Shown one piece after another: positions 1-64,000 of a stretch of DNA of 64,000 nucleotides. The position numbers and the translations under genes are program-made. A model generated the notes under the pieces. It saw only the letters and a list, made by a program, of their open reading frames with translations, ran no database searches and had not been told where the DNA came from. Location: contig JAGGVE010000034.1 of assembly GCA_021163505.1 (NCBI GenBank), positions 11,726 to 75,725 of the forward strand. The letters are read 5' to 3'. This stretch comes from Candidatus Iainarchaeum sp. (lineage in GTDB: Archaea; Iainarchaeota; Iainarchaeia; Iainarchaeales; DTGL01). Numbering within the stretch: the first letter of the stretch is position 1; every line of letters begins with the position of its first letter.

Positions 1-104
1 TATTCAACGATGATATAAAAGCGGTTTATAAGAGAACTCCAGCAATCATCCCGCACAAATATAAAGCTGGTGCTTTTATAAGGACTCTGCCTGTTGGCGT
101 CGCT

Positions 105-1256
105 TTGGTTGGCGACCGCAGAGAGGAAACCAGCAGAGCATTCATAATGAAGATAAGGCCAAGGATGAGTCAGCATGAAGGCAGAGAAACGGAAACGATT
201 GAAACAAAAACTGTGCTGAGCAATGAGCAAGTGCTGAAACTCATAAGCTCGCTATATTGGGCAAGGTTGAAAAGGGATAATAAAGCAAAGATTGTGGAAA
301 TAGAAAGAACGCTGAATTCGCTAAACGCTAAATATAGCTCGAGTGTTGCATTGCAAGAGGTTCTTGAAGCACTTGAAGAGAAAGGAGCAAAAGTAGATGA
401 AGAGAAGGGAGTAATATTCCTTGAAGAAGAGGTACCAAAAGCGGTTGAAGAACATAGAGAAAAAGCGGAAGAAGTAGAAGCAGCTAGGGAATCAGCGCCG
501 GAGCGAGCTCTGCAAGCTGAGTCCGTAGAGCTACTTGCATTTCCAGTGCAGTGTTCAAGAGAAAAAGCCGAGGCCACAATGAGGAAAAAGCTCGCTAAGC
601 TGTTTGGGCTTATCCCTGGCAATGAAAGGCTAATTGAGGTGAATCTCAAATATATTCCAGTATACAGGGTAGAATTTAACTATTTCAATGAGCGGAATGC
701 TTTCAGGCAAAGTGTGCTGTTTATAAATTCTTATACTGGAGAATTCCTGCACTTCAAAGATGGGTTTGTGGAATCTAAAGGGCTTAAGGAGCTTTATGAA
801 TTGAATGATGCAGAAATAACTGTGCTGAATTTCTTAACGCAACCTTTAACCGCTCGGCAGGTGAGCAAAAAGGCATTCATGGATGAAAACAAGGTGAAAA
901 GAATATTGAAAAAGCTTGTCGAAAAGGAGCTTGTTAAAAGGATTGAAAAGAATGGAAGTATAATGTATTGCTTGAAGATGAAATTTGATTTGCCGAGGAG
1001 TCCATTGCATAGTTTGCACCTATCGCTTCAAAAGCTTCCTTTAGTGACTGCTGAAGTGCTAATGAAAGAGAAAGAAAGATACTCAAAGAAAGAAGTTCGC
1101 GAACTATTGCAAAAAATCTGGAAGAAGCTTGTTGTAACAGCTATAAAAGAAATCTATTGGCCTGTTTATGAAGGAATTATTGAAGATATAAAAACAGGCA
1201 AACGCAGAAGCATGCATGTAGATGCATTTACAGGCAAGGAGCTCCAGTTTGTTTAG
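105..1256 (+). CDS. hypothetical coiled-coil protein with C-terminal winged-helix-like region
   Basis: 383-aa ORF with an E/K-rich N-terminal half. C-terminal part ('LTARQVSKKAFMDENKVKRILKKLVEKELVKRIEKNGSIMYCL') resembles a wHTH. No recognisable enzyme motif. True start may be an internal Met (MKIRPRM). Confidence 0.4.
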   Translation: MVGDRREETSRAFIMKIRPRMSQHEGRETETIETKTVLSNEQVLKLISSLYWARLKRDNKAKIVEIERTLNSLNAKYSSSVALQEVLEALEEKGAKVDEEKGVIFLEEEVPKAVEEHREKAEEVEAARESAPERALQAESVELLAFPVQCSREKAEATMRKKLAKLFGLIPGNERLIEVNLKYIPVYRVEFNYFNERNAFRQSVLFINSYTGEFLHFKDGFVESKGLKELYELNDAEITVLNFLTQPLTARQVSKKAFMDENKVKRILKKLVEKELVKRIEKNGSIMYCLKMKFDLPRSPLHSLHLSLQKLPLVTAEVLMKEKERYSKKEVRELLQKIWKKLVVTAIKEIYWPVYEGIIEDIKTGKRRSMHVDAFTGKELQFV

Positions 1257-1873
1257 CGTTCTAACTGCACATTATCCTTGATGCTTTTTCTAACAAATAT
1301 GCCTGGATAAATAAAACAGTTTTTCCCTATTATCACACCACAATTTATACAAGCGTTTACGCCTGTTTTTGTACCAGATTTTATAAAAGCGCCTAATTTG
1401 CGCCTCTTGGAATCAACCTTGTTGCCGTAAAAATCAACTTTAACATTACAATCATCGAATCTTAAGTTTGCTATTTTTGTGCCAGCGCCAAGGTTTACAT
1501 TTTCACCTATTACTGAGTCGCCAACATATGAGAAATGCGGAACGTTGGTTTTAGAAAGTATTATAGAGTTTTTTATTTCAGAGTTTGTGATCTTGCAGTT
1601 ATCAGCTATAAGAACATTGCCGCGCAGATATGCATTAGGGCCGATTGTGCAGTTTTCACCTATGTGGGCATTTCCTTCTATTCGCGAACCTGCTTTTATT
1701 ACAGAACCTTTACCGAGAAAAAGCTTTCCATCTATATGAACATTCTTTTCAACTATACCAAGAACCTTTTCTTCTACTTCGATACTCTCAAGTTCGTCTA
1801 TGAGCTTCCAGTACTCTGGCTTTTCTTCATCCATAAGCTTTTTTGCCTTTGAAAAAAGTTGTAAGCAATTCAT
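1253..1873 (-). CDS. hexapeptide-repeat (LbH) acetyltransferase, equivalent to the C-terminal domain of archaeal bifunctional GlmU-like sugar-1-P nucleotidylyl/acetyltransferases
   Basis: Repeated [LIV]GxxxxI hexapeptide pattern (IGENCTIGPNAYLRGNVLIADNCKI...IGENVNLGAGTKIANLRFD). Only 206 aa, so no nucleotidyltransferase domain. Lies directly downstream of glmM/glmS. Confidence 0.7.
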   Translation of the reverse strand: MNCLQLFSKAKKLMDEEKPEYWKLIDELESIEVEEKVLGIVEKNVHIDGKLFLGKGSVIKAGSRIEGNAHIGENCTIGPNAYLRGNVLIADNCKITNSEIKNSIILSKTNVPHFSYVGDSVIGENVNLGAGTKIANLRFDDCNVKVDFYGNKVDSKRRKLGAFIKSGTKTGVNACINCGVIIGKNCFIYPGIFVRKSIKDNVQLER

Positions 1874-3210
1874 GCTCCCAGCTCCTTTCTTATTGCACTA
1901 GCGATATTTTCAGCTAACTCCTTTATTTCCTTTTCGTTTCTGCCCTCTAACATGACCCTAGCCAATTGCTCTGTGCCAGAATAGCGAACAAAAACTCTAC
2001 CATTGTTAGCTAGCCTATGCTCCGCTTCTTTTATTGCTTTCTGCACCGTTCGCACTTTTTCGAACGGAATCTTTCCCTTTACCGGAATATTAATAAGTAT
2101 CTGTGGATATGGTTTGAATATCTTCAGCAGCTTGCTCAGTGGTTTTGAGCTTTCTTTCATTATGCGCACCAATTGTAGAGAAGCTATTATTGCATCCGGG
2201 CTCGCGCAGTAGTCTCCAAATAGTATATGCCCTGATTGTTCACCACCCAAATTAATGCCATGCTCGCGCATTGCGCTTGCAACGTACTTATCGCCAACGT
2301 CTGTGCGCAAAACATTTATGCCAAGCTCGTGCAGGCATTCATCTAAAGCAAGGTTGCTCATCTTTGTTGCAACTATCGCGTTTTTGGTCAGCAACCCTTT
2401 TTCGAACATGTACTTTGCAAATATTGCTAAAAGAGCATCGCCGCTTGCGATATTGCCATTCTCATCACAAACAACCAAGCGATCGGCATCGCCATCAAAC
2501 GCAATACCTAAATTGGCGTTCCTCTTTTTCACTTCTTTTTGCATCGCTTGCGGATTCAAAGCACCGCAATCCTTATTTATGTTCAGGCCGTTTGGCTTAA
2601 CATTCAAAACAAAAACTTCAGCGCCAAGTTCAGCAAACACTTTTGGAGCAATCGCATAGCTTGCGCCGTTAGCACAATCTATAACAACTCGCATACCTTC
2701 AAGCGAATAATTTTCAATAGTGTTTTTTACAAGCTCTATGTAACGACCGCGAGCATCATCTATTCTATAGGCTTTTCCTATCTCGTTTCCGTTTTCAGAA
2801 TCATTTAAATTTGCAAATATTTGTTCTATCTCCTGTTCAGCGTTTTCATCAAGCTTGTAGCCCCGCTCATTGAATATCTTTATGCCGTTGTGCTCAGCAG
2901 GATTATGGGAAGCACTTATAACAATGCCTGCATTGCAGTTTAGCGATTTTGTTAAATGTGACACAGCTGGAGTGGGCATTGGGCCCACAAGTAAAACATT
3001 AGCGCCTGCCGAAAGTAAGCCTGCTGTTAGAGCATATTCTATCATATAGCCGCTTAGCCTAGTGTCTTTACCTATGACAACGCTTGCTTTAGGATTTTTC
3101 CTTTTAAGGAATACTCCAAGTGATTTGCCAATCCTTACAACTGTTGTAGGTTCAATGGGAAACTTGTTTGCGATGCCACGAATTCCATCTGTGCCAAAAA
3201 GCTTTTCCAT
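1870..3210 (-). CDS. glmM: phosphoglucosamine mutase / phosphohexomutase
   Basis: N-terminal 'GTDGIRG' and active-site 'SASHNP' phosphoserine motif. 446 aa, typical alpha-D-phosphohexomutase length. Adjacent to glmS. Confidence 0.8.
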   Translation of the reverse strand: MEKLFGTDGIRGIANKFPIEPTTVVRIGKSLGVFLKRKNPKASVVIGKDTRLSGYMIEYALTAGLLSAGANVLLVGPMPTPAVSHLTKSLNCNAGIVISASHNPAEHNGIKIFNERGYKLDENAEQEIEQIFANLNDSENGNEIGKAYRIDDARGRYIELVKNTIENYSLEGMRVVIDCANGASYAIAPKVFAELGAEVFVLNVKPNGLNINKDCGALNPQAMQKEVKKRNANLGIAFDGDADRLVVCDENGNIASGDALLAIFAKYMFEKGLLTKNAIVATKMSNLALDECLHELGINVLRTDVGDKYVASAMREHGINLGGEQSGHILFGDYCASPDAIIASLQLVRIMKESSKPLSKLLKIFKPYPQILINIPVKGKIPFEKVRTVQKAIKEAEHRLANNGRVFVRYSGTEQLARVMLEGRNEKEIKELAENIASAIRKELGA

Positions 3211-3219
3211 AAAAACACC

Positions 3220-4977
3220 TCATTTAACAGTTACAGATTTTGCAAGATTCCTTGGCTTATCTGGGTCAAGATTGCGTGAAAGCGCCAGGTAATACGCCAG
3301 GAGCTGTATAGGGATTATTGACAGAATCGAAAACAATTTTGATTTTGGGATAGCAAAGAAGTAATCAAAGCATTTCGCTTTTTCAGAGGAAACACCAATT
3401 ATAAAGCCGCCTCTTGATTTCGCTTCTATCGCATTGGTTATGCTTTCATCGCTAGCATCAGAAGCAAACGCAATAACAGGAACATTCTTTTCAATCAAAG
3501 CGATTGTTCCATGCTTCAGTTCAGCTGAAGCAAAGCCTTCGGCATGAATATAGCTAACCTCCTTTATCTTCAGAGCTGCTTCTAAAGCGGTTACAGCACT
3601 TTCTCGCTTGCCTATTATAAATATACTCTTGGCGTTTTTCAATTTCTTAGCAAGCCTTTTAGCTTTGCTCTCATTTGTCTTTATAATCGTGGGCACAAGC
3701 CTTGCCGCTTCGCTCAATTCTTTCTTTGCTTGCTCGTGTTTCTTTATGAGTGAATTCGCAAGCAGATAAAGTACTGAAAGCTGAGCCAAATAGCTCTTTG
3801 TTGCAAGCACACATATTTCCGGGCCTGCATTCATCATTATAGTTGCATCTGCCAAGCGAGTTAAACTTGAACCAACAACATTAACAATACCTATTACACT
3901 CGCGCCTTTTTCCTTAGCGCTCTTTACAGCTTCAAGTATATCAGCGGTTTCGCCGCTCTGCGATAATGCAATAACAACTGTTCTTTTATTCACAAGGTTT
4001 AGAAAGTTTTGGAATTCAGAAGCAAGTATCGCATTAGCCTGAATTGAAGCTATGCTTGCAAAGAAATAGCTCCCAAACATGGCAGCATGCATGCTTGTTC
4101 CACAGCCGATTATGAAAACTTTTTCAGCTTGCTTTATGAGCTTTGTAACTTTTTCAATCAAAGCATTGCTTTGCAAAGAAGCATTTTTTATAGCCTGCTC
4201 CTGCTCATATATTTCCTTGAGCATGTAGTGCTCAAAGCCTCGCTTATCAGCTGAATGAAGCTTTAAATCAATCTTCTTAACGGGTTTATTAATCCGCTTT
4301 CCTGTTTCAATATCGTAAACCTTTGCTTTGCGATTAAATTCAATGAGCTCTGAGTCTTCTAAGAACATCGCTTTTGTTGCATAAGGAGCTATCGCCTGCA
4401 TATCACTAGCAAGCAAAAAAGTGCCATTAGCAAAACCAGCAACAAGAGGCGAGCCTCTCCTAGCGCCAATTAAAGAGTTGTGCAGCTCAGAAATTGCTAC
4501 AATAGCATAGCTTCCTTTCAAATGTAACAATGCTTTTCTAACAGACTCTCTAAAGCATAGGTTCCTGCTTAAGTAGAGCTCTATAAGCATAGGTATTACC
4601 TCTGTATCGGTTTCTGTTGAGAAGGAGAAGCCTTTCTTTGCTAAAAAGTCTCTCAGCTCTTGAAAGTTCTCAATGACGCCGTTATGCACTACGGCAATCT
4701 TTCCATTTTGTGATATATGTGGGTGAGCGTTCCTTACGGAAATTTTGCCGTGAGTGGCCCATCGCGTGTGACCTATCGCACAAGAGCCGTAAAACATTTT
4801 TTTTGGAAGCTTTGTGATCTTTCCTGTGCGTTTGTATATAAGCAAACCGTCATTTTTTACAGCAAGCCCCCAGCTATCATACCCTCTATAATCTAACCTT
4901 TTCAACCCCTCGTAAGCGATTTTGCCTGCATTGCTATTCTTGCAGAGCACACCTATTATTCCGCACATAAGAACCAC
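3220..4977 (-). CDS. glmS: glutamine--fructose-6-phosphate aminotransferase (isomerising)
   Basis: Starts 'MCGIIG' (Ntn-hydrolase Cys2). 585 aa with tandem SIS domains and conserved C-terminal '...KSVTVK'-type tail. Confidence 0.9.
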   Translation of the reverse strand: MVLMCGIIGVLCKNSNAGKIAYEGLKRLDYRGYDSWGLAVKNDGLLIYKRTGKITKLPKKMFYGSCAIGHTRWATHGKISVRNAHPHISQNGKIAVVHNGVIENFQELRDFLAKKGFSFSTETDTEVIPMLIELYLSRNLCFRESVRKALLHLKGSYAIVAISELHNSLIGARRGSPLVAGFANGTFLLASDMQAIAPYATKAMFLEDSELIEFNRKAKVYDIETGKRINKPVKKIDLKLHSADKRGFEHYMLKEIYEQEQAIKNASLQSNALIEKVTKLIKQAEKVFIIGCGTSMHAAMFGSYFFASIASIQANAILASEFQNFLNLVNKRTVVIALSQSGETADILEAVKSAKEKGASVIGIVNVVGSSLTRLADATIMMNAGPEICVLATKSYLAQLSVLYLLANSLIKKHEQAKKELSEAARLVPTIIKTNESKAKRLAKKLKNAKSIFIIGKRESAVTALEAALKIKEVSYIHAEGFASAELKHGTIALIEKNVPVIAFASDASDESITNAIEAKSRGGFIIGVSSEKAKCFDYFFAIPKSKLFSILSIIPIQLLAYYLALSRNLDPDKPRNLAKSVTVK

Positions 4978-5154
4978 AAAATTTGTGTATTAATAAATTC
5001 TCTTGCAAAGTTTTTAAATCCCGCTAAAAATTGTATAAAACCACTAAAAAAGAATTAATAAAATGTTAAGCAAAAAACGCGTTATAAATAAAAAGGTTTC
5101 TTAATACTATTAAAAAATATTTAATAATGGTAAAAATTCTATTATGGTGGTATA

Positions 5155-6108
5155 TTGTTAGCGCGCGTATCTTTTCAAAAGGACAACAAATACTTCATAT
5201 GTGACGCTGAAGTGCTTGAATCTATAGAAAAGATAAAACCTCTGCTTAGCGAAAAATGCTGGCTGATATTCAAGGAGCTCGCGAAAAAAGAGAGCTACCC
5301 TGCCAAGCTAGCGAAGAAGCTGAATATGCAGCAGCAGGAGGTTTATTATTATATAAACAAGCTTCGCAATGCTAACTTGGTTGAGCTTACAAAGCGCGAA
5401 GAAAAGCGCGGCGGCTTGGCAAAGTACTATAAAGTCAAAACAAGCTGCTTTGCGTTCATGCCTGATTTTGGCTCTGGAAGCGTAGCAAAGGTTCAAGGTA
5501 TTGAAAAGGGCATGCCAAAACCATTGCAAAAGTTCTTCCATCCGTTCATAAAGGATCAGGAGTTGAATGCTAAAATAGTTGTTGGCGCTCCGGATTCGCA
5601 TGGTGAATTTAAAGCGAGGGCAAGAGACGCGCACATAGCTGTAGAACTTGCTGGCTTTTTGGGAACACTGTGCAAAAGCATTCGTTATCCTTTCGTATTT
5701 TTGGATACTATGCTTAAGCACATAAGTCAAATAAACGATAATATCATTGTAATTGGTGGCCCCATAACAAACAAAACAAGCCGCGAAGCTAACGAACACC
5801 TTTCAGTGAAATTCGAACAGAAAAATGCCCACTGGTTAATAAAAAGCGAGAACTCAGGCAAGGAGTATACAGAGGATTCCGTAGGCATAATTGAAAAAAT
5901 CGCACATCCGTACTTTGATGACAAGGCAATACTCTTTCTTGCAGGTAAGAGAAATGCTGGCACCAAAGCAGCGATACTCGCTTTGATCCAAAACACTGAA
6001 GAGATAATAAAGCCGAATCGCTTTAACAAGGAAAACCATGCGCATGTTGTTGAAGGTCTCGATTTGGACAGTGACGGCTTAATAGACCATGTGGAGATTT
6101 TGGAGTAA
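5155..6108 (+). CDS. hypothetical protein with N-terminal ArsR-like winged HTH
   Basis: N-terminus 'WLIFKELAKKESYPAKLAKKLNMQQQEVYYYINKLRNANLVEL' is wHTH-like. C-terminal about 200 aa has no recognised motif. Confidence 0.4.
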   Translation: MLARVSFQKDNKYFICDAEVLESIEKIKPLLSEKCWLIFKELAKKESYPAKLAKKLNMQQQEVYYYINKLRNANLVELTKREEKRGGLAKYYKVKTSCFAFMPDFGSGSVAKVQGIEKGMPKPLQKFFHPFIKDQELNAKIVVGAPDSHGEFKARARDAHIAVELAGFLGTLCKSIRYPFVFLDTMLKHISQINDNIIVIGGPITNKTSREANEHLSVKFEQKNAHWLIKSENSGKEYTEDSVGIIEKIAHPYFDDKAILFLAGKRNAGTKAAILALIQNTEEIIKPNRFNKENHAHVVEGLDLDSDGLIDHVEILE

Positions 6109-6204
6109 TGCTCCCAATCAGCAAATGGATTTCATCAAAGAAAAAGAATAAAAAGCCTCATTTCCTATATTAAAAGAAGCTAATAACGTGAAAGCGTGGT
6201 TTAA

Positions 6205-7005
6205 ATGCTAAATGCTATGTATGGCTCTCTGAAAGCGGTTTTGAAAAAACCGCATGGCCTAATAATTCCACTTGTCGCATCGCTCTTGAGCGCGTATTTT
6301 TTCATACTGTTTATTCGCACAATTATAGAAATATTGGTTGATAATGCATTGTATGCAAATACTTTGCAGGAAAGTGTTTTTGCAACACTGATGTTTATTG
6401 CGAAGGTAAAATCAGCAGAGTTGCTAAAGATCTTTGCACTAGCGCTTGCCAACTCATGGGTCGGCATTTTTATTGGGATTTATTATTGTAAGTTCATAGC
6501 TTTGGTTGAAAAAGCCAGTACTTTCAGCAAGGCGGTTAAGTTTGCATTTAAATCATTATGGCATTCAATAGCTCTGCTCATAATCAGTATTATCTTCTTT
6601 GCAGCATTTGGTGTTGGTGCTTACATAATAATGTGGCTTTTCGGATTCAATTTTTTGCTGAGCTTTTTTGCACTACTCTTTCTCGGCTTGCTTATGGCCA
6701 TAGCTGGTTTGCGCCTTTTTATGTTTGCTCTGCCTGCGCTTGCATACGAAAAAATAAATGCAAGGAAAGCACTGCAGAGAAGCTGGCATTTTACTGAAGA
6801 GTTCTTCTGGCAATCATTGGCTTTAGCAATTGTTCTTACTTTTGTAGTCTTCCTTATATTCGCGCTTCAGCAATATATTCTGAACTTCTTTGACGATACG
6901 CTTGCAATACTAATAATTTATTCTCTTTTTAATAGCTTTGTAGTAGCATTTTCCTTTGGCACTCTCAGCATATACTATGCGGAGAGCCGCACTAAAGCTA
7001 AATGA
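6205..7005 (+). CDS. polytopic membrane protein (at least 6 predicted TM helices)
   Basis: Long hydrophobic stretches throughout. Stop overlaps the start region of the downstream SMC-like gene, suggesting translational coupling. Confidence 0.5.
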   Translation: MLNAMYGSLKAVLKKPHGLIIPLVASLLSAYFFILFIRTIIEILVDNALYANTLQESVFATLMFIAKVKSAELLKIFALALANSWVGIFIGIYYCKFIALVEKASTFSKAVKFAFKSLWHSIALLIISIIFFAAFGVGAYIIMWLFGFNFLLSFFALLFLGLLMAIAGLRLFMFALPALAYEKINARKALQRSWHFTEEFFWQSLALAIVLTFVVFLIFALQQYILNFFDDTLAILIIYSLFNSFVVAFSFGTLSIYYAESRTKAK

Positions 7006-9965
7006 CAGCGATTCCCATGATGGAGCTTAAAGAGCTAAAGCTTAAGAACTTCAAATCATTTAAAAAGGCGAAGATACCCTTTAAGAGAGGATTCACCGTT
7101 ATTGTAGGCCCCAACGGCTCTGGAAAAAGCAACATATTAGATGCTTTGCTCTTTGTGCTTGGCGAAACTTCAATGAAAAGTTTGCGAGCATCACGCATAA
7201 CAGACCTAATAAACAACGCTACGCAAGAGAATTATGGCAAAGTTGAACTTAAAATAAAGAAAGGTAAAGAAACAACAACGATAAGCAGGACAATTGATAG
7301 GAAAGGCAAAAGCATATGCAGAATAAACGATGAACGAAAATCACTAAGCGAGCTAACTTCACTTGTTTCTGAATTGGGGTTAAGGAACAGCTACAACTTT
7401 GTTGCACAAGGGGATGTAACACGGATTATTGAAATGAGTCCTGAACAAAGAAGAACTATAATCGATGAGCTTGCAGGCATAAAGGAGTTTGAGCTCAAGC
7501 GCGAAGAAGCTCAAAAAAATCTAGATAAAGTCAATGAAAAGATAAAAGATGTGAATCTAGTTTTACACGAGAGATTGGCAAGGCTTGAAGAGCTCGAAAA
7601 GGAACGCAAACAGGCTGAGCGCTATAAAGAGCTAACTGAGCGGAAGGATTCAATAAAAGCAACCATTCTGAAGAAAGAGATAGATGCTATTAATGCGGAA
7701 GTGAAAAAGGCAAAAGAAAAACTAAAGAAGAATCGCGAAGCTCTCGAAAAAAAGGAGAAAGAAGCAGAGAAAATAAAGAAGAAAATTGCTGATTTAGAAA
7801 ACAAAAACGAAGCGTTATCCAACAAAATCCTTGCTGAGCAAGAGAAAGCGTTTGAGGAATTTGGCAAACAGATAGAAGAGCTAAAAGCAGAGGATAGAGT
7901 TTTAGAGGAGCAGATACTCTCACATAGAACAATGCTCAGCAAACTTGAACAACAAGAGAATGAGCTTGCTGAAGAACTGAAGGCTCTGCTCGAGCAAAAG
8001 AGAGCTGAACGAAAAAGCGTTAGCGCTTATGAAAAAGAACTTGGCGAGGTGGAAAAAGAAAGCTTACGCCTTGAGCAAAGGCTCAGAGCAGTTGAGGAAG
8101 AAGCAAAAGATGTAGAGGAAAGAATTGCAAGCATAGAAGCTGAAATTAGCAAAATAGAAGCAAACAGAGAAACACTTCAAGAAAAACTTATGGAAAAACG
8201 CGCTGAGCATAGTGAAATCAAAAAAGAGAACGAGATGCGCCAGCTAAGAATAAAAGAGCTCAAAGAAAAAATTCAGAGTTTAAAAGATGAGCAAGAGAAA
8301 TTTGCTAAGTTGAAAACACATATAAAACTCCTAGAAAGTAAGAATTTGGAGGCAATGCTAAAGCAACTAAAAGAGCGCGAGAACGCGCTTATAGGAAAAG
8401 AGAAAGAGCTTTTAGCGAGAATTGCGCAAACAAGAGAGGCCATTGAAAAGCTAAAAAAGGCAAGCTCGTTGTGCCCTGTATGCGAAAGCACTTTAAACGA
8501 GCGTAAAAAAAAGATACTAATTGAAAAAAAGAATAATGAAATAAAACGCTTCGAAGCACAACACAAAGACATTATAAAAAGACTGAAAGAGATCACTGAG
8601 CAAATTGGTGCGGTGGAAAAAGAGATTGAAAAGCTAAATGAATTAAAAAGAGAGTATGCGCGCTATGAAAATGTAGCCAATGAGCTCAAAGAGCTTGCCA
8701 ACGCGTTAGAAAACGAGAAAGCCCAGATAAAAGATTTGGGAGGCTTAGAAAGAGAGATTGGAAATATTGAAAAAGAGCTTGAAAGGCTCAAAGCTGAAAA
8801 AGAATTAAAGCTTGCTGAGCTCAAAGAGCTTGAGGTAAGTGAGGAACTTTCGCTTAGAACAAAGGCAACAGAACTAAAGCACAGGAAAGAATTCCTGAAA
8901 AATAATATAAAACATGCCAAACAAAACATTGAGAAGCTCGAAAGCGATGCAAGCAGAATTAGGGCACGTATAGAATCTATTGAAAAGGAGAAAGAAGATA
9001 TTGCAAAGGAGATTGAGGAAAAAAGTGAAAAGATTGAAAAGCTCAAAGAAAAATTGCTGAAGCTTGAAACTGAAAAAACCAAAAAGAGCGAATCATTAAG
9101 AGAACTAATAAATAAAAAGGAAAGCATCGCTACCCAAACTGAAAAGATGAGGCATAGCTTAGATTCTTTCGAATCCGAGAAAAGGTTGCTTGAAAGAGAA
9201 ATAAATGAAGCGAGAGTCGATATAGGAAAGAATGAGGTAAGGCTAGCTGACCTGGAGGAGGAACTGAAAAGTTTTCAGGGAGTTAGGTTCTTGATGGACC
9301 TCAGCCTGAAAGAGCTAAAGAAAGAGTTGCCAAAGATTGAAAAGGAATTAGGATCAATAGGCCCTGTAAATCTGCGAGCAGCAGAATCGATAAAGGAAGA
9401 AGAAGAATCACTGCTTGAGGTGAAAGAAAAGATTCAAAAGCTCGAGCGAGAGAGAGATGCAGTAATAGATATGATAAATAAGATAGAAGTGAAGAAAAAG
9501 GAGGTATTTATGAATTGCTTTAATTCTATAAGGAAAAACTTTGCAGAGATGTTTTATAATTTCTTTGAAGGCAATGCAGAATTAAAACTTACTGACTATG
9601 AAGATCCGAGCAATGCCGGACTGATCATAGAAGCAAAGTATAAAGGAAAGGCGTTACAGTCGATTGATAGTATGAGCGGTGGTGAGAAATCACTTACAGC
9701 ATTGGCGTTCATATTTGCAATACTGCTATATAAGCCTGCTCCGCTCTATGTTTTTGATGAAGCAGATGCTGCATTAGATGAGATAAACTCAGCAAAGGTC
9801 GCAAAAGCAATAAAGGAGTTCTCAAAGAAAGCGCAGATAATTGCAATAACTCACAACCATAATATAATAAGAGATGCTGACCAAATAATTGGGGTTACTC
9901 TGGCAAAGGACAAGTCAAGCGTTATTGGGCTGGACCTCAAGCAGAAGCTCTTGGAGAACGCTTAG
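7002..9965 (+). CDS. SMC-family ABC ATPase with a central CxxC zinc-hook instead of a hinge (SMC-like/Rad50-like hybrid)
   Basis: N-terminal head 'FKSFKKAKIPFKRGFTVIVGPNGSGKSNILDALLFVLGE...LRASRITDLI' has Walker A and an SMC-type Q-loop region. C-terminal head 'MSGGEKSLTALAFIFAILLYKPAPLYVFDEADAALD...IIAITHN' carries the SMC signature, Walker B and D-loop. About 650 aa of K/E-rich coiled coil lie between them, with 'CPVC' at aa 491-494 (nt 8472-8483), exactly mid-protein. Likely true start is MELKELKL at about 7020. Confidence 0.75.
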   Translation: MTAIPMMELKELKLKNFKSFKKAKIPFKRGFTVIVGPNGSGKSNILDALLFVLGETSMKSLRASRITDLINNATQENYGKVELKIKKGKETTTISRTIDRKGKSICRINDERKSLSELTSLVSELGLRNSYNFVAQGDVTRIIEMSPEQRRTIIDELAGIKEFELKREEAQKNLDKVNEKIKDVNLVLHERLARLEELEKERKQAERYKELTERKDSIKATILKKEIDAINAEVKKAKEKLKKNREALEKKEKEAEKIKKKIADLENKNEALSNKILAEQEKAFEEFGKQIEELKAEDRVLEEQILSHRTMLSKLEQQENELAEELKALLEQKRAERKSVSAYEKELGEVEKESLRLEQRLRAVEEEAKDVEERIASIEAEISKIEANRETLQEKLMEKRAEHSEIKKENEMRQLRIKELKEKIQSLKDEQEKFAKLKTHIKLLESKNLEAMLKQLKERENALIGKEKELLARIAQTREAIEKLKKASSLCPVCESTLNERKKKILIEKKNNEIKRFEAQHKDIIKRLKEITEQIGAVEKEIEKLNELKREYARYENVANELKELANALENEKAQIKDLGGLEREIGNIEKELERLKAEKELKLAELKELEVSEELSLRTKATELKHRKEFLKNNIKHAKQNIEKLESDASRIRARIESIEKEKEDIAKEIEEKSEKIEKLKEKLLKLETEKTKKSESLRELINKKESIATQTEKMRHSLDSFESEKRLLEREINEARVDIGKNEVRLADLEEELKSFQGVRFLMDLSLKELKKELPKIEKELGSIGPVNLRAAESIKEEEESLLEVKEKIQKLERERDAVIDMINKIEVKKKEVFMNCFNSIRKNFAEMFYNFFEGNAELKLTDYEDPSNAGLIIEAKYKGKALQSIDSMSGGEKSLTALAFIFAILLYKPAPLYVFDEADAALDEINSAKVAKAIKEFSKKAQIIAITHNHNIIRDADQIIGVTLAKDKSSVIGLDLKQKLLENA

Positions 9966-12381
9966 TTCTTTTGTTGGGTTTTGCTTTGGCACCTTTTGTC
10001 CTTACACTCGGGCGCTTCAAGGATTTTGTAAGCTTTTTTATTTTTTGTTCCTCTTCAGCAAGCTGTTTTTCCTCAGCGGTAAGTTCTTTTTGTATGCGTT
10101 CTAATCTTGCAACATACTCTCCTACTGCTTTTTTATAATCCTCCTCAAGAAGCTCGCCTGCCTGATACTGCTTTTTTATCTGATCGAGCATAAATTGAAG
10201 TTCTTTTAGCTGTGCCCTATGCCTATCTATTTCAAGAAGCTGCTTAGATTTATGCGAAAGCTCCTCCTTTAGCAGTTTCAGTTGTTCCTCGTAAATTTGC
10301 TTTGTAGCAACATAAGATTCGTGGGTTATTAAATTGCGCGCAAGCTTTCTATCCAAATCGTGCAATGCTTTTTCCAAGGTTGCGATTTTTGCTTTTATCT
10401 GTTCTTTTTCGGTAAGTGGCGCTTTGCTTTCTCTTGTATGGAAGAATATTATAAGAATCGCTACAACAAAAGAGGCAAGGATAAGAACAGCTATAGCAAT
10501 GCCTGCTGTAACAGCAAGCTTATTCAATGACTCTGATTCGGGTTGCGGTTTTTCTGGGCTTATTTCAGGGAGTGACTCAGTAAAGGGTGTGTGCTCTGTT
10601 TTTTTAAACGCCTCTTTTGCATAATTTGCAGCATTTAAAATCTCATCTGCAAACAATGCTAAGTTTAAGCCAGCCTTTGCATTCTCTATTGCTCTGCCCA
10701 ACGCATTCTGTTCTTTGAGGTGCTTTGCTAATTTGAGGAAATATTCTGCATGCGCAATATAGAGTTCTGCCCAGACCGCTTCTTCGTTTCTGCGAAGCTT
10801 GTTTTTAACGCTTGCGATTTTTGTTTCCAATGATGCTATCAGTTCTGAAAGGCTCTTGCCCTTCATATTATTGTAGGAGCTGCATAAACCATAGGCGCTT
10901 GCAGCATCAAAGAGTGCAGCATCGCACCAGCCTTTTTTAAGCTCAAGCTTTGCAGCATCCAAGCGCCTCTTGATGTCCTCATCTTCTTCATATAAAAGGG
11001 CAACGCAGTTTTCTGCCTTTATTATATATTCCTTAGCTTTATCCTCTAAAAGAGGTTCTGCTTCAAATTTATCATTAGCATTTTTAGCAATATTGTAGAA
11101 ATCGCTTGCAATTTCGTACCAGCCTAAAGCGAACTCATAATCTTGGAGGTTCTTTAAAGGCACAGAAATATCTTCAACTATGCCACTGTCGCCGATTATT
11201 ATTGTTTTTGTGCTACTTATCTTCTTCAGGTTGAGCTCAGCCCAAGCAAGCCTCTCTTTTGCTGCGACAAGCCACTCAAAGCGTTCAAGCGTGTAGAACT
11301 TACTTAAATGTTCCGCGAGCTCGTCAACTCTGCTTTGCAGCTGCGATGTCCAAGAGTCTAGCAGCATAGATTCACTTTTTAAGAGAGAGGGATTATTTGC
11401 CAAATCTTTAACCACGCGAGCATTAACTATAGATACAAAAGCATAGTTTGCCGCAGAATAGAGATAGTTTCCCTCATAAAGAAGCTTAGCCTTTTCAACA
11501 TTCTTTTGCGAATTCGTCAGAGAATCTAAAAGAGCCGATACCACGCGAGAGTCTAAAAGCTTGCTATCATTAAGTGCATCTCTTGCGGCCTTTATTTCTT
11601 TTTCAGCTCGGTTTATGTAGCGAGCTGTTAGCTCCTTCATTGGCTTTAAGTTCTTTTTGAGAGGTATCGCTTCCGGAGCAAACGGTTCCTGCTCTTTAAC
11701 CTGTGTATTAATATCAATCTTATTGAGGTCTATGAAAGCGTACTCCAAAACCTCATCAATATTTGCAACTTCCACAACCTTCATTCCCCAATTTTTTGGG
11801 GCATATTCTACAAGATTCACTGTTTTTATTCCATCAGGAAATCTATGCGTCTGGTAAGCATCACCTTTTGGAATCATGAAAAGCTTTATTCTGCTTTCTG
11901 CTGCTCTCTCAGCTTTTGCAAAGACGCCGCCCACTGAACCAACTGAGCCGTCTTCGCTTATTTGCCCGGTTATTGCAACATAGTTTGGTAAATGCTTATT
12001 TTGGAGCATAGTAATTAGGAGCAATGCCATTGCAGCACCAGCACTTGGCCCTTCTACTACGCTTGCGTTTGAATTTATATCAAATAGATAATCGTATTTG
12101 TTAACATCTTTAAAATAGTTCTTCGCAAGCTCAACAGCAATTTTTTCAGTGTGCTGAGTTGAGGTACCTACAAGTGGTCCCACAGAGCTCCATATCTTTC
12201 CGCTACCGGGAACAATTGTGATTGTAAGCTGCGCCTCTATTGCCCTATCTTCCGACTCAGTAACCGCAAAGATGGGAATTGAAGCCTTTTCGATTATTGC
12301 AAAGCATTCTGTCAAAAGAAGGAAAAATGCAAGAATAAACAAAAATCTTTTAGCATGCATTATAAGACCTCCTGACAACAA
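9937..12381 (-). CDS. membrane-anchored Lon-like (S16) protease-domain protein with extracytoplasmic protease domain and cytoplasmic coiled-coil/basic tail
   Basis: Signal-peptide-like N-terminus. Lon proteolytic-domain motifs 'VEGPSAGAAMALLLITML' (catalytic Ser) and 'VGGVFAKAERAAESRIKLFMIPKGD' (catalytic Lys) are present. No AAA+ module. One TM helix near aa 615-640 (LAVTAGIAIAVLILASFVVAILIIFF), then a coiled coil and a K/R-rich C-terminus. Confidence 0.6.
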   Translation of the reverse strand: MLSGGLIMHAKRFLFILAFFLLLTECFAIIEKASIPIFAVTESEDRAIEAQLTITIVPGSGKIWSSVGPLVGTSTQHTEKIAVELAKNYFKDVNKYDYLFDINSNASVVEGPSAGAAMALLLITMLQNKHLPNYVAITGQISEDGSVGSVGGVFAKAERAAESRIKLFMIPKGDAYQTHRFPDGIKTVNLVEYAPKNWGMKVVEVANIDEVLEYAFIDLNKIDINTQVKEQEPFAPEAIPLKKNLKPMKELTARYINRAEKEIKAARDALNDSKLLDSRVVSALLDSLTNSQKNVEKAKLLYEGNYLYSAANYAFVSIVNARVVKDLANNPSLLKSESMLLDSWTSQLQSRVDELAEHLSKFYTLERFEWLVAAKERLAWAELNLKKISSTKTIIIGDSGIVEDISVPLKNLQDYEFALGWYEIASDFYNIAKNANDKFEAEPLLEDKAKEYIIKAENCVALLYEEDEDIKRRLDAAKLELKKGWCDAALFDAASAYGLCSSYNNMKGKSLSELIASLETKIASVKNKLRRNEEAVWAELYIAHAEYFLKLAKHLKEQNALGRAIENAKAGLNLALFADEILNAANYAKEAFKKTEHTPFTESLPEISPEKPQPESESLNKLAVTAGIAIAVLILASFVVAILIIFFHTRESKAPLTEKEQIKAKIATLEKALHDLDRKLARNLITHESYVATKQIYEEQLKLLKEELSHKSKQLLEIDRHRAQLKELQFMLDQIKKQYQAGELLEEDYKKAVGEYVARLERIQKELTAEEKQLAEEEQKIKKLTKSLKRPSVRTKGAKAKPNKRTKRSPRASA

Positions 12382-12447
12382 GTTAGGAAAGCAATAAAAA
12401 AATAATGCAAAAGTGTTTTAAATAATTTTTACTTCAATTAGCATGCT

Positions 12448-13662
12448 ATGGGCTCGCTTAATGTGGCCAAAATCAGAAGGGACTTTCCAGTACTGAAGGA
12501 AAAGGAAATTATCTATTTGGACAACGCTTGCATGACCCTCAGGCCAAAACAGGTGATAGATGCAATAAAATGGTATTATGAAAACAATTGTGCTTGCTCA
12601 GGTAGGTCATTGCATAAGCTTAGCGAAGAGCTTAATGAAAATATTGCACTTGCAAGAGAAACCATAAAAAAATTCTTTAATGCTCATGATTACGAGCTTA
12701 TTTTTACAAAGAACACAACCGAGGCAATAAATACTGTAGCCTTTGGTATGAAATTCAAAAGAGGTGCAAAGGTTATAACAAGCGATCGCGAGCACAATTC
12801 CAATTTAGTTCCATGGCTTGTATTACGAAGAGCAGGGGTAAAGCACTTTGCAGTTCCAAGTGCCGAGAATTTTGAATTCAACCTTGAATCACTACACAAA
12901 ATGTTGGATAAAAAGGTTAAGCTTGTCTCAGTTGTGCATATAAGCAATATCGATGGCTATAGGTTACCCATTGAGGAAATAATAAAGCTTTCTCACGATT
13001 TTGGTGCAAAAGTGCTTGTTGACGGTGCACAGAGCGCGGGCCATATAAAAGTTGACTTAAAAAAGCTTGACCCTGATTTTTTCACGATAAGTGCTCACAA
13101 AGCTTGCGGACCGATAATTGGTTGCCTATTTGTGAAAAAGGAGCTTGTTGATAAACTTAAACCGTTAATATATGGCGGAGGTACAGTAAGCAACACTACG
13201 CTAAATTCCTTCAAGCTTATTAATGATTATAGGAAATTTGAAGCAGGTCTGCAAGATTATGCAGGCATAATTGGTTTTGGAGAAGCATGCAATTATCTCA
13301 AAAAAGTAGGAATGAAAAATATAGAAAAACACGAAAAGGTACTAACTGCAAAGCTCATGAAAGCGTTTGCAAATATAGATAACGTTAAACTTGTTGGAAT
13401 GCATAATCCAAAAAAATGTTCTGGAATAGTCAGCTTTAACATTGAGGGGCTAACCTCGCATGACGTCGCGCTTATGCTTGATGAAGCGCGCAACATAGCT
13501 GTACGTTCTGGCAAACATTGTGCACATGCTTGGTTTAATAAAAACAGATTGCCCGGCTGCGTGAGGGCCTCGTATTATTTGTACAACTCGCTAAGCGAAA
13601 TCAATGCGCTAATTGAAGAAGTAAGCAAAATTGCTGAAATAGCCGAAAATATAAAAAAATAA
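12448..13662 (+). CDS. class V aminotransferase / cysteine desulfurase (SufS/CsdA-like)
   Basis: 404 aa. PLP-lysine motif 'ISAHKACGP'. Overall fold-type I class V pattern. Confidence 0.7.
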   Translation: MGSLNVAKIRRDFPVLKEKEIIYLDNACMTLRPKQVIDAIKWYYENNCACSGRSLHKLSEELNENIALARETIKKFFNAHDYELIFTKNTTEAINTVAFGMKFKRGAKVITSDREHNSNLVPWLVLRRAGVKHFAVPSAENFEFNLESLHKMLDKKVKLVSVVHISNIDGYRLPIEEIIKLSHDFGAKVLVDGAQSAGHIKVDLKKLDPDFFTISAHKACGPIIGCLFVKKELVDKLKPLIYGGGTVSNTTLNSFKLINDYRKFEAGLQDYAGIIGFGEACNYLKKVGMKNIEKHEKVLTAKLMKAFANIDNVKLVGMHNPKKCSGIVSFNIEGLTSHDVALMLDEARNIAVRSGKHCAHAWFNKNRLPGCVRASYYLYNSLSEINALIEEVSKIAEIAENIKK

Positions 13663-13669
13663 AGAGGAT

Positions 13670-13987
13670 TTAGCCAAAGAGCGCACTGAGTCCGCTTGCT
13701 GCTTCTTCCTCTGTTTTCTGCTCTTCTTCCTCTTCCTTCTTCTCCTCCTCTGCAGCTTCTGCCTTGGTTTCAGCTGCTTTGGCTGCAGGTGCTACTTGCA
13801 CAGTTGCTGCCTTCTGAATAGCTTCTTCTATATTGACCTCCTTAAGAGATGCTATCAGCGCTTTAACCTTTGCAGCATCCACTTCAATGCCTGCTGCCTT
13901 CAACACATTAGTTACTGCTTCCTCTGTAATCTCCTTACCTGCTGCATGGAGAAGCAATGCAGAATATATATACTCCACCTTTTTCAC
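13670..13987 (-). CDS. rpl12: 50S ribosomal stalk protein P1 (L12e)
   Basis: 105 aa '[20 protein letters not shown]...' with an Ala/Glu-rich hinge and the conserved C-terminal 'GLSALFG'. Confidence 0.85.
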
Positions 13988-14005
13988 CTCTCAATATTTT
14001 TATAA

Positions 14006-15124
14006 TCATTCCTTTTGTTCTTCAGATTCCGATTGGGTTTTCTGCTCCTGTTCATGGTGCTCTTCCTTGCTCTCCTGAGCTTGCTGTTCCTCTCGCGTTG
14101 CTTGCGCCTGCTCATCTTTAGTATTGTCTGCACTCTCGCTTTTTTGTTCCTCTTCAGCCTGCTGTTCAGTTTCTTTGCTAACTGTCTGCTCAGCGGCTTT
14201 TTCATCAGCTTGTTGCTCAGCTGCTTTACTTTGCGCTTTTTGTTCGCTATCTGCTTTCTGAGTATCCAATTTAATAACAGAGCTCAAAGTCTTTGCGCTA
14301 CTGTAAGCTTTAGCTATGAACTCAGGCAGAGTAACCGAATTGATAAACTCTGCTTCTGTTGCAACTTGCTTGGCTTCCCTAAACGCTTTCTGCAACAGAA
14401 GCTCTATATTCTCTGGTGTTATATAAACTATGTTGAATGCAAGATTGAATGCCTTACGGTAGCATGCTATAATATCGTTCTCGAACTTCTCTGTATCAAT
14501 ATCCAATACGCTCGCATCATAAATTGTTGTGCCATCTGAAGCCATAAGCACCTTGAGTATGAGTTCTGCTGGCTTTATATCAAGCTTTGAAAGCGCGCTT
14601 GCCACCTCTTGGCTAACCACCTCGCCTTTATGTACAACTACAGTATCTTTAGGCACTTGAATACTGCTGCCTTTCATTATCGCTGGAATGCCCGCTGCTT
14701 TTAATATGCTCAAATCAGGGCCTGGCGGCAAACCTGTGTCGCCAGCAGGAACAATAATGTCTTGCTCAGCAATTGTGCCTGCTCTTATATATGTGTTCGC
14801 TTTGTTCTTTTTGATTGTTAAGTATAACTCAAAGGGATCGATATTGGCTGTAATTAAAGCGATTGGGCCTTTAAAATAATTTGAAAGATCCAAGTTGCGA
14901 TATTTTGATTCAGCCAGCGCTCTTGCAATTATTCTGGTTTTTGAAACCCTTATTTTTGCCTTACCTGCAAGCTTTTTCTTTAATTCCTGCAAGAGCGAAG
15001 CTGGGAAGCGCTCTATACTTGCTAAAGCAATAACCTTGCTTTCATCAAGCATCTTCTTCATTTCTTCAATCTGCTTTTCCTTCCATTTTCTAGTGTGTGA
15101 GGTCATTTGCTTCCACCTAAACAA
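14006..15124 (-). CDS. rpl10: 50S ribosomal stalk protein P0 (L10) with long Q/E-rich C-terminal extension
   Basis: Sits between L1 and P1 as in all archaea. N-terminal L10 core present. The C-terminal about 90 aa are a Q/E/K-rich low-complexity stretch ending '...SESEEQKE', with no 'GL[SG]ALFG'-type tail. Confidence 0.8.
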   Translation of the reverse strand: MFRWKQMTSHTRKWKEKQIEEMKKMLDESKVIALASIERFPASLLQELKKKLAGKAKIRVSKTRIIARALAESKYRNLDLSNYFKGPIALITANIDPFELYLTIKKNKANTYIRAGTIAEQDIIVPAGDTGLPPGPDLSILKAAGIPAIMKGSSIQVPKDTVVVHKGEVVSQEVASALSKLDIKPAELILKVLMASDGTTIYDASVLDIDTEKFENDIIACYRKAFNLAFNIVYITPENIELLLQKAFREAKQVATEAEFINSVTLPEFIAKAYSSAKTLSSVIKLDTQKADSEQKAQSKAAEQQADEKAAEQTVSKETEQQAEEEQKSESADNTKDEQAQATREEQQAQESKEEHHEQEQKTQSESEEQKE

Positions 15125-15764
15125 TCTTTACAGCTGGGCTCATTGTTTTCTTAACATACACTGATTTTATATTTTGCATCTGCCTTGGCAACGCGCGCAC
15201 TACTTCATCATACACCTCTAAGATGTTTTCCGCTATCTGCTCAGCTTGCATATTCTCATTACCTACAACTACCTGCACAAAAGGTAAGCCCTTGCCTTTT
15301 CTGTTTGTTATACGCATTGTGGATTTCATGCTAGCGAGTATGCGTTCTACTTCTTCTTTGTTAGGATTTACTGGTTTTGGCATCTTGCCTCTTGGCGCAA
15401 GAGCTTGACCAAGATATTTACCAACAGTTAGCATAACAGGCCCCTCAGCCAAAATAACATCATAGTCAAGAATCTCCTGAACCTCTTTTTTAGAAAGCTT
15501 TGGAATTTTTTCCTCTGGGATTATTTTATCAAAAAGGTCTTTCACTTTTTCAGCAAATGCAACGGTTTTTGCAAAAAGCAATGCTTTCGCTTGCTCATGT
15601 CCAGTAGCATGAGGCATATTCACCTTCACATCTATTAAATTTTCCTGCTTCCTGACATCTAGGTCGCGGAAATTTATAATTAGCTCTATTGTCTGTGTAA
15701 AGTTCCTTTTCTTGGATTTCTCATCAAGCGTTTTGAGCGCGTTTAAAACATCTTCTTTGCGCAT
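15117..15764 (-). CDS. rpl1: 50S ribosomal protein L1
   Basis: 215 aa. Conserved position in the L11-L1-P0-P1 cluster. L1 family sequence pattern. Confidence 0.9.
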   Translation of the reverse strand: MRKEDVLNALKTLDEKSKKRNFTQTIELIINFRDLDVRKQENLIDVKVNMPHATGHEQAKALLFAKTVAFAEKVKDLFDKIIPEEKIPKLSKKEVQEILDYDVILAEGPVMLTVGKYLGQALAPRGKMPKPVNPNKEEVERILASMKSTMRITNRKGKGLPFVQVVVGNENMQAEQIAENILEVYDEVVRALPRQMQNIKSVYVKKTMSPAVKIV

Positions 15765-16012
15765 ACAAGGACCTCCTGCATGAAGCAGTACTAACGGCCT
15801 ATAAAAAGCCGATTATATTTTTTGTGCAATGAAACATTTTAAATACTTATAGGAACCTCAGCGGGTCCTTATCATCCCCTGCAACCGTTTACTGCCCATA
15901 AAAACTTCAATAATCGCAAGCGGTTCTTATATCCAGCAATAAGGGCGCAGCGTTGCTCTTATCAACCCTTCCGAACCATTATAAAGATATGGGTTCTATG
16001 GTCCTGTAACCA

Positions 16013-16528
16013 CTATTGCCCTTGCTTGGTTTCGCTTTGGAGTGCGCTTTTTATGAGTTCATCGTATTTACCTGAATCTATCGCTTTCATAATCTTTGCG
16101 GCGCGCTTTCCCTCAATATAAACACCCATAGAATTGCATGTGCCAAGCACCTGCTTTGTTGCACTCTTTAATTCTTCAAAAGTATCGCTGGCAAATTTCT
16201 TCTTTGCTATTGAAATCGCTTGCTCCATTGTAAGCTCCGCAACCCTTTCTGTTTTTGGGTTGTTAGCACCTTTTGGGATATTTAATTCTTTCTTTATAAG
16301 TGCACTAACTGGCGGTGAGCCGACCTCGATCTTAAAGGTTTTAGTTGCAGCATCAACAATAACCTTCACAGGTACTTTCATGCCCGCAAACTGCTTCGTT
16401 TTTTCATTTATTTGTGCTACGACTTCGGCAATATTCACACCCAAAGGACCCAAAGCAGGCCCTAAAGGCGCTGCAGCAGTAGCTTTGCCACCTTCAACAA
16501 GAACATTTATCGTTGCCATTTTATGCAC
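16013..16528 (-). CDS. rpl11: 50S ribosomal protein L11
   Basis: 'GKATAAAPLGPALGPLGVNIAEVV' L11 N-domain motif. 171 aa. Confidence 0.9.
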   Translation of the reverse strand: MHKMATINVLVEGGKATAAAPLGPALGPLGVNIAEVVAQINEKTKQFAGMKVPVKVIVDAATKTFKIEVGSPPVSALIKKELNIPKGANNPKTERVAELTMEQAISIAKKKFASDTFEELKSATKQVLGTCNSMGVYIEGKRAAKIMKAIDSGKYDELIKSALQSETKQGQ

Positions 16529-16532
16529 CTCT

Positions 16533-16970
16533 TTATTTAATAAGTCTAATGTTTTCCGCCTTTATAGTTACAGGGATCTTAACAGCAGCATCTACAAGTT
16601 CAACTGTTACTTCCTCTTTAGCTGCATTAACACGAAGCACTCTGCCAATCTCGCCTTTAAAAGGGCCTGAAACTATCTTTACCTTTTCGCCCTCTTTTAT
16701 AGCCTCCATAAGAGGATGCGCTTCCAAAAGTGAAGAAAGTTCTTCAATCTTTATTTCGCCTCCAACTATGCCGCGAGCTTTTATATGTGGCACATCAATT
16801 ATCGCTCTTTTTATTGCTTCTTCTGATTCGCCTTCAACAAGTATATAACCCTTAAAATCCGGCACAACGAGTATCGCATATATGCCTGGATTTTCAGCCT
16901 GCAGTTTCATCTTTAGCATATCTGCCACTAAGCTTTCTTGCCCTGCAGTGGTTCTAACAGTGAAAATCAT
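16533..16970 (-). CDS. spt5: transcription elongation factor Spt5 (NusG homologue)
   Basis: 145 aa with NGN domain plus KOW motif (GEKVKIVSGPFKGEIGRV). Conserved position upstream of L11. Confidence 0.85.
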   Translation of the reverse strand: MIFTVRTTAGQESLVADMLKMKLQAENPGIYAILVVPDFKGYILVEGESEEAIKRAIIDVPHIKARGIVGGEIKIEELSSLLEAHPLMEAIKEGEKVKIVSGPFKGEIGRVLRVNAAKEEVTVELVDAAVKIPVTIKAENIRLIK

Positions 16971-17062
16971 ATAACCACCTAAAGTAACATATGAAAAAGA
17001 ACGAAACTTTATAAAAAATTGAAAATAAAGGGTTAAAAGGCTTTGCTTTACAGCTAACAGCT

Positions 17063-17248
17063 TTAGGATAACACACCTAAACCAAATACTGTGAATATTA
17101 GCTTGACTAAAAAGCCAAGCAAGCCAATTATTACAATGCCAAGCAGGGTAATCTTTAGCATGAGCTTGTATTCATCCCAGTTTGGTTTCTTTGCTACAGT
17201 CAAAACCCTTCGCGTAGATTCAATAAATTCCGAAAAACTCATTGCCAC
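17063..17248 (-). CDS. secE: protein translocase subunit SecE/Sec61-gamma
   Basis: 61 aa with a single C-terminal TM helix. Conserved position between ftsZ and spt5. Confidence 0.7.
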   Translation of the reverse strand: MAMSFSEFIESTRRVLTVAKKPNWDEYKLMLKITLLGIVIIGLLGFLVKLIFTVFGLGVLS

Positions 17249-18375
17249 TACCCCGTAAACTCAATACCAAGGTCAAGCATTCCTTTTTCCTTATGCATCT
17301 TTTCAAAGTCATCCAAATATGGGAATCTGCCTCCTGCAACAACCACCATCGCCTGAATTCTATTCTTTGCCATCTCTTTGTCAACCATTGCACCCCAGAT
17401 AATATGCGCCTCTGGGTCTATCCTTGAGCTAACGGTTTCAACAACCATCTCTGCCTCTCTTAAAGTCATATCTGCGCCGCCAATTACATTAACCAAAGCG
17501 CGCTTGGACTGGCTTATATCCACATCCAATAGAGGCGAGTTTAAAGCGTTCTCGACAGCTTCCAGAGCACGAGCGTCGCTTGCATCTTCGCTCTGTGACT
17601 CACCTAAGCCAATCATTGCTGCGCCACCGCGCTTTAGTATTGTCCTTAAGTCTGCAAAGTCAAGGTTAATAAGACCTGGCTTTGTAACCATTTCAGTTAT
17701 GCCTTTTACAGCATTTGTAAGCACTTCATCGGCAACCTTAAAGGCAGCATTCACTGGTAGATCTGGAGCTATCTCAAGTATCTTGTCGTTCGGAATTACA
17801 ATAATAGTATCAGCATACTCCCTCAGCCTTGCAAGTCCTTCCAGAGCGTTTTCAGCCCTTCTACGGCCCTCAACAGTAAAGGGTAACGTTACCACTGCAA
17901 CAGTTAGAGCGCCAAGCTCTTTTCCAATTTCTGCCACAACCGGGCTTGCGCCTGTGCCTGTGCCACCGCCCAAGCCACAGGTAATAAATATAAGGTCAGA
18001 ACCACCCAACAACTCAGTAAGCTCATCTACGCTTTCGCGAGCAGAGGCTTCTCCTATCTGTGGATCAGAACCTGAACCTAAACCACGAGTGGTTTCTCTA
18101 CCAATAAGAATGCGCTTATCAGCGCTTGTGTTAAGCAAGTCTTGAGCATCTGTATTGACCGCATAAGTTTCAGCACCAACTATGCCAACCTCATGCATAC
18201 GCTCAATAGTATTACAGCCACCGCCACCGATTCCAACAACTCTAATGCGAGCCTTTGCTTTTTCAAGGATTTTTGTAAGTTCTTCATCGCTGGGCTGCTT
18301 TTTGCCTTTCGCCTTCTTTTTAGTACTATCCACCATCTGAGCTCTTTTTATTGCCTTCCGAACGATTGACTCCAT
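17248..18375 (-). CDS. ftsZ: cell division GTPase FtsZ
   Basis: Tubulin signature 'GGGTGTG'. 375 aa. Conserved archaeal ftsZ-secE-spt5-rpl11 arrangement. Confidence 0.9.
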   Translation of the reverse strand: MESIVRKAIKRAQMVDSTKKKAKGKKQPSDEELTKILEKAKARIRVVGIGGGGCNTIERMHEVGIVGAETYAVNTDAQDLLNTSADKRILIGRETTRGLGSGSDPQIGEASARESVDELTELLGGSDLIFITCGLGGGTGTGASPVVAEIGKELGALTVAVVTLPFTVEGRRRAENALEGLARLREYADTIIVIPNDKILEIAPDLPVNAAFKVADEVLTNAVKGITEMVTKPGLINLDFADLRTILKRGGAAMIGLGESQSEDASDARALEAVENALNSPLLDVDISQSKRALVNVIGGADMTLREAEMVVETVSSRIDPEAHIIWGAMVDKEMAKNRIQAMVVVAGGRFPYLDDFEKMHKEKGMLDLGIEFTG

Positions 18376-18493
18376 TAAAATCCCCCTTTTCAGTTAAAAA
18401 ATTACCCCATAAAATCTTTTTCTCTAAAATGGTTTAAAACCTTATTGTTTATCCTCCCGCAAGCAAAAGGCCTGCTATAATTAAATTTGCAGG

Positions 18494-18521
18494 AAAAAGG
18501 ATTTAAAAAGGATGTTGGAAT
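18494..18521. repeat. 28-nt direct repeat copy A (aaaaggatttaaaaaggatgttggaata)
   Basis: Matches 19016-19043 in 27 of 28 positions. Together the two copies bracket the relE-like/antitoxin cassette. Contains a TTTAAAAA TATA-like core. Confidence 0.6.
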
Positions 18522-18529
18522 AATTGCAA

Positions 18530-18793
18530 GTTACAGTTTATAAGTTTCCTCGCTTCGCTTTTCAATCTTTATCACGATAATTTCTTTTTCACCCTTATCA
18601 ACCATATAAAGAACTCGAAAATTACCAATACGCTTGCGCCTTATATTCCTATAACCTTCAACCTTTATTGTGCCTCTATGCCAGGGATCCTTTCTGATTT
18701 CTTCGCATGCAATTTTTATTCTTTTTTGATACTTTTTGGCAACTTTTTTATCTGCTTCGCGGATTTTGAGGAGAAAAGCAGAACAAAGCTCAT
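18530..18793 (-). pseudogene. RelE/ParE-family toxin gene disrupted by a -1 frameshift in an A6 run
   Basis: The frame from the ATG (overlapping the antitoxin stop as ATGA) gives 'MSFVLLFSSKSAKQIKKLPKSIKK' then a stop. The following frame encodes 'RIKIACEEIRKDPWHRGTIKVEGYRNIRRKRIGNFRVLYMVDKGEKEIIVIKIEKRSEETYKL*'. Joined, these make a full RelE-like 87-aa protein. A7 instead of A6 (plus-strand T-run at 18721-18726) would restore the frame. No ORF of 60 aa or more is present here in the track. Confidence 0.6.
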
Positions 18794-18987
18794 TTAAATA
18801 CCTCTTCGAATCTGAGAAGCTTTCCCTCTGACTTTTCCTTTAAAGAATTAAGTATGTCTTCCACATCTTCTTCCGTAAGGACATTATCTCTATTAACTAT
18901 TCTAACCTTTATAACATCTCCCTCTATCTTTGGTCTGCCAATGAGTTTCAGGCAACCTTTCTTGTATATTGTTTCGTATATTGCCAT
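18790..18987 (-). CDS. DUF104-type (archaeal VapB-like) antitoxin
   Basis: 65 aa 'MAIYETIYKKGCLKLIGRPKIEGDVIKVRIV...' matches the small archaeal antitoxin pattern 'MxxIEAIYENGVLKPLxxxxLxEGxxVxIxI'. Its stop overlaps the start of the relE-like pseudogene. Confidence 0.55.
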   Translation of the reverse strand: MAIYETIYKKGCLKLIGRPKIEGDVIKVRIVNRDNVLTEEDVEDILNSLKEKSEGKLLRFEEVFK

Positions 18988-19015
18988 CGCACCACCATTA
19001 TAAAATATAACCTCT

Positions 19016-19043
19016 AAAAGGATTAAAAAAGGATGTTGGAATA
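19016..19043. repeat. 28-nt direct repeat copy B (aaaaggattaaaaaaggatgttggaata)
   Basis: See copy A. Lies about 30 nt upstream (on the minus strand) of the antitoxin start, immediately after the stop of a 17-codon HicA-like remnant. Confidence 0.6.
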
Positions 19044-19093
19044 TCAGCTCTCCAAAAGCCTTTTAAATTCTTCAAGGGAAATGTGTGCCTGCC

Positions 19094-27572: not shown

Positions 27573-28880
27573 TTGAGCAAGGCAATTGGTGTTGACCTAG
27601 GCGGAACTAAAACTATCGTTGTGCTTATTGATGAGTATGGGCGTATCTTAAAAAAGAAGAAATATTCAACACCGCAAACAAAGCGGGAAATTCTAGAAAT
27701 GCTCGTAAAAGGAATAAAAGAGGTTAAAGGAAGGGAAAAAGTTGTTGGAATTGGTTTAGGGTTAGCGGGTTTTTTAGATAGTGAGCGTGGCATAATGCGA
27801 TTTTCGCCAAATATTCCAGCAATAAATAACACCAATTTCAAAGCATTTTTAAAGAAACACTTTAAGGAAAAACTATTTTTTGAAAATGATGCGAATGCGT
27901 TTGCTTTAGCTGAATATGCAGCTGGCTATAAAAAACAATACAAAAATATTGTTGGAATTACTTTGGGCACAGGCATTGGCGGCGGCATTATAGTTGATGG
28001 TATGCTCTTAAAAGGCAAAGGGTGTGCTGCAGAACTTGGCCATATGATTGTAGATCACTCTTCTGGCAAGAGATGTGATTGCGGCAATATTGGGTGCTTT
28101 GAAGAGCTCGCAGATGGAAAAGCCTTACTAAGAACAGCACACAAACTCGGATTAAATGTTCAGAACAACATTGAACTTGCAGAGCTCGCAAAAAAGGGAA
28201 ATAAAAAGGCGGTTAGAGCGGTAAAGGAAATCGCGGAATACCTTGCAATAGGACTGGTGAATATAATAAATATATTTGATCCTGATGCAATAGTTATCGG
28301 AGGTGGCTTAGCAAATATAGATTTGCTGCTGAATGAGGCTAAAAGAAGATTGAAAAAGTATAGAAAGGTTAGGGCAGACACAAAAATATTGAAAGCGAAG
28401 CTCGGCGATGATGCGCCAGCAATAGGTGCAGCACTGCTTGCTCTTGAAGATTTCTTAAGGATGAGAAAAACACCAGATATTGCGGTTGATGCAATAATTG
28501 AATATTATGAAGGAAAGGAGTTCAAAGGGATTGTGCTCGTTGAGCGTAAATTTGAACCAAAAGGCTGGGCATTGCCAGGCGGCTTAGTTGAGTATAACGA
28601 AACACTGGAAAAAGCAGTGCAAAGAGAAGCCTTTGAAGAAACTGGGCTTAAGATCAAGGCGATAAAGCAGTTTAGAGCGTATTCTGATCCCAAAAGAGAT
28701 ACGAGGGGCCATACTATAAGCGTTGTTTTTACTGCTAAAGCTACTGGCAATTTAAACGCTGGCTCAGATGCCGCCAGCGCAAAAGTATTTGATCCTAAAA
28801 AATTGCCCAAGAAGCTCTGCTTTGACCATAAAAGAATAATAAGTGACTGGCTGAAAGAACGGAAAAAGCTGCAAAGGTAA
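27573..28880 (+). CDS. ROK-family sugar kinase fused to a C-terminal NUDIX hydrolase domain
   Basis: N-terminal 'IGVDLGGTKT' ATPase motif and ROK zinc motif 'CDCGNIGCFEELA'. C-terminal about 135 aa contain a perfect Nudix box 'GLVEYNETLEKAVQREAFEETGL' (GX5EX7REUXEEXGU). Confidence 0.7.
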   Translation: MSKAIGVDLGGTKTIVVLIDEYGRILKKKKYSTPQTKREILEMLVKGIKEVKGREKVVGIGLGLAGFLDSERGIMRFSPNIPAINNTNFKAFLKKHFKEKLFFENDANAFALAEYAAGYKKQYKNIVGITLGTGIGGGIIVDGMLLKGKGCAAELGHMIVDHSSGKRCDCGNIGCFEELADGKALLRTAHKLGLNVQNNIELAELAKKGNKKAVRAVKEIAEYLAIGLVNIINIFDPDAIVIGGGLANIDLLLNEAKRRLKKYRKVRADTKILKAKLGDDAPAIGAALLALEDFLRMRKTPDIAVDAIIEYYEGKEFKGIVLVERKFEPKGWALPGGLVEYNETLEKAVQREAFEETGLKIKAIKQFRAYSDPKRDTRGHTISVVFTAKATGNLNAGSDAASAKVFDPKKLPKKLCFDHKRIISDWLKERKKLQR

Positions 28881-28915
28881 CCATTTTAAATCCTCTCGCT
28901 CTAAGTATTTTTTTA

Positions 28916-29764
28916 ATGATGAATATGAAAGCAGAATTGCACTGCCACACGAACTATTCCAAAGGTACAAAGATAAAAGTAGAGGGATTACATAGCCCTG
29001 AGGAAATGGTCAGGCAAGCAAAGCTTCTCGGCATAGATGTACTTGCAATAACAGACCATAATAAATTCAAAGGAGCTGTAGAAGCAGAAAAGGTTGCGAA
29101 AAAATACGATATAATAGTAATAAAGGGTGAAGAAATAACAACCGATAGGGATAAGCATGTTATTGGCCTGGGTTTAAGCGAGCTTATTCCTCAAGGATTA
29201 TCGTTAGGGGAAACGCTTGACAGAATAAGAGAGCAGGGCGGCATAGCAGTAGCGCCACACCCATTTGATATAAATAATAAGGGCTTAGGGAAGCTCGCGA
29301 TGCATTGCGATGCTATAGAGGCTTTTAATTCAATAAACAAAGATAGGCTCTCCAACAGAAAAGCGCGCAAGTTTGCGAAGAAGCACGCTATGCCAATGGT
29401 AGCGGGCAGCGATGCACACTGTAAAGAGATGCTTGGTTATGGGTTAACAAAGATCTATGCTGAGCCAGATGTAGATAGCATACTTATAGCGATAAAGAGG
29501 GGAAACACAAAAATTTACGGAAGGTATATTCCAACAGATGTTATAAAAAAATGGTCTCTTGCAAGAATAGAATACTCTTACTTCTCGATACTTGAGTATA
29601 TTGCGGAAAATTATTCCTATCCCAAACGCTTTGTTTGTGAAAAGTTGCTCAACCTTACGAAGCACAGCCCAGGGAAAATAGATTATCTATTCGACCTTAT
29701 GGCGTATTTTGGTGTTGTCAGTGCCACTTTTTATAGTTTAATAAAGACTCCGTTCAGAAACTAA
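28916..29764 (+). CDS. PHP-domain metal-dependent phosphoesterase
   Basis: 'HCHTNYS' and 'AITDHN' His motifs. 282 aa. Confidence 0.7.
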   Translation: MMNMKAELHCHTNYSKGTKIKVEGLHSPEEMVRQAKLLGIDVLAITDHNKFKGAVEAEKVAKKYDIIVIKGEEITTDRDKHVIGLGLSELIPQGLSLGETLDRIREQGGIAVAPHPFDINNKGLGKLAMHCDAIEAFNSINKDRLSNRKARKFAKKHAMPMVAGSDAHCKEMLGYGLTKIYAEPDVDSILIAIKRGNTKIYGRYIPTDVIKKWSLARIEYSYFSILEYIAENYSYPKRFVCEKLLNLTKHSPGKIDYLFDLMAYFGVVSATFYSLIKTPFRN

Positions 29765-30006
29765 ATCATGCCGCGAGCGGTTTTGCGCATATTGCGCAGA
29801 CATTTTTTATGCCAGTATTGTCCCGCCCACTTCTTATCACAGCCGGGTTGACCGCACAATGCACAAGTTTGCTCCGCATACTTTGCCGCCTTTACCTCTT
29901 GCTTCTCCGCTCCGCTTTTTTTCTTTGCTTTTTTTACTTCTTTTTCCTCTTTCTTAGGAAAAACCTTTCTGAATACATCCTTTATGCCCAAAAAATCACC
30001 CCTCAT
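29761..30006 (-). CDS. small basic zinc-ribbon protein
   Basis: 81 aa with K-rich N-terminus and 'CALCGQPGCDKKWAGQYWHKKC'. Overlaps the folD stop, so probably co-transcribed. Confidence 0.35.
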   Translation of the reverse strand: MRGDFLGIKDVFRKVFPKKEEKEVKKAKKKSGAEKQEVKAAKYAEQTCALCGQPGCDKKWAGQYWHKKCLRNMRKTARGMI

Positions 30007-30826
30007 CTACGTAAGCTCTTACAACATTCCTGAGCAAACATGCCACTGTTATTGGCCCGATTCCGTTAGGCACGGGAGTTACAATTGATGCTTTACCTTT
30101 AACACTCTCCAACTCTACATCACCGAAAAGTTTCCCTCCAACAAGCGTTGTGCCAATATCTATTATTGTTGCGCCTTCTTTAATATTATTCCCTGTTATT
30201 AAACCCGGCACACCGGTGCAGCTTATGAGCAAATCCGCATTGCTTATTTTTTCCTTCAGGTTTTTTGTATACTTATTGCATATTGTGAGCGTTGCAAATT
30301 GTGAAAGCGCTTGCGCAAGCAGGCCTCCGACCCTGCCAGAACCAACTATACAAACATCTTTGCCCTGCAAATTAAAATCTATCTCTTTCATCACCTCAAA
30401 AACTGCCTCAACTACCGCTGGCTTGTACTTAGCTCTGCCTTGAACAAAAAGCCCCAGGTTATATGCGCTCAAACAATCAACATCCTTTTTGGGTTCAATT
30501 GAATTTGCAAGCATTGTAAATTTTTCATCATCCATAAATGGTTTAGTGAGGAGTATTGCATTGCAATGCTTAGAAGCATTGAGGCGCTGTATAATCGCTA
30601 ACGCGCTTTCAAACTCTGGTTTAGTGAATTCAAATTTTTGCAGAAAAATACCAAGCGATTCGGCATTATGTGAAATGGCATTCACATAAGATTTTCCTTC
30701 AGCACAATTAGAATCAAAAATGGCTGCTAAACTAATTTTTGGTTTAGGTTTTAGTTTAGCGGTGAGCTCAACGATATCCTTGTAGATTTTTGAAGCTATC
30801 GTTTTACCATCAATTATCTGAGTCAT
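29996..30826 (-). CDS. folD: bifunctional 5,10-methylene-THF dehydrogenase/cyclohydrolase
   Basis: 276 aa 'MTQIIDGKTIASKI...' with Rossmann 'VCIVGSGRVGG'. FolD family layout. Confidence 0.85.
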   Translation of the reverse strand: MTQIIDGKTIASKIYKDIVELTAKLKPKPKISLAAIFDSNCAEGKSYVNAISHNAESLGIFLQKFEFTKPEFESALAIIQRLNASKHCNAILLTKPFMDDEKFTMLANSIEPKKDVDCLSAYNLGLFVQGRAKYKPAVVEAVFEVMKEIDFNLQGKDVCIVGSGRVGGLLAQALSQFATLTICNKYTKNLKEKISNADLLISCTGVPGLITGNNIKEGATIIDIGTTLVGGKLFGDVELESVKGKASIVTPVPNGIGPITVACLLRNVVRAYVDEG

Positions 30827-30886
30827 AAAAAAGTAAATGCAGGTGTTTTTATATTTTTATTTTCTAATTTATTTGCTGGTGGTTAC

Positions 30887-31672
30887 TTGCTTCTTTGGCC
30901 AAGCCCTTTAATAAAGGAAAAACCTCTAAAAGTAGCAGTGCTTTTCAGCGATGAGCTTGCAAGCATGCAGTTTGTGCTTTCGGAGCTGAATAAAAAAGAT
31001 ACGCTCGCGAGAAAAATAAATATAGTGGGGGCCTTCACAAGTAAAATAAGAGCCAGAGCAATAAACCTCTTAAGGCTCAGACATGTGGAATGCAGAATTA
31101 TAGATGAAAAGATGTTTTTAAACAAAAGAAAAAAAATCAGTAAAGAAAAGGCTGTTGAAGAATATCTTGAAAGGGTCTTGGATGAGCTAGTTGAGTTTGA
31201 ACCTTCGCTGATAATCAACGATAATTTTGGTTTTGAAAGCGCGCAACTAGCAAAACGCTTCAAGCTACCAGTGCTGGAGTGTTCTCTTGTATACCGCGAG
31301 GGACAAGCGATAACAAAATTTCAGGGACGTAATGCGGTAAGAAATGCGATATTAGCAAGCAAAAGGGTTTTGCAAGCCGGAGCATTTTTAGCTAAAGGAG
31401 GTTCTTTACACCTGATAACAATGTCTAAAAAATTGCCTCTGGACCTTAAAAGATTAGCTAATGTGAAGGATGATGCAGAATTTGAAAAATATGTTGATGT
31501 GTTCACAGAGAAGTTTAAATGGAATTGCTCAGGCCCATGTATACTGCAAGCCTTGGAGCTCATTGCTGAGCAGCGCATAGGTTTTAAGATGCACTCAATT
31601 TATATAAAAGAAAACAAACGATGGAAAAAGGGTTTTTACAATATGGCGACCGATTCTATAGAAAAATATTGA
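30887..31672 (+). CDS. hypothetical protein, formyltransferase-fold-like (degenerate PurN-like)
   Basis: Weak PurN-like pattern (KVAVLFS..., ...GGSLHL), but no NxHxSLLP His motif. Next to folD. Confidence 0.3.
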   Translation: MLLWPSPLIKEKPLKVAVLFSDELASMQFVLSELNKKDTLARKINIVGAFTSKIRARAINLLRLRHVECRIIDEKMFLNKRKKISKEKAVEEYLERVLDELVEFEPSLIINDNFGFESAQLAKRFKLPVLECSLVYREGQAITKFQGRNAVRNAILASKRVLQAGAFLAKGGSLHLITMSKKLPLDLKRLANVKDDAEFEKYVDVFTEKFKWNCSGPCILQALELIAEQRIGFKMHSIYIKENKRWKKGFYNMATDSIEKY

Positions 31673-31749
31673 GTATCTAATCAATTAACGCTAATTAGTT
31701 ACCTTTTAAATCATACCGCCCCAGTAAATTTTTAATACTAGGTGGTTTT

Positions 31750-32466
31750 ATGGCAAAGGTTGAGAAAGACTTTAGAGCGTTATCTGAAAAAATAAAGCGC
31801 TTGGAAAAAAAGGCCAAAACTATGCCAAAAGAAATCAAAAAGCTTTTGAAGACACAAGCGATGGAAAAGAGAAAGATTGTCAAGCTTGAAAAGGCACTCA
31901 AAAATACAAAAAAAGATATAAGGAAGCTTAAGGGGATGCAACGCAACATAGAGAAGATGGGCATCGATTTGCAAAAGCAAACAAAGAGGCTCGAAGTTAT
32001 TCTGAAAGAAGCCGAAGCAGCTATAAACATTACGGCTGAAACTAGCGCAAAGAAAAGCTACGAAAAAGAGTTGAATGCATACCTCGCAGCAGACCTCGTT
32101 AGACTGTATTTTGAGGAGATTGCAAGGGCAGGCTTTAAGAAAACACTAACCCTTAGCGAAATAATAAATGCCTATAAATTTACATTAGAAAAGCTTGAAG
32201 GTAGCACTGTGCTAACAAAAATGGAACAGGAAGACATAGCGAGCGAACTCAAAGAGATAAAAAAGGCTATCGAAAAGCCAGAAGTAGCCCCCATTGAAAC
32301 AAAAGGGTATTCATATACCAATAAAAAGGGGCAAGTGTATTATTTGCACAAAAAAGGCAAGCTATATTACTTTTCGAGAGACCCTCTTGGTGCTATTTCG
32401 TTGCCAGCCGGCTACTATGTAAAGGAGAACGAACAAACAGGCCTTCCGATATTAAAGAAGAAATAA
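31750..32466 (+). CDS. hypothetical coiled-coil protein
   Basis: K/E-rich heptad-like N-terminal 170 aa. C-terminal 'YYLHKKGKLYYF' Tyr-rich tail. Confidence 0.4.
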   Translation: MAKVEKDFRALSEKIKRLEKKAKTMPKEIKKLLKTQAMEKRKIVKLEKALKNTKKDIRKLKGMQRNIEKMGIDLQKQTKRLEVILKEAEAAINITAETSAKKSYEKELNAYLAADLVRLYFEEIARAGFKKTLTLSEIINAYKFTLEKLEGSTVLTKMEQEDIASELKEIKKAIEKPEVAPIETKGYSYTNKKGQVYYLHKKGKLYYFSRDPLGAISLPAGYYVKENEQTGLPILKKK

Positions 32467-32547
32467 AACGCTTTTTTCTTTTTCTTCCTATTTTTTTATT
32501 TAAAGATAGTATTCTAATTCTGAAATAAAAATTTGGATTAAAAATAA

Positions 32548-32620
32548 TAGCCCCGGAGAGATTCGAACTCTCGTCCCGGGCTCCAAAGGCCCGGATGCTT
32601 GGCCACTACACCACGGGGCT
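32548..32620 (-). tRNA. tRNA-Gln (anticodon TTG)
   Basis: Minus-strand cloverleaf folded by hand: A1:U72 acceptor (typical of archaeal tRNA-Gln), anticodon stem CGGGC/GCCCG, loop CUUUGGA, T-arm GAGAG-UUCGAAU-CUCUC. Confidence 0.8.
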
Positions 32621-32741
32621 AAAATCTATTACATAAAGATGGAACATTGGAAAAAAATAAATGCCTTACTTAAAAAGAGTGAAAAAAACACAATAAATTT
32701 ATATATAGGAAAAGTCCTTAATTTGATGGAAAGGCGAAAAA

Positions 32742-33398
32742 ATGGTAAAAAATTTGAAAATAGATCCAAAAAGGATTACGATGTATGGTGCTGCCTTACT
32801 TATTGTTTTGATATTTATCATGCTGCTTACATTATGGCCCAAGAGCTTTGCCTACAGCGAATGTGGGCAGTGTGAAATGCTCGGAGTAAATGCCAATATT
32901 GAAAGAATAGAAGGCATAGTGTTCGGGCCTTCAGGAATGCAAATAAAAGCAATAGTCAACACTACATGTTATCAGAGAATTTCTGCAGACCATGAATTTG
33001 AAAATGGTACGATAAAACTTATGGTAAAACCCATCGGCGAAGCTATAAGTAACCACTGCCTGTGTGATAGAGAGATTACATTCAATCTACCAAACTATGC
33101 CAAAGCAAAGAGCATAGAGCTGTATTATTCTGGAAAACTATTAGATAAGAGGAGTATTATAGCAAATACTCTGTCGGATGGTGCAGAATTCTGTGATAGT
33201 GATGTACGCTACAGGCAGATCTGCTACTATCGCTTAGCGTTTATGAAAAGAGACCCTTCCTTCTGTAAAAAAACGGTTGATGAAAAAGCCTGTAAGCGCG
33301 AACTTGAAGAGTTTCTTACACTTAAGTGCCTCAGTTTTCACAACGAGAAGTACTGCAACAACATATTTGTAAAAAGCAGATCAAACCAAAAGAAATAA
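32742..33398 (+). CDS. hypothetical secreted/membrane-anchored Cys-rich protein
   Basis: N-terminal TM (MYGAALLIVLIFIMLLTLW) followed by an extracytoplasmic region with at least 12 Cys. Confidence 0.4.
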   Translation: MVKNLKIDPKRITMYGAALLIVLIFIMLLTLWPKSFAYSECGQCEMLGVNANIERIEGIVFGPSGMQIKAIVNTTCYQRISADHEFENGTIKLMVKPIGEAISNHCLCDREITFNLPNYAKAKSIELYYSGKLLDKRSIIANTLSDGAEFCDSDVRYRQICYYRLAFMKRDPSFCKKTVDEKACKRELEEFLTLKCLSFHNEKYCNNIFVKSRSNQKK

Positions 33399-33423
33399 AA
33401 CTCAAAAACAACTATTTTTTATA

Positions 33424-34077
33424 ATGGCAATAAAACCAAGGAAAAGTCCACCTAAAAAAATCAGAAAGGCACTTTTGCGAGGAGAGAGGTTTAGAGAAAA
33501 GGGAAGAATTGCACAAAGGATCGACGCTACAAAGCTAGAAAAAATTATTAGAAGAGAAGCATCTCGCAAAACAACTTTTAGAAAAAAATATGGAACCCAA
33601 AAATATTTTATAGCTCTTGCCATAGCCGGGCTTGTAGAGATTATTCGTTCTTTGAGGCTGCCAAAAACTAGAAAAAATAGAATACTAAAGCTTGAGACAG
33701 AACAACTAAAAATTACTGATTATTTGGGGGAGCTAAAACAGAAAGGTTCGAAAAGGCTTAGCCCAGAAGAACACGCTCACATCATTGAGCTATACTGTGG
33801 TTTGTTAAAAAGAAAAATAAATAGGCTTTGGGGTGCAAATGAGGTTAGAAGAAGGCAACTAATTAATGAATTAAAAGAATATGAGGCGTATTTGAAAAAC
33901 ATAGGAGATAAAGAGTATGAACTCAGCGGGCCTGATAGAAAGTTTCTGCTTGATTTGGTTGGACTGATAAATGAAGAAACAAATTATCTTTTAGAACACG
34001 AGCAAAAATATTATGCTGAGGCACGCAGAAAACTTTCTGAAATTTTGGAGAGAATATATGAACGCGGGAGCTATTAG
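33424..34077 (+). CDS. hypothetical basic protein
   Basis: 217 aa, K/R-rich N-terminus. No recognisable motif. Confidence 0.35.
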   Translation: MAIKPRKSPPKKIRKALLRGERFREKGRIAQRIDATKLEKIIRREASRKTTFRKKYGTQKYFIALAIAGLVEIIRSLRLPKTRKNRILKLETEQLKITDYLGELKQKGSKRLSPEEHAHIIELYCGLLKRKINRLWGANEVRRRQLINELKEYEAYLKNIGDKEYELSGPDRKFLLDLVGLINEETNYLLEHEQKYYAEARRKLSEILERIYERGSY

Positions 34078-34084
34078 CATGCAC

Positions 34085-34867
34085 TTAGAGCCTGAACTCC
34101 TTTATTATTTTTTCTTCTTCCCCCTCTATTGTTGCCTTTAGCTCAATATAATCCTCTAAGCCCGAATCCTTAAGCTTTGCTTTTATGAGTTCATCCACTT
34201 GAAAGATGCCTGCGGAGTTTTTCATTATAATCTCTATGGCTATCGGCACCGCTTGGCCCTTCCTTATCTTTATATCTTTTATAGCCATTGCACTTACCGA
34301 ATGGATTGAAATCCTACCTAACTCAAATGGAATTCTTGCGCGGCCTTCCTTAGCATCCAAAGAGTCTGCGACACGAACACAGCCAGCTTCTAAAGTAAAT
34401 GGCTTATATTCAACATGGTGGCTTATTATCGCATGCAAAACTTCATTTTTTATTATTATGCGCTCTCTGTGTGAATAAAAATTCTTTAGAAGTCTATCCA
34501 GAACATTAGATGCTAAAACAATGCTGAAGTTTGCGTGGTTCTTTCTGTGCACAGCATGCCCAATATCATGCAATAAACCAGCTAAAACAACAACCACTTC
34601 AGCATCTTCGCGCTTCATGCCATGGTCTTTAACTATATTGGGCTCCAGCCCTGCTTCCATAAGCAAGCGTAAAAGCCTTAAGGCAATATTAGCCACTATC
34701 GCTGCATGCACCTTGCCATGATCGTTTATCTTCATTCTGTCAACCGCAATTACATTAGCGCTTTCCCAATACTGCAAAATCTCTTTATCTTTCTTTACAG
34801 CTTCAACTACCCTTTGCAATTTTTTATTCTTACCGAAGGGAATATTCAAAACCATACTATCACCCAC
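34085..34867 (-). CDS. HD-domain phosphohydrolase
   Basis: 'HGKVHAA' ... 'LLHDIGH' His/Asp metal motifs. 260 aa. Confidence 0.65.
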   Translation of the reverse strand: MGDSMVLNIPFGKNKKLQRVVEAVKKDKEILQYWESANVIAVDRMKINDHGKVHAAIVANIALRLLRLLMEAGLEPNIVKDHGMKREDAEVVVVLAGLLHDIGHAVHRKNHANFSIVLASNVLDRLLKNFYSHRERIIIKNEVLHAIISHHVEYKPFTLEAGCVRVADSLDAKEGRARIPFELGRISIHSVSAMAIKDIKIRKGQAVPIAIEIIMKNSAGIFQVDELIKAKLKDSGLEDYIELKATIEGEEEKIIKEFRL

Positions 34868-35059
34868 AAAAATTCAACATAAAAATTGACGGAAGTAGTA
34901 TATAAAGATTTGCAAAAAGTAAATAAAATAAGTAAATAGATTGTGAGGGAAAAGAATTAAAAATGCTTTGAATGCGAAGTAAAAGGGATAAATGTGCCTG
35001 TTTATCTCCCTGCTGCAGAATAGCTTTTTAATCCTTTATTAAGCACAATTAGATAAAAA

Positions 35060-35134
35060 GGGCACGTAGCTTAGTCTGGTTGGAGCACTCGGCTGATAAC
35101 CGAGAGGTCGGCGGTTCAAATCCGCCCGTGCCCA
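35060..35134 (+). tRNA. tRNA-Ile (anticodon GAT)
   Basis: Cloverleaf: GGGCACG/CGUGCCC acceptor, anticodon stem CUCGG/CCGAG, loop CUGAUAA, T-arm GGCGG-UUCAAAU-CCGCC, discriminator A. Confidence 0.85.
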
Positions 35135-35209
35135 CTTCTTTTCTTTGAAAAATCGGATAGTGTTTATTTTGCAAAAACATTTAAAAAATTATATTCTCTT
35201 TTTTCTGCG

Positions 35210-36406
35210 ATGCCGAATCCCTTAAAGTGCTATATAAAGGTTGTGGGAAACAAAATAGTAGAATCTATTTTTCAGGAAGCTGAACCGCTCGAAGGCATGC
35301 CTGTAGCGCATGTTAATTCCACTCTTTATGGTGGCGGAGTTGCTGAGATTTTACATTCGCTAGTGTATCTAATGAATGATGCTGGCATCGAAGCGGAATG
35401 GCGGGTTATTAAAGGGAACCAGGATTTTTTCAATGTCACGAAGAGCTTTCATAATGCACTGCAGGGCGAAGCGGTTCAATTTACTGAAAGAATGAAAAGA
35501 ACCTATCTGAAAACAAACAAGGAGTTCGCAAAGATTACGCATTTGGAGCACTACGATTGTGTTGTTGTGCATGACCCACAGCCTGCTGCATGCATAAACT
35601 ACTTTGAAAAGATGCAGCCTTGGATATGGCGATGCCACATAGATCTATCAAAGCCCAACAGAAAGGTGTATGATTTCCTGAAGCAATTTATAGTGAAGTA
35701 TGACCATGCGATAATATCTAATAAAAAGTTCCTCTGCCCATTGCCCGGAAGATGCTCCATAATATATCCCAGCATCGATCCACTAAGCCCGAAGAACAAG
35801 GAGCTTAGCGAAAAACAGATCGAAAAGCAACTTAGAGGCCATAGCATTGATATGGATAAGCCCATAGTTGCGCAGATATCAAGGTTTGATAAATGGAAAG
35901 ACCCTTTGGGCGTTCTGAAGGCGTTTGAGATTGTTAGAAAAAGGTTCGATTGCAAACTTGTCCTATTGGGTAATCTTGCGGATGATGACCCGGAAGGAGA
36001 AATAATCTACAACCAGGTTGTTAAAGAGGCAGAAAAACTTAAAGATGTGCACGTAATTCTTGAGTACAACGATTTGCTTGTTAATGCATTGCAACGCGCA
36101 TCAAGCGTTGTTTTGCAGAAGTCTATTAAAGAAGGATTTGGCCTAACAGTAGCCGAAGCTTTATGGAAGAAGACTCCTGTAATAGGCGGTAACACCGGAG
36201 GCATTCCTCTGCAAATAATAAATGGCAAAACGGGATTTGTAGTGAGCAGCATTGAAGAATGTGCCAAGCGAATGTTATTTTTGCTTAGAAACCCGAAAAA
36301 AGCGAAAGAGATGGGAAAAGCAGGCCATGAGCATGTGAAAAAACACTTCTTGATCACAAGGCACTTGCTGGATTATATAAGGCTTATAAAGTCTCTTGTG
36401 TTATAG
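35210..36406 (+). CDS. GT4-family glycosyltransferase (TreT/trehalose-synthase-like)
   Basis: 398 aa. N-terminal 'HVNSTLYGGGVAEIL' like TreT 'INSTAFGGGVAEML'. C-terminal GT-B 'EGFGLTVAEALWKKTPVIGGNTGGIP' motif. Confidence 0.7.
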   Translation: MPNPLKCYIKVVGNKIVESIFQEAEPLEGMPVAHVNSTLYGGGVAEILHSLVYLMNDAGIEAEWRVIKGNQDFFNVTKSFHNALQGEAVQFTERMKRTYLKTNKEFAKITHLEHYDCVVVHDPQPAACINYFEKMQPWIWRCHIDLSKPNRKVYDFLKQFIVKYDHAIISNKKFLCPLPGRCSIIYPSIDPLSPKNKELSEKQIEKQLRGHSIDMDKPIVAQISRFDKWKDPLGVLKAFEIVRKRFDCKLVLLGNLADDDPEGEIIYNQVVKEAEKLKDVHVILEYNDLLVNALQRASSVVLQKSIKEGFGLTVAEALWKKTPVIGGNTGGIPLQIINGKTGFVVSSIEECAKRMLFLLRNPKKAKEMGKAGHEHVKKHFLITRHLLDYIRLIKSLVL

Positions 36407-36448
36407 GTTCTGCCAAGAGTTTTAAAAATATTCTTTTATACAGAATTT

Positions 36449-37165
36449 ATGCCAATAAAAGCGCTTCTTTTTGATTCTGGCTTCTGCCTGCAAAATGACC
36501 CGTTGATTTTCAATAAAACGGTTAATTATATAGCTAAATGGCTCCAAAAACAGGATGCAATTAAGAGCGCAAAGGCTTTCAAAGAAACGTTTTTTAGGGT
36601 AGATTCAAGTGTGCATAGTGAGCAATGCTGGAGTCACATATTTGCTGAGCCTATAGTTATAAATGCCGTTTTTGAAGAATTAAATATTACCAAAGTACTG
36701 ACAAAACAGTTGATTAGAGAATGGAGAAAATACCAGAAAACACTATTCAAGCCAAATCCGAGATTCAGGGCAGCATTGAAGTGGGCAAAAGCCAAGGCAT
36801 TAAAAACAGCCATTGCTTCGAACGATAGAGCTGAGCGATTGCACGCAATAGTTGATGTTCACAGAGTAAGAGAGCTGCTCGATGCAATAGTTGTTTCTGA
36901 GGAAGTGCGAGTAGAAAAACCTGATTTAAGATTCTTTGAAATTGTGCTTGAGCGCTTGCAGGTAAAAGGAAACGAAGCAATAATGTTTGGTGATAATCCA
37001 ATAAGTGATGGTGCATGCAAAGAGCTTGGCATAAAGTTCGTGCAAGTTACTAAGTATAAACCGCCTTACACCATGGAGCTTGGTAAAGAATATGAACCAG
37101 ATTTTGTTATAAATGAGGTAAATAAGAAGAATGTGCGAGCAGTCGTTAAAGCTTTTTCGGAATGA
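36449..37165 (+). CDS. HAD-superfamily hydrolase
   Basis: N-terminal 'LLFDSGF' (motif I-like) and C-terminal 'MFGDNPISDG' (motif IV). 238 aa. Downstream of the GT4 gene. Confidence 0.5.
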   Translation: MPIKALLFDSGFCLQNDPLIFNKTVNYIAKWLQKQDAIKSAKAFKETFFRVDSSVHSEQCWSHIFAEPIVINAVFEELNITKVLTKQLIREWRKYQKTLFKPNPRFRAALKWAKAKALKTAIASNDRAERLHAIVDVHRVRELLDAIVVSEEVRVEKPDLRFFEIVLERLQVKGNEAIMFGDNPISDGACKELGIKFVQVTKYKPPYTMELGKEYEPDFVINEVNKKNVRAVVKAFSE

Positions 37166-37166
37166 T

Positions 37167-37706
37167 TCAAAGTTCTTCCCAAGTTTCCACAAACGAATCC
37201 ACAAGTTTGTCCAAGAAGGATTTTCTATAGCTGATAATAACATCCTTTACAAGCGCGGGATTTGTCAAAACAAAGTAGCTCTTTTTACCTTTACGCTGCT
37301 TGGACACAAGTCCTGCAGAAACAAGTTTGGTTATGTGAAACGAAACCGTGCTTGGTGAAAGGTTCAAAAAACGCGCGAGCTGCTTATTTGTTGCACGTTT
37401 TTTGTTTGCAATGTAAAGCACTATTTTTCTAACATTTTCCTCTCTGAGCAAAGAAAGTGTTTCACGCTCTTCTCTACTCGGCTCGCCTATCAGCGGAAAG
37501 TATCTTACAAACTTGCCACGCTTCTCAGCTCTAACAAGCCTTGTTTTGCATAGAACATCTAGGTGGTATTGCAAAGAGCCTATAGCCAGGCCAGTGCGTC
37601 TCTTAAGCTCCCTAAAATGAATGCCTGGAAAGCGTCTTATTTCTTCAAATAGTTTTCTGCGGGTTTCTAATGCAAGCGCTTTCTCACGGTCAATCAATGC
37701 TAACAC
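37167..37706 (-). CDS. transcriptional regulator with two winged-helix domains
   Basis: 'FRELKRRTGLAIGSLQYHLDVLCKTRLVRAE' and 'NKQLARFLNLSPSTVSFHITKLVSAGLVSK'. Confidence 0.55.
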   Translation of the reverse strand: MLALIDREKALALETRRKLFEEIRRFPGIHFRELKRRTGLAIGSLQYHLDVLCKTRLVRAEKRGKFVRYFPLIGEPSREERETLSLLREENVRKIVLYIANKKRATNKQLARFLNLSPSTVSFHITKLVSAGLVSKQRKGKKSYFVLTNPALVKDVIISYRKSFLDKLVDSFVETWEEL

Positions 37707-38021
37707 CTAGTGCCTAAAAAGTGCCAGCAACAGGCACACAAATATTATCAGCTCAAATACATTTTCGCTTGCATCCGAAAAGAAATAACCTGGTGACACA
37801 AAAAGATCAAGTACTTTTAAAGCCCATTTAACACTGAAGAAGAAAAACGCCAATGCAATAAGCGCAAATCTTTTTGTTTTCTTTTTCCTATAAGCCAAAA
37901 GCGATAAGAGCAACATAGAAAGGGAAAAGAACAGAACTATAGGCCTAAGTATAAAGTCATAGCGGGAAGCAAGCTCAGCGAGCGGCCTCAGATAATCCCA
38001 AGGATACTGTGCAAGCATCAC
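37707..38021 (-). CDS. small membrane protein (3 TM)
   Basis: 104 aa, hydrophobic. Immediately downstream of the regulator. Confidence 0.4.
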   Translation of the reverse strand: MMLAQYPWDYLRPLAELASRYDFILRPIVLFFSLSMLLLSLLAYRKKKTKRFALIALAFFFFSVKWALKVLDLFVSPGYFFSDASENVFELIIFVCLLLALFRH

Positions 38022-38238
38022 AAAACCACCCTAAAAAAGAAGCTGAAAAAGATTTAAAAAGAAGGAGGAAGGGGTGAGGTGAAACCTCGGGGGGTTAAAG
38101 CTCAATAAAAGCTCAATTTTTACTTATAAAGCTTTTGTGGTACAAAGGTGGAAAATTCGTACATTAATCGAATCTCCTCCTTTCTTTCTTTAGAAAGGAA
38201 AGGGCATCAGAAAAATTTTTTCTAATTGCTGGAGATTC

Positions 38239-39534
38239 CTATGGGTAGTATCTGTTAATAGTTCTTGGAAATGGAATCGCATCTCTTATATGCGGTGCTT
38301 TTATAACCCAAGCGGTGAACCGATCTAAACCTAAGCCAAAGCCCGCATGTGGCACGGAGCCGTAGCGCCTCAAATCTATATACCATTGATATGGCGCTGG
38401 ATCCAAGCCATCTTCCTTCATTTGTCTGAGAAGCTCTTCGGTTAACCAAGTACGTTCTCCCGAGCCGATTATTTCACCATAACCTTCCGGCGCTAAAACA
38501 TCTGCACAAAGAACATATCTTGGATCTTTGGGATCTGGGCGATGATAAAACGGCTTTAATGATCTTGGATAATGTGTAACTATAACTGGCGTTTTTTTGT
38601 TTCGTGTTATTTCGCGTTCTTCTTTCTCGCCAAGGTCTGAGCCACTCTTTAAATGAGGAAACTTTTTTTGAGCAATTTTTAGTACATCCTCGTAGCGCAA
38701 GCGCTCGTACCTCTTGTATGCACTTGGCTCCAATGTTTTTGGATCTCTACCTAAAGCGATGAGCTGCTTTTCGTTTTCCTCAATAACTTTTTTAACCATA
38801 TACTTAACCATACTCTCTTCTATATTTAGCAATTCATCCAAACCAATCCAAGGAAATTCAGCTTCAGCGTGCCAGAACTCGGTTAGGTGCCTTGTGGTTT
38901 TACTTTTCTCGGCTCTGAAGCTTGGAGCAATGGTAAAAACGTTGCCAAGCGAAAATATCAGGGCTTCTAAATAGAACTGCGAACTTTGCGTTAAGTATAC
39001 CTTTTTGCCAAAATATGGGACCTCAAAAAGCGTTGAGCCGCCTTCAACCATCCCGGAAACAAACATTGGGCCCTGCACTTCAATAGCATTTAGCTCTTTC
39101 TTCATGAACTCGCGAAATGCTTCAAAAACAGTTGCGCGGACTTTCAATGCGTCTCTCATGCGTGCGCTTCTAAGCCATAGGTGCCTAACATCCATAAGGA
39201 ATGATGTAGAAAAATCCTTCTGAATTGGAAACTTTTCAGCCAAGCCAACAATCTTAAAGCGCTCTATTGTAAGCTCCACCCCATATGGCGCTCTTTCATC
39301 CTTTTTTAATGAACCGCTAAGCTCAACACTTGATTCTATCGTCGCTTTATCGCATTCATCCCAAATCTTTTTATCAAGCTTGTTCGAATCGGCAACGCAT
39401 TGCAATTCAGCGGTTTCATCTCTAAGCAGAATAAATATCTTTTCTTTATGTTCACGCTTGCGCTTAACCCATCCATGCAAAGCTACTCTACCAGAAGCTT
39501 TTTGGATGGCTTCTTCTATTTTTGCAAAATGCAT
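38239..39534 (-). CDS. asnS: asparaginyl-tRNA synthetase (class IIb)
   Basis: Class II motifs 'FRAEKSKTTRHLTEFWHAEAE', 'GYGEIIGSGER' (AsnRS-type GEIIGGSQRE) and 'HAGFGLGLDRFTAWV...IPFPR'. 431 aa. Confidence 0.75.
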   Translation of the reverse strand: MHFAKIEEAIQKASGRVALHGWVKRKREHKEKIFILLRDETAELQCVADSNKLDKKIWDECDKATIESSVELSGSLKKDERAPYGVELTIERFKIVGLAEKFPIQKDFSTSFLMDVRHLWLRSARMRDALKVRATVFEAFREFMKKELNAIEVQGPMFVSGMVEGGSTLFEVPYFGKKVYLTQSSQFYLEALIFSLGNVFTIAPSFRAEKSKTTRHLTEFWHAEAEFPWIGLDELLNIEESMVKYMVKKVIEENEKQLIALGRDPKTLEPSAYKRYERLRYEDVLKIAQKKFPHLKSGSDLGEKEEREITRNKKTPVIVTHYPRSLKPFYHRPDPKDPRYVLCADVLAPEGYGEIIGSGERTWLTEELLRQMKEDGLDPAPYQWYIDLRRYGSVPHAGFGLGLDRFTAWVIKAPHIRDAIPFPRTINRYYP

Positions 39535-39584
39535 ATTATCACTTCTTTATAAGAAAATAATAAAATGATTGCACTATCCGAAAA

Positions 39585-40361
39585 TCACATATTTAACAGA
39601 TCAATAAGCTGTTTATGTAATAATCCATTGGTTGCGAGCATAAACCTATCGTGAATTCTCCAAGGCTCAGCGAATTGATTTGTTACTCTGCCACCTGCTT
39701 CCTGAATTAGTATTGCACCTGCTGCGCCATCCCATGGTTTTATATTTCTGTGTAAAACAGCATCAACTCTGCCACTTGCTAAATATGCAAGCTCCAAAGC
39801 AACAGCTCCAAACTTTCTAATAGCTCTTGTGTTTTTGTACAAATCTATAAAACTGCGATGTCCTAAAGAAGCAAGCTCTTGCGCTTTTCTGGCTGAAGAA
39901 AAGCTCAGCACAAATATTGCTTTATCGAGTGAATCCCTATCTGAAACAGTTATCTTTTTTCCATTCAAAAATGCACCACTACCTTTAACAGCATAAAAAA
40001 GCTCAGCTCTATTTGGCTCGTAGATAACGCCAAGCACCGGCTCATTGCGTTTTGCGAGCGCTATGGAAGTACAAAAGAAAGGGATCCCACTTATGTAATT
40101 ATTTGTTCCATCGATAGGATCAATAATCCATAAAAGCTCTGAGCTCTTTTCTATGCTGCCAGACTCTTCTGCGAGAAAACCTATCTCGGGAAACTGTTCT
40201 GAAAGCGTTTCTGTGATGGTTTTTTCTACTTCAATATCTGCGTTTGTAACAAAATCAAATTTGGTTTCCTTTGTGCTTACGCTAAGCTCCCCTGCCCTTT
40301 CCAAAGCAATCCTGCCTGCATGCTTTGCTGCCTCAATTGCCGCTTCTAAATATTCTTCCAT
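39585..40361 (-). CDS. inositol monophosphatase / fructose-1,6-bisphosphatase family (SuhB-like)
   Basis: 'WIIDPIDGTNNY' and 'ALELAYLASGRVDAV' motifs. 258 aa. Confidence 0.8.
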   Translation of the reverse strand: MEEYLEAAIEAAKHAGRIALERAGELSVSTKETKFDFVTNADIEVEKTITETLSEQFPEIGFLAEESGSIEKSSELLWIIDPIDGTNNYISGIPFFCTSIALAKRNEPVLGVIYEPNRAELFYAVKGSGAFLNGKKITVSDRDSLDKAIFVLSFSSARKAQELASLGHRSFIDLYKNTRAIRKFGAVALELAYLASGRVDAVLHRNIKPWDGAAGAILIQEAGGRVTNQFAEPWRIHDRFMLATNGLLHKQLIDLLNM

Positions 40362-40378
40362 GAAACCACCTTTAAAAA

Positions 40379-41128
40379 CTAAAATTCAATAACCATTAAA
40401 TCGCTTGCTATTCGCAAGCTACCTGAGTAAATATTCCTTACAATCTTTTCAATCGGCTCGTTTTCCACTTGTGGATAAAAATGGTTTAAAAGCAGGCTTT
40501 TAACATTTGCCTGCTTTGCTATGCTCGCTGCCTGGCTCACAGTTAGGTGGTTTGAGCTTGGCAGAGAATCAGGCAATGAGCATTCAAGCACAAGCAGGTC
40601 AGCTTTATTTGCGAGCGATATTATATCTTCGCAATAGGCAGTATCACCGGAGAAAACAATACTCTTACCCTCAGCTTCAATTCTATAAGCTATCGTGCTT
40701 TCATGTTTTACAACTCTGCTTTTAATCCTGAAGCCGGGCATCATAAGGAAACTATTCTCAAGCTCTTTTGTAACAACTTTAAAAGGCACCTCCTTCAGGG
40801 TTGGAAACGCATTATCGAGGGCTTCGCAAAAAGCGGCTAAGCCCTTTGGCCCGATTATATTTAGCTGCGAAGCACTTTTGATAGGCCCGTATTTAAAAAC
40901 GAGCCTTCTGTAAAGCAGGAAAGTTGAGAGAGCAGAAGCGTGATCTGAATGGAAATGAGTAAGGAGAATTGTATTAATATCTGCGGGCTCTGCAACTCTT
41001 TTCAAGTTTGTGAAAGCGCCTTCGCCAATATCAATAAGTAGCTTCTTCCTGCCTGACTCCAAGAGAAAACCTGAGCAAGCTCTTTCCTTCGAAAGCACTG
41101 TTCCAGAACCTAAAATAGTGAGCTTCAT
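40379..41128 (-). CDS. MBL-fold metallo-hydrolase
   Basis: 'HFHSDHASAL' HxHxDH motif. 249 aa. Overlaps the start of the downstream methyltransferase by 4 nt. Confidence 0.7.
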   Translation of the reverse strand: MKLTILGSGTVLSKERACSGFLLESGRKKLLIDIGEGAFTNLKRVAEPADINTILLTHFHSDHASALSTFLLYRRLVFKYGPIKSASQLNIIGPKGLAAFCEALDNAFPTLKEVPFKVVTKELENSFLMMPGFRIKSRVVKHESTIAYRIEAEGKSIVFSGDTAYCEDIISLANKADLLVLECSLPDSLPSSNHLTVSQAASIAKQANVKSLLLNHFYPQVENEPIEKIVRNIYSGSLRIASDLMVIEF

Positions 41129-41931
41129 CTTGGTCCCTTTTTTGGATTCTTACATACTGCAATCAAAATAGTAGGTTTCTGTTTGTTTTTATTGGTTACT
41201 CCAACTACCTTTTCAGAACCCTTGCCAAGAAAGATGTTCCTAAATACTCTAAACCGTTCCAAACCAAAAAAGCTGAACAGTTTCTTTGTAAGAATGGCGC
41301 CCTTTGAATCTAAAACCTGCTGACCATAAACTTCCACTTCTCCAAAATTTTCTCTGAGCAAGGAAAGTACTTCATTTAGTGTAAACTCTCTTACGTGGTG
41401 AGGATTTCTTGGTTTTCTTCTAAAAGGTGAAACTAACTCTTTTGCAGGAGTTGTTATTATTGCTATGCCATTCGGCTTTAGGACTCTCTTAATTTCATCG
41501 AGGACACGCATTGGATTTCTAAAATGTTCAAGAGCTTCTATGCAACAAACTGCACTAAAATAATTTTTGGGGAAGGGAAGGCCTTTTGTTGCATCAGCCT
41601 TTAAAAAGACTAAATTTTTTCTTTTCCCATATTTGGTTCTTGCAATATTTATTGCCTCTTCAGAAATGTCCAAACCGACAACGCGCTTTGCTTTTCTTGC
41701 AAGAATATTGGAGCCGTAGCCCACACCACAACCAACATCAAGAATTGTGCTTTCTTCAATTTTTGGAATCGCTGAAGCTGCAAACCTATATCGCGCTATA
41801 TGCCTACGAAGCCTGCCTACATCATTTTCATCTAAGGAGATCCTCTCGCAAAAAAATTTTTTCGGAGGTTTTCTCTTTCGCTTCCTAGCTGAAGAGCTTC
41901 TTTTGGTATTTCTCAATCGTCCTGCTGGCAT
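41125..41931 (-). CDS. class I SAM-dependent methyltransferase
   Basis: Motif I 'ILDVGCGVGYGS'. Basic N-terminal extension (start possibly later). Confidence 0.7.
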   Translation of the reverse strand: MPAGRLRNTKRSSSARKRKRKPPKKFFCERISLDENDVGRLRRHIARYRFAASAIPKIEESTILDVGCGVGYGSNILARKAKRVVGLDISEEAINIARTKYGKRKNLVFLKADATKGLPFPKNYFSAVCCIEALEHFRNPMRVLDEIKRVLKPNGIAIITTPAKELVSPFRRKPRNPHHVREFTLNEVLSLLRENFGEVEVYGQQVLDSKGAILTKKLFSFFGLERFRVFRNIFLGKGSEKVVGVTNKNKQKPTILIAVCKNPKKGPR

Positions 41932-41937
41932 AAAACC

Positions 41938-43383
41938 TCACGGTGTTAGGCGCTCTGGGTCTCTCGGCAGTAAAATTCCCTCGCGGATGTTTGGAAGTTT
42001 CATGAATGCTTCAAGCAAGCGATCTAGGCCTAAGCCAGTGCCACCATGTGGCGGGCAACCATATTGGAATATCTCTGCATAAACTTTCATTGCATCAAAG
42101 TTAACGCCTTTTTCCTCTGCCTGCTTCTTGAGCACTTCGTAGCGATGTTCTCTTTGGGCGCCTGTAGCTACTTCAATTCCATTCCAAAGCAAATCAAAGC
42201 TCTTTGTAACGCTTGGATCCTGCTCGGGTTTCATATGATAGAAGGGCCTAACAGCCCAAGGATAGTAGTAAACAAATACAAGTTCAGCATGCTCTTTTTC
42301 CATAAAATACTCTGCCAATATCTTCTGGGCTTCCAAGTTAAGGTCTTCTTCATCCGGAAGCCTGAGGCCTTTTTCAGCCAATATCTCCTTTGCTTCGCGC
42401 ATCGTTATGCGCGGTATCTTTTTAGGTATTTTTACGCTGCGATCCCAAAGCTCTAACTCTTCTTTACACCCCTCTTTGACCCTCTTCAATATGTGTTTTA
42501 TAAGCCCTTCAACAGTATCCATCACATCCTGTTCTGATTCAATAAATCCTTGCTCAAAGTCTATGCCTATGAATTCTGTTAGGTGTTGAGCGGTATGGCT
42601 TTTTTCTGCTCTGTACACTGGAGCGATCTCGTAAACGCGTTCGAAGCCGGCTACAACAAACATCTGCTTGTATATCTGTGGACTCTGCGCCAAGTATGCT
42701 TTTCTTCCGAAATAGTTTACCTCAAACAGCTCTGCTCCAGATTCTACGCCAATTGTAGTTATTTTTGGAGTATTTATGTTCATGAATCTGTTTAAATCAA
42801 AGTACTCAACGCAGGCTTTAAACATCTTTGAACGAATTGTGAAAAGTGCTATGCTCTTTTTATTGCGCACATCCAAAAAGCGATGGTCTAATCGCTTTGC
42901 TAAATCGCTTTCAATTTTGCCACTTGTATCTATCGGTGTTGGTGCCTTTGCTAACGAAACTATCTCAATCTTTTCAGGAATTACTTCGCTGCCCACTTTG
43001 GCTTTGGCCGATTTTTTAGCTGTTCCCCACACATAGATAACAGATTCCTTTGTAAGGTTTTCAACCACATTGTAAACATCTTTTGGCACAACCTTTTTAG
43101 GCAGAGTTATCTGTGTATAGCCAGAGCGATCCTTAAGTATAATAAATCTTATTCCGCCAAAGTCGCGAGTTTCTTGAACCCAGCCCTGAACAAGCACCTT
43201 TTTATTATGGTATTTTGCAACCTCATTAGCGTATACACGCTTCAAAAATAACACCCCGAAGCTATTTGTGAGCCACCTTAATTTTATAATAATAACATTT
43301 TTTATTAATAGGGCACTTATTGCATAAAGGCTTCTTTTTGCAGAAATTCTTTGCAAGTTCAACAAACAAAGCATGGTACTCAT
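41938..43383 (-). CDS. aspS: aspartyl-tRNA synthetase (archaeal type)
   Basis: 'AQSPQIYKQ', 'FRAEKSHTAQHLTEFIGIDFE', 'GIEVATGAQREH', 'PHGGTGLGLDRL'. The annotated N-terminus overlaps the nth-like gene by about 120 nt, so the real start is probably an internal codon. Confidence 0.8.
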   Translation of the reverse strand: MSTMLCLLNLQRISAKRSLYAISALLIKNVIIIKLRWLTNSFGVLFLKRVYANEVAKYHNKKVLVQGWVQETRDFGGIRFIILKDRSGYTQITLPKKVVPKDVYNVVENLTKESVIYVWGTAKKSAKAKVGSEVIPEKIEIVSLAKAPTPIDTSGKIESDLAKRLDHRFLDVRNKKSIALFTIRSKMFKACVEYFDLNRFMNINTPKITTIGVESGAELFEVNYFGRKAYLAQSPQIYKQMFVVAGFERVYEIAPVYRAEKSHTAQHLTEFIGIDFEQGFIESEQDVMDTVEGLIKHILKRVKEGCKEELELWDRSVKIPKKIPRITMREAKEILAEKGLRLPDEEDLNLEAQKILAEYFMEKEHAELVFVYYYPWAVRPFYHMKPEQDPSVTKSFDLLWNGIEVATGAQREHRYEVLKKQAEEKGVNFDAMKVYAEIFQYGCPPHGGTGLGLDRLLEAFMKLPNIREGILLPRDPERLTP

Positions 43384-43969
43384 TGTAAAGCTTTACATCT
43401 TTTGGGAGAGTATCCTCAAAAAATTGCTTTAGTTCTGCACGCGATTTAAGCTTTACATTGCAGAAGCGTTGCATTATTCTCTCGGTGTAAGCGTCAATAA
43501 CAAAACTTGGCTTTTCTGCAGCATAGAGAATTATGGAGTCTGCTGTTTCATAACCAATGCCATGCAATGAAAGCAGCTCTTCACGCAGCTCTGCAAGCGG
43601 TTTATTGAAAAAGCGCCTTAAGCTGCCCGCATAATTTTGCTCCACATATTCGCAGAAAAGCTTCAAGCGCTTTGCTTTTTGGTTGTAGTAGCCTGCACTC
43701 TTAATAAGCTCTGCAAGCTCCTTTTCGCTCAATGAAAGTATTCCTTGCAAAGATAGCTTCTTCGCTCTTTTCAGGTTTGCAATAGCTTTCTCAACGTTCT
43801 GCCATGCAGTATTTTGCGTTAGTATTGCACCTACGCATATCTCAAATTTGCTCTTGGCAGGCCACCAGTGCTGAGGACCGAAATAAGAGTAAAGCGTTTT
43901 ATAAAGTTTGAGCAAGTTGCATCGCTTCATTAAAGAGAGCAACGAGGAAAAATTAATAAATAATTGCAC
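43262..43969 (-). CDS. nth: HhH-GPD DNA glycosylase (endonuclease III-like) with C-terminal 4Fe-4S Cys cluster
   Basis: 'LLSLHGIGYETADSIILYA' HhH-GPD motif. 'CKKKPLCNKCPINKKC'. Confidence 0.7.
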   Translation of the reverse strand: MQLFINFSSLLSLMKRCNLLKLYKTLYSYFGPQHWWPAKSKFEICVGAILTQNTAWQNVEKAIANLKRAKKLSLQGILSLSEKELAELIKSAGYYNQKAKRLKLFCEYVEQNYAGSLRRFFNKPLAELREELLSLHGIGYETADSIILYAAEKPSFVIDAYTERIMQRFCNVKLKSRAELKQFFEDTLPKDVKLYNEYHALFVELAKNFCKKKPLCNKCPINKKCYYYKIKVAHK

Positions 43970-44080
43970 AACTTCATATATTTTGGTATAAGAGAAAGGG
44001 GTGGGCAGTTGGCGAAAAAGAAAACAAAGAAAAAGAAGAAATAAATACTTAGTTACTTAATTTTTTCCTTTTTCTTTTTT

Positions 44081-45067
44081 TCAATCAAACTCTTCCAGAA
44101 ATAGTTGCTGAGCCTCTTTATGCAACGGCCTTGCAGGGATCTTTAATCTGCGCTTCACATAGCTTGCGAATTCCTTTGCAAAGCCGTGCATTGTGAGCAC
44201 AAGCTTTGGTTCTGCAAGCTTAACGTATTCAAGTAGCTGATTAAAATCAGCATGATCTGAAAGAGGAAATACCCTATCAAAAAAGCTCTTGTACTGCCAG
44301 CCAGTTGCTTTTGCACTTGCAACCTCTCTGTTCAGGGAAAACCCTATTGCTTGCAGTAGATGTGCATTGCAAAGCGATGGTGGCATAATAAGTATATCGG
44401 AATCGTTAAGGTTGTGATCAAGCTTGTAATAAGTGCCAAGCTTCACATTGTGCTTTTCGTAAACCTTATTGTTCTGATATATCTTTTCATGCACTATTGG
44501 TGCTATCCCCAAATATTCATTTACAAATGCTGTTAGCTCCTGTGCCTTTCCTATGGAATAGCCAGCAAGCACAATAAATCTATTCAAAGCGAGCTGCTTT
44601 TTTACCCAGCTGGCGAATTCCTCATAAAGAGTTTCCCTTTTAGGGAATTTATATTCCGCTAACCCAAACGTTGATTCTATTACGAGAGTATTGCAACTCA
44701 ATGGCTCTGCGCCCTTTAATATGAGCGAGTCTTGGAGCTTGAAATCAGAGGTTATGGCAATGCTTTCGCTATTTTCAATGAGCACCTGCGCAGAGCCAAG
44801 GATATGGCCTGCATTATGCAGACTTATATCAAAGCCATCAATGCTTGCTTTCTCCCTGAATTTCAATGCTTTTGCTTTCTTCGGCTTTTTGTAGTTTGTT
44901 TCAATCAATGAGAGTGTTTCTTTGGAGCTTAAAACAGGGCTTTCTGTTTTGAAGGATGCATGGTCTGCATGCGCATGCGTAATTATGCTTGTATTGCCAT
45001 TGTTGCAATCTATAGCGAGCGCATTGCTATTTTCAACTATTATTCCATTCTGCCAATAAATGCGCAT
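44081..45067 (-). CDS. MBL-fold beta-CASP-family nuclease (short form)
   Basis: 'HAHADH' motif 2, beta-CASP motif B 'LSDHAD' and motif C 'LTMHGF'. 328 aa. Confidence 0.6.
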   Translation of the reverse strand: MRIYWQNGIIVENSNALAIDCNNGNTSIITHAHADHASFKTESPVLSSKETLSLIETNYKKPKKAKALKFREKASIDGFDISLHNAGHILGSAQVLIENSESIAITSDFKLQDSLILKGAEPLSCNTLVIESTFGLAEYKFPKRETLYEEFASWVKKQLALNRFIVLAGYSIGKAQELTAFVNEYLGIAPIVHEKIYQNNKVYEKHNVKLGTYYKLDHNLNDSDILIMPPSLCNAHLLQAIGFSLNREVASAKATGWQYKSFFDRVFPLSDHADFNQLLEYVKLAEPKLVLTMHGFAKEFASYVKRRLKIPARPLHKEAQQLFLEEFD

Positions 45068-45216
45068 TTTTGACCAGTAGAAATAAATAAGGAACCAAAC
45101 AATAAAAATGTTGCTGCAAAATTCGCTATAAAGAGAAATGAGTGCTGCGCTTTAAAAAGAAAACAATTATATAAGAGAATAATATAACCATTTATTAGCC
45201 TTAAATTGCTTTTTAG

Positions 45217-46353
45217 GTGACGTTTATGCCAGGAGCCAGGCTTGTGGAGAGGTGCTTGCAAAGGCTTTCATATTTGCAGGTTAAGATTAGGGATATAAAC
45301 TGGGCGGAGCTTTCAAGGCACGGATTTGTAAAAGAGGCGAGCAACGCTCTGCAAGATTTGCTCGAGGTTGAAAGTACTCTGAAGGAATTAAAAAAAGAAA
45401 CGAAAGAGATTAAAAGCAGAGAATTTGATGAATTACTCGGGGAATATAAAAGAACGCTGAGCTTGCTGCAGAAGAATATAGAATTTGAAGAGAAAAAGGA
45501 ACCCAAGGGCAGGCTTATACATGAGCTTGAAGCGGAAGAAAACCCCGAGCTTTTTGCATCGCTACAACAAAAAGTGCTTTCTCTGCTGCTGAGAACGCGT
45601 TTCTTCATTGAACGCCTCAATATATTGCTGAGCAAAGAAAAAGCGAGGTTGCTTGAAAAAGGCGAGGAGCAGGAACAGCTTTTGGAGCTCTTGCACCAAA
45701 AGGAGAAAGAGTTACAGGAGCTTAAACAAAAATACAATGAAGTAAGGAAAAGTGTTTTCTTCGGAATGGAAGAAGCAAGCGCCGCTGACCTCGAAGAAGA
45801 ACTAACTAAAGCAAGGCTTGCGCTTGAAAGGGAGAAAAAAAAGTTAGAAGATATGTTCGCAGATTATAGAGCAAAAATCGCGAGCCTGCAAGCTGACTTT
45901 ATGAGTCTGGCTGATAGGCTGGAAGAATTGCAGCGCTACTTTGATTCATTCTGTGAAAAAAGCTCTGAGCTAACATTACTGCTCAAAAAGGAACGCGACT
46001 TTGCCAAGAAGCTTGTTTTGGATATGGAAGCTGAAGTTTTAGAGCTCAGGAATACCTATAGCAGAGAGCTTTTGAATCTTGAGGAAGCTAAGCTTGAGGC
46101 TCGCAAGGATGCTGAACGTGAACTGATGCAGAGAATAAGAAAGCTTGAGGACGAACTGCTCGCTAAGGAAGAATTGTTAAAGCATTTCCGCGACCTAGCA
46201 AAGAGCAAGGATTCTGAAGCCAGAGAACTTGAGGAGCGCATAGCATTCCTAAACGCGGCAATGCGAACTCACGAAGCTGAGCATGTAAAGAGAAAGGCGG
46301 AAAAAACGAGGAAAGCAAAGAATATGACTGCTAAGAAAAAACGCAAGCGCTAA
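45217..46353 (+). CDS. hypothetical long coiled-coil protein
   Basis: 378 aa, E/K/L-rich heptads throughout. K/R-rich C-terminus. Confidence 0.4.
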   Translation: MTFMPGARLVERCLQRLSYLQVKIRDINWAELSRHGFVKEASNALQDLLEVESTLKELKKETKEIKSREFDELLGEYKRTLSLLQKNIEFEEKKEPKGRLIHELEAEENPELFASLQQKVLSLLLRTRFFIERLNILLSKEKARLLEKGEEQEQLLELLHQKEKELQELKQKYNEVRKSVFFGMEEASAADLEEELTKARLALEREKKKLEDMFADYRAKIASLQADFMSLADRLEELQRYFDSFCEKSSELTLLLKKERDFAKKLVLDMEAEVLELRNTYSRELLNLEEAKLEARKDAERELMQRIRKLEDELLAKEELLKHFRDLAKSKDSEARELEERIAFLNAAMRTHEAEHVKRKAEKTRKAKNMTAKKKRKR

Positions 46354-46361
46354 CTATTTAA

Positions 46362-47447
46362 GTGAAAAGCATGGAAGAATCAGCCCCACTTGAAGTAGAG
46401 TTTGATGAACAAAATGAAGAAGTTGAAGAGCAAAGCAAGGATTATTTAGGCAAAATAATTGCAGTTATTGTGATTTTGCTTGTTGCTGTTGCTGCTTACT
46501 TTGCAATAAACTATTACCTCGAAATAAAATACTCAAAGCTTCGCGTTGTAGTAAAGGATTTCAGCGGAAAGGAGCTTGATAACTCGCAAGTAATAGTAAG
46601 CAATGAGTTTGGTTTCTTAGAAAAGCGCATGGGCAATGCCACCTATGAATTTGAACTTGAATCAGGAAAATATACCATAATTGTAAGAAGCCCCGGGTAT
46701 AAAGAAAAAAGGTTGCAGATAAAGCTCACGCAAGATCGCGAGCTTAAGGTTGTCCTTGAGAAGGAAGCCTTTTTGAGAATAAAAAGCATCGAAATGCCTG
46801 CTGAGCTTATATGTCCTTCGCTAGCGTATGGAACGATTACTATCGAAAATTTGAGTGATAAAGAAGAGCAAGCAAGCGTTTCATTTGACGGCTTTTCGGG
46901 TTTACAGCTTTCCCTAGTCCCAAAAACAGTATTAGTGCCTGGGCAACAGCAGGCAGTAGCAACTATTGAAATAAAATGCAGCAAGGTTTCCAGCGAAAAG
47001 GAAGTTAGCGGTTATGTAAGCATTGGAGGCCTGCAGGATAAAAATTATCTTAAAATAAAGCTTCTGCCTATGCCGGAAATATATTTTGAAAAAGAACTTA
47101 GCGTTGAGCTTGACGCTAATGAAAGTGCTGAGCAAAGCATTGTGTTCCAGAATAAAGCAGGGTTTAAAGTAAAAGGCATGTTACTAAGAATTGAGAGCGT
47201 AAAAGAGAAGAACAGTAAGATTGAACTTAGCAATGTGCTTTCTTTTGATAAAGAAACCGAGCAGCTTGAGAAAAAACTTTCATTCGAACCAAACGGAGTC
47301 GAAAGAGTAACGCTTTATATAAAAGCGCCAAAAACAAATAAAGATACGGAGCTCATAGGCAAGCTCGCGCTTGAAGCGCCTTTTTATCCAAAAGCGCAGG
47401 AGATTTCTATCACAATTAATGTAAAAGGAGTTGCAGAGGACGGATAA
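46362..47447 (+). CDS. membrane-anchored surface protein with carboxypeptidase-regulatory-like (PEGA-like) beta domain
   Basis: Acidic N-terminus and one TM (IIAVIVILLVAVAAYFAI). 'VVVKDFSGKELDNSQVIVSN...YTIIVRSPGYKEKRLQIKL' is a beta-sandwich pattern. Confidence 0.45.
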   Translation: MKSMEESAPLEVEFDEQNEEVEEQSKDYLGKIIAVIVILLVAVAAYFAINYYLEIKYSKLRVVVKDFSGKELDNSQVIVSNEFGFLEKRMGNATYEFELESGKYTIIVRSPGYKEKRLQIKLTQDRELKVVLEKEAFLRIKSIEMPAELICPSLAYGTITIENLSDKEEQASVSFDGFSGLQLSLVPKTVLVPGQQQAVATIEIKCSKVSSEKEVSGYVSIGGLQDKNYLKIKLLPMPEIYFEKELSVELDANESAEQSIVFQNKAGFKVKGMLLRIESVKEKNSKIELSNVLSFDKETEQLEKKLSFEPNGVERVTLYIKAPKTNKDTELIGKLALEAPFYPKAQEISITINVKGVAEDG

Positions 47448-47477
47448 CGAAACATTTTTATTCTATAAAAAAGTGTA

Positions 47478-48446
47478 TTGATTATGTTTGATTTTTACCT
47501 TGGGCTTGGCACAGGCATTGTACTGGGGCTTGCATTGACTTTTATTTTAAATAAACTGCTACCCTGCAGTCTTTTGCATCGTAAGAAAATTAGAATAATG
47601 GAAATTCTCAGACCGCCAAAGATCTTCAGTAGAACAGGTTCAAACGCTGTAGAACTGGTTCAGTTCAAAGGTGCTGATGGGTTAGAACTTTTAATCCCTC
47701 CGCGATTAAATGAAATAAATAAGAAAAAGGAAGAAAGGATAAGCGCTAGCATAGTATTGTTTACAGGTGAAAATTTAACTGGCTATTTTAATCTTTTCAC
47801 AAAACTTCTATTCCTGTTTGAAGACAAACCGATATTTTTGACAATAAAAGAACGCGATCTCACAAAGTTTAAAAGACATCCGAACGTAATGATATCAATA
47901 TTTAAACCGAAAAGCGTACTCGAAAATCAGCTTAGAGTGCTAGAGTATCTTTTTATGAGGAGAATGATACCGGAGCAGGAGTTTAAAAAGAAGGTTTCTG
48001 AGCTGAAAATAAAGATGGCTAACATGCCTGAAGCAGAAGAAGAATATGCTGAATATGAATATTTCTCAACACCGGAAAGCATATTGAAAGATTTGGAAGT
48101 GTTTTCTTCGCTTGTGAAGGAGCATGGGCTTGCAATGTTTACAATGATAGATGAACTAATGCTCAAAAATAGTAACCAAGCGTTAAACTTCTTAGAGCGT
48201 GCCGTTAAAATATGTGCAAAGAATAGAACACCCATCGTTTTTACATTAGAAGAAGGGATCGCCCCCAAAAATTTGGTAAACGAAATCAAATCCTATTGCG
48301 ACCTTATAATAAAAACACATATAAAGGATTTCAAGCGCATTGTCACTATTTACAGCCAAAATAAAATCATGCCTGAGCTTGACTACGAAAAGGTGAAAGG
48401 GGATTATAGAAAATTCCTGCAAGAAATTGGATTTATTGAACAATGA
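47478..48446 (+). CDS. hypothetical protein with N-terminal TM anchor
   Basis: 322 aa. N-terminal hydrophobic segment. No catalytic motif recognised. Confidence 0.35.
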   Translation: MIMFDFYLGLGTGIVLGLALTFILNKLLPCSLLHRKKIRIMEILRPPKIFSRTGSNAVELVQFKGADGLELLIPPRLNEINKKKEERISASIVLFTGENLTGYFNLFTKLLFLFEDKPIFLTIKERDLTKFKRHPNVMISIFKPKSVLENQLRVLEYLFMRRMIPEQEFKKKVSELKIKMANMPEAEEEYAEYEYFSTPESILKDLEVFSSLVKEHGLAMFTMIDELMLKNSNQALNFLERAVKICAKNRTPIVFTLEEGIAPKNLVNEIKSYCDLIIKTHIKDFKRIVTIYSQNKIMPELDYEKVKGDYRKFLQEIGFIEQ

Positions 48447-48478
48447 CTTTTGTATTGACATAATAGCTTCTGATTTTA

Positions 48479-49000
48479 TTGATTTTCCCATATTTTTTAT
48501 TTATGAATATTTTTATTACTGGGAAGCCCGGTTGTGGGAAAAGCACTTTAGTGAGCGAACTTATTGAGCTTGTAGCCAAAAAAGAAATTACTTATTGCGG
48601 CATTTTGACTCCGGAAATAAGAAAGAATGGCTTAAGAATCGGTTTCAAAATAATTGCTTTGCCAAATAAAGAAGAAGAAATTTTAGCAAGCACCGAGCTA
48701 CGCTACCCAAAAATATCCAAGTATGGGGTTAATGTTGAGGGTATTGACAAGATAGTGGATATTGTTAAAAGAAATTTTAACAAAGCAAACATAGTTTTTA
48801 TTGATGAAATTGGAAAAATGGAGATGTTTTCGGAAAAGTTCAAAGAATTTTTATTTGAAGTTTTGGAAAGTGATGAGAAGGTTGTCGCTACTCTAAACCT
48901 CGCATTGCTAAAAGAGTTCAAAGAGTATGGAAAAGTATTCTGGCTTACAAGGGACAATTATGAAGATGTAAAACAATCTTTGCTAAAGATTTTGCTTTAA
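48479..49000 (+). CDS. P-loop nucleoside-triphosphatase (THEP1/MJ1559 family)
   Basis: 'MNIFITGKPGCGKSTLV' Walker A. Walker B 'IVFIDEIGKME'. About 170 aa family size. Real start probably MNIF (about 48503). Confidence 0.7.
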   Translation: MIFPYFLFMNIFITGKPGCGKSTLVSELIELVAKKEITYCGILTPEIRKNGLRIGFKIIALPNKEEEILASTELRYPKISKYGVNVEGIDKIVDIVKRNFNKANIVFIDEIGKMEMFSEKFKEFLFEVLESDEKVVATLNLALLKEFKEYGKVFWLTRDNYEDVKQSLLKILL

Positions 49001-49467
49001 GGAATATTGCAGATTTCTACTTTATGCCTTAGAATCTTCGGATTGTTACCAAAAAGGTCTTTGTACCAAAAGCTCGCTTTCACTCTTTTTCCTGAAAGCA
49101 CCAAAGGAAGCCAGTGTTCATCATCTTCCCACATCATATTGAAAGGGAGCTCACCAATATCAAACCAAAGAGGTTTAATTTCATCGCTCTCTTTTGGAAC
49201 GCCTCGCCACCTTGCCACAACAAAAACCTTAACAAAGAATTCAGGAGACGAGCGATCATAAAACATCAGCTCTGCTGCTTCAAAGTATTTTTCTGGAATG
49301 ATGCCAAGCTCTTCTTCTGCTTCCCTGAGCATTGCCTGCTCAAAGCTTTCATTTGCCTCCAACTTTCCGCCGAAACCGTTCAGCTTTCCCTCGCCAAAAC
49401 CTCTCTTTTTAAACCCTAAAAGTATCTTACTTCCATCCACTAAGTAACCCAACACAGCTTTTATCAC
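48997..49467 (-). CDS. NUDIX hydrolase (MutT-like)
   Basis: Nudix box 'GFGGKLEANESFEQAMLREAEEELGI'. 156 aa. Confidence 0.8.
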   Translation of the reverse strand: MIKAVLGYLVDGSKILLGFKKRGFGEGKLNGFGGKLEANESFEQAMLREAEEELGIIPEKYFEAAELMFYDRSSPEFFVKVFVVARWRGVPKESDEIKPLWFDIGELPFNMMWEDDEHWLPLVLSGKRVKASFWYKDLFGNNPKILRHKVEICNIP

Positions 49468-49479
49468 TTAAAACACCAA

Positions 49480-49561
49480 AGCCGCGGGCGGGATTCGAAC
49501 CCGCAACCTGCTGCTTTCTTGACTATACGAGGCAGCTGCTCTACCATTAAGCTACCGCGGC
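49480..49561 (-). tRNA. tRNA-Thr (anticodon CGT) with a roughly 10-nt intron at canonical position 37/38
   Basis: Hand fold: acceptor GCCGCGG/CCGCGGC, D-arm GCUU/GAGC, anticodon stem GCUGC/GCAGC separated by 17 nt (CUCGUA | UAGUCAAGAA | A), which is a 7-nt loop with U33, anticodon CGU and A37. T-arm GCGGG-UUCGAAU-CCCGC. Discriminator U fits archaeal Thr. Exact intron boundaries uncertain. Confidence 0.6.
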
Positions 49562-49667
49562 GGCATAAGAATTAGTTTTGCGGAACTATTTTAAGCATTT
49601 TACCGAGCTAAAAAGCAACTTTATAAACTCTTTATAATATTTATTACATAGTTAGCGGTGATATATT

Positions 49668-49877
49668 ATGAGAGAAAAAATGCTTGCCGTTCAGAAAGAA
49701 ATGCGCAGAGAGCTTAGGGAAGAAGCGGTAAGGCTCAGGGAAGAATTTGAAAACTATTTAGAGGACCTGATCCTGCTTTCGGATCCTGAATTTTGGGAGG
49801 CCTTAGAAGAGGAGAACACAGGAAAGATAAAAAAATATAGTACTATAGAGGAATTTAAAAAGAAGTCAGGGCTGTAA
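49668..49877 (+). CDS. small charged hypothetical protein
   Basis: 69 aa, R/E-rich helical. Could be spurious. Confidence 0.3.
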   Translation: MREKMLAVQKEMRRELREEAVRLREEFENYLEDLILLSDPEFWEALEEENTGKIKKYSTIEEFKKKSGL

Positions 49878-49980
49878 GATGGCACACGAATTTTTCACAA
49901 CCCCTCATTCGGATAATTTATACTATAAAAGAAGACAAGGTGTGCTTTGTTTATCTTCAGCATAGAAAGAAGGTTTATAG

Positions 49981-50409
49981 ATGAGGCCGATTGCTATGAA
50001 GCTCTGCAGCGCTTGCCTGCTTGGAATAAAGTGTAGGTATGATGGTAAAGACAATTTGAATGAAAGGGTAATTGAATTAGCTAAAAGGGAAAAGTTGATT
50101 CCTGTTTGTCCTGAACAGCTAGGTGGCTTACCTACACCGAGAGAGCCAGCTGAAATTCAAGGCAACAGGGTTGTAACTTACTCTGGAAAGGATGTTACAG
50201 AATATTTTGAAAGGGGCGCGAAGAAGGTTCTAAAAATTGCAAAATTGCTTGGAATTAAAGAAGCTATTTTAAAGCAAAAAAGCCCTTCATGCGGCTCTGG
50301 CAAGATTTACGATGGAACATTTTCCGGTAGAATTATTGAAGGCGACGGAATAACCGCTCGACTCTTGAAGAAGAATGGGATTAGAGTAATATCAGAAGAG
50401 GAATTATAA
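49981..50409 (+). CDS. DUF523-family protein (TudS-like 2-thiouracil desulfidase family)
   Basis: 'LCSACLLGIKCRYDG...IPVCPEQLGGLPTPREPAEI' conserved Cys pattern of DUF523. Confidence 0.65.
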   Translation: MRPIAMKLCSACLLGIKCRYDGKDNLNERVIELAKREKLIPVCPEQLGGLPTPREPAEIQGNRVVTYSGKDVTEYFERGAKKVLKIAKLLGIKEAILKQKSPSCGSGKIYDGTFSGRIIEGDGITARLLKKNGIRVISEEEL

Positions 50410-51897
50410 TTCTGCAAAGCTTAACTTTCCAACTGAAAGCTTCCAAAGGATTTCTGGCAGCTCGGCAATTTTGGCTCTTTTTTGGGCCATTGTGTCGCGC
50501 TCGCGAATTGTAACAGTATCATCTTGCATTGTATCGTAATCTATTGTAATTGCATATGGCACGCCTATCTCATCTACGCGAGCGTAGCGCCTGCCAATAG
50601 AGCCTTTCTTATCGTAAAGGCATGAAAACTTATAGTCTTCAAGAAGATCAAACACTTGCTTGGCTTTTTCTGGCAGACCATTTTTGTTTACCAAAGGAAA
50701 TACTGCAACGAAGTAAGGGGCTAACTGAGGCACTAAAGCTAAATACAATCGCTCATCTTTGCCGCGCTTTTCTTTTCTAATCGCTTGGTCAAGCACAACA
50801 TAGAAAGTTCTATCGATGCCTGCGGAGAGCTCAAACACATGCGGAATAAATGCCTTGCCTTCTTCTTTAGCGCTCAAATCCTTTTTGCTACCTTTAGAAT
50901 GGCCCTTCAAATCATAATCTGTTCTGTAGTTGCATGCTACCAGTTCAATCCAGCCCAAATCGGTTAAAACTTCGAAGTCCCAAGTTTCTTTTGCATAGAA
51001 CGCTCTTTCTTCGCTACTCAACTCGCGGAAGCGAATTTTTTCTAAAGCTATGCCACATTTTTCGTAGAACTGCTGCAAGCGCGCAAGCCAGTATGCAATA
51101 AGCTTTCCTGAAACTACGCGTTGCTTTACTGCCTGCTCGCAGCTTATTTCTTCAATTGCGCCCCTATCTAATCTCTGCAACCTTAGCTTATAGTTTGCTA
51201 TCTCGCTGAAATTTCTTATTTCGTTTATTTTATCTGGATTGAAAAATATTTCTATTTCCATCTGCCCAAGCTCGCGCTCCCTAAGCAGGGTTTGTTTTGG
51301 TGCAATTTCGTTGCGAAAAGATGAGCCAGCCTGCGCAATGCCTAAAGGCAATCCTTCTCTGCTGGCTTTATAAAGGCGCGGGAAATCGAGAAAAATATTT
51401 TGACATGTTTCTGGCCTCAGGAAGCATTCTTGATTCTGTGTAGCGCCAATAAGCACGCGCATCATCATATTGAAAAGTCTTGCTTCGCTTAGTTCGCCTT
51501 TGCACTTTGGGCATCTTATTTTATGCTCTGCTAAAAGTGCATTTAGTTCCTCAATGGATTTAGATTCAGGGATATGCTTAGCGATTTTTTCTTCTACCAG
51601 TTTATCCGCTCTAAAAAGCGCATGGCATTTTTTGCATTGAACTACTGGATCGTTAAATGATCTTAAATGGCCTGAAGCTTCAAACACTTCCTTAGGCAGA
51701 ATAACAGAGCCCTTTATTTCTAACAGGCGCTCTTTTTCCACCAGCTCTTTACGCCAGAAGTTGATTATGTTGTTTCTTATTCTGACACCTATCGGCCCAA
51801 ACTCCCAGAAGCCTGCTGGTTTGCTTGCGTATATCTCTGCGGTAGGAAAAAATAGCTGCCTTCTGAACGCAAGGTTCTGCAATTCATCTCTAGGCAT
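50404..51897 (-). CDS. glyS: glycyl-tRNA synthetase (archaeal/eukaryal alpha2 type)
   Basis: N-terminus 'FRRQLFFPTAEIYASKPAGFWEFGPIGVRIRNNIINFW' resembles 'RRGFxxPSxEIYGGxAGFxDYGPLG'. 'LEASGHLRSFNDPVVQCKKCHALFRAD'. C-terminal anticodon-binding 'VAVFPLVNKNGLPEKAKQVFDLL'. Confidence 0.8.
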   Translation of the reverse strand: MPRDELQNLAFRRQLFFPTAEIYASKPAGFWEFGPIGVRIRNNIINFWRKELVEKERLLEIKGSVILPKEVFEASGHLRSFNDPVVQCKKCHALFRADKLVEEKIAKHIPESKSIEELNALLAEHKIRCPKCKGELSEARLFNMMMRVLIGATQNQECFLRPETCQNIFLDFPRLYKASREGLPLGIAQAGSSFRNEIAPKQTLLRERELGQMEIEIFFNPDKINEIRNFSEIANYKLRLQRLDRGAIEEISCEQAVKQRVVSGKLIAYWLARLQQFYEKCGIALEKIRFRELSSEERAFYAKETWDFEVLTDLGWIELVACNYRTDYDLKGHSKGSKKDLSAKEEGKAFIPHVFELSAGIDRTFYVVLDQAIRKEKRGKDERLYLALVPQLAPYFVAVFPLVNKNGLPEKAKQVFDLLEDYKFSCLYDKKGSIGRRYARVDEIGVPYAITIDYDTMQDDTVTIRERDTMAQKRAKIAELPEILWKLSVGKLSFAEL

Positions 51898-51971
51898 TGC
51901 TCACACCAACCAATACTAAAAATTTGCATAAATAGTGTTTTAAAGGGTTTCTTGGGCTTCTATTTTTAAAG

Positions 51972-52778
51972 GTGCTTTTCATGGTGAACATTGAAAGTTT
52001 GCGTAAAAAAGTTATCGAAAAAACAAAGATGCAGATAAAAGAACGCCTAGCCGGTAAAGAAGTGCATATAATAAAGGCCGTTAATACGCTTGAGGACCTT
52101 GATTTGGTATTCAATATGCTCTTTGAGGATGTTAGGGATTGGTATTCATTGCATTTCCCGGAGCTTTTTAGATTAGTGAAAGAACCGGAAAAGAGCTTAG
52201 CGCTTATTGCGAACCTTACTTTGCGTAAGAAGTTTGTGAAGGAAGAAATAGTCAAGTACTATGCAAATGAAGAAGTAGCAGCAGAACTAGAGAAAAAAGC
52301 TAAGGAAAGCACTGGTGCTGATTTGAACGAAGAGCAAGCAAAGGTTATAATACAGCTTGCAGAAAAAGCTCTTGAGTTGAAGAAATATAGGGATATGTTA
52401 GCTGGTTTTATTGAAAAGGAGATGCAAAGCAAGCTACCCAATCTTACAAAGATTGCAGGCCCGCTTTTAGGAGCTCGCTTATTGCGAGAGGCCAAATCAT
52501 TGCAAAAGCTCGCGTTTATGCCTTCTTCCACAATACAGGTGATTGGAGCGGAAAAGGCATTGTTCAAGCATCTGCGCAAGGGCACTAAGCCACCAAAGCA
52601 TGGAATAATATTCCAGCATCCTTTGCTTAGAAAAGTGAAAAGAGAGAATCGCGGTAAGATGGCCAGAGCATTAGCAAACAAAATAAGCTTAGCAATAAAA
52701 GAAGACTACTTTGGCAAGAAGGATATAAGTGATAAGGTAGTTAGGGAGCTCGAGGAAAAGGCAAGGCTATTGAGTTAG
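51972..52778 (+). CDS. nop5: Nop5/Nop56-family box C/D snoRNP protein, short form (Nop domain only)
   Basis: 'WYSLHFPEL' start of Nop domain. 'GAEKALFKHLRKGTKPPKHGIIFQHPLL...ENRGKMARALANKISLAIKEDYF'. Only about 45 aa precede the Nop domain, so there is no N-terminal fibrillarin-binding domain or long coiled coil. Confidence 0.75.
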   Translation: MLFMVNIESLRKKVIEKTKMQIKERLAGKEVHIIKAVNTLEDLDLVFNMLFEDVRDWYSLHFPELFRLVKEPEKSLALIANLTLRKKFVKEEIVKYYANEEVAAELEKKAKESTGADLNEEQAKVIIQLAEKALELKKYRDMLAGFIEKEMQSKLPNLTKIAGPLLGARLLREAKSLQKLAFMPSSTIQVIGAEKALFKHLRKGTKPPKHGIIFQHPLLRKVKRENRGKMARALANKISLAIKEDYFGKKDISDKVVRELEEKARLLS

Positions 52779-53150
52779 CTTTTTCTCAATATTTTCTAAC
52801 CTTTTTTCGATCTCGTTTAGTTTTTTCAAAATTTCATTCATTGCATCTTCAACTATTTCATGCGGTGGTTTTGGGTGATGCAATGCAGGTATCGGCCTGC
52901 GCTCGCGAAGGAACTTTAAAACTGACCTATCTCTAAGCTGATAAAATACCTTTCCCTCTTCGCTTGAAGAAGAAACAAGGCCTGCATTTTCAAGAATTTT
53001 GAGATGAAAATCTACTGTTTGTGGGGCTCGTTTTAGATGTCCAGCTATTTCGCTCAAGTACTTCTTCCCGGTGGTGATACTATAGTAAGACCACCTGTGC
53101 CGCCATATGCAAGACATTATGGTGGAGAACCATGGAGCGAACCAACCCAT
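52767..53150 (-). CDS. ArsR-like winged-helix regulator with C-terminal coiled coil
   Basis: 'KYLSEIAGHLKRAPQTVDFHLKILENAGLVSSSSEEGKVFYQL'. 127 aa. Confidence 0.5.
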   Translation of the reverse strand: MGWFAPWFSTIMSCIWRHRWSYYSITTGKKYLSEIAGHLKRAPQTVDFHLKILENAGLVSSSSEEGKVFYQLRDRSVLKFLRERRPIPALHHPKPPHEIVEDAMNEILKKLNEIEKRLENIEKKLTQ

Positions 53151-53286
53151 ACAGACATTATGGATACACTAAATGAACTAAGAGAAAGGCTAGAAAGAAT
53201 TGAAGATATTTTAAGGAGACGATGAAGCTAAAAAGTGGGGCCAAGCACACCCAAGTTTTTCTTTTTTTAATTTTGAATGCGCACAA

Positions 53287-53742
53287 CTATCTTCTCTTGT
53301 ATCTCAGTTTTTTAATATCGAATCTAGGAAGGGCTGATTTTAAAATTATCTTATTTCTCGCATAGTCAAAAGTTACAACAAAATTAGAAAGAAAAGGAGT
53401 GCCTAAGATTATATCTTTATGAAGAGGATTCTCCACAGGCACTATAACATCGAAAAGTTCTTTAAATTGGCTATGGCCTTTTCTGATTTCTATGTATATT
53501 TTAGCTGTCTTGAAACGAAACTCTGTTTCTGCACCTTGACAAACATCAACTTTTTTAGAAAGCTCAAGCCCAAAATATTCGGCTATATCTTGTGGAATAT
53601 AAACAACATCAGAACCAGTATCCAGTACGGCAATAAAATCTTTATTTAGCCCTCCATAGCTTAGTGTTGTGGGTATCTTTGGTCTTAATGTCCAATGTGT
53701 TTCATCTATTTTTTCTCTTTTAAATTTAAAAGTAAATTTCAT
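53287..53742 (-). CDS. retropepsin-like (clan AA) aspartic protease, single domain
   Basis: 'AVLDTGSDVVYIP' (DTG active-site loop) and C-terminal 'IILGTPFLSNFVVTFDY' (hydrophobic-G-R/T-D-F-L flap/dimer motif). 151 aa. Confidence 0.6.
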   Translation of the reverse strand: MKFTFKFKREKIDETHWTLRPKIPTTLSYGGLNKDFIAVLDTGSDVVYIPQDIAEYFGLELSKKVDVCQGAETEFRFKTAKIYIEIRKGHSQFKELFDVIVPVENPLHKDIILGTPFLSNFVVTFDYARNKIILKSALPRFDIKKLRYKRR

Positions 53743-53746
53743 GTTC

Positions 53747-53950
53747 TCACAAGACGTGAATTGCCTGATCGGGCACTCTTGCGAATAAGGCCCTTACACC
53801 AGGAAACTTTTTATCAACTTTTTCCGCCACTTCTTTGAACGATTTTCCAAAAGCAATTACGTTATTATTGTAAATAGCCACCCATTTGCCCTGATATTTG
53901 CTCAAATCAGCTTTTGCATAGTATTCGTAGTTGTTCATTTTTCCACCCAT
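53747..53950 (-). CDS. small protein with GKWVA motif (DUF5678-like, frequent partner of archaeal retropepsin-like proteases)
   Basis: 67 aa 'KYQGKWVAIYNNNVIAFGKSFKEVAEKV...'. Four nt upstream of the protease gene. Confidence 0.4.
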   Translation of the reverse strand: MGGKMNNYEYYAKADLSKYQGKWVAIYNNNVIAFGKSFKEVAEKVDKKFPGVRALFARVPDQAIHVL

Positions 53951-53985
53951 TTAATAATTGATGTAACATAACTTATATTTAAATA

Positions 53986-54666
53986 TTGGGGGTTTTAGTT
54001 TTTATGCGTGAAATCTTTCCTGGAATTTATAAGTGGCGCAATAAGCTCTGGACAAAAAACCTTGTGCCTGGTCAGCAGGTTTATGGTGAACGTTTAGCTA
54101 CTTTTAATGACATTGAGTACCGCGAATGGAATCCCTTTCGCTCGAAGCTAGCAGCAGCAATAGTTAAAAAGCTAAAGCATTTGCCTTTAAGAGCTGGCTC
54201 CAGGGTTCTGTATCTTGGTATTGCTGAAGGAACAACTGCTTCACATATAAGCGATATCATTGGCAAAGAAGGCGTAATTTTTGGAGTAGACATAAGCGAG
54301 AAGTGCTTGGCGAAATTATTGCAGATATGCGAAGCGCGTAAAAATATAATTCCTGTGTTAGCAGATGCAAATAAGCCAGAAAGCTATGAAGCTTATGTAA
54401 AAGAGATAAAACCACAAATTCTTTACCAAGATGTTTCGCAGAAGAATCAGGCGGAAATATTCAATAAAAATGCGAGGCTTTTTTTAAAAAAAGGCGCTTA
54501 CGGTTTGCTAGCGTTGAAAGCGCCAAGCATAAGTTCAACTAAAAAACCAAGCAGAGTGTTTAGGAAGGAAGAAAAAAAGCTGTTAGAGGAATTCGAAATA
54601 ATTGAAAAAATTCCTTTGAGCCCGTTTGAAAAAAAGCACAGGTTTTATTTGCTTAGGAAAAGGTGA
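53986..54666 (+). CDS. flpA: fibrillarin-like rRNA/tRNA 2'-O-methyltransferase
   Basis: 'EYREWNPFRSKLAAAI', 'VLYLGIAEGTTASHISDIIG', 'VIFGVDIS', 'NIIPVLADANKPESY'. 226 aa. Confidence 0.9.
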   Translation: MGVLVFMREIFPGIYKWRNKLWTKNLVPGQQVYGERLATFNDIEYREWNPFRSKLAAAIVKKLKHLPLRAGSRVLYLGIAEGTTASHISDIIGKEGVIFGVDISEKCLAKLLQICEARKNIIPVLADANKPESYEAYVKEIKPQILYQDVSQKNQAEIFNKNARLFLKKGAYGLLALKAPSISSTKKPSRVFRKEEKKLLEEFEIIEKIPLSPFEKKHRFYLLRKR

Positions 54667-55246
54667 TCTTTTGGAGCTTGGCAGGAAGTTAGTGCATATA
54701 GTATTTGGGGCACTTATCTTCTTTGTAACGTATTTTTATGGTGCTTACTCACTAGCTGCTCTGTGCTCTGTAGCTTTACTTTTGGGTATTCCATTGGCCT
54801 TACTAATGAAATCCAGGGTTGAATTTCCCGTATTTTCGTTAGCGGTTGAGCTCTTTGGGAGAGAGCGTGAGAAGCTACCAGGCAAAGGGGTTTTCATGTT
54901 TTTTGCAGGCGCTCTTTTAGCAAGCTTAATAGCCATATTTGTAAATAATAACGCAATCGCTTATTTGGCTCTATTGCCTGCGATATTAGGGGATGGATTA
55001 GCAACAATTATGGGAAAACGCTTTGGCAGACATAGAATTGTAAAGCATAAGAGCGTTGAAGGCAGTGCTGCCTTTTTCTTTGCATCTTTTATAGCCCTAT
55101 TTTTAGCTTCTAATAGGTTATATGCAGCATTTATCGTTGCCCTGCTTGCAAGCATTGCAGAGTTATTGCCAATAGACGACAATCTTATTTTGCCACCATT
55201 TTCAGCAGTAATTTTATACATAACCTATTTTTTTAACTTCCTCTAA
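54626..55246 (+). CDS. CTP-transferase (CdsA) superfamily membrane protein, CDP-archaeol-synthase/dolichol-kinase-like
   Basis: 'GKRFGRHRIVKHKSVEGSAAFFFASF' signature of the CDS/CarS family. Five TM. The 5' end overlaps flpA, so the start is probably an internal codon. Confidence 0.5.
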   Translation: MKKSTGFICLGKGDLLELGRKLVHIVFGALIFFVTYFYGAYSLAALCSVALLLGIPLALLMKSRVEFPVFSLAVELFGREREKLPGKGVFMFFAGALLASLIAIFVNNNAIAYLALLPAILGDGLATIMGKRFGRHRIVKHKSVEGSAAFFFASFIALFLASNRLYAAFIVALLASIAELLPIDDNLILPPFSAVILYITYFFNFL

Positions 55247-55359
55247 CTAAAAAGTGAAGAAATTTTGAAAATTATGTATCAAAAAACTAAAGGTTTATAA
55301 ATGGGCTCGCACTTATTTTTTAACACTTCAAAGTTTTTAATTTTCCCGGGGGCTTTGGT

Positions 55360-64000: not shown

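Follow-up and report, generated by a model that had tools for sequence, protein, structure and literature searches.

Copies of a candidate promoter element delimit toxin-antitoxin modules upstream of ftsZ in Candidatus Iainarchaeum

The minimal mobile elements of Neisseria are hotspots between conserved genes, where homologous recombination swaps alternative cassettes. On Acinetobacter plasmids, toxin-antitoxin (TA) and resistance genes are found in pdif modules, which are flanked by 28-bp XerC/D sites and shuffled between replicons. In a pdif site a 6-bp spacer separates two inverted 11-bp arms, and the sites flank the modules in inverted orientation. Integrons and integrase-less clusters of attC sites (CALINs), both rich in TA cassettes, are also on record from archaea (PMC9668308).

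A locus upstream of ftsZ in Candidatus Iainarchaeum sp., located in the 64-kb stretch of DNA that was analysed as a whole (the window), resembles these systems in part. As in integron arrays and CALINs, including the TA cassettes of Vibrio superintegrons (PMC9668308), its cassettes carry one or two genes, share one orientation, are rich in TA genes and are bounded by repeats, and their content differs between close relatives. Unlike in integrons, the repeat (designated E) is a short identical direct repeat without a hairpin or attC-like palindrome, no IntI gene is present nearby and the array stands before a core gene, ftsZ. E is located at the 5' end of the module and is promoter-like, whereas most integron cassettes lack a promoter and have a variable attC site after them. 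The small alternative cassettes between conserved genes (IF-2B or radical SAM, and ftsZ), the lack of mobility genes and the inferred use of host recombination are reminiscent of the minimal mobile elements of Neisseria; here, however, the host is a DPANN archaeon and a repeated promoter-like element also marks the boundaries inside the array, which would permit precise loss module by module. Bracketing of small TA modules by 28-bp repeats is shared with the pdif modules, but E is a direct repeat without dyad symmetry and matches a TATA promoter.

The TA genes can be compared with two known families. As in the archaeal RelBE pairs (M. jannaschii RelE3, PDB 3bpq; P. horikoshii aRelE, PDB 1wmi), which the repaired toxin matches, the toxin gene overlaps a small upstream antitoxin gene by ATGA. 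Unlike in those pairs, the antitoxin is weakly AF2212-like/DUF104 instead of RelB-like, and the toxin gene of the window is frameshifted. A HicB-like antitoxin gene adjoins a HicA toxin gene as in the hicAB type II TA systems, but the gene order is hicB then hicA and in the window hicA is cut to 17 codons.

Organisation of the locus and state of the TA genes

The genes around the locus encode IF-2B, a winged-helix regulator, UbiA, a radical SAM enzyme, FtsZ, SecE, Spt5 and ribosomal proteins. The modules are arranged as (E-hicBA)-(E-antitoxin/relE)-E-ftsZ, with every module junction falling in E (Table 1).

Table 1. Coordinates of the features upstream of ftsZ (positions in the window).
Feature	Position	Strand	Remarks
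ftsZ	17248..18375	-	Tubulin 160 bits, FtsZ_C 98 bits; first gene of the conserved ftsZ-secE-spt5-L11-L1-L10-P1 block
Conserved ftsZ leader block	18381..18404	-	TAATTTTTTAACTGAAAAGGGGGA; contains Shine-Dalgarno-like GGGGGA
Proximal ftsZ promoter candidate (P2)	18426..18446	-	AATAAGGTTTTAAACCATTTT; BRE + TATA box-like; ~60 nt upstream of ATG
Initiator-like sequence	18471..18482	-	AATTATAGCAGG; at the distance expected for an E1-driven transcription start, as judged from spacing
E1	18495..18522	-	Minus-strand reading TATTCCAACATCCTTTTTAAATCCTTTT; 3' of relE; ends 119 nt upstream of ftsZ ATG (18375)
relE pseudogene (RelE/ParE superfamily)	18531..18793	-	ATG overlaps antitoxin stop (ATGA)
A6 run	18722..18727	-	A7 in intact alleles; site of inactivating 1-nt deletion
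Antitoxin gene	18790..18987	-	65 aa, intact; weakly AF2212-like/DUF104
E2	19016..19043	-	Minus-strand reading TATTCCAACATCCTTTTTTAATCCTTTT; upstream of antitoxin/relE operon
HicA toxin remnant	19044..19097	-	Last 17 codons and stop (GLRQAHISLEEFKRLLES-stop, LRQAHISLEEFKRLLES-stop)
hicB-like antitoxin gene	19094..19315	-	73 aa; last four codons clipped by hicA deletion, compared with 77-aa orthologues
E3	19323..19352	-	Decayed third E copy and initiator-like TTTTATAG; upstream of hicB
Sequence representing E			TATTCCAACATCCTTTTTWAATCCTTTT; lineage variants exist

The 28-mer (AAAAGGATT, T or A, AAAAAGGATGTTGGAATA) occurs exactly twice in the window, as E1 and E2. A first-pass annotation had described two such repeats, matching in 27 of 28 positions, around a cassette of about 490 bp, with the upstream copy in the ftsZ promoter region. 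This description was confirmed, with an interval of 493 bp (18523-19015) and with E1 shifted rightward by one base from the 18494-18521 first given. In most other assemblies of the window's population the two copies are identical (28/28). Chance and assembly artefact were ruled out, as no match was obtained in 100 dinucleotide-preserving shuffles and the same structure is present in more than 10 independent assemblies. Similarity among the E copies tapers gradually beyond the 28-mer, the pattern expected of old duplicates with a selected core.

The decayed copy E3 had been overlooked in the first-pass annotation. It was detected in a direct-repeat search of the window through its 81% similarity over 26 nt to positions 18480-18505, and its core AAATCCTTTTT is located at 19340-19350. 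An 11-nt unit containing the T-run/TATA is missing from E3; the relative L012 has both units at this place. No copy was found at the far side of the block of a 183-aa protein, UbiA and radical SAM genes (22256-22830). Within this genome the search for E covered the 64-kb window. In a metagenome scan the 23-nt core of E matched three contigs, all representing this locus, and no viral contigs, which speaks against a widespread genomic repeat or the end of a mobile element.

The antitoxin gene of the relE module, intact as originally annotated, is preceded by a Shine-Dalgarno-like GGTGGTG (within 18982-18996). Its product gave a weak, sub-threshold match to Pfam AF2212-like/DUF104 (PF01954; 17.3 bits with a cut-off of 21.6, E = 0.007). 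Homologues were found in four clusters only, of which the 65%-identical P0004 has a precomputed weak PF01954 match; there was no NCBIfam match and no sequence relative in the PDB.

The relE gene is not uninterrupted in the window (A6): frame 0 stops at 18716, after 25 codons, and the remainder lies in the -1 frame. Addition of one A yields a product of 87 aa, predicted from its sequence to be a toxin of the RelE/ParE superfamily, with PF05016 ParE_toxin over residues 6-82 (36.6 bits, cut-off 23). The best solved relatives of this repaired protein are RelE3 (3bpq_B, E = 6e-5) and aRelE (1wmi_A), and E. coli RelE was also found, but no viral relatives. The gene is thus split by a one-base deficit in an A-run, with its start overlapping the antitoxin stop, as had been read from the window before, except that the run is located at 18722-18727 and not at 18721-18726.

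Besides the window, seven further assemblies (L001-L007) have the A6 run, all encoding an identical FtsZ. A7, giving the intact 87-aa product, is found in five contigs (L008, L009, L107, L110 and L111) and in the relative L012. In L008 and L009 it comes with a linked T>C change. L107 (A7) and L003 (A6) are from the same sample (3300017593) and are 99.85% identical; in L003 the antitoxin gene is frameshifted too. A sequencing error at the A-run was ruled out by the recurrence of A6 in seven other assemblies, its linkage to a SNP and the occurrence of A7 in five. The frameshift is real and, with intact A7 alleles in the same species, recent, which agrees with the inactivation of the toxin as first annotated.

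The HicB-like protein gave a weak match, below the cut-off, to HicB_lk_antitox (17.6 bits, cut-off 27). An identical protein is named HicB family antitoxin at NCBI, the orthologues P0006 and P0007 have 77-79 aa and close homologues adjoin HicA genes. Of hicA only 17 codons are left in the window, without the PF07927 domain. The stop codon of this remnant (TGA, 19044-19046) directly adjoins E2, and the remnant aligns with the C-terminus of the full-length HicA of L014 (PF07927, 68.3 bits), in accordance with its earlier identification as HicA-like. Full-length HicA is encoded in L014, L016 and L104, and a different, independent deletion was found in L012. The hicBA module has been degraded differently in almost every lineage examined, in four independent ways.

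Promoter character of the element

The region upstream of ftsZ was compared among Candidatus Iainarchaeum relatives. Relatives without TA genes at that place have a conserved core, TTTTTWAATCCTTTT, at a distance of 130-150 nt upstream of ftsZ. Its motif TTT.AATC.TTT is invariant about 130-150 nt before ftsZ in 12 relatives (FtsZ identity 76-98%), eight of which (L017-L023 and L064) have no TA homologue upstream of ftsZ. E1 is the putative ancestral position of E, since the core is kept there in all 12, the cassette-less ones included. Closer to the gene, AAGGTTTTAAAC within the P2 candidate is invariant or nearly so in the same number of relatives. An Rfam search of positions 17200-19500 gave a chance-level match only.

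The core of E also matches the usual TATA motif of the window: TTTTTAATCC begins 35 nt before tRNA-Ile (35060) and an E-core-like TTTTTAAATC is located about 30 nt before the start of the gene at 37707-38021. In all examined lineages whose element has two units, the TATA-like core (TTTTTWAATCC) is found 32-34 nt before the TA start codons, with a Shine-Dalgarno-like sequence in between; in the window, the TATA-like TTTTTTAAT of E2 lies 34 nt before the antitoxin ATG. Every E copy is followed at a fixed distance by a TTATAG-like initiator. E is thus A/T-rich, keeps a constant distance to the start and follows the genome's own consensus, as is typical of archaeal BRE/TATA elements. Sequence and spacing together make E a candidate promoter, with a putative additional role in termination. 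Of the options in the first-pass annotation, duplication of a promoter element held up, as the core is kept upstream of ftsZ in TA-less relatives and fits the TATA consensus of the genome. It had also been considered that the 28-mer might be a widespread promoter motif; the full 28-mer is not widespread, but its 3' two-thirds are a canonical promoter core.

The left part of E is clade-specific (TATTCCAACATCC) and is followed by the canonical TATA box TTTTTWAATCC and a T-run. Two ATCCTTTT units are present inside E, 11 nt or about one helical turn apart. The octamer AAAAGGAT was counted ten times in the window, five times within 18495-19347 and five times inside genes. Two observations count against the promoter reading: a TATA box does not account for the left 13 nt of E, and the 28/28 identity across species seems to go beyond the obvious need of a promoter.

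Variation in module content among relatives

Both modules are present in the window and in L012. L014 and L104 have the arrangement E-hicBA-E-ftsZ, L016 has hicBA-E-ftsZ, and in L015 and L096 the order is E-antitoxin/relE-E-ftsZ, hicBA being absent. In L014, L016 and probably L011, which lack antitoxin/relE, a single 28-mer connects the stop codon of hicA with the sequence upstream of ftsZ. The alignment with cassette-less relatives that the first-pass annotation had called for delimits a discrete module, one 28-mer being kept in the relatives. L012, with the cassette, and L016, without it, are 100% identical over 259 nt from E into ftsZ, and their difference is a presence/absence polymorphism inside one species. 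The variation in module content may reflect insertion in the window lineage or deletion in the relatives.

Lineage-specific changes are common to the E copies of one genome: both copies of L015 carry ATTC, both of L104 carry AATTCAGC and both of L014 carry the T variant, a pattern that points to concerted evolution of the copies within a genome. Between the window and L012 the ftsZ-proximal E is identical, despite nucleotide identities of 78% for ftsZ and 85% for the radical SAM gene, which suggests selection on E. The antitoxin/relE module is 90-92% identical between these two, compared to 73-85% for the neighbouring housekeeping genes. This suggests lateral exchange and hence some efficient targeting mechanism.

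More distant homologues of the cassette were found at other loci without E (L094, L112-L114). The cassette of L094, 65% identical, is placed between two oxidoreductase subunit genes and shows only 9-12 nt of TTTAAATAA similarity at its ends; a direct-repeat footprint general to the cassette family was thereby ruled out. In other Iainarchaeota MAGs (L105 and L106), hicB homologues are part of same-strand cassette arrays, separated by another conserved repeat which is absent from the window.

Proposed explanation and alternatives

E is probably a duplicated host promoter module, which also serves as a recombination substrate between TA modules upstream of ftsZ. From the observed anatomy, conservation, presence/absence variants and allele distribution, we infer promoter activity, termination and a mechanism of recombination. 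The distal element upstream of ftsZ would be the ancestral E, with the second, proximal promoter P2 after it. In the window's clade the space before ftsZ is occupied by the array (E-hicB-hicA)-(E-antitoxin-relE)-E-P2-ftsZ, in which an own E heads each module and would start transcription of the genes downstream, while its T-runs probably aid termination of the preceding module. As identical direct repeats, the copies could also recombine. Unequal crossing-over or deletion between two copies would remove a module and leave one E, gene conversion would keep the copies of one genome alike, and DNA of related strains could replace or add modules, anchored on E and the flanking genes. A tract of 28 nt is short for either recombination or gene conversion, which counts against this part of the explanation. 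Both modules of the window are decaying, with hicA reduced to 17 codons, the hicB promoter missing one unit and the relE run shortened from A7 to A6; the antitoxin gene of relE is intact.

Alternatively, E could be an attachment site of integron, att or Xer type, at which a recombinase encoded at another place would insert TA cassettes and release them as circles, the promoter likeness of E being incidental or a second function. We regard this as unlikely, even though the presence/absence junctions fall exactly at E with one copy left, the cassette is closer between species than the flanking genes are, and a duplicated or reconstituted target would also give lineage variants common to the copies of one genome. 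The arrays of L105 and L106, with their different conserved repeat, and the TA-rich archaeal integrons and CALINs (PMC9668308) lend it further plausibility. However, domain searches revealed no integrase, transposase or recombinase domain among the genes annotated in the 64-kb window, and no integron integrase is present among the neighbour genes of the array. E has neither dyad symmetry nor a predicted hairpin: folding of both strands of both E contexts gave no conserved structure, with 0 kcal/mol for E alone and z = +1.2 and +1.4 for the context of copy 1. The sole predicted hairpin is formed at copy 2 with part of the hicA tail, and neither L012 nor L016 conserves it. An attC site was ruled out in the absence of a palindrome or hairpin with R''/R' core sites (RYYYAAC ... 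GTTRRRY); TTCCAAC departs from the core RYYYAAC at its first base. A Xer/dif-like site, to which the length of 28 bp had pointed, was ruled out on reading the sequence, as E lacks two inverted arms. Furthermore, E was found at this locus only (the three metagenome contigs, and no viral contigs), distant cassette homologues elsewhere do without it, its core stands upstream of ftsZ in cassette-less relatives and degraded similarity continues past the 28-mer. Similarly improbable is the combined reading that DPANN archaea have an integron-like cassette platform, with E as both its promoter and its recombination site. Such a platform would be integrase-independent or use a recombinase encoded elsewhere, would capture TA modules directly before ftsZ and would place each under a copy of the distal ftsZ promoter.

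Slightly less probable still is a role of E as an operator, to which a TA antitoxin complex or a regulator of cell division would bind, with the ATCCTTTT units as putative binding sites; the TA modules and ftsZ would then be co-regulated. Such a role would be compatible with a promoter and would suit the helical spacing of the units, a 28/28 cross-species conservation beyond the need of a TATA box and the occurrence of the same element before three transcription units at one locus. It would require, however, that the unrelated HicB-like and AF2212-like antitoxin families use a common operator. The 73-aa HicB-like protein has no significant Pfam match to a DNA-binding domain, the core is present in relatives without TA genes at the locus and the left unit of E is not kept outside the clade. 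Insertion of a transposable TA element with target-site duplication, the footprint envisaged in the first-pass annotation, is very improbable. Direct repeats do surround a small cassette and the single-copy relatives resemble empty sites, but there are three copies at the locus instead of two, the same element brackets hicBA in L014 and L104, similarity fades gradually past the repeat, and neither terminal inverted repeats at the cassette ends nor a transposase were found. Target-site duplications of insertion sequences and transposons are usually much shorter (up to about 15 bp), and a repeat of 28 bp lies far beyond this. It is equally hard to credit that relE is no pseudogene and yields small amounts of toxin, through -1 frameshifting of the ribosome or slippage in transcription at A6, or is subject to phase variation. 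If tRNA-Lys slipped by -1 on AAA AAA, translation would return to the RelE frame, a stop in the zero frame follows two codons on, and A6 and A7 alleles occur together in one metagenome. The run is, however, out of register with the canonical slippery heptamer X XXY YYZ, the distant orthologues in L015 and L094 are uninterrupted without a run as long as A6/A7 there, and the frameshifted antitoxin gene of the A6 contig L003 fits decay after loss of the toxin. The linkage of A6 to a nearby SNP indicates haplotypes and not rapid switching.

With E probably a duplicated host promoter, the locus departs only modestly from known TA-hotspot biology and leaves the current understanding of TA biology unchanged. 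If the integron-like platform were true, TA expression would possibly be tied to the control of cell division, and the repeat-bounded arrays of L105 and L106 would be sister platforms in other Iainarchaeota MAGs. The position of the TA modules directly upstream of ftsZ, with a common distal promoter element, makes a link between TA expression and expression of the cell-division gene testable. The locus offers a clean natural example of TA modules being added and removed in a reduced archaeal genome without a visible mobility gene; delimited by identical copies of a putative host promoter, each module would be expressed separately and could be lost precisely. Several evolutionary stages are preserved side by side at this one locus, from intact hicBA and four routes of its degradation to a relE frameshift that is still segregating in one community.

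Toxin-antitoxin genes upstream of ftsZ

All features of the toxin-antitoxin (TA) and ftsZ locus share the minus strand. The first-pass annotation had described a 28-nt direct repeat, here called E, around the antitoxin/relE cassette. The window indeed contains exactly two copies, E1 and E2, matching in 27 of 28 positions, and none of 100 shuffles contained the 28-mer; the earlier coordinates of the first copy and of the A-run in relE (correctly 18722-18727) were both shifted by one base.

Features of the locus in the window
Feature	Position	Strand	Remarks
Radical SAM/SPASM gene	19373-20797	minus	upstream-most of the listed features
hicB-like gene	19094-19315	minus	73 aa
HicA tail	TGA stop at 19044-19046	minus	17 codons
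E2	19016-19043	minus	28-mer copy
Antitoxin gene	18790-18987	minus	65 aa
relE	18531-18793	minus	start overlaps antitoxin stop (ATGA)
E1	18495-18522	minus	28-mer copy
E1-ftsZ spacer			119 nt
ftsZ	17248-18375	minus	followed by secE, spt5 and ribosomal protein genes

The TA genes fall into known families (RelE/ParE, HicAB and, for the antitoxin, a weakly AF2212-like type) and are ordinary representatives of them. With one A restored, relE encodes an 87-aa protein (PF05016, 36.6 bits, cut-off 23) with RelE toxins as closest solved relatives (3bpq_B, 1wmi_A and E. coli RelE), in agreement with its earlier identification. The HicA remnant was also recognized correctly, its tail aligning with the full-length HicA of a relative (PF07927, 68.3 bits). 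The AF2212-like/DUF104 label of the antitoxin has a sub-threshold match as its sole basis (17.3 against a cut-off of 21.6 bits) and is retained as a weak resemblance.

The hicA remnant, with its 3' end (19047-19075), and the left part of E2 (19027-19043) make up an imperfect inverted repeat, AAAAGGCTTTTGGA / TTCCAACATCCTTTT, with T6 after it. It looks like a terminator (z = -2.3) and was not conserved in L012 or L016, two contigs of a related species.

Frameshift in relE

Members of the same population were recovered from other metagenome assemblies by exact match to the FtsZ protein of the window. The A-run counts six residues (A6) in the window and in contigs L001-L007, and seven (A7) in L008 and L009, where an intact 87-aa ParE_toxin gene is linked to a T>C change 16 nt downstream. 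The intact allele (P0125) is carried by five contigs, L107 included. L107 (A7) and L003 (A6) come from the same JGI sample (3300017593) and are 99.85% identical over 3.26 kb; A6 is thus a segregating loss-of-function allele, and assembly error as its source is ruled out by the distribution of both alleles across assemblies. The toxin-inactivating frameshift noted earlier is real, recent and polymorphic. Programmed -1 frameshifting on AAA AAA might keep relE expressed, which is formally possible but unlikely, as the more distant orthologues on L015 and L094 have an uninterrupted gene and lack a homopolymer run of A6/A7 length there. The antitoxin gene of L003 carries an extra C (about 3829-4023), which fits relaxed selection after toxin death. 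On another contig of this population (L002, ERZ23499514, 1701-2566), UbiA is broken into two ORFs of 135 aa each.

Distribution of the element and the modules among relatives

An FtsZ-based scan of species-representative genomes gave 80 syntenic loci and identified the host organism as a Candidatus Iainarchaeum (DPANN). Three conserved blocks upstream of ftsZ are common to twelve relatives (FtsZ identity 76-98%): a distal block with the invariant core TTT.AATC.TTT, corresponding to the 3' portion of the 28-mer; a proximal AAAGGTTTTAAAC block, which looks like a BRE/TATA promoter; and a leader block, TAATTTT.TAAC...GGGGGA. Since eight of the twelve (L017-L023 and L064) have the conserved block but no TA homologue at the locus, the element is ancestral to the ftsZ upstream region and not carried in by the cassette.

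Relatives aligned upstream of ftsZ, in which every combination of TA modules occurs
Contig	Arrangement	State
L104	IF-2B(-) / E / hicB-hicA / E / ftsZ leader	hicB and hicA intact; E copies 28/28 identical, with lineage-specific substitutions
L014 (FtsZ 98%)	IF-2B(-) / E / hicB-hicA / E / ftsZ leader	hicB with 50-nt internal deletion
L011	hicA-like end / E / ftsZ leader	consistent with L014 type; left flank just 8 nt
L016 (FtsZ 90%)	radical SAM / one unit / hicB-hicA / E / ftsZ	hicB and hicA both with stop codons
L015 and L096 (FtsZ 93%)	radical SAM / E / antitoxin-relE / E / ftsZ	without hicBA
Window and L012	both modules	hicA truncated by two different deletions

L012 and L016 represent one species, with 100% identity over 259 nt from E into ftsZ and 94.5% over the radical SAM 3' end and hicB; the antitoxin/relE module is present in L012 and absent from L016. 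At module-less loci, a single E links the hicA stop to the ftsZ leader. Lineage-specific changes are common to both E copies (ATTC in L015, AATTCAGC in L104, a T variant in L014), which would mean that they were co-selected, repeatedly duplicated anew or homogenised by gene conversion. The window and the L012/L016 species have identical ftsZ-proximal E copies. The TA genes of the two are 88-92% identical, against 78% for ftsZ, 85% for the radical SAM gene and 73% for secE-spt5, a hint that the TA region may have been laterally exchanged.

In L014 (286-454, no antitoxin/relE cassette) the 50-nt deletion breaks the hicB frame and hicA is apparently intact. One would not expect this of a functional toxin, except where a different HicB takes over its neutralisation or hicA is inactive. 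IF-2B and the TA array are separated by a block of a winged-helix regulator (183 aa), UbiA and radical SAM (20810-22264) in the window and L016, and probably also in L012 and L015 (both partly covered). The block is absent from L014 (compared over 1-260), L104 and the more distant L017 and L018, in which IF-2B and the ftsZ side face each other directly. On the right, the junction of the block falls within the left half of the E copy associated with hicB.

Character and origin of the repeat

The E core equals a TATA motif in use elsewhere in the window: TTTTTAATCC starts 35 nt before tRNA-Ile (35060-35135), TTTTTAAATC is located upstream of gene 37707-38021, about 30 nt from its start, and TTTTAAATC-like motifs occur upstream of other genes. 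In every examined lineage with a two-unit element, the TA start codon follows the TATA-like core by 32-34 nt with a GGTG-type Shine-Dalgarno sequence in between, and a TTATAG-like motif follows each E copy at the distance expected of a transcription start. In the data searched (the 64-kb window, metagenomes and viral contigs), the full 28-mer is not a widespread promoter motif, a possibility raised in the first-pass annotation: the remaining AAAAGGAT octamers in the window are all within genes, the 23-nt core was found in the metagenome scan on three contigs only, all of this locus, and it had no match in the viral scan. The sequence CTTCTTTTTAAATCTTTTTCAG, upstream of a 103-aa gene without Pfam match and a following HTH/MarR-like 179-aa gene (37707-38060, minus), is closely similar to the ftsZ distal element in its ancestral form.

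Related cassettes were seen at other loci. L094 (GCA_054030055.1, JBPNSQ010000020, 4001-4461) holds a homologous AF2212-like and RelE cassette (antitoxin 65%, toxin 74% identical) between two subunit genes of 2-oxoacid:ferredoxin oxidoreductase, with gaps of 11 and 25 nt, TTTAAATAA at both ends, and neither an own promoter nor an E element. L105 (GCA_016931555.1, JAFGEM010000041, 1-3165) and L106 (GCA_043816965.1, JBDRHK010000054, 1-5219), from two other Iainarchaeota MAGs, carry hicB homologues (66-68% identical) in same-strand arrays of one- and two-gene cassettes, including hicBA, NTP_transf_2/HEPN, repeated 89- and 110-aa pairs and a glycosyltransferase. A conserved repeat, (C)TCATCTTTCGGGCAAGATGGGCGGACTGAGGC, follows each cassette; it was not found in the window, had no Rfam match and forms a weak hairpin at most. 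The layout resembles an integron or CALIN. Nop5 and fibrillarin genes are usually neighbours in archaea, so this conserved pair may have taken up a second small insertion in the window, between nop5 (51972-52778) and fibrillarin (53986-54666). The gap holds three small genes on the opposite strand (52767-53938, minus), encoding an HTH_5 regulator, a 151-aa, weakly gag-asp-protease-like protein and a 63-aa DUF5678 protein.

The evidence fits best with E being a promoter module of which each TA module has received its own upstream copy. Its T-runs would probably double as terminators, and recombination between the copies, which are identical direct repeats, could underlie module loss as well as homogenisation and exchange. 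Anatomy, conservation, spacing, presence/absence variants and relE alleles were observed directly; promoter activity, termination and the route of recombination are inferred. A specific operator in addition to the promoter function is possible, given two ATCCTTTT units in E, 11 nt apart. A transposition-type target-site duplication is disfavoured: no transposase was found, and repeat length, copy number and graded similarity speak against it.

It is conceivable that E belongs to a site-specific att or integron-like system: presence/absence variants have exact junctions, the cassette appears to have been exchanged laterally, the L105/L106 arrays occur in the same phylum with a different repeat (~32-47 nt), and integrons and integrase-less attC clusters (CALINs) with many TA cassettes have been described in archaea (PMC9668308). 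However, E has neither dyad symmetry nor a hairpin, no recombinase domain was found among the annotated window genes, E was not found outside this locus in the data searched, more distant cassette homologues are located elsewhere without it, and its core pre-exists in cassette-less relatives. The arrangement is similar to integron/CALIN arrays, pdif modules and Neisseria minimal mobile elements but is set apart from all three by their defining tests, as it has neither an attC hairpin nor an integrase nor an Xer-type dyad. The promoter module proposed here is distinguished by its bounding repeat, a copy of the distal element, and putative promoter, of the host's own ftsZ.

Follow-up and report, generated by a model that had tools for sequence, protein, structure and literature searches.

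A DUF5678–retropepsin-like protease gene pair as an accessory unit in the variable nop5-flpA spacer of an Iainarchaeum-type archaeon

The 64,000-nucleotide stretch of DNA analysed here (the window) is from a DPANN archaeon of the Candidatus Iainarchaeum type; its flpA product shares 96% identity with that of Ca. Iainarchaeum MAG JAFCEU010000029. Within it, nop5 and flpA show the same orientation, order and conserved synteny as in the canonical archaeal nop5-flpA operon, but they are separated by a 1,225-bp spacer with four ORFs, mostly on the opposite strand, where the canonical operon has none (Table 1). The surrounding gene order, GlyRS, nop5, a gap, flpA, a membrane ORF and NrdD, is common to relatives. 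Five metagenome contigs of this species, independent of one another, have an identical arrangement, which excludes an assembly artefact. The original prediction for this DNA placed three minus-strand ORFs between nop5 and flpA, and all three lie where it put them; its description of the spacer as 1.2 kb of opposite-strand DNA, however, overlooked a small plus-strand ORF. The most likely start of flpA is the ATG at 54004; an exact look-up of a version with a TTG start matched nothing.

Table 1. Features of the nop5-flpA region, in window coordinates.
Feature	Position	Strand	Basis
nop5 (aNOP56/58)	51972-52778	+	268 aa; Pfam Nop 2.5e-57
ArsR-type wHTH ORF with coiled-coil tail, N-terminally truncated	52767-53150	-	HTH_5 2.1e-08
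Small coiled-coil ORF remnant ('...EPTHTDIMDTLNELRERLERIEDILRRR')	53037-53225 (homologous ~53088-53225)	+	similarity to L022 and L015 ORFs
Deletion junction, approximate	53078-53090		all-frame comparison with L015, L022 and L092
Block of raised nucleotide identity to L006	53250-54080		sliding-window identity and alignment
Oligo-T tract T5CT7AAT4	53254-53275	+ (nop5/flpA strand)	read from sequence
Single-domain retropepsin-like aspartic protease	53287-53742	-	151 aa; Pfam and NCBIfam matches
DUF5678 small protein	53747-53938 (open to 53950)	-	63 aa; PF18929 2.4e-12
Divergent intergenic region, 65 bp, between DUF5678 and flpA starts	53939-54003		sequence
flpA (fibrillarin)	54004-54666 (alternative start 53986)	+	220 aa; Pfam Fibrillarin 4.4e-79; NCBIfam NF003276 266 bits

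Adjacency of nop5 and flpA, which had been taken to be almost always the case, is not universal in this lineage. Among 68 loci from Iainarchaeota relatives that carry both genes in the same orientation, the spacer, measured from ORF ends, is ≤150 bp in only 37 and >400 bp in 27, and in 14 of the 17 closest relatives it exceeds 500 bp and contains genes. Its cargo differs from relative to relative, and includes a matrixin (Peptidase_M10; M10 below), a HepT-like RNase, a full-length ArsR and AIM24. In Iainarchaeota the nop5-flpA spacer has long been a variable site at which accessory genes repeatedly land, and in the window its content is a mosaic of two units that are unrelated to each other. 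Two further differences from the canonical operon are the oligo-T tract on the nop5/flpA strand, which is likely to be an archaeal terminator between the two genes, and a TATA-like element belonging to flpA itself; nop5 and flpA are probably separate transcription units here. A search of positions 51800-54800 against Rfam returned no RNA, even at E≤1.

The larger gene of the first unit encodes a retropepsin-like protease with the 'LDTGSD' and 'ILGTPFL' motifs that were originally noticed. The first contains the catalytic D41-T42-G43-S44, of which D41 and G43 are invariant in a 104-sequence alignment of the family; the second, on whose presence the original prediction had staked the assignment, contains I112-L113-G114, with G114 conserved in more than 90% of the same alignment. 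The AF2 model (pLDDT 94.4) has a retropepsin fold, and its top Foldseek matches in the PDB are HTLV-1 PR (1.6e-5), Rickettsia APRc (2.5e-5), RSV PR, FIV PR and Ddi1 (E range 1.6e-5 to 8e-4). The suggested HMM searches placed the protein just above the cut-off for Asp_protease_2 (24.6 bits; cut-off 24.3) and just below that for gag-asp_proteas (27.5; cut-off 28.2). It is not a member of the nearest curated subfamily, TIGR03698 clan_AA_DTGF (25.0 bits; cut-off 57.35). Word-indexed searches gave only 6 matches to the protease and 2 to its small partner, and profile and exhaustive representative searches were added; at E≤1e-3 the protease family comprises about 520 representatives (50%-identity clusters drawn from 1.8 billion proteins), nearly all of ~140 aa. 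A single lobe with a single Asp implies that such a protein would form a homodimer.

The retroviral proteases (HTLV-1, RSV and FIV), APRc and the RVP domain of Ddi1 share with this protein the D-T/S-G-S/A and hydrophobic-hydrophobic-Gly motifs, and its predicted fold matches theirs. It differs in being a stand-alone, cytoplasmic protein without a polyprotein; it has neither the UBL/UBA domains of Ddi1 nor the membrane anchor of APRc, and the model adds to the common fold ~20 N-terminal residues, predicted to form added strands, and a basic C-terminal tail. Unlike any of these proteases, it is preceded by a DUF5678 gene in every locus recovered. Prokaryotic stand-alone retropepsin-like proteases are almost unstudied. 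By its description, the Saci_1895 family of Sulfolobales is comparable: these are small, stand-alone archaeal retropepsin-domain proteins in a defence-gene context, tied to type III CRISPR loci, but they are ~100 aa long and CRISPR-associated, and a DUF5678 partner is not reported for them (PMC3973734). No cas genes or CRISPR features were found in the surroundings examined of the DUF5678-protease pair.

Upstream of the protease gene, the original prediction described a 67-aa partner at a distance of 4 nt. The gap between its stop codon and the protease ATG is indeed 4 nt, and the protein belongs to the DUF5678 family (PF18929; 46.9 bits, cut-off 23.2, profile positions 3-38 of 49), but its most likely start, as in all homologues, is the ATG at 53938 (MNNYEYY), which gives 63 aa. 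An alignment of 26 sequences shows the conserved motifs 'GKWVA', 'SFKEVAEKVDK' and 'RVPEK.AQIL'. The AF2 model (pLDDT 87.7) has an α-β-β-α-β topology with a C-terminal tail of low pLDDT that is nevertheless conserved in the alignment, and shows no recognisable DNA-binding fold of the RHH, HTH, AbrB or Phd type. Its best viral fold matches are Pandoravirus DUF5678 proteins; a literature search on DUF5678 returned one unrelated mention among 8 million papers. A GGGTGG Shine-Dalgarno-like motif stands ahead of the DUF5678 ATG, and the only TATA-like element in the region between DUF5678 and flpA is a 12-nt palindrome, ATATTTAAATAT (53975-53986). This element is kept in L006 and L092, loci that have DUF5678, and is missing in L010, L015 and L022, which do not. 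It may well act as a promoter.

In every independent locus recovered, the protease gene directly follows DUF5678, with a gap of 4-12 nt or an overlap. In addition to the window, the pair was found at L006, L008/L093, L009, L097, L098, L106, L107, L110 and L027, and at L007, where it is cut by the contig end. In all, about 11 genomic contexts, unrelated to one another, contain it; a metagenome scan with the DUF5678 profile yielded only 6 loci. Pairwise identities of the two proteins are correlated (r=0.83, Mantel p=0.026). The invariant unit is a two-gene operon, DUF5678 followed by the protease and transcribed away from flpA, in agreement with the proposal that the two travel together as an accessory module.

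This unit behaves like an exchangeable module. Its neighbours are often PIN/VapC, MazE or AbiEii modules, and a PDDEXK nuclease and a PolB-like gene are found in other contexts. L010, an equally close relative, lacks the pair, as do most Iainarchaeota loci, and the GC content of the pair is 0.32-0.36 compared with ~0.40-0.43 in the flanks. Scanning viral contigs with the DUF5678 profile gave no loci, and no relatives of the module were found in phage and plasmid collections. At the locus itself we found no integrase or tRNA target, and no recombinase in the spacer; the flanking repeats that it had been suggested to look for amount to ≤28 nt at 70-88% identity, no more than expected by chance.

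Of the second unit, a divergent pair formed by an ArsR-type regulator gene and an ORF for a 50-60-aa coiled-coil protein, only a remnant is left, in which a deletion has fused the two head-to-head. The winged helix-turn-helix (wHTH) protein with a coiled-coil tail had been correctly recognised as ArsR-type, but it is truncated at the N-terminus and has lost helix 1. Only ~52767-53080 is homologous to intact relatives; codons 1-24 are an antisense read-through of the small plus-strand ORF, with tblastn homology beginning at residue 25, and the match to HTH_5 (PF01022) covers profile positions 13-47 only, whereas the L015 homologue matches 1-47. The helix 1 sequence 'ALSSPVRREIL' is absent in every frame of the window. 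The homologous part (residues 25-127) contains no Cys and hence no Cys metal-sensing site (α3/α3N CXC), and the ORF scores 33.8 against NCBIfam HTH_metalloreg, with a cut-off of 55. Its dN/dS relative to L092 is 0.09. The small ORF overlaps it antisense by 114 nt, is weakly similar to its C-terminal tail, and is 52% identical over 44 aa and 50% identical over 42 aa to ORFs of 56 and 50 aa in L022 and L015, respectively; in both loci that ORF immediately precedes flpA and is oriented divergently to ArsR. Lost in the deletion were codons 1 to ~30 of ArsR, the promoter region shared by the divergent pair, and the beginning of the small ORF.

The arrangement in the window is in part shared with relatives, a finding that the original prediction had named as one that would count against it. 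In two sister lineages the pair sits, or sat, at the same site: L006/L091 have flpA, DUF5678, a split protease, M10 and nop5 there, the protease being frameshifted in an A-run, and L092 has flpA, DUF5678, ArsR and nop5, the protease having been deleted and DUF5678 left intact. A block comprising the protease, DUF5678, the putative promoter and approximately the first 80 nt of flpA is 85-92% identical between the window and L006, compared with 55-86% in the flanks. At four-fold sites, divergence in the DUF5678/protease/ArsR block is about 2.5-fold lower than in the core genes on either side, with 31% vs 54% of sites differing in one comparison (Fisher p=3e-4) and 26% vs 53% in the other (p=5e-4), on only 53-68 sites; composition-corrected distances are 0.41 vs 0.99 and 0.33 vs 0.94. 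Likewise, NG86 dS is 0.49-0.63 in the block and 1.2-2.4 or saturated in the flanks. This lower divergence suggests exchange between lineages. The claim of recent mobility thus fares unevenly: the lower synonymous divergence supports some mobility, but not a recent insertion into an operon, since the spacer is usually occupied. We consider it probable that a mosaic block in a variable slot was swapped between related lineages by recombination after their split, and that the exchanged block was then eroded by deletions.

The same data could be explained without horizontal exchange if the ancestor's spacer held M10, ArsR, the small ORF and the pair, differential deletions produced the present arrangements, and the low dS reflected constraint or a low mutation rate in short AT-rich genes. 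DPANN genomes are deletion-prone, the window and L092 both show deletion junctions directly, and DUF5678 is as diverged between L006 and L092 as their core genes are; moreover, promoter and antisense elements lie across parts of the block, and constraint from these could partly account for its low synonymous divergence. However, a 2.4-2.8-fold lower distance persists after composition correction and is seen in three genes and two comparisons (p ~4e-4 each). In addition, M10 shows no reduction, having diverged between L006 and L010 as much as core genes, and L010 and deeper outgroups have M10 only. We regard descent by deletion without exchange as improbable.

What an exchangeable DUF5678-protease pair might do is suggested by its resemblance to type II toxin-antitoxin modules such as VapBC, which are common in archaea. 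Such modules are two-gene operons in which the small gene comes first and is joined to the second by a 4-nt gap or an overlap; they are patchily distributed among close relatives and lie near other toxin-antitoxin genes, and their effector is found lesioned with the small gene intact, all as seen for the pair. HepT toxins occupy the nop5-flpA spacer in other relatives. The three robust lesions that we recovered are all in the protease and none is in DUF5678, an asymmetry that is not significant because the protease is 2.3 times longer (chance p ~0.33). An apparent protease frameshift in L102, which is a scaffold N-run, was left out of this count, as was a 1-nt deletion in L105 that rests on 2-3x coverage. 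The pair differs from type II modules in that its small protein has no fold of the DNA-binding kind and its effector is a putative aspartic protease. To our knowledge, no established toxin-antitoxin family has an aspartic protease as effector, and a literature search for such an effector returned only one unrelated mention. PADLOC gave marginal, non-significant matches for the protease (PDC-M52B, residues 13-55, E 0.003; PDC-M08B, residues 39-132, E 0.012), and PDC-M08 and PDC-M52 are themselves unvalidated candidate systems; no model matched DUF5678.

In the mechanism that we propose tentatively, and to which we give somewhat less than even chances, DUF5678 would bind the protease as its cognate partner, and the conserved, predicted-disordered C-terminal tail of DUF5678 would hold the dimeric enzyme inactive. 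Once DUF5678 was lost, the enzyme would be able to cut proteins of the cell or of viruses, which would make the module toxin-antitoxin or abortive-infection-like with an aspartic protease as its effector. Such a module would add aspartic proteases to the known repertoire of toxin and defence effectors. Taken as a whole, the combination of exchange at the locus with restraint of the protease by DUF5678 is the explanation that we favour, by a modest measure. A more ambitious version is doubtful: that the pair represents an undescribed archaeal, mainly DPANN, class of toxin-antitoxin or abortive-infection systems, with a dimeric protease inhibited by the tail of a small α/β protein and, in this lineage, a palindromic bidirectional TATA common to flpA that would wire its expression to the rRNA 2'-O-methylation machinery.

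Alternatively, the pair could serve regulated proteolysis in the cell, linked to ribosome biogenesis or translation, with DUF5678 as an adaptor or chaperone that brings substrates to the protease or controls their access, in the manner of Ddi1 or ClpS, and the adjacency to flpA reflecting co-regulation instead of selfish mobility. Several pairs do adjoin translation genes, and in L027 the pair forms one tight operon with nop5-flpA. A housekeeping link and chance fit this adjacency equally well, chance because so much of a DPANN genome is given over to informational genes. Against a housekeeping role stand the absence of the pair from L010 and most Iainarchaeota loci, the frameshifted or deleted protease of the sister lineages, and the other contexts of the pair, namely toxin-antitoxin islands, the PDDEXK nuclease and the PolB-like gene; the similarity to ClpS is below significance. 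This reading is unlikely in our judgement.

Less credible again is the view that in this genome the module has no function and is decaying. The adjoining ArsR and small ORF are scarred and the protease carries lesions in relatives, but both ORFs of the pair are intact in all five contigs of this species, and every catalytic and family-invariant residue is present. The block genes have dN/dS values of 0.04-0.19, a sign of purifying selection. Least probable, and largely refuted, is the original view of a single mobile three-gene cassette (ArsR, protease and small protein) recently inserted into an intact, essential nop5-flpA operon: the three genes do all run opposite to nop5 and flpA within 1.2 kb, in a block less diverged than its flanks, but ArsR has a separate history, occurring without the pair in the L015 and L022 spacers and missing from the pair in L006 and in at least 8 further contexts, it is deletion-truncated and divided from the protease by the plus-strand ORF remnant, the spacer is filled in most relatives, and terminal repeats were not found.

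The Nop5 protein at this locus is itself unusual. Whereas Nop5 of the canonical operon has a fibrillarin-binding N-terminal domain, the protein here consists of the coiled-coil and Nop domains only, and aligns with NCBIfam aNOP56 (NF011121) over profile positions 118-372 of 417 (286 bits; cut-off 452). GlyRS begins 75 bp upstream of nop5 on the other strand, which leaves no room for the missing domain, and a separate copy of it is not encoded anywhere in the 64-kb window. We considered whether loss of the domain had relaxed the linkage of nop5 and flpA, and dropped this idea because lineages that keep the domain have split loci too. How box C/D RNPs assemble around a Nop5 without its usual fibrillarin-binding domain is a puzzle of its own. 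In some other lineages, Nop5 has a long low-complexity C-terminal tail.

The DNA separating nop5 from flpA, the fibrillarin gene, is better described as a mosaic within a long-standing slot for accessory genes than as a fresh cassette insertion, its parts being an intact, exchangeable module (a DUF5678 small-protein gene and a retropepsin-like protease gene) and a deletion-scarred remnant of an ArsR gene and a small ORF. The ORFs of the original prediction were borne out by ORF calls in the window and by an identical gene arrangement in five metagenome contigs of the same species, and their family assignments proved right by Pfam; the small plus-strand ORF had been overlooked. Homologues place the DUF5678 start at ATG 53938, giving 63 aa, and that of flpA at ATG 54004; four nucleotides lie between the DUF5678 stop and the protease ATG. 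Judging by its fibrillarin, which is 96% identical to that of MAG JAFCEU010000029, the source organism is a Candidatus Iainarchaeum-type DPANN archaeon.

Features of the window and of related loci (L-numbers, from related genomes or metagenomes)
Source	Feature	Position	Strand	Remarks
Window	GlyRS	50404-51897	-	upstream bound of region described
Window	nop5	51972-52778	+	Pfam Nop 2.5e-57
Window	ArsR-like ORF	52767-53150	-	Pfam HTH_5 2.1e-8
Window	small-ORF homologue	53037-53225	+	52% identity over 44 aa to small ORF of L022
Window	deletion junction	near 53078-53090		ArsR/small ORF
Window	identity block (85-92%, nucleotide)	about 53250 to about 54080		starts 37 nt past protease stop, ends inside flpA
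Window	oligo-T tract	53254-53275	nop5 strand	
Window	protease, 151 aa	53287-53742	-	Asp_protease_2 24.6 bits; gag-asp_proteas 27.5 bits
Window	equivalent of L006/L091 frameshift	~53555		L006 ~7630; L091 ~6390
Window	DUF5678 ORF	53747-53950	-	Pfam DUF5678 2.4e-12
Window	ATATTTAAATAT palindrome	53975-53986		
Window	flpA	53986/54004-54666	+	Pfam Fibrillarin 4.4e-79
Window	hydrophobic multi-pass ORF, 206 aa	54626-55246	+	overlaps flpA 3' end by 41 nt; syntenic in most relatives; no Pfam family matched
Window	NrdD	55360-57492	+	downstream bound of region described
L014	three highly basic ORFs (224, 288, 375 aa)	1006-3764		
L022	homologues of first two L014 basic ORFs (219, 280 aa)	4699-6259		
L018	HepT-like (HEPN) RNase toxin	5972-6574		
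L025	HepT-like (HEPN) RNase toxin	5970-6572		
L030	HepT-like (HEPN) RNase toxin	5146-5757		
L015	small ORF	6806-6958		
L022	small ORF	6789-6959		
L027	DUF5678/protease pair and nop5-flpA	5371-7654		

We compared the spacer in 68 related genome loci with nop5 and flpA in the same orientation. It measures 150 bp or less in 37, 150-400 bp in 4, and more than 400 bp, with genes inside, in 27; 14 of the 17 closest relatives have more than 500 bp of spacer genes. Thus, a split is normal for this lineage, contrary to the predicted fresh insertion into an otherwise adjacent operon. The cargo comprises a same-strand, matrixin-like Peptidase_M10 (L006, L010, L011, L013, L016, L017, L019, L020), HepT-like toxins, ArsR with a small ORF (L015, L022), AIM24 (L061, L063, L065, L076), and the highly basic ORFs of L014 and L022, which may be another mobile unit. 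The smallest basic ORF has a weak match to sigma-70 region 4 or transposase-type HTH domains. In the window, the TATA-like, 12-nt perfect palindrome ATATTTAAATAT precedes the ATG of flpA by 18-29 nt and, on the other strand, that of DUF5678 by 37-48 nt; no other TATA-like element occurs between these divergent starts. It is conserved only in lineages carrying DUF5678 and is a candidate bidirectional archaeal promoter; together with the oligo-T tract, it implies that nop5 and flpA would be separately transcribed here.

By its motifs and predicted fold, the window protease is a genuine retropepsin-type enzyme. It scores 24.6 bits against the Pfam cut-off of 24.3 for Asp_protease_2 and 27.5 against 28.2 for gag-asp_proteas, and for TIGR03698, the closest curated subfamily, its 25 bits fall short of the required 57. 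Searched exhaustively with a profile, 1.84 billion representative proteins yielded 520 relatives at E<=1e-3, of which 82 reach E<=1e-10; with few exceptions they stand alone and measure about 140 aa. NCBI annotates one family member, from a Woesearchaeota archaeon, as retropepsin-like. Among 104 aligned sequences, D41 and G43 never vary, and conservation exceeds 90% at P21, A54, G114, F118, F121, and F125; G114 is the glycine of the 'ILG' motif, so the original retropepsin-like call holds, second motif included. Most members have DSGA or DSGS, and the window subfamily DTGS. The AlphaFold model is confident (pLDDT 94.4), with HTLV-1 protease, Rickettsia APRc, the RSV and FIV proteases, and the Ddi1 RVP domain as best PDB matches.

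DUF5678 and the protease are the conserved unit of the locus. In every independent locus recovered via either protein, DUF5678 lies directly upstream on the same strand, separated by 4-12 nt or joined by an ATGA overlap (contexts counted: the window, L006/L091, L008/L093-96/L108, L009, L097, L098-104, L105/L106, L107, L110, L027, and L007, whose small gene is cut by the contig end). The surrounding genes differ from locus to locus and include PIN/VapC and MazE modules, AbiEii/DUF6088, a nitroreductase, a PDDEXK nuclease, rpl1-rpl10-rpl12, rps10-EF1A, and putative AlaRS-like and PolB-like genes, read from N-terminal sequences alone. This constant pairing among varied neighbours agrees with the earlier view of such two-gene units as accessory modules. 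Pairwise identities of one protein track those of the other (r=0.83, Mantel p=0.026), with much of the signal driven by the outlier L027. We found nothing related in viral contigs, phages, or plasmids, and PADLOC gave only marginal matches to the protease. The best viral structural neighbours of the DUF5678 model are Pandoravirus proteins annotated DUF5678, so the domain is also present in giant viruses of amoebae. In L027, from another Iainarchaeota genome, a divergent pair with an ATGA overlap directly precedes nop5-flpA, at a distance of 2 nt, and makes up one tight, co-directional operon with them; a 59-aa CxxC zinc-ribbon ORF comes before the pair. This is a second configuration of the recurrent association with nop5/flpA.

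Counting the window, four sister lineages are compared here, and the other three stand at about the same distance from it: L010 (GlyRS 85% identical; spacer with M10 only), L006/L091 (84%; M10 plus the pair, protease frameshifted), and L092 (84%; DUF5678 and ArsR). Although L006 and L092 are each other's sister lineage (93% identical in GlyRS), one carries M10 and the other ArsR; between L006 and L010, M10 has diverged as much as core genes. Between the window and L006 or L092, NG86 dS is 0.49-0.63 for spacer genes and 1.2-2.4 or saturated for flanks. Four-fold sites, though few in the spacer, differ at 21/68 there vs 347/641 in the flanks in one comparison (Fisher p=3e-4) and at 14/53 vs 138/261 in the other (p=5e-4); composition-corrected distances are 0.41 vs 0.99 and 0.33 vs 0.94. 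Against L092, the identity block also takes in the ArsR body, as far as about 52820. On the simplest account, an accessory block was exchanged between related lineages after their divergence and then eroded by deletions; extra constraint from overlapping regulatory elements could add to the low synonymous divergence. Some form of the predicted mobility, probably inter-lineage exchange, is supported by this lower divergence and not by flanking repeats: because no terminal repeats, recombinase, or tRNA target were found, homologous recombination through conserved flanks is more likely than transposition.

Intact ArsR homologues in L015 and L022 (76% and 70% identity, 128-129 aa) match the whole HTH_5 profile, the 'ALSSPVRREILLFLG' helix included, and are convergent with nop5 and divergent from a plus-strand, 50-56-aa ORF ('...EPTHAELM.AI.E..ERL.RIERMLG') that stops about 45 nt before flpA. 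Members of this small-ORF family (50-62 aa) match no Pfam family and resemble the C-terminal coiled-coil tail of the adjoining ArsR protein; the divergent arrangement suggests a regulator and partner pair. The window ArsR matches its homologues only from residue 25 (HTH_5 positions 13-47); the 24 codons before that ('MGWFAPWF...') are antisense to the small ORF, and the helix-1 sequence is absent from the window in all frames. From these features, a deletion joined the two genes head-to-head, at the cost of the promoter region that they shared and of both N-termini. In L092, an independent deletion, stretching from the stop codon of DUF5678 to codon 12 of ArsR, has taken out the protease and small ORF. 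The surviving ArsR body of the window remains subject to purifying selection (dN/dS 0.09 vs L092), so it may still be expressed, for example by read-through. With ArsR present without the pair in L015/L022, the pair present without ArsR in L006, and the window ArsR deletion-truncated, the predicted three-gene cassette dissolves, and the ArsR gene is, from these arrangements, not part of the DUF5678-protease unit.

Tentatively, the pair can be read as a module resembling toxin-antitoxin or abortive-infection systems, where DUF5678 would bind the dimeric protease and restrain it. This is consistent with the operon architecture, the strict pairing, the patchy presence among close relatives, toxin-antitoxin-rich neighbourhoods (the spacer elsewhere houses HepT toxins), signs that lineages have exchanged the block, dN/dS values of 0.04-0.19 that show both genes to be under purifying selection, and a conserved DUF5678 tail predicted to be disordered. 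Moreover, three robust lesions all strike the protease and leave DUF5678 intact: the L006/L091 frameshift, which lies in an A-run (A8 vs A6 in the window) and occurs in two assemblies, the L092 deletion, and the in-frame loss from L008 of 27 nt encoding 'DHKDVILGT'. A8-type runs are prone to transcriptional or translational slippage, so the L006/L091 gene may not be fully dead. The asymmetry of the lesions is not significant (p about 0.33), given a protease gene 2.3 times the length of its partner. DUF5678 also lacks the DNA-binding fold of an antitoxin, no match to a known defence or toxin-antitoxin model was obtained, and several pairs adjoin translation genes. The tight L027 operon likewise speaks against such a module and leaves room for a housekeeping role in regulated proteolysis, which we nevertheless regard as unlikely. 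Small retropepsin-domain proteins in Sulfolobales CRISPR type III loci offer a precedent for defence-linked archaeal retropepsins (PMC3973734). The DUF5678-retropepsin module is an as yet uncharacterised variant on a familiar system type, open to simple experiment.

Nop5 is 264-277 aa in the window and all Iainarchaeota-type relatives (L006-L033), without the N-terminal domain to which fibrillarin is bound in archaeal complexes of known structure; no separate copy of this domain was found in the rest of the 64-kb window or, in relatives, within 7 kb of nop5. Woesearchaeota-type loci retain a fused 94-125-aa domain ('YIYSN.IGSFVF'). Five related DPANN loci (L071, L072, L058, L075, and L077) encode a Nop5 of only about 195-213 aa; tblastn matches skip the central coiled-coil region, and these proteins appear to be variants without the coiled coil.
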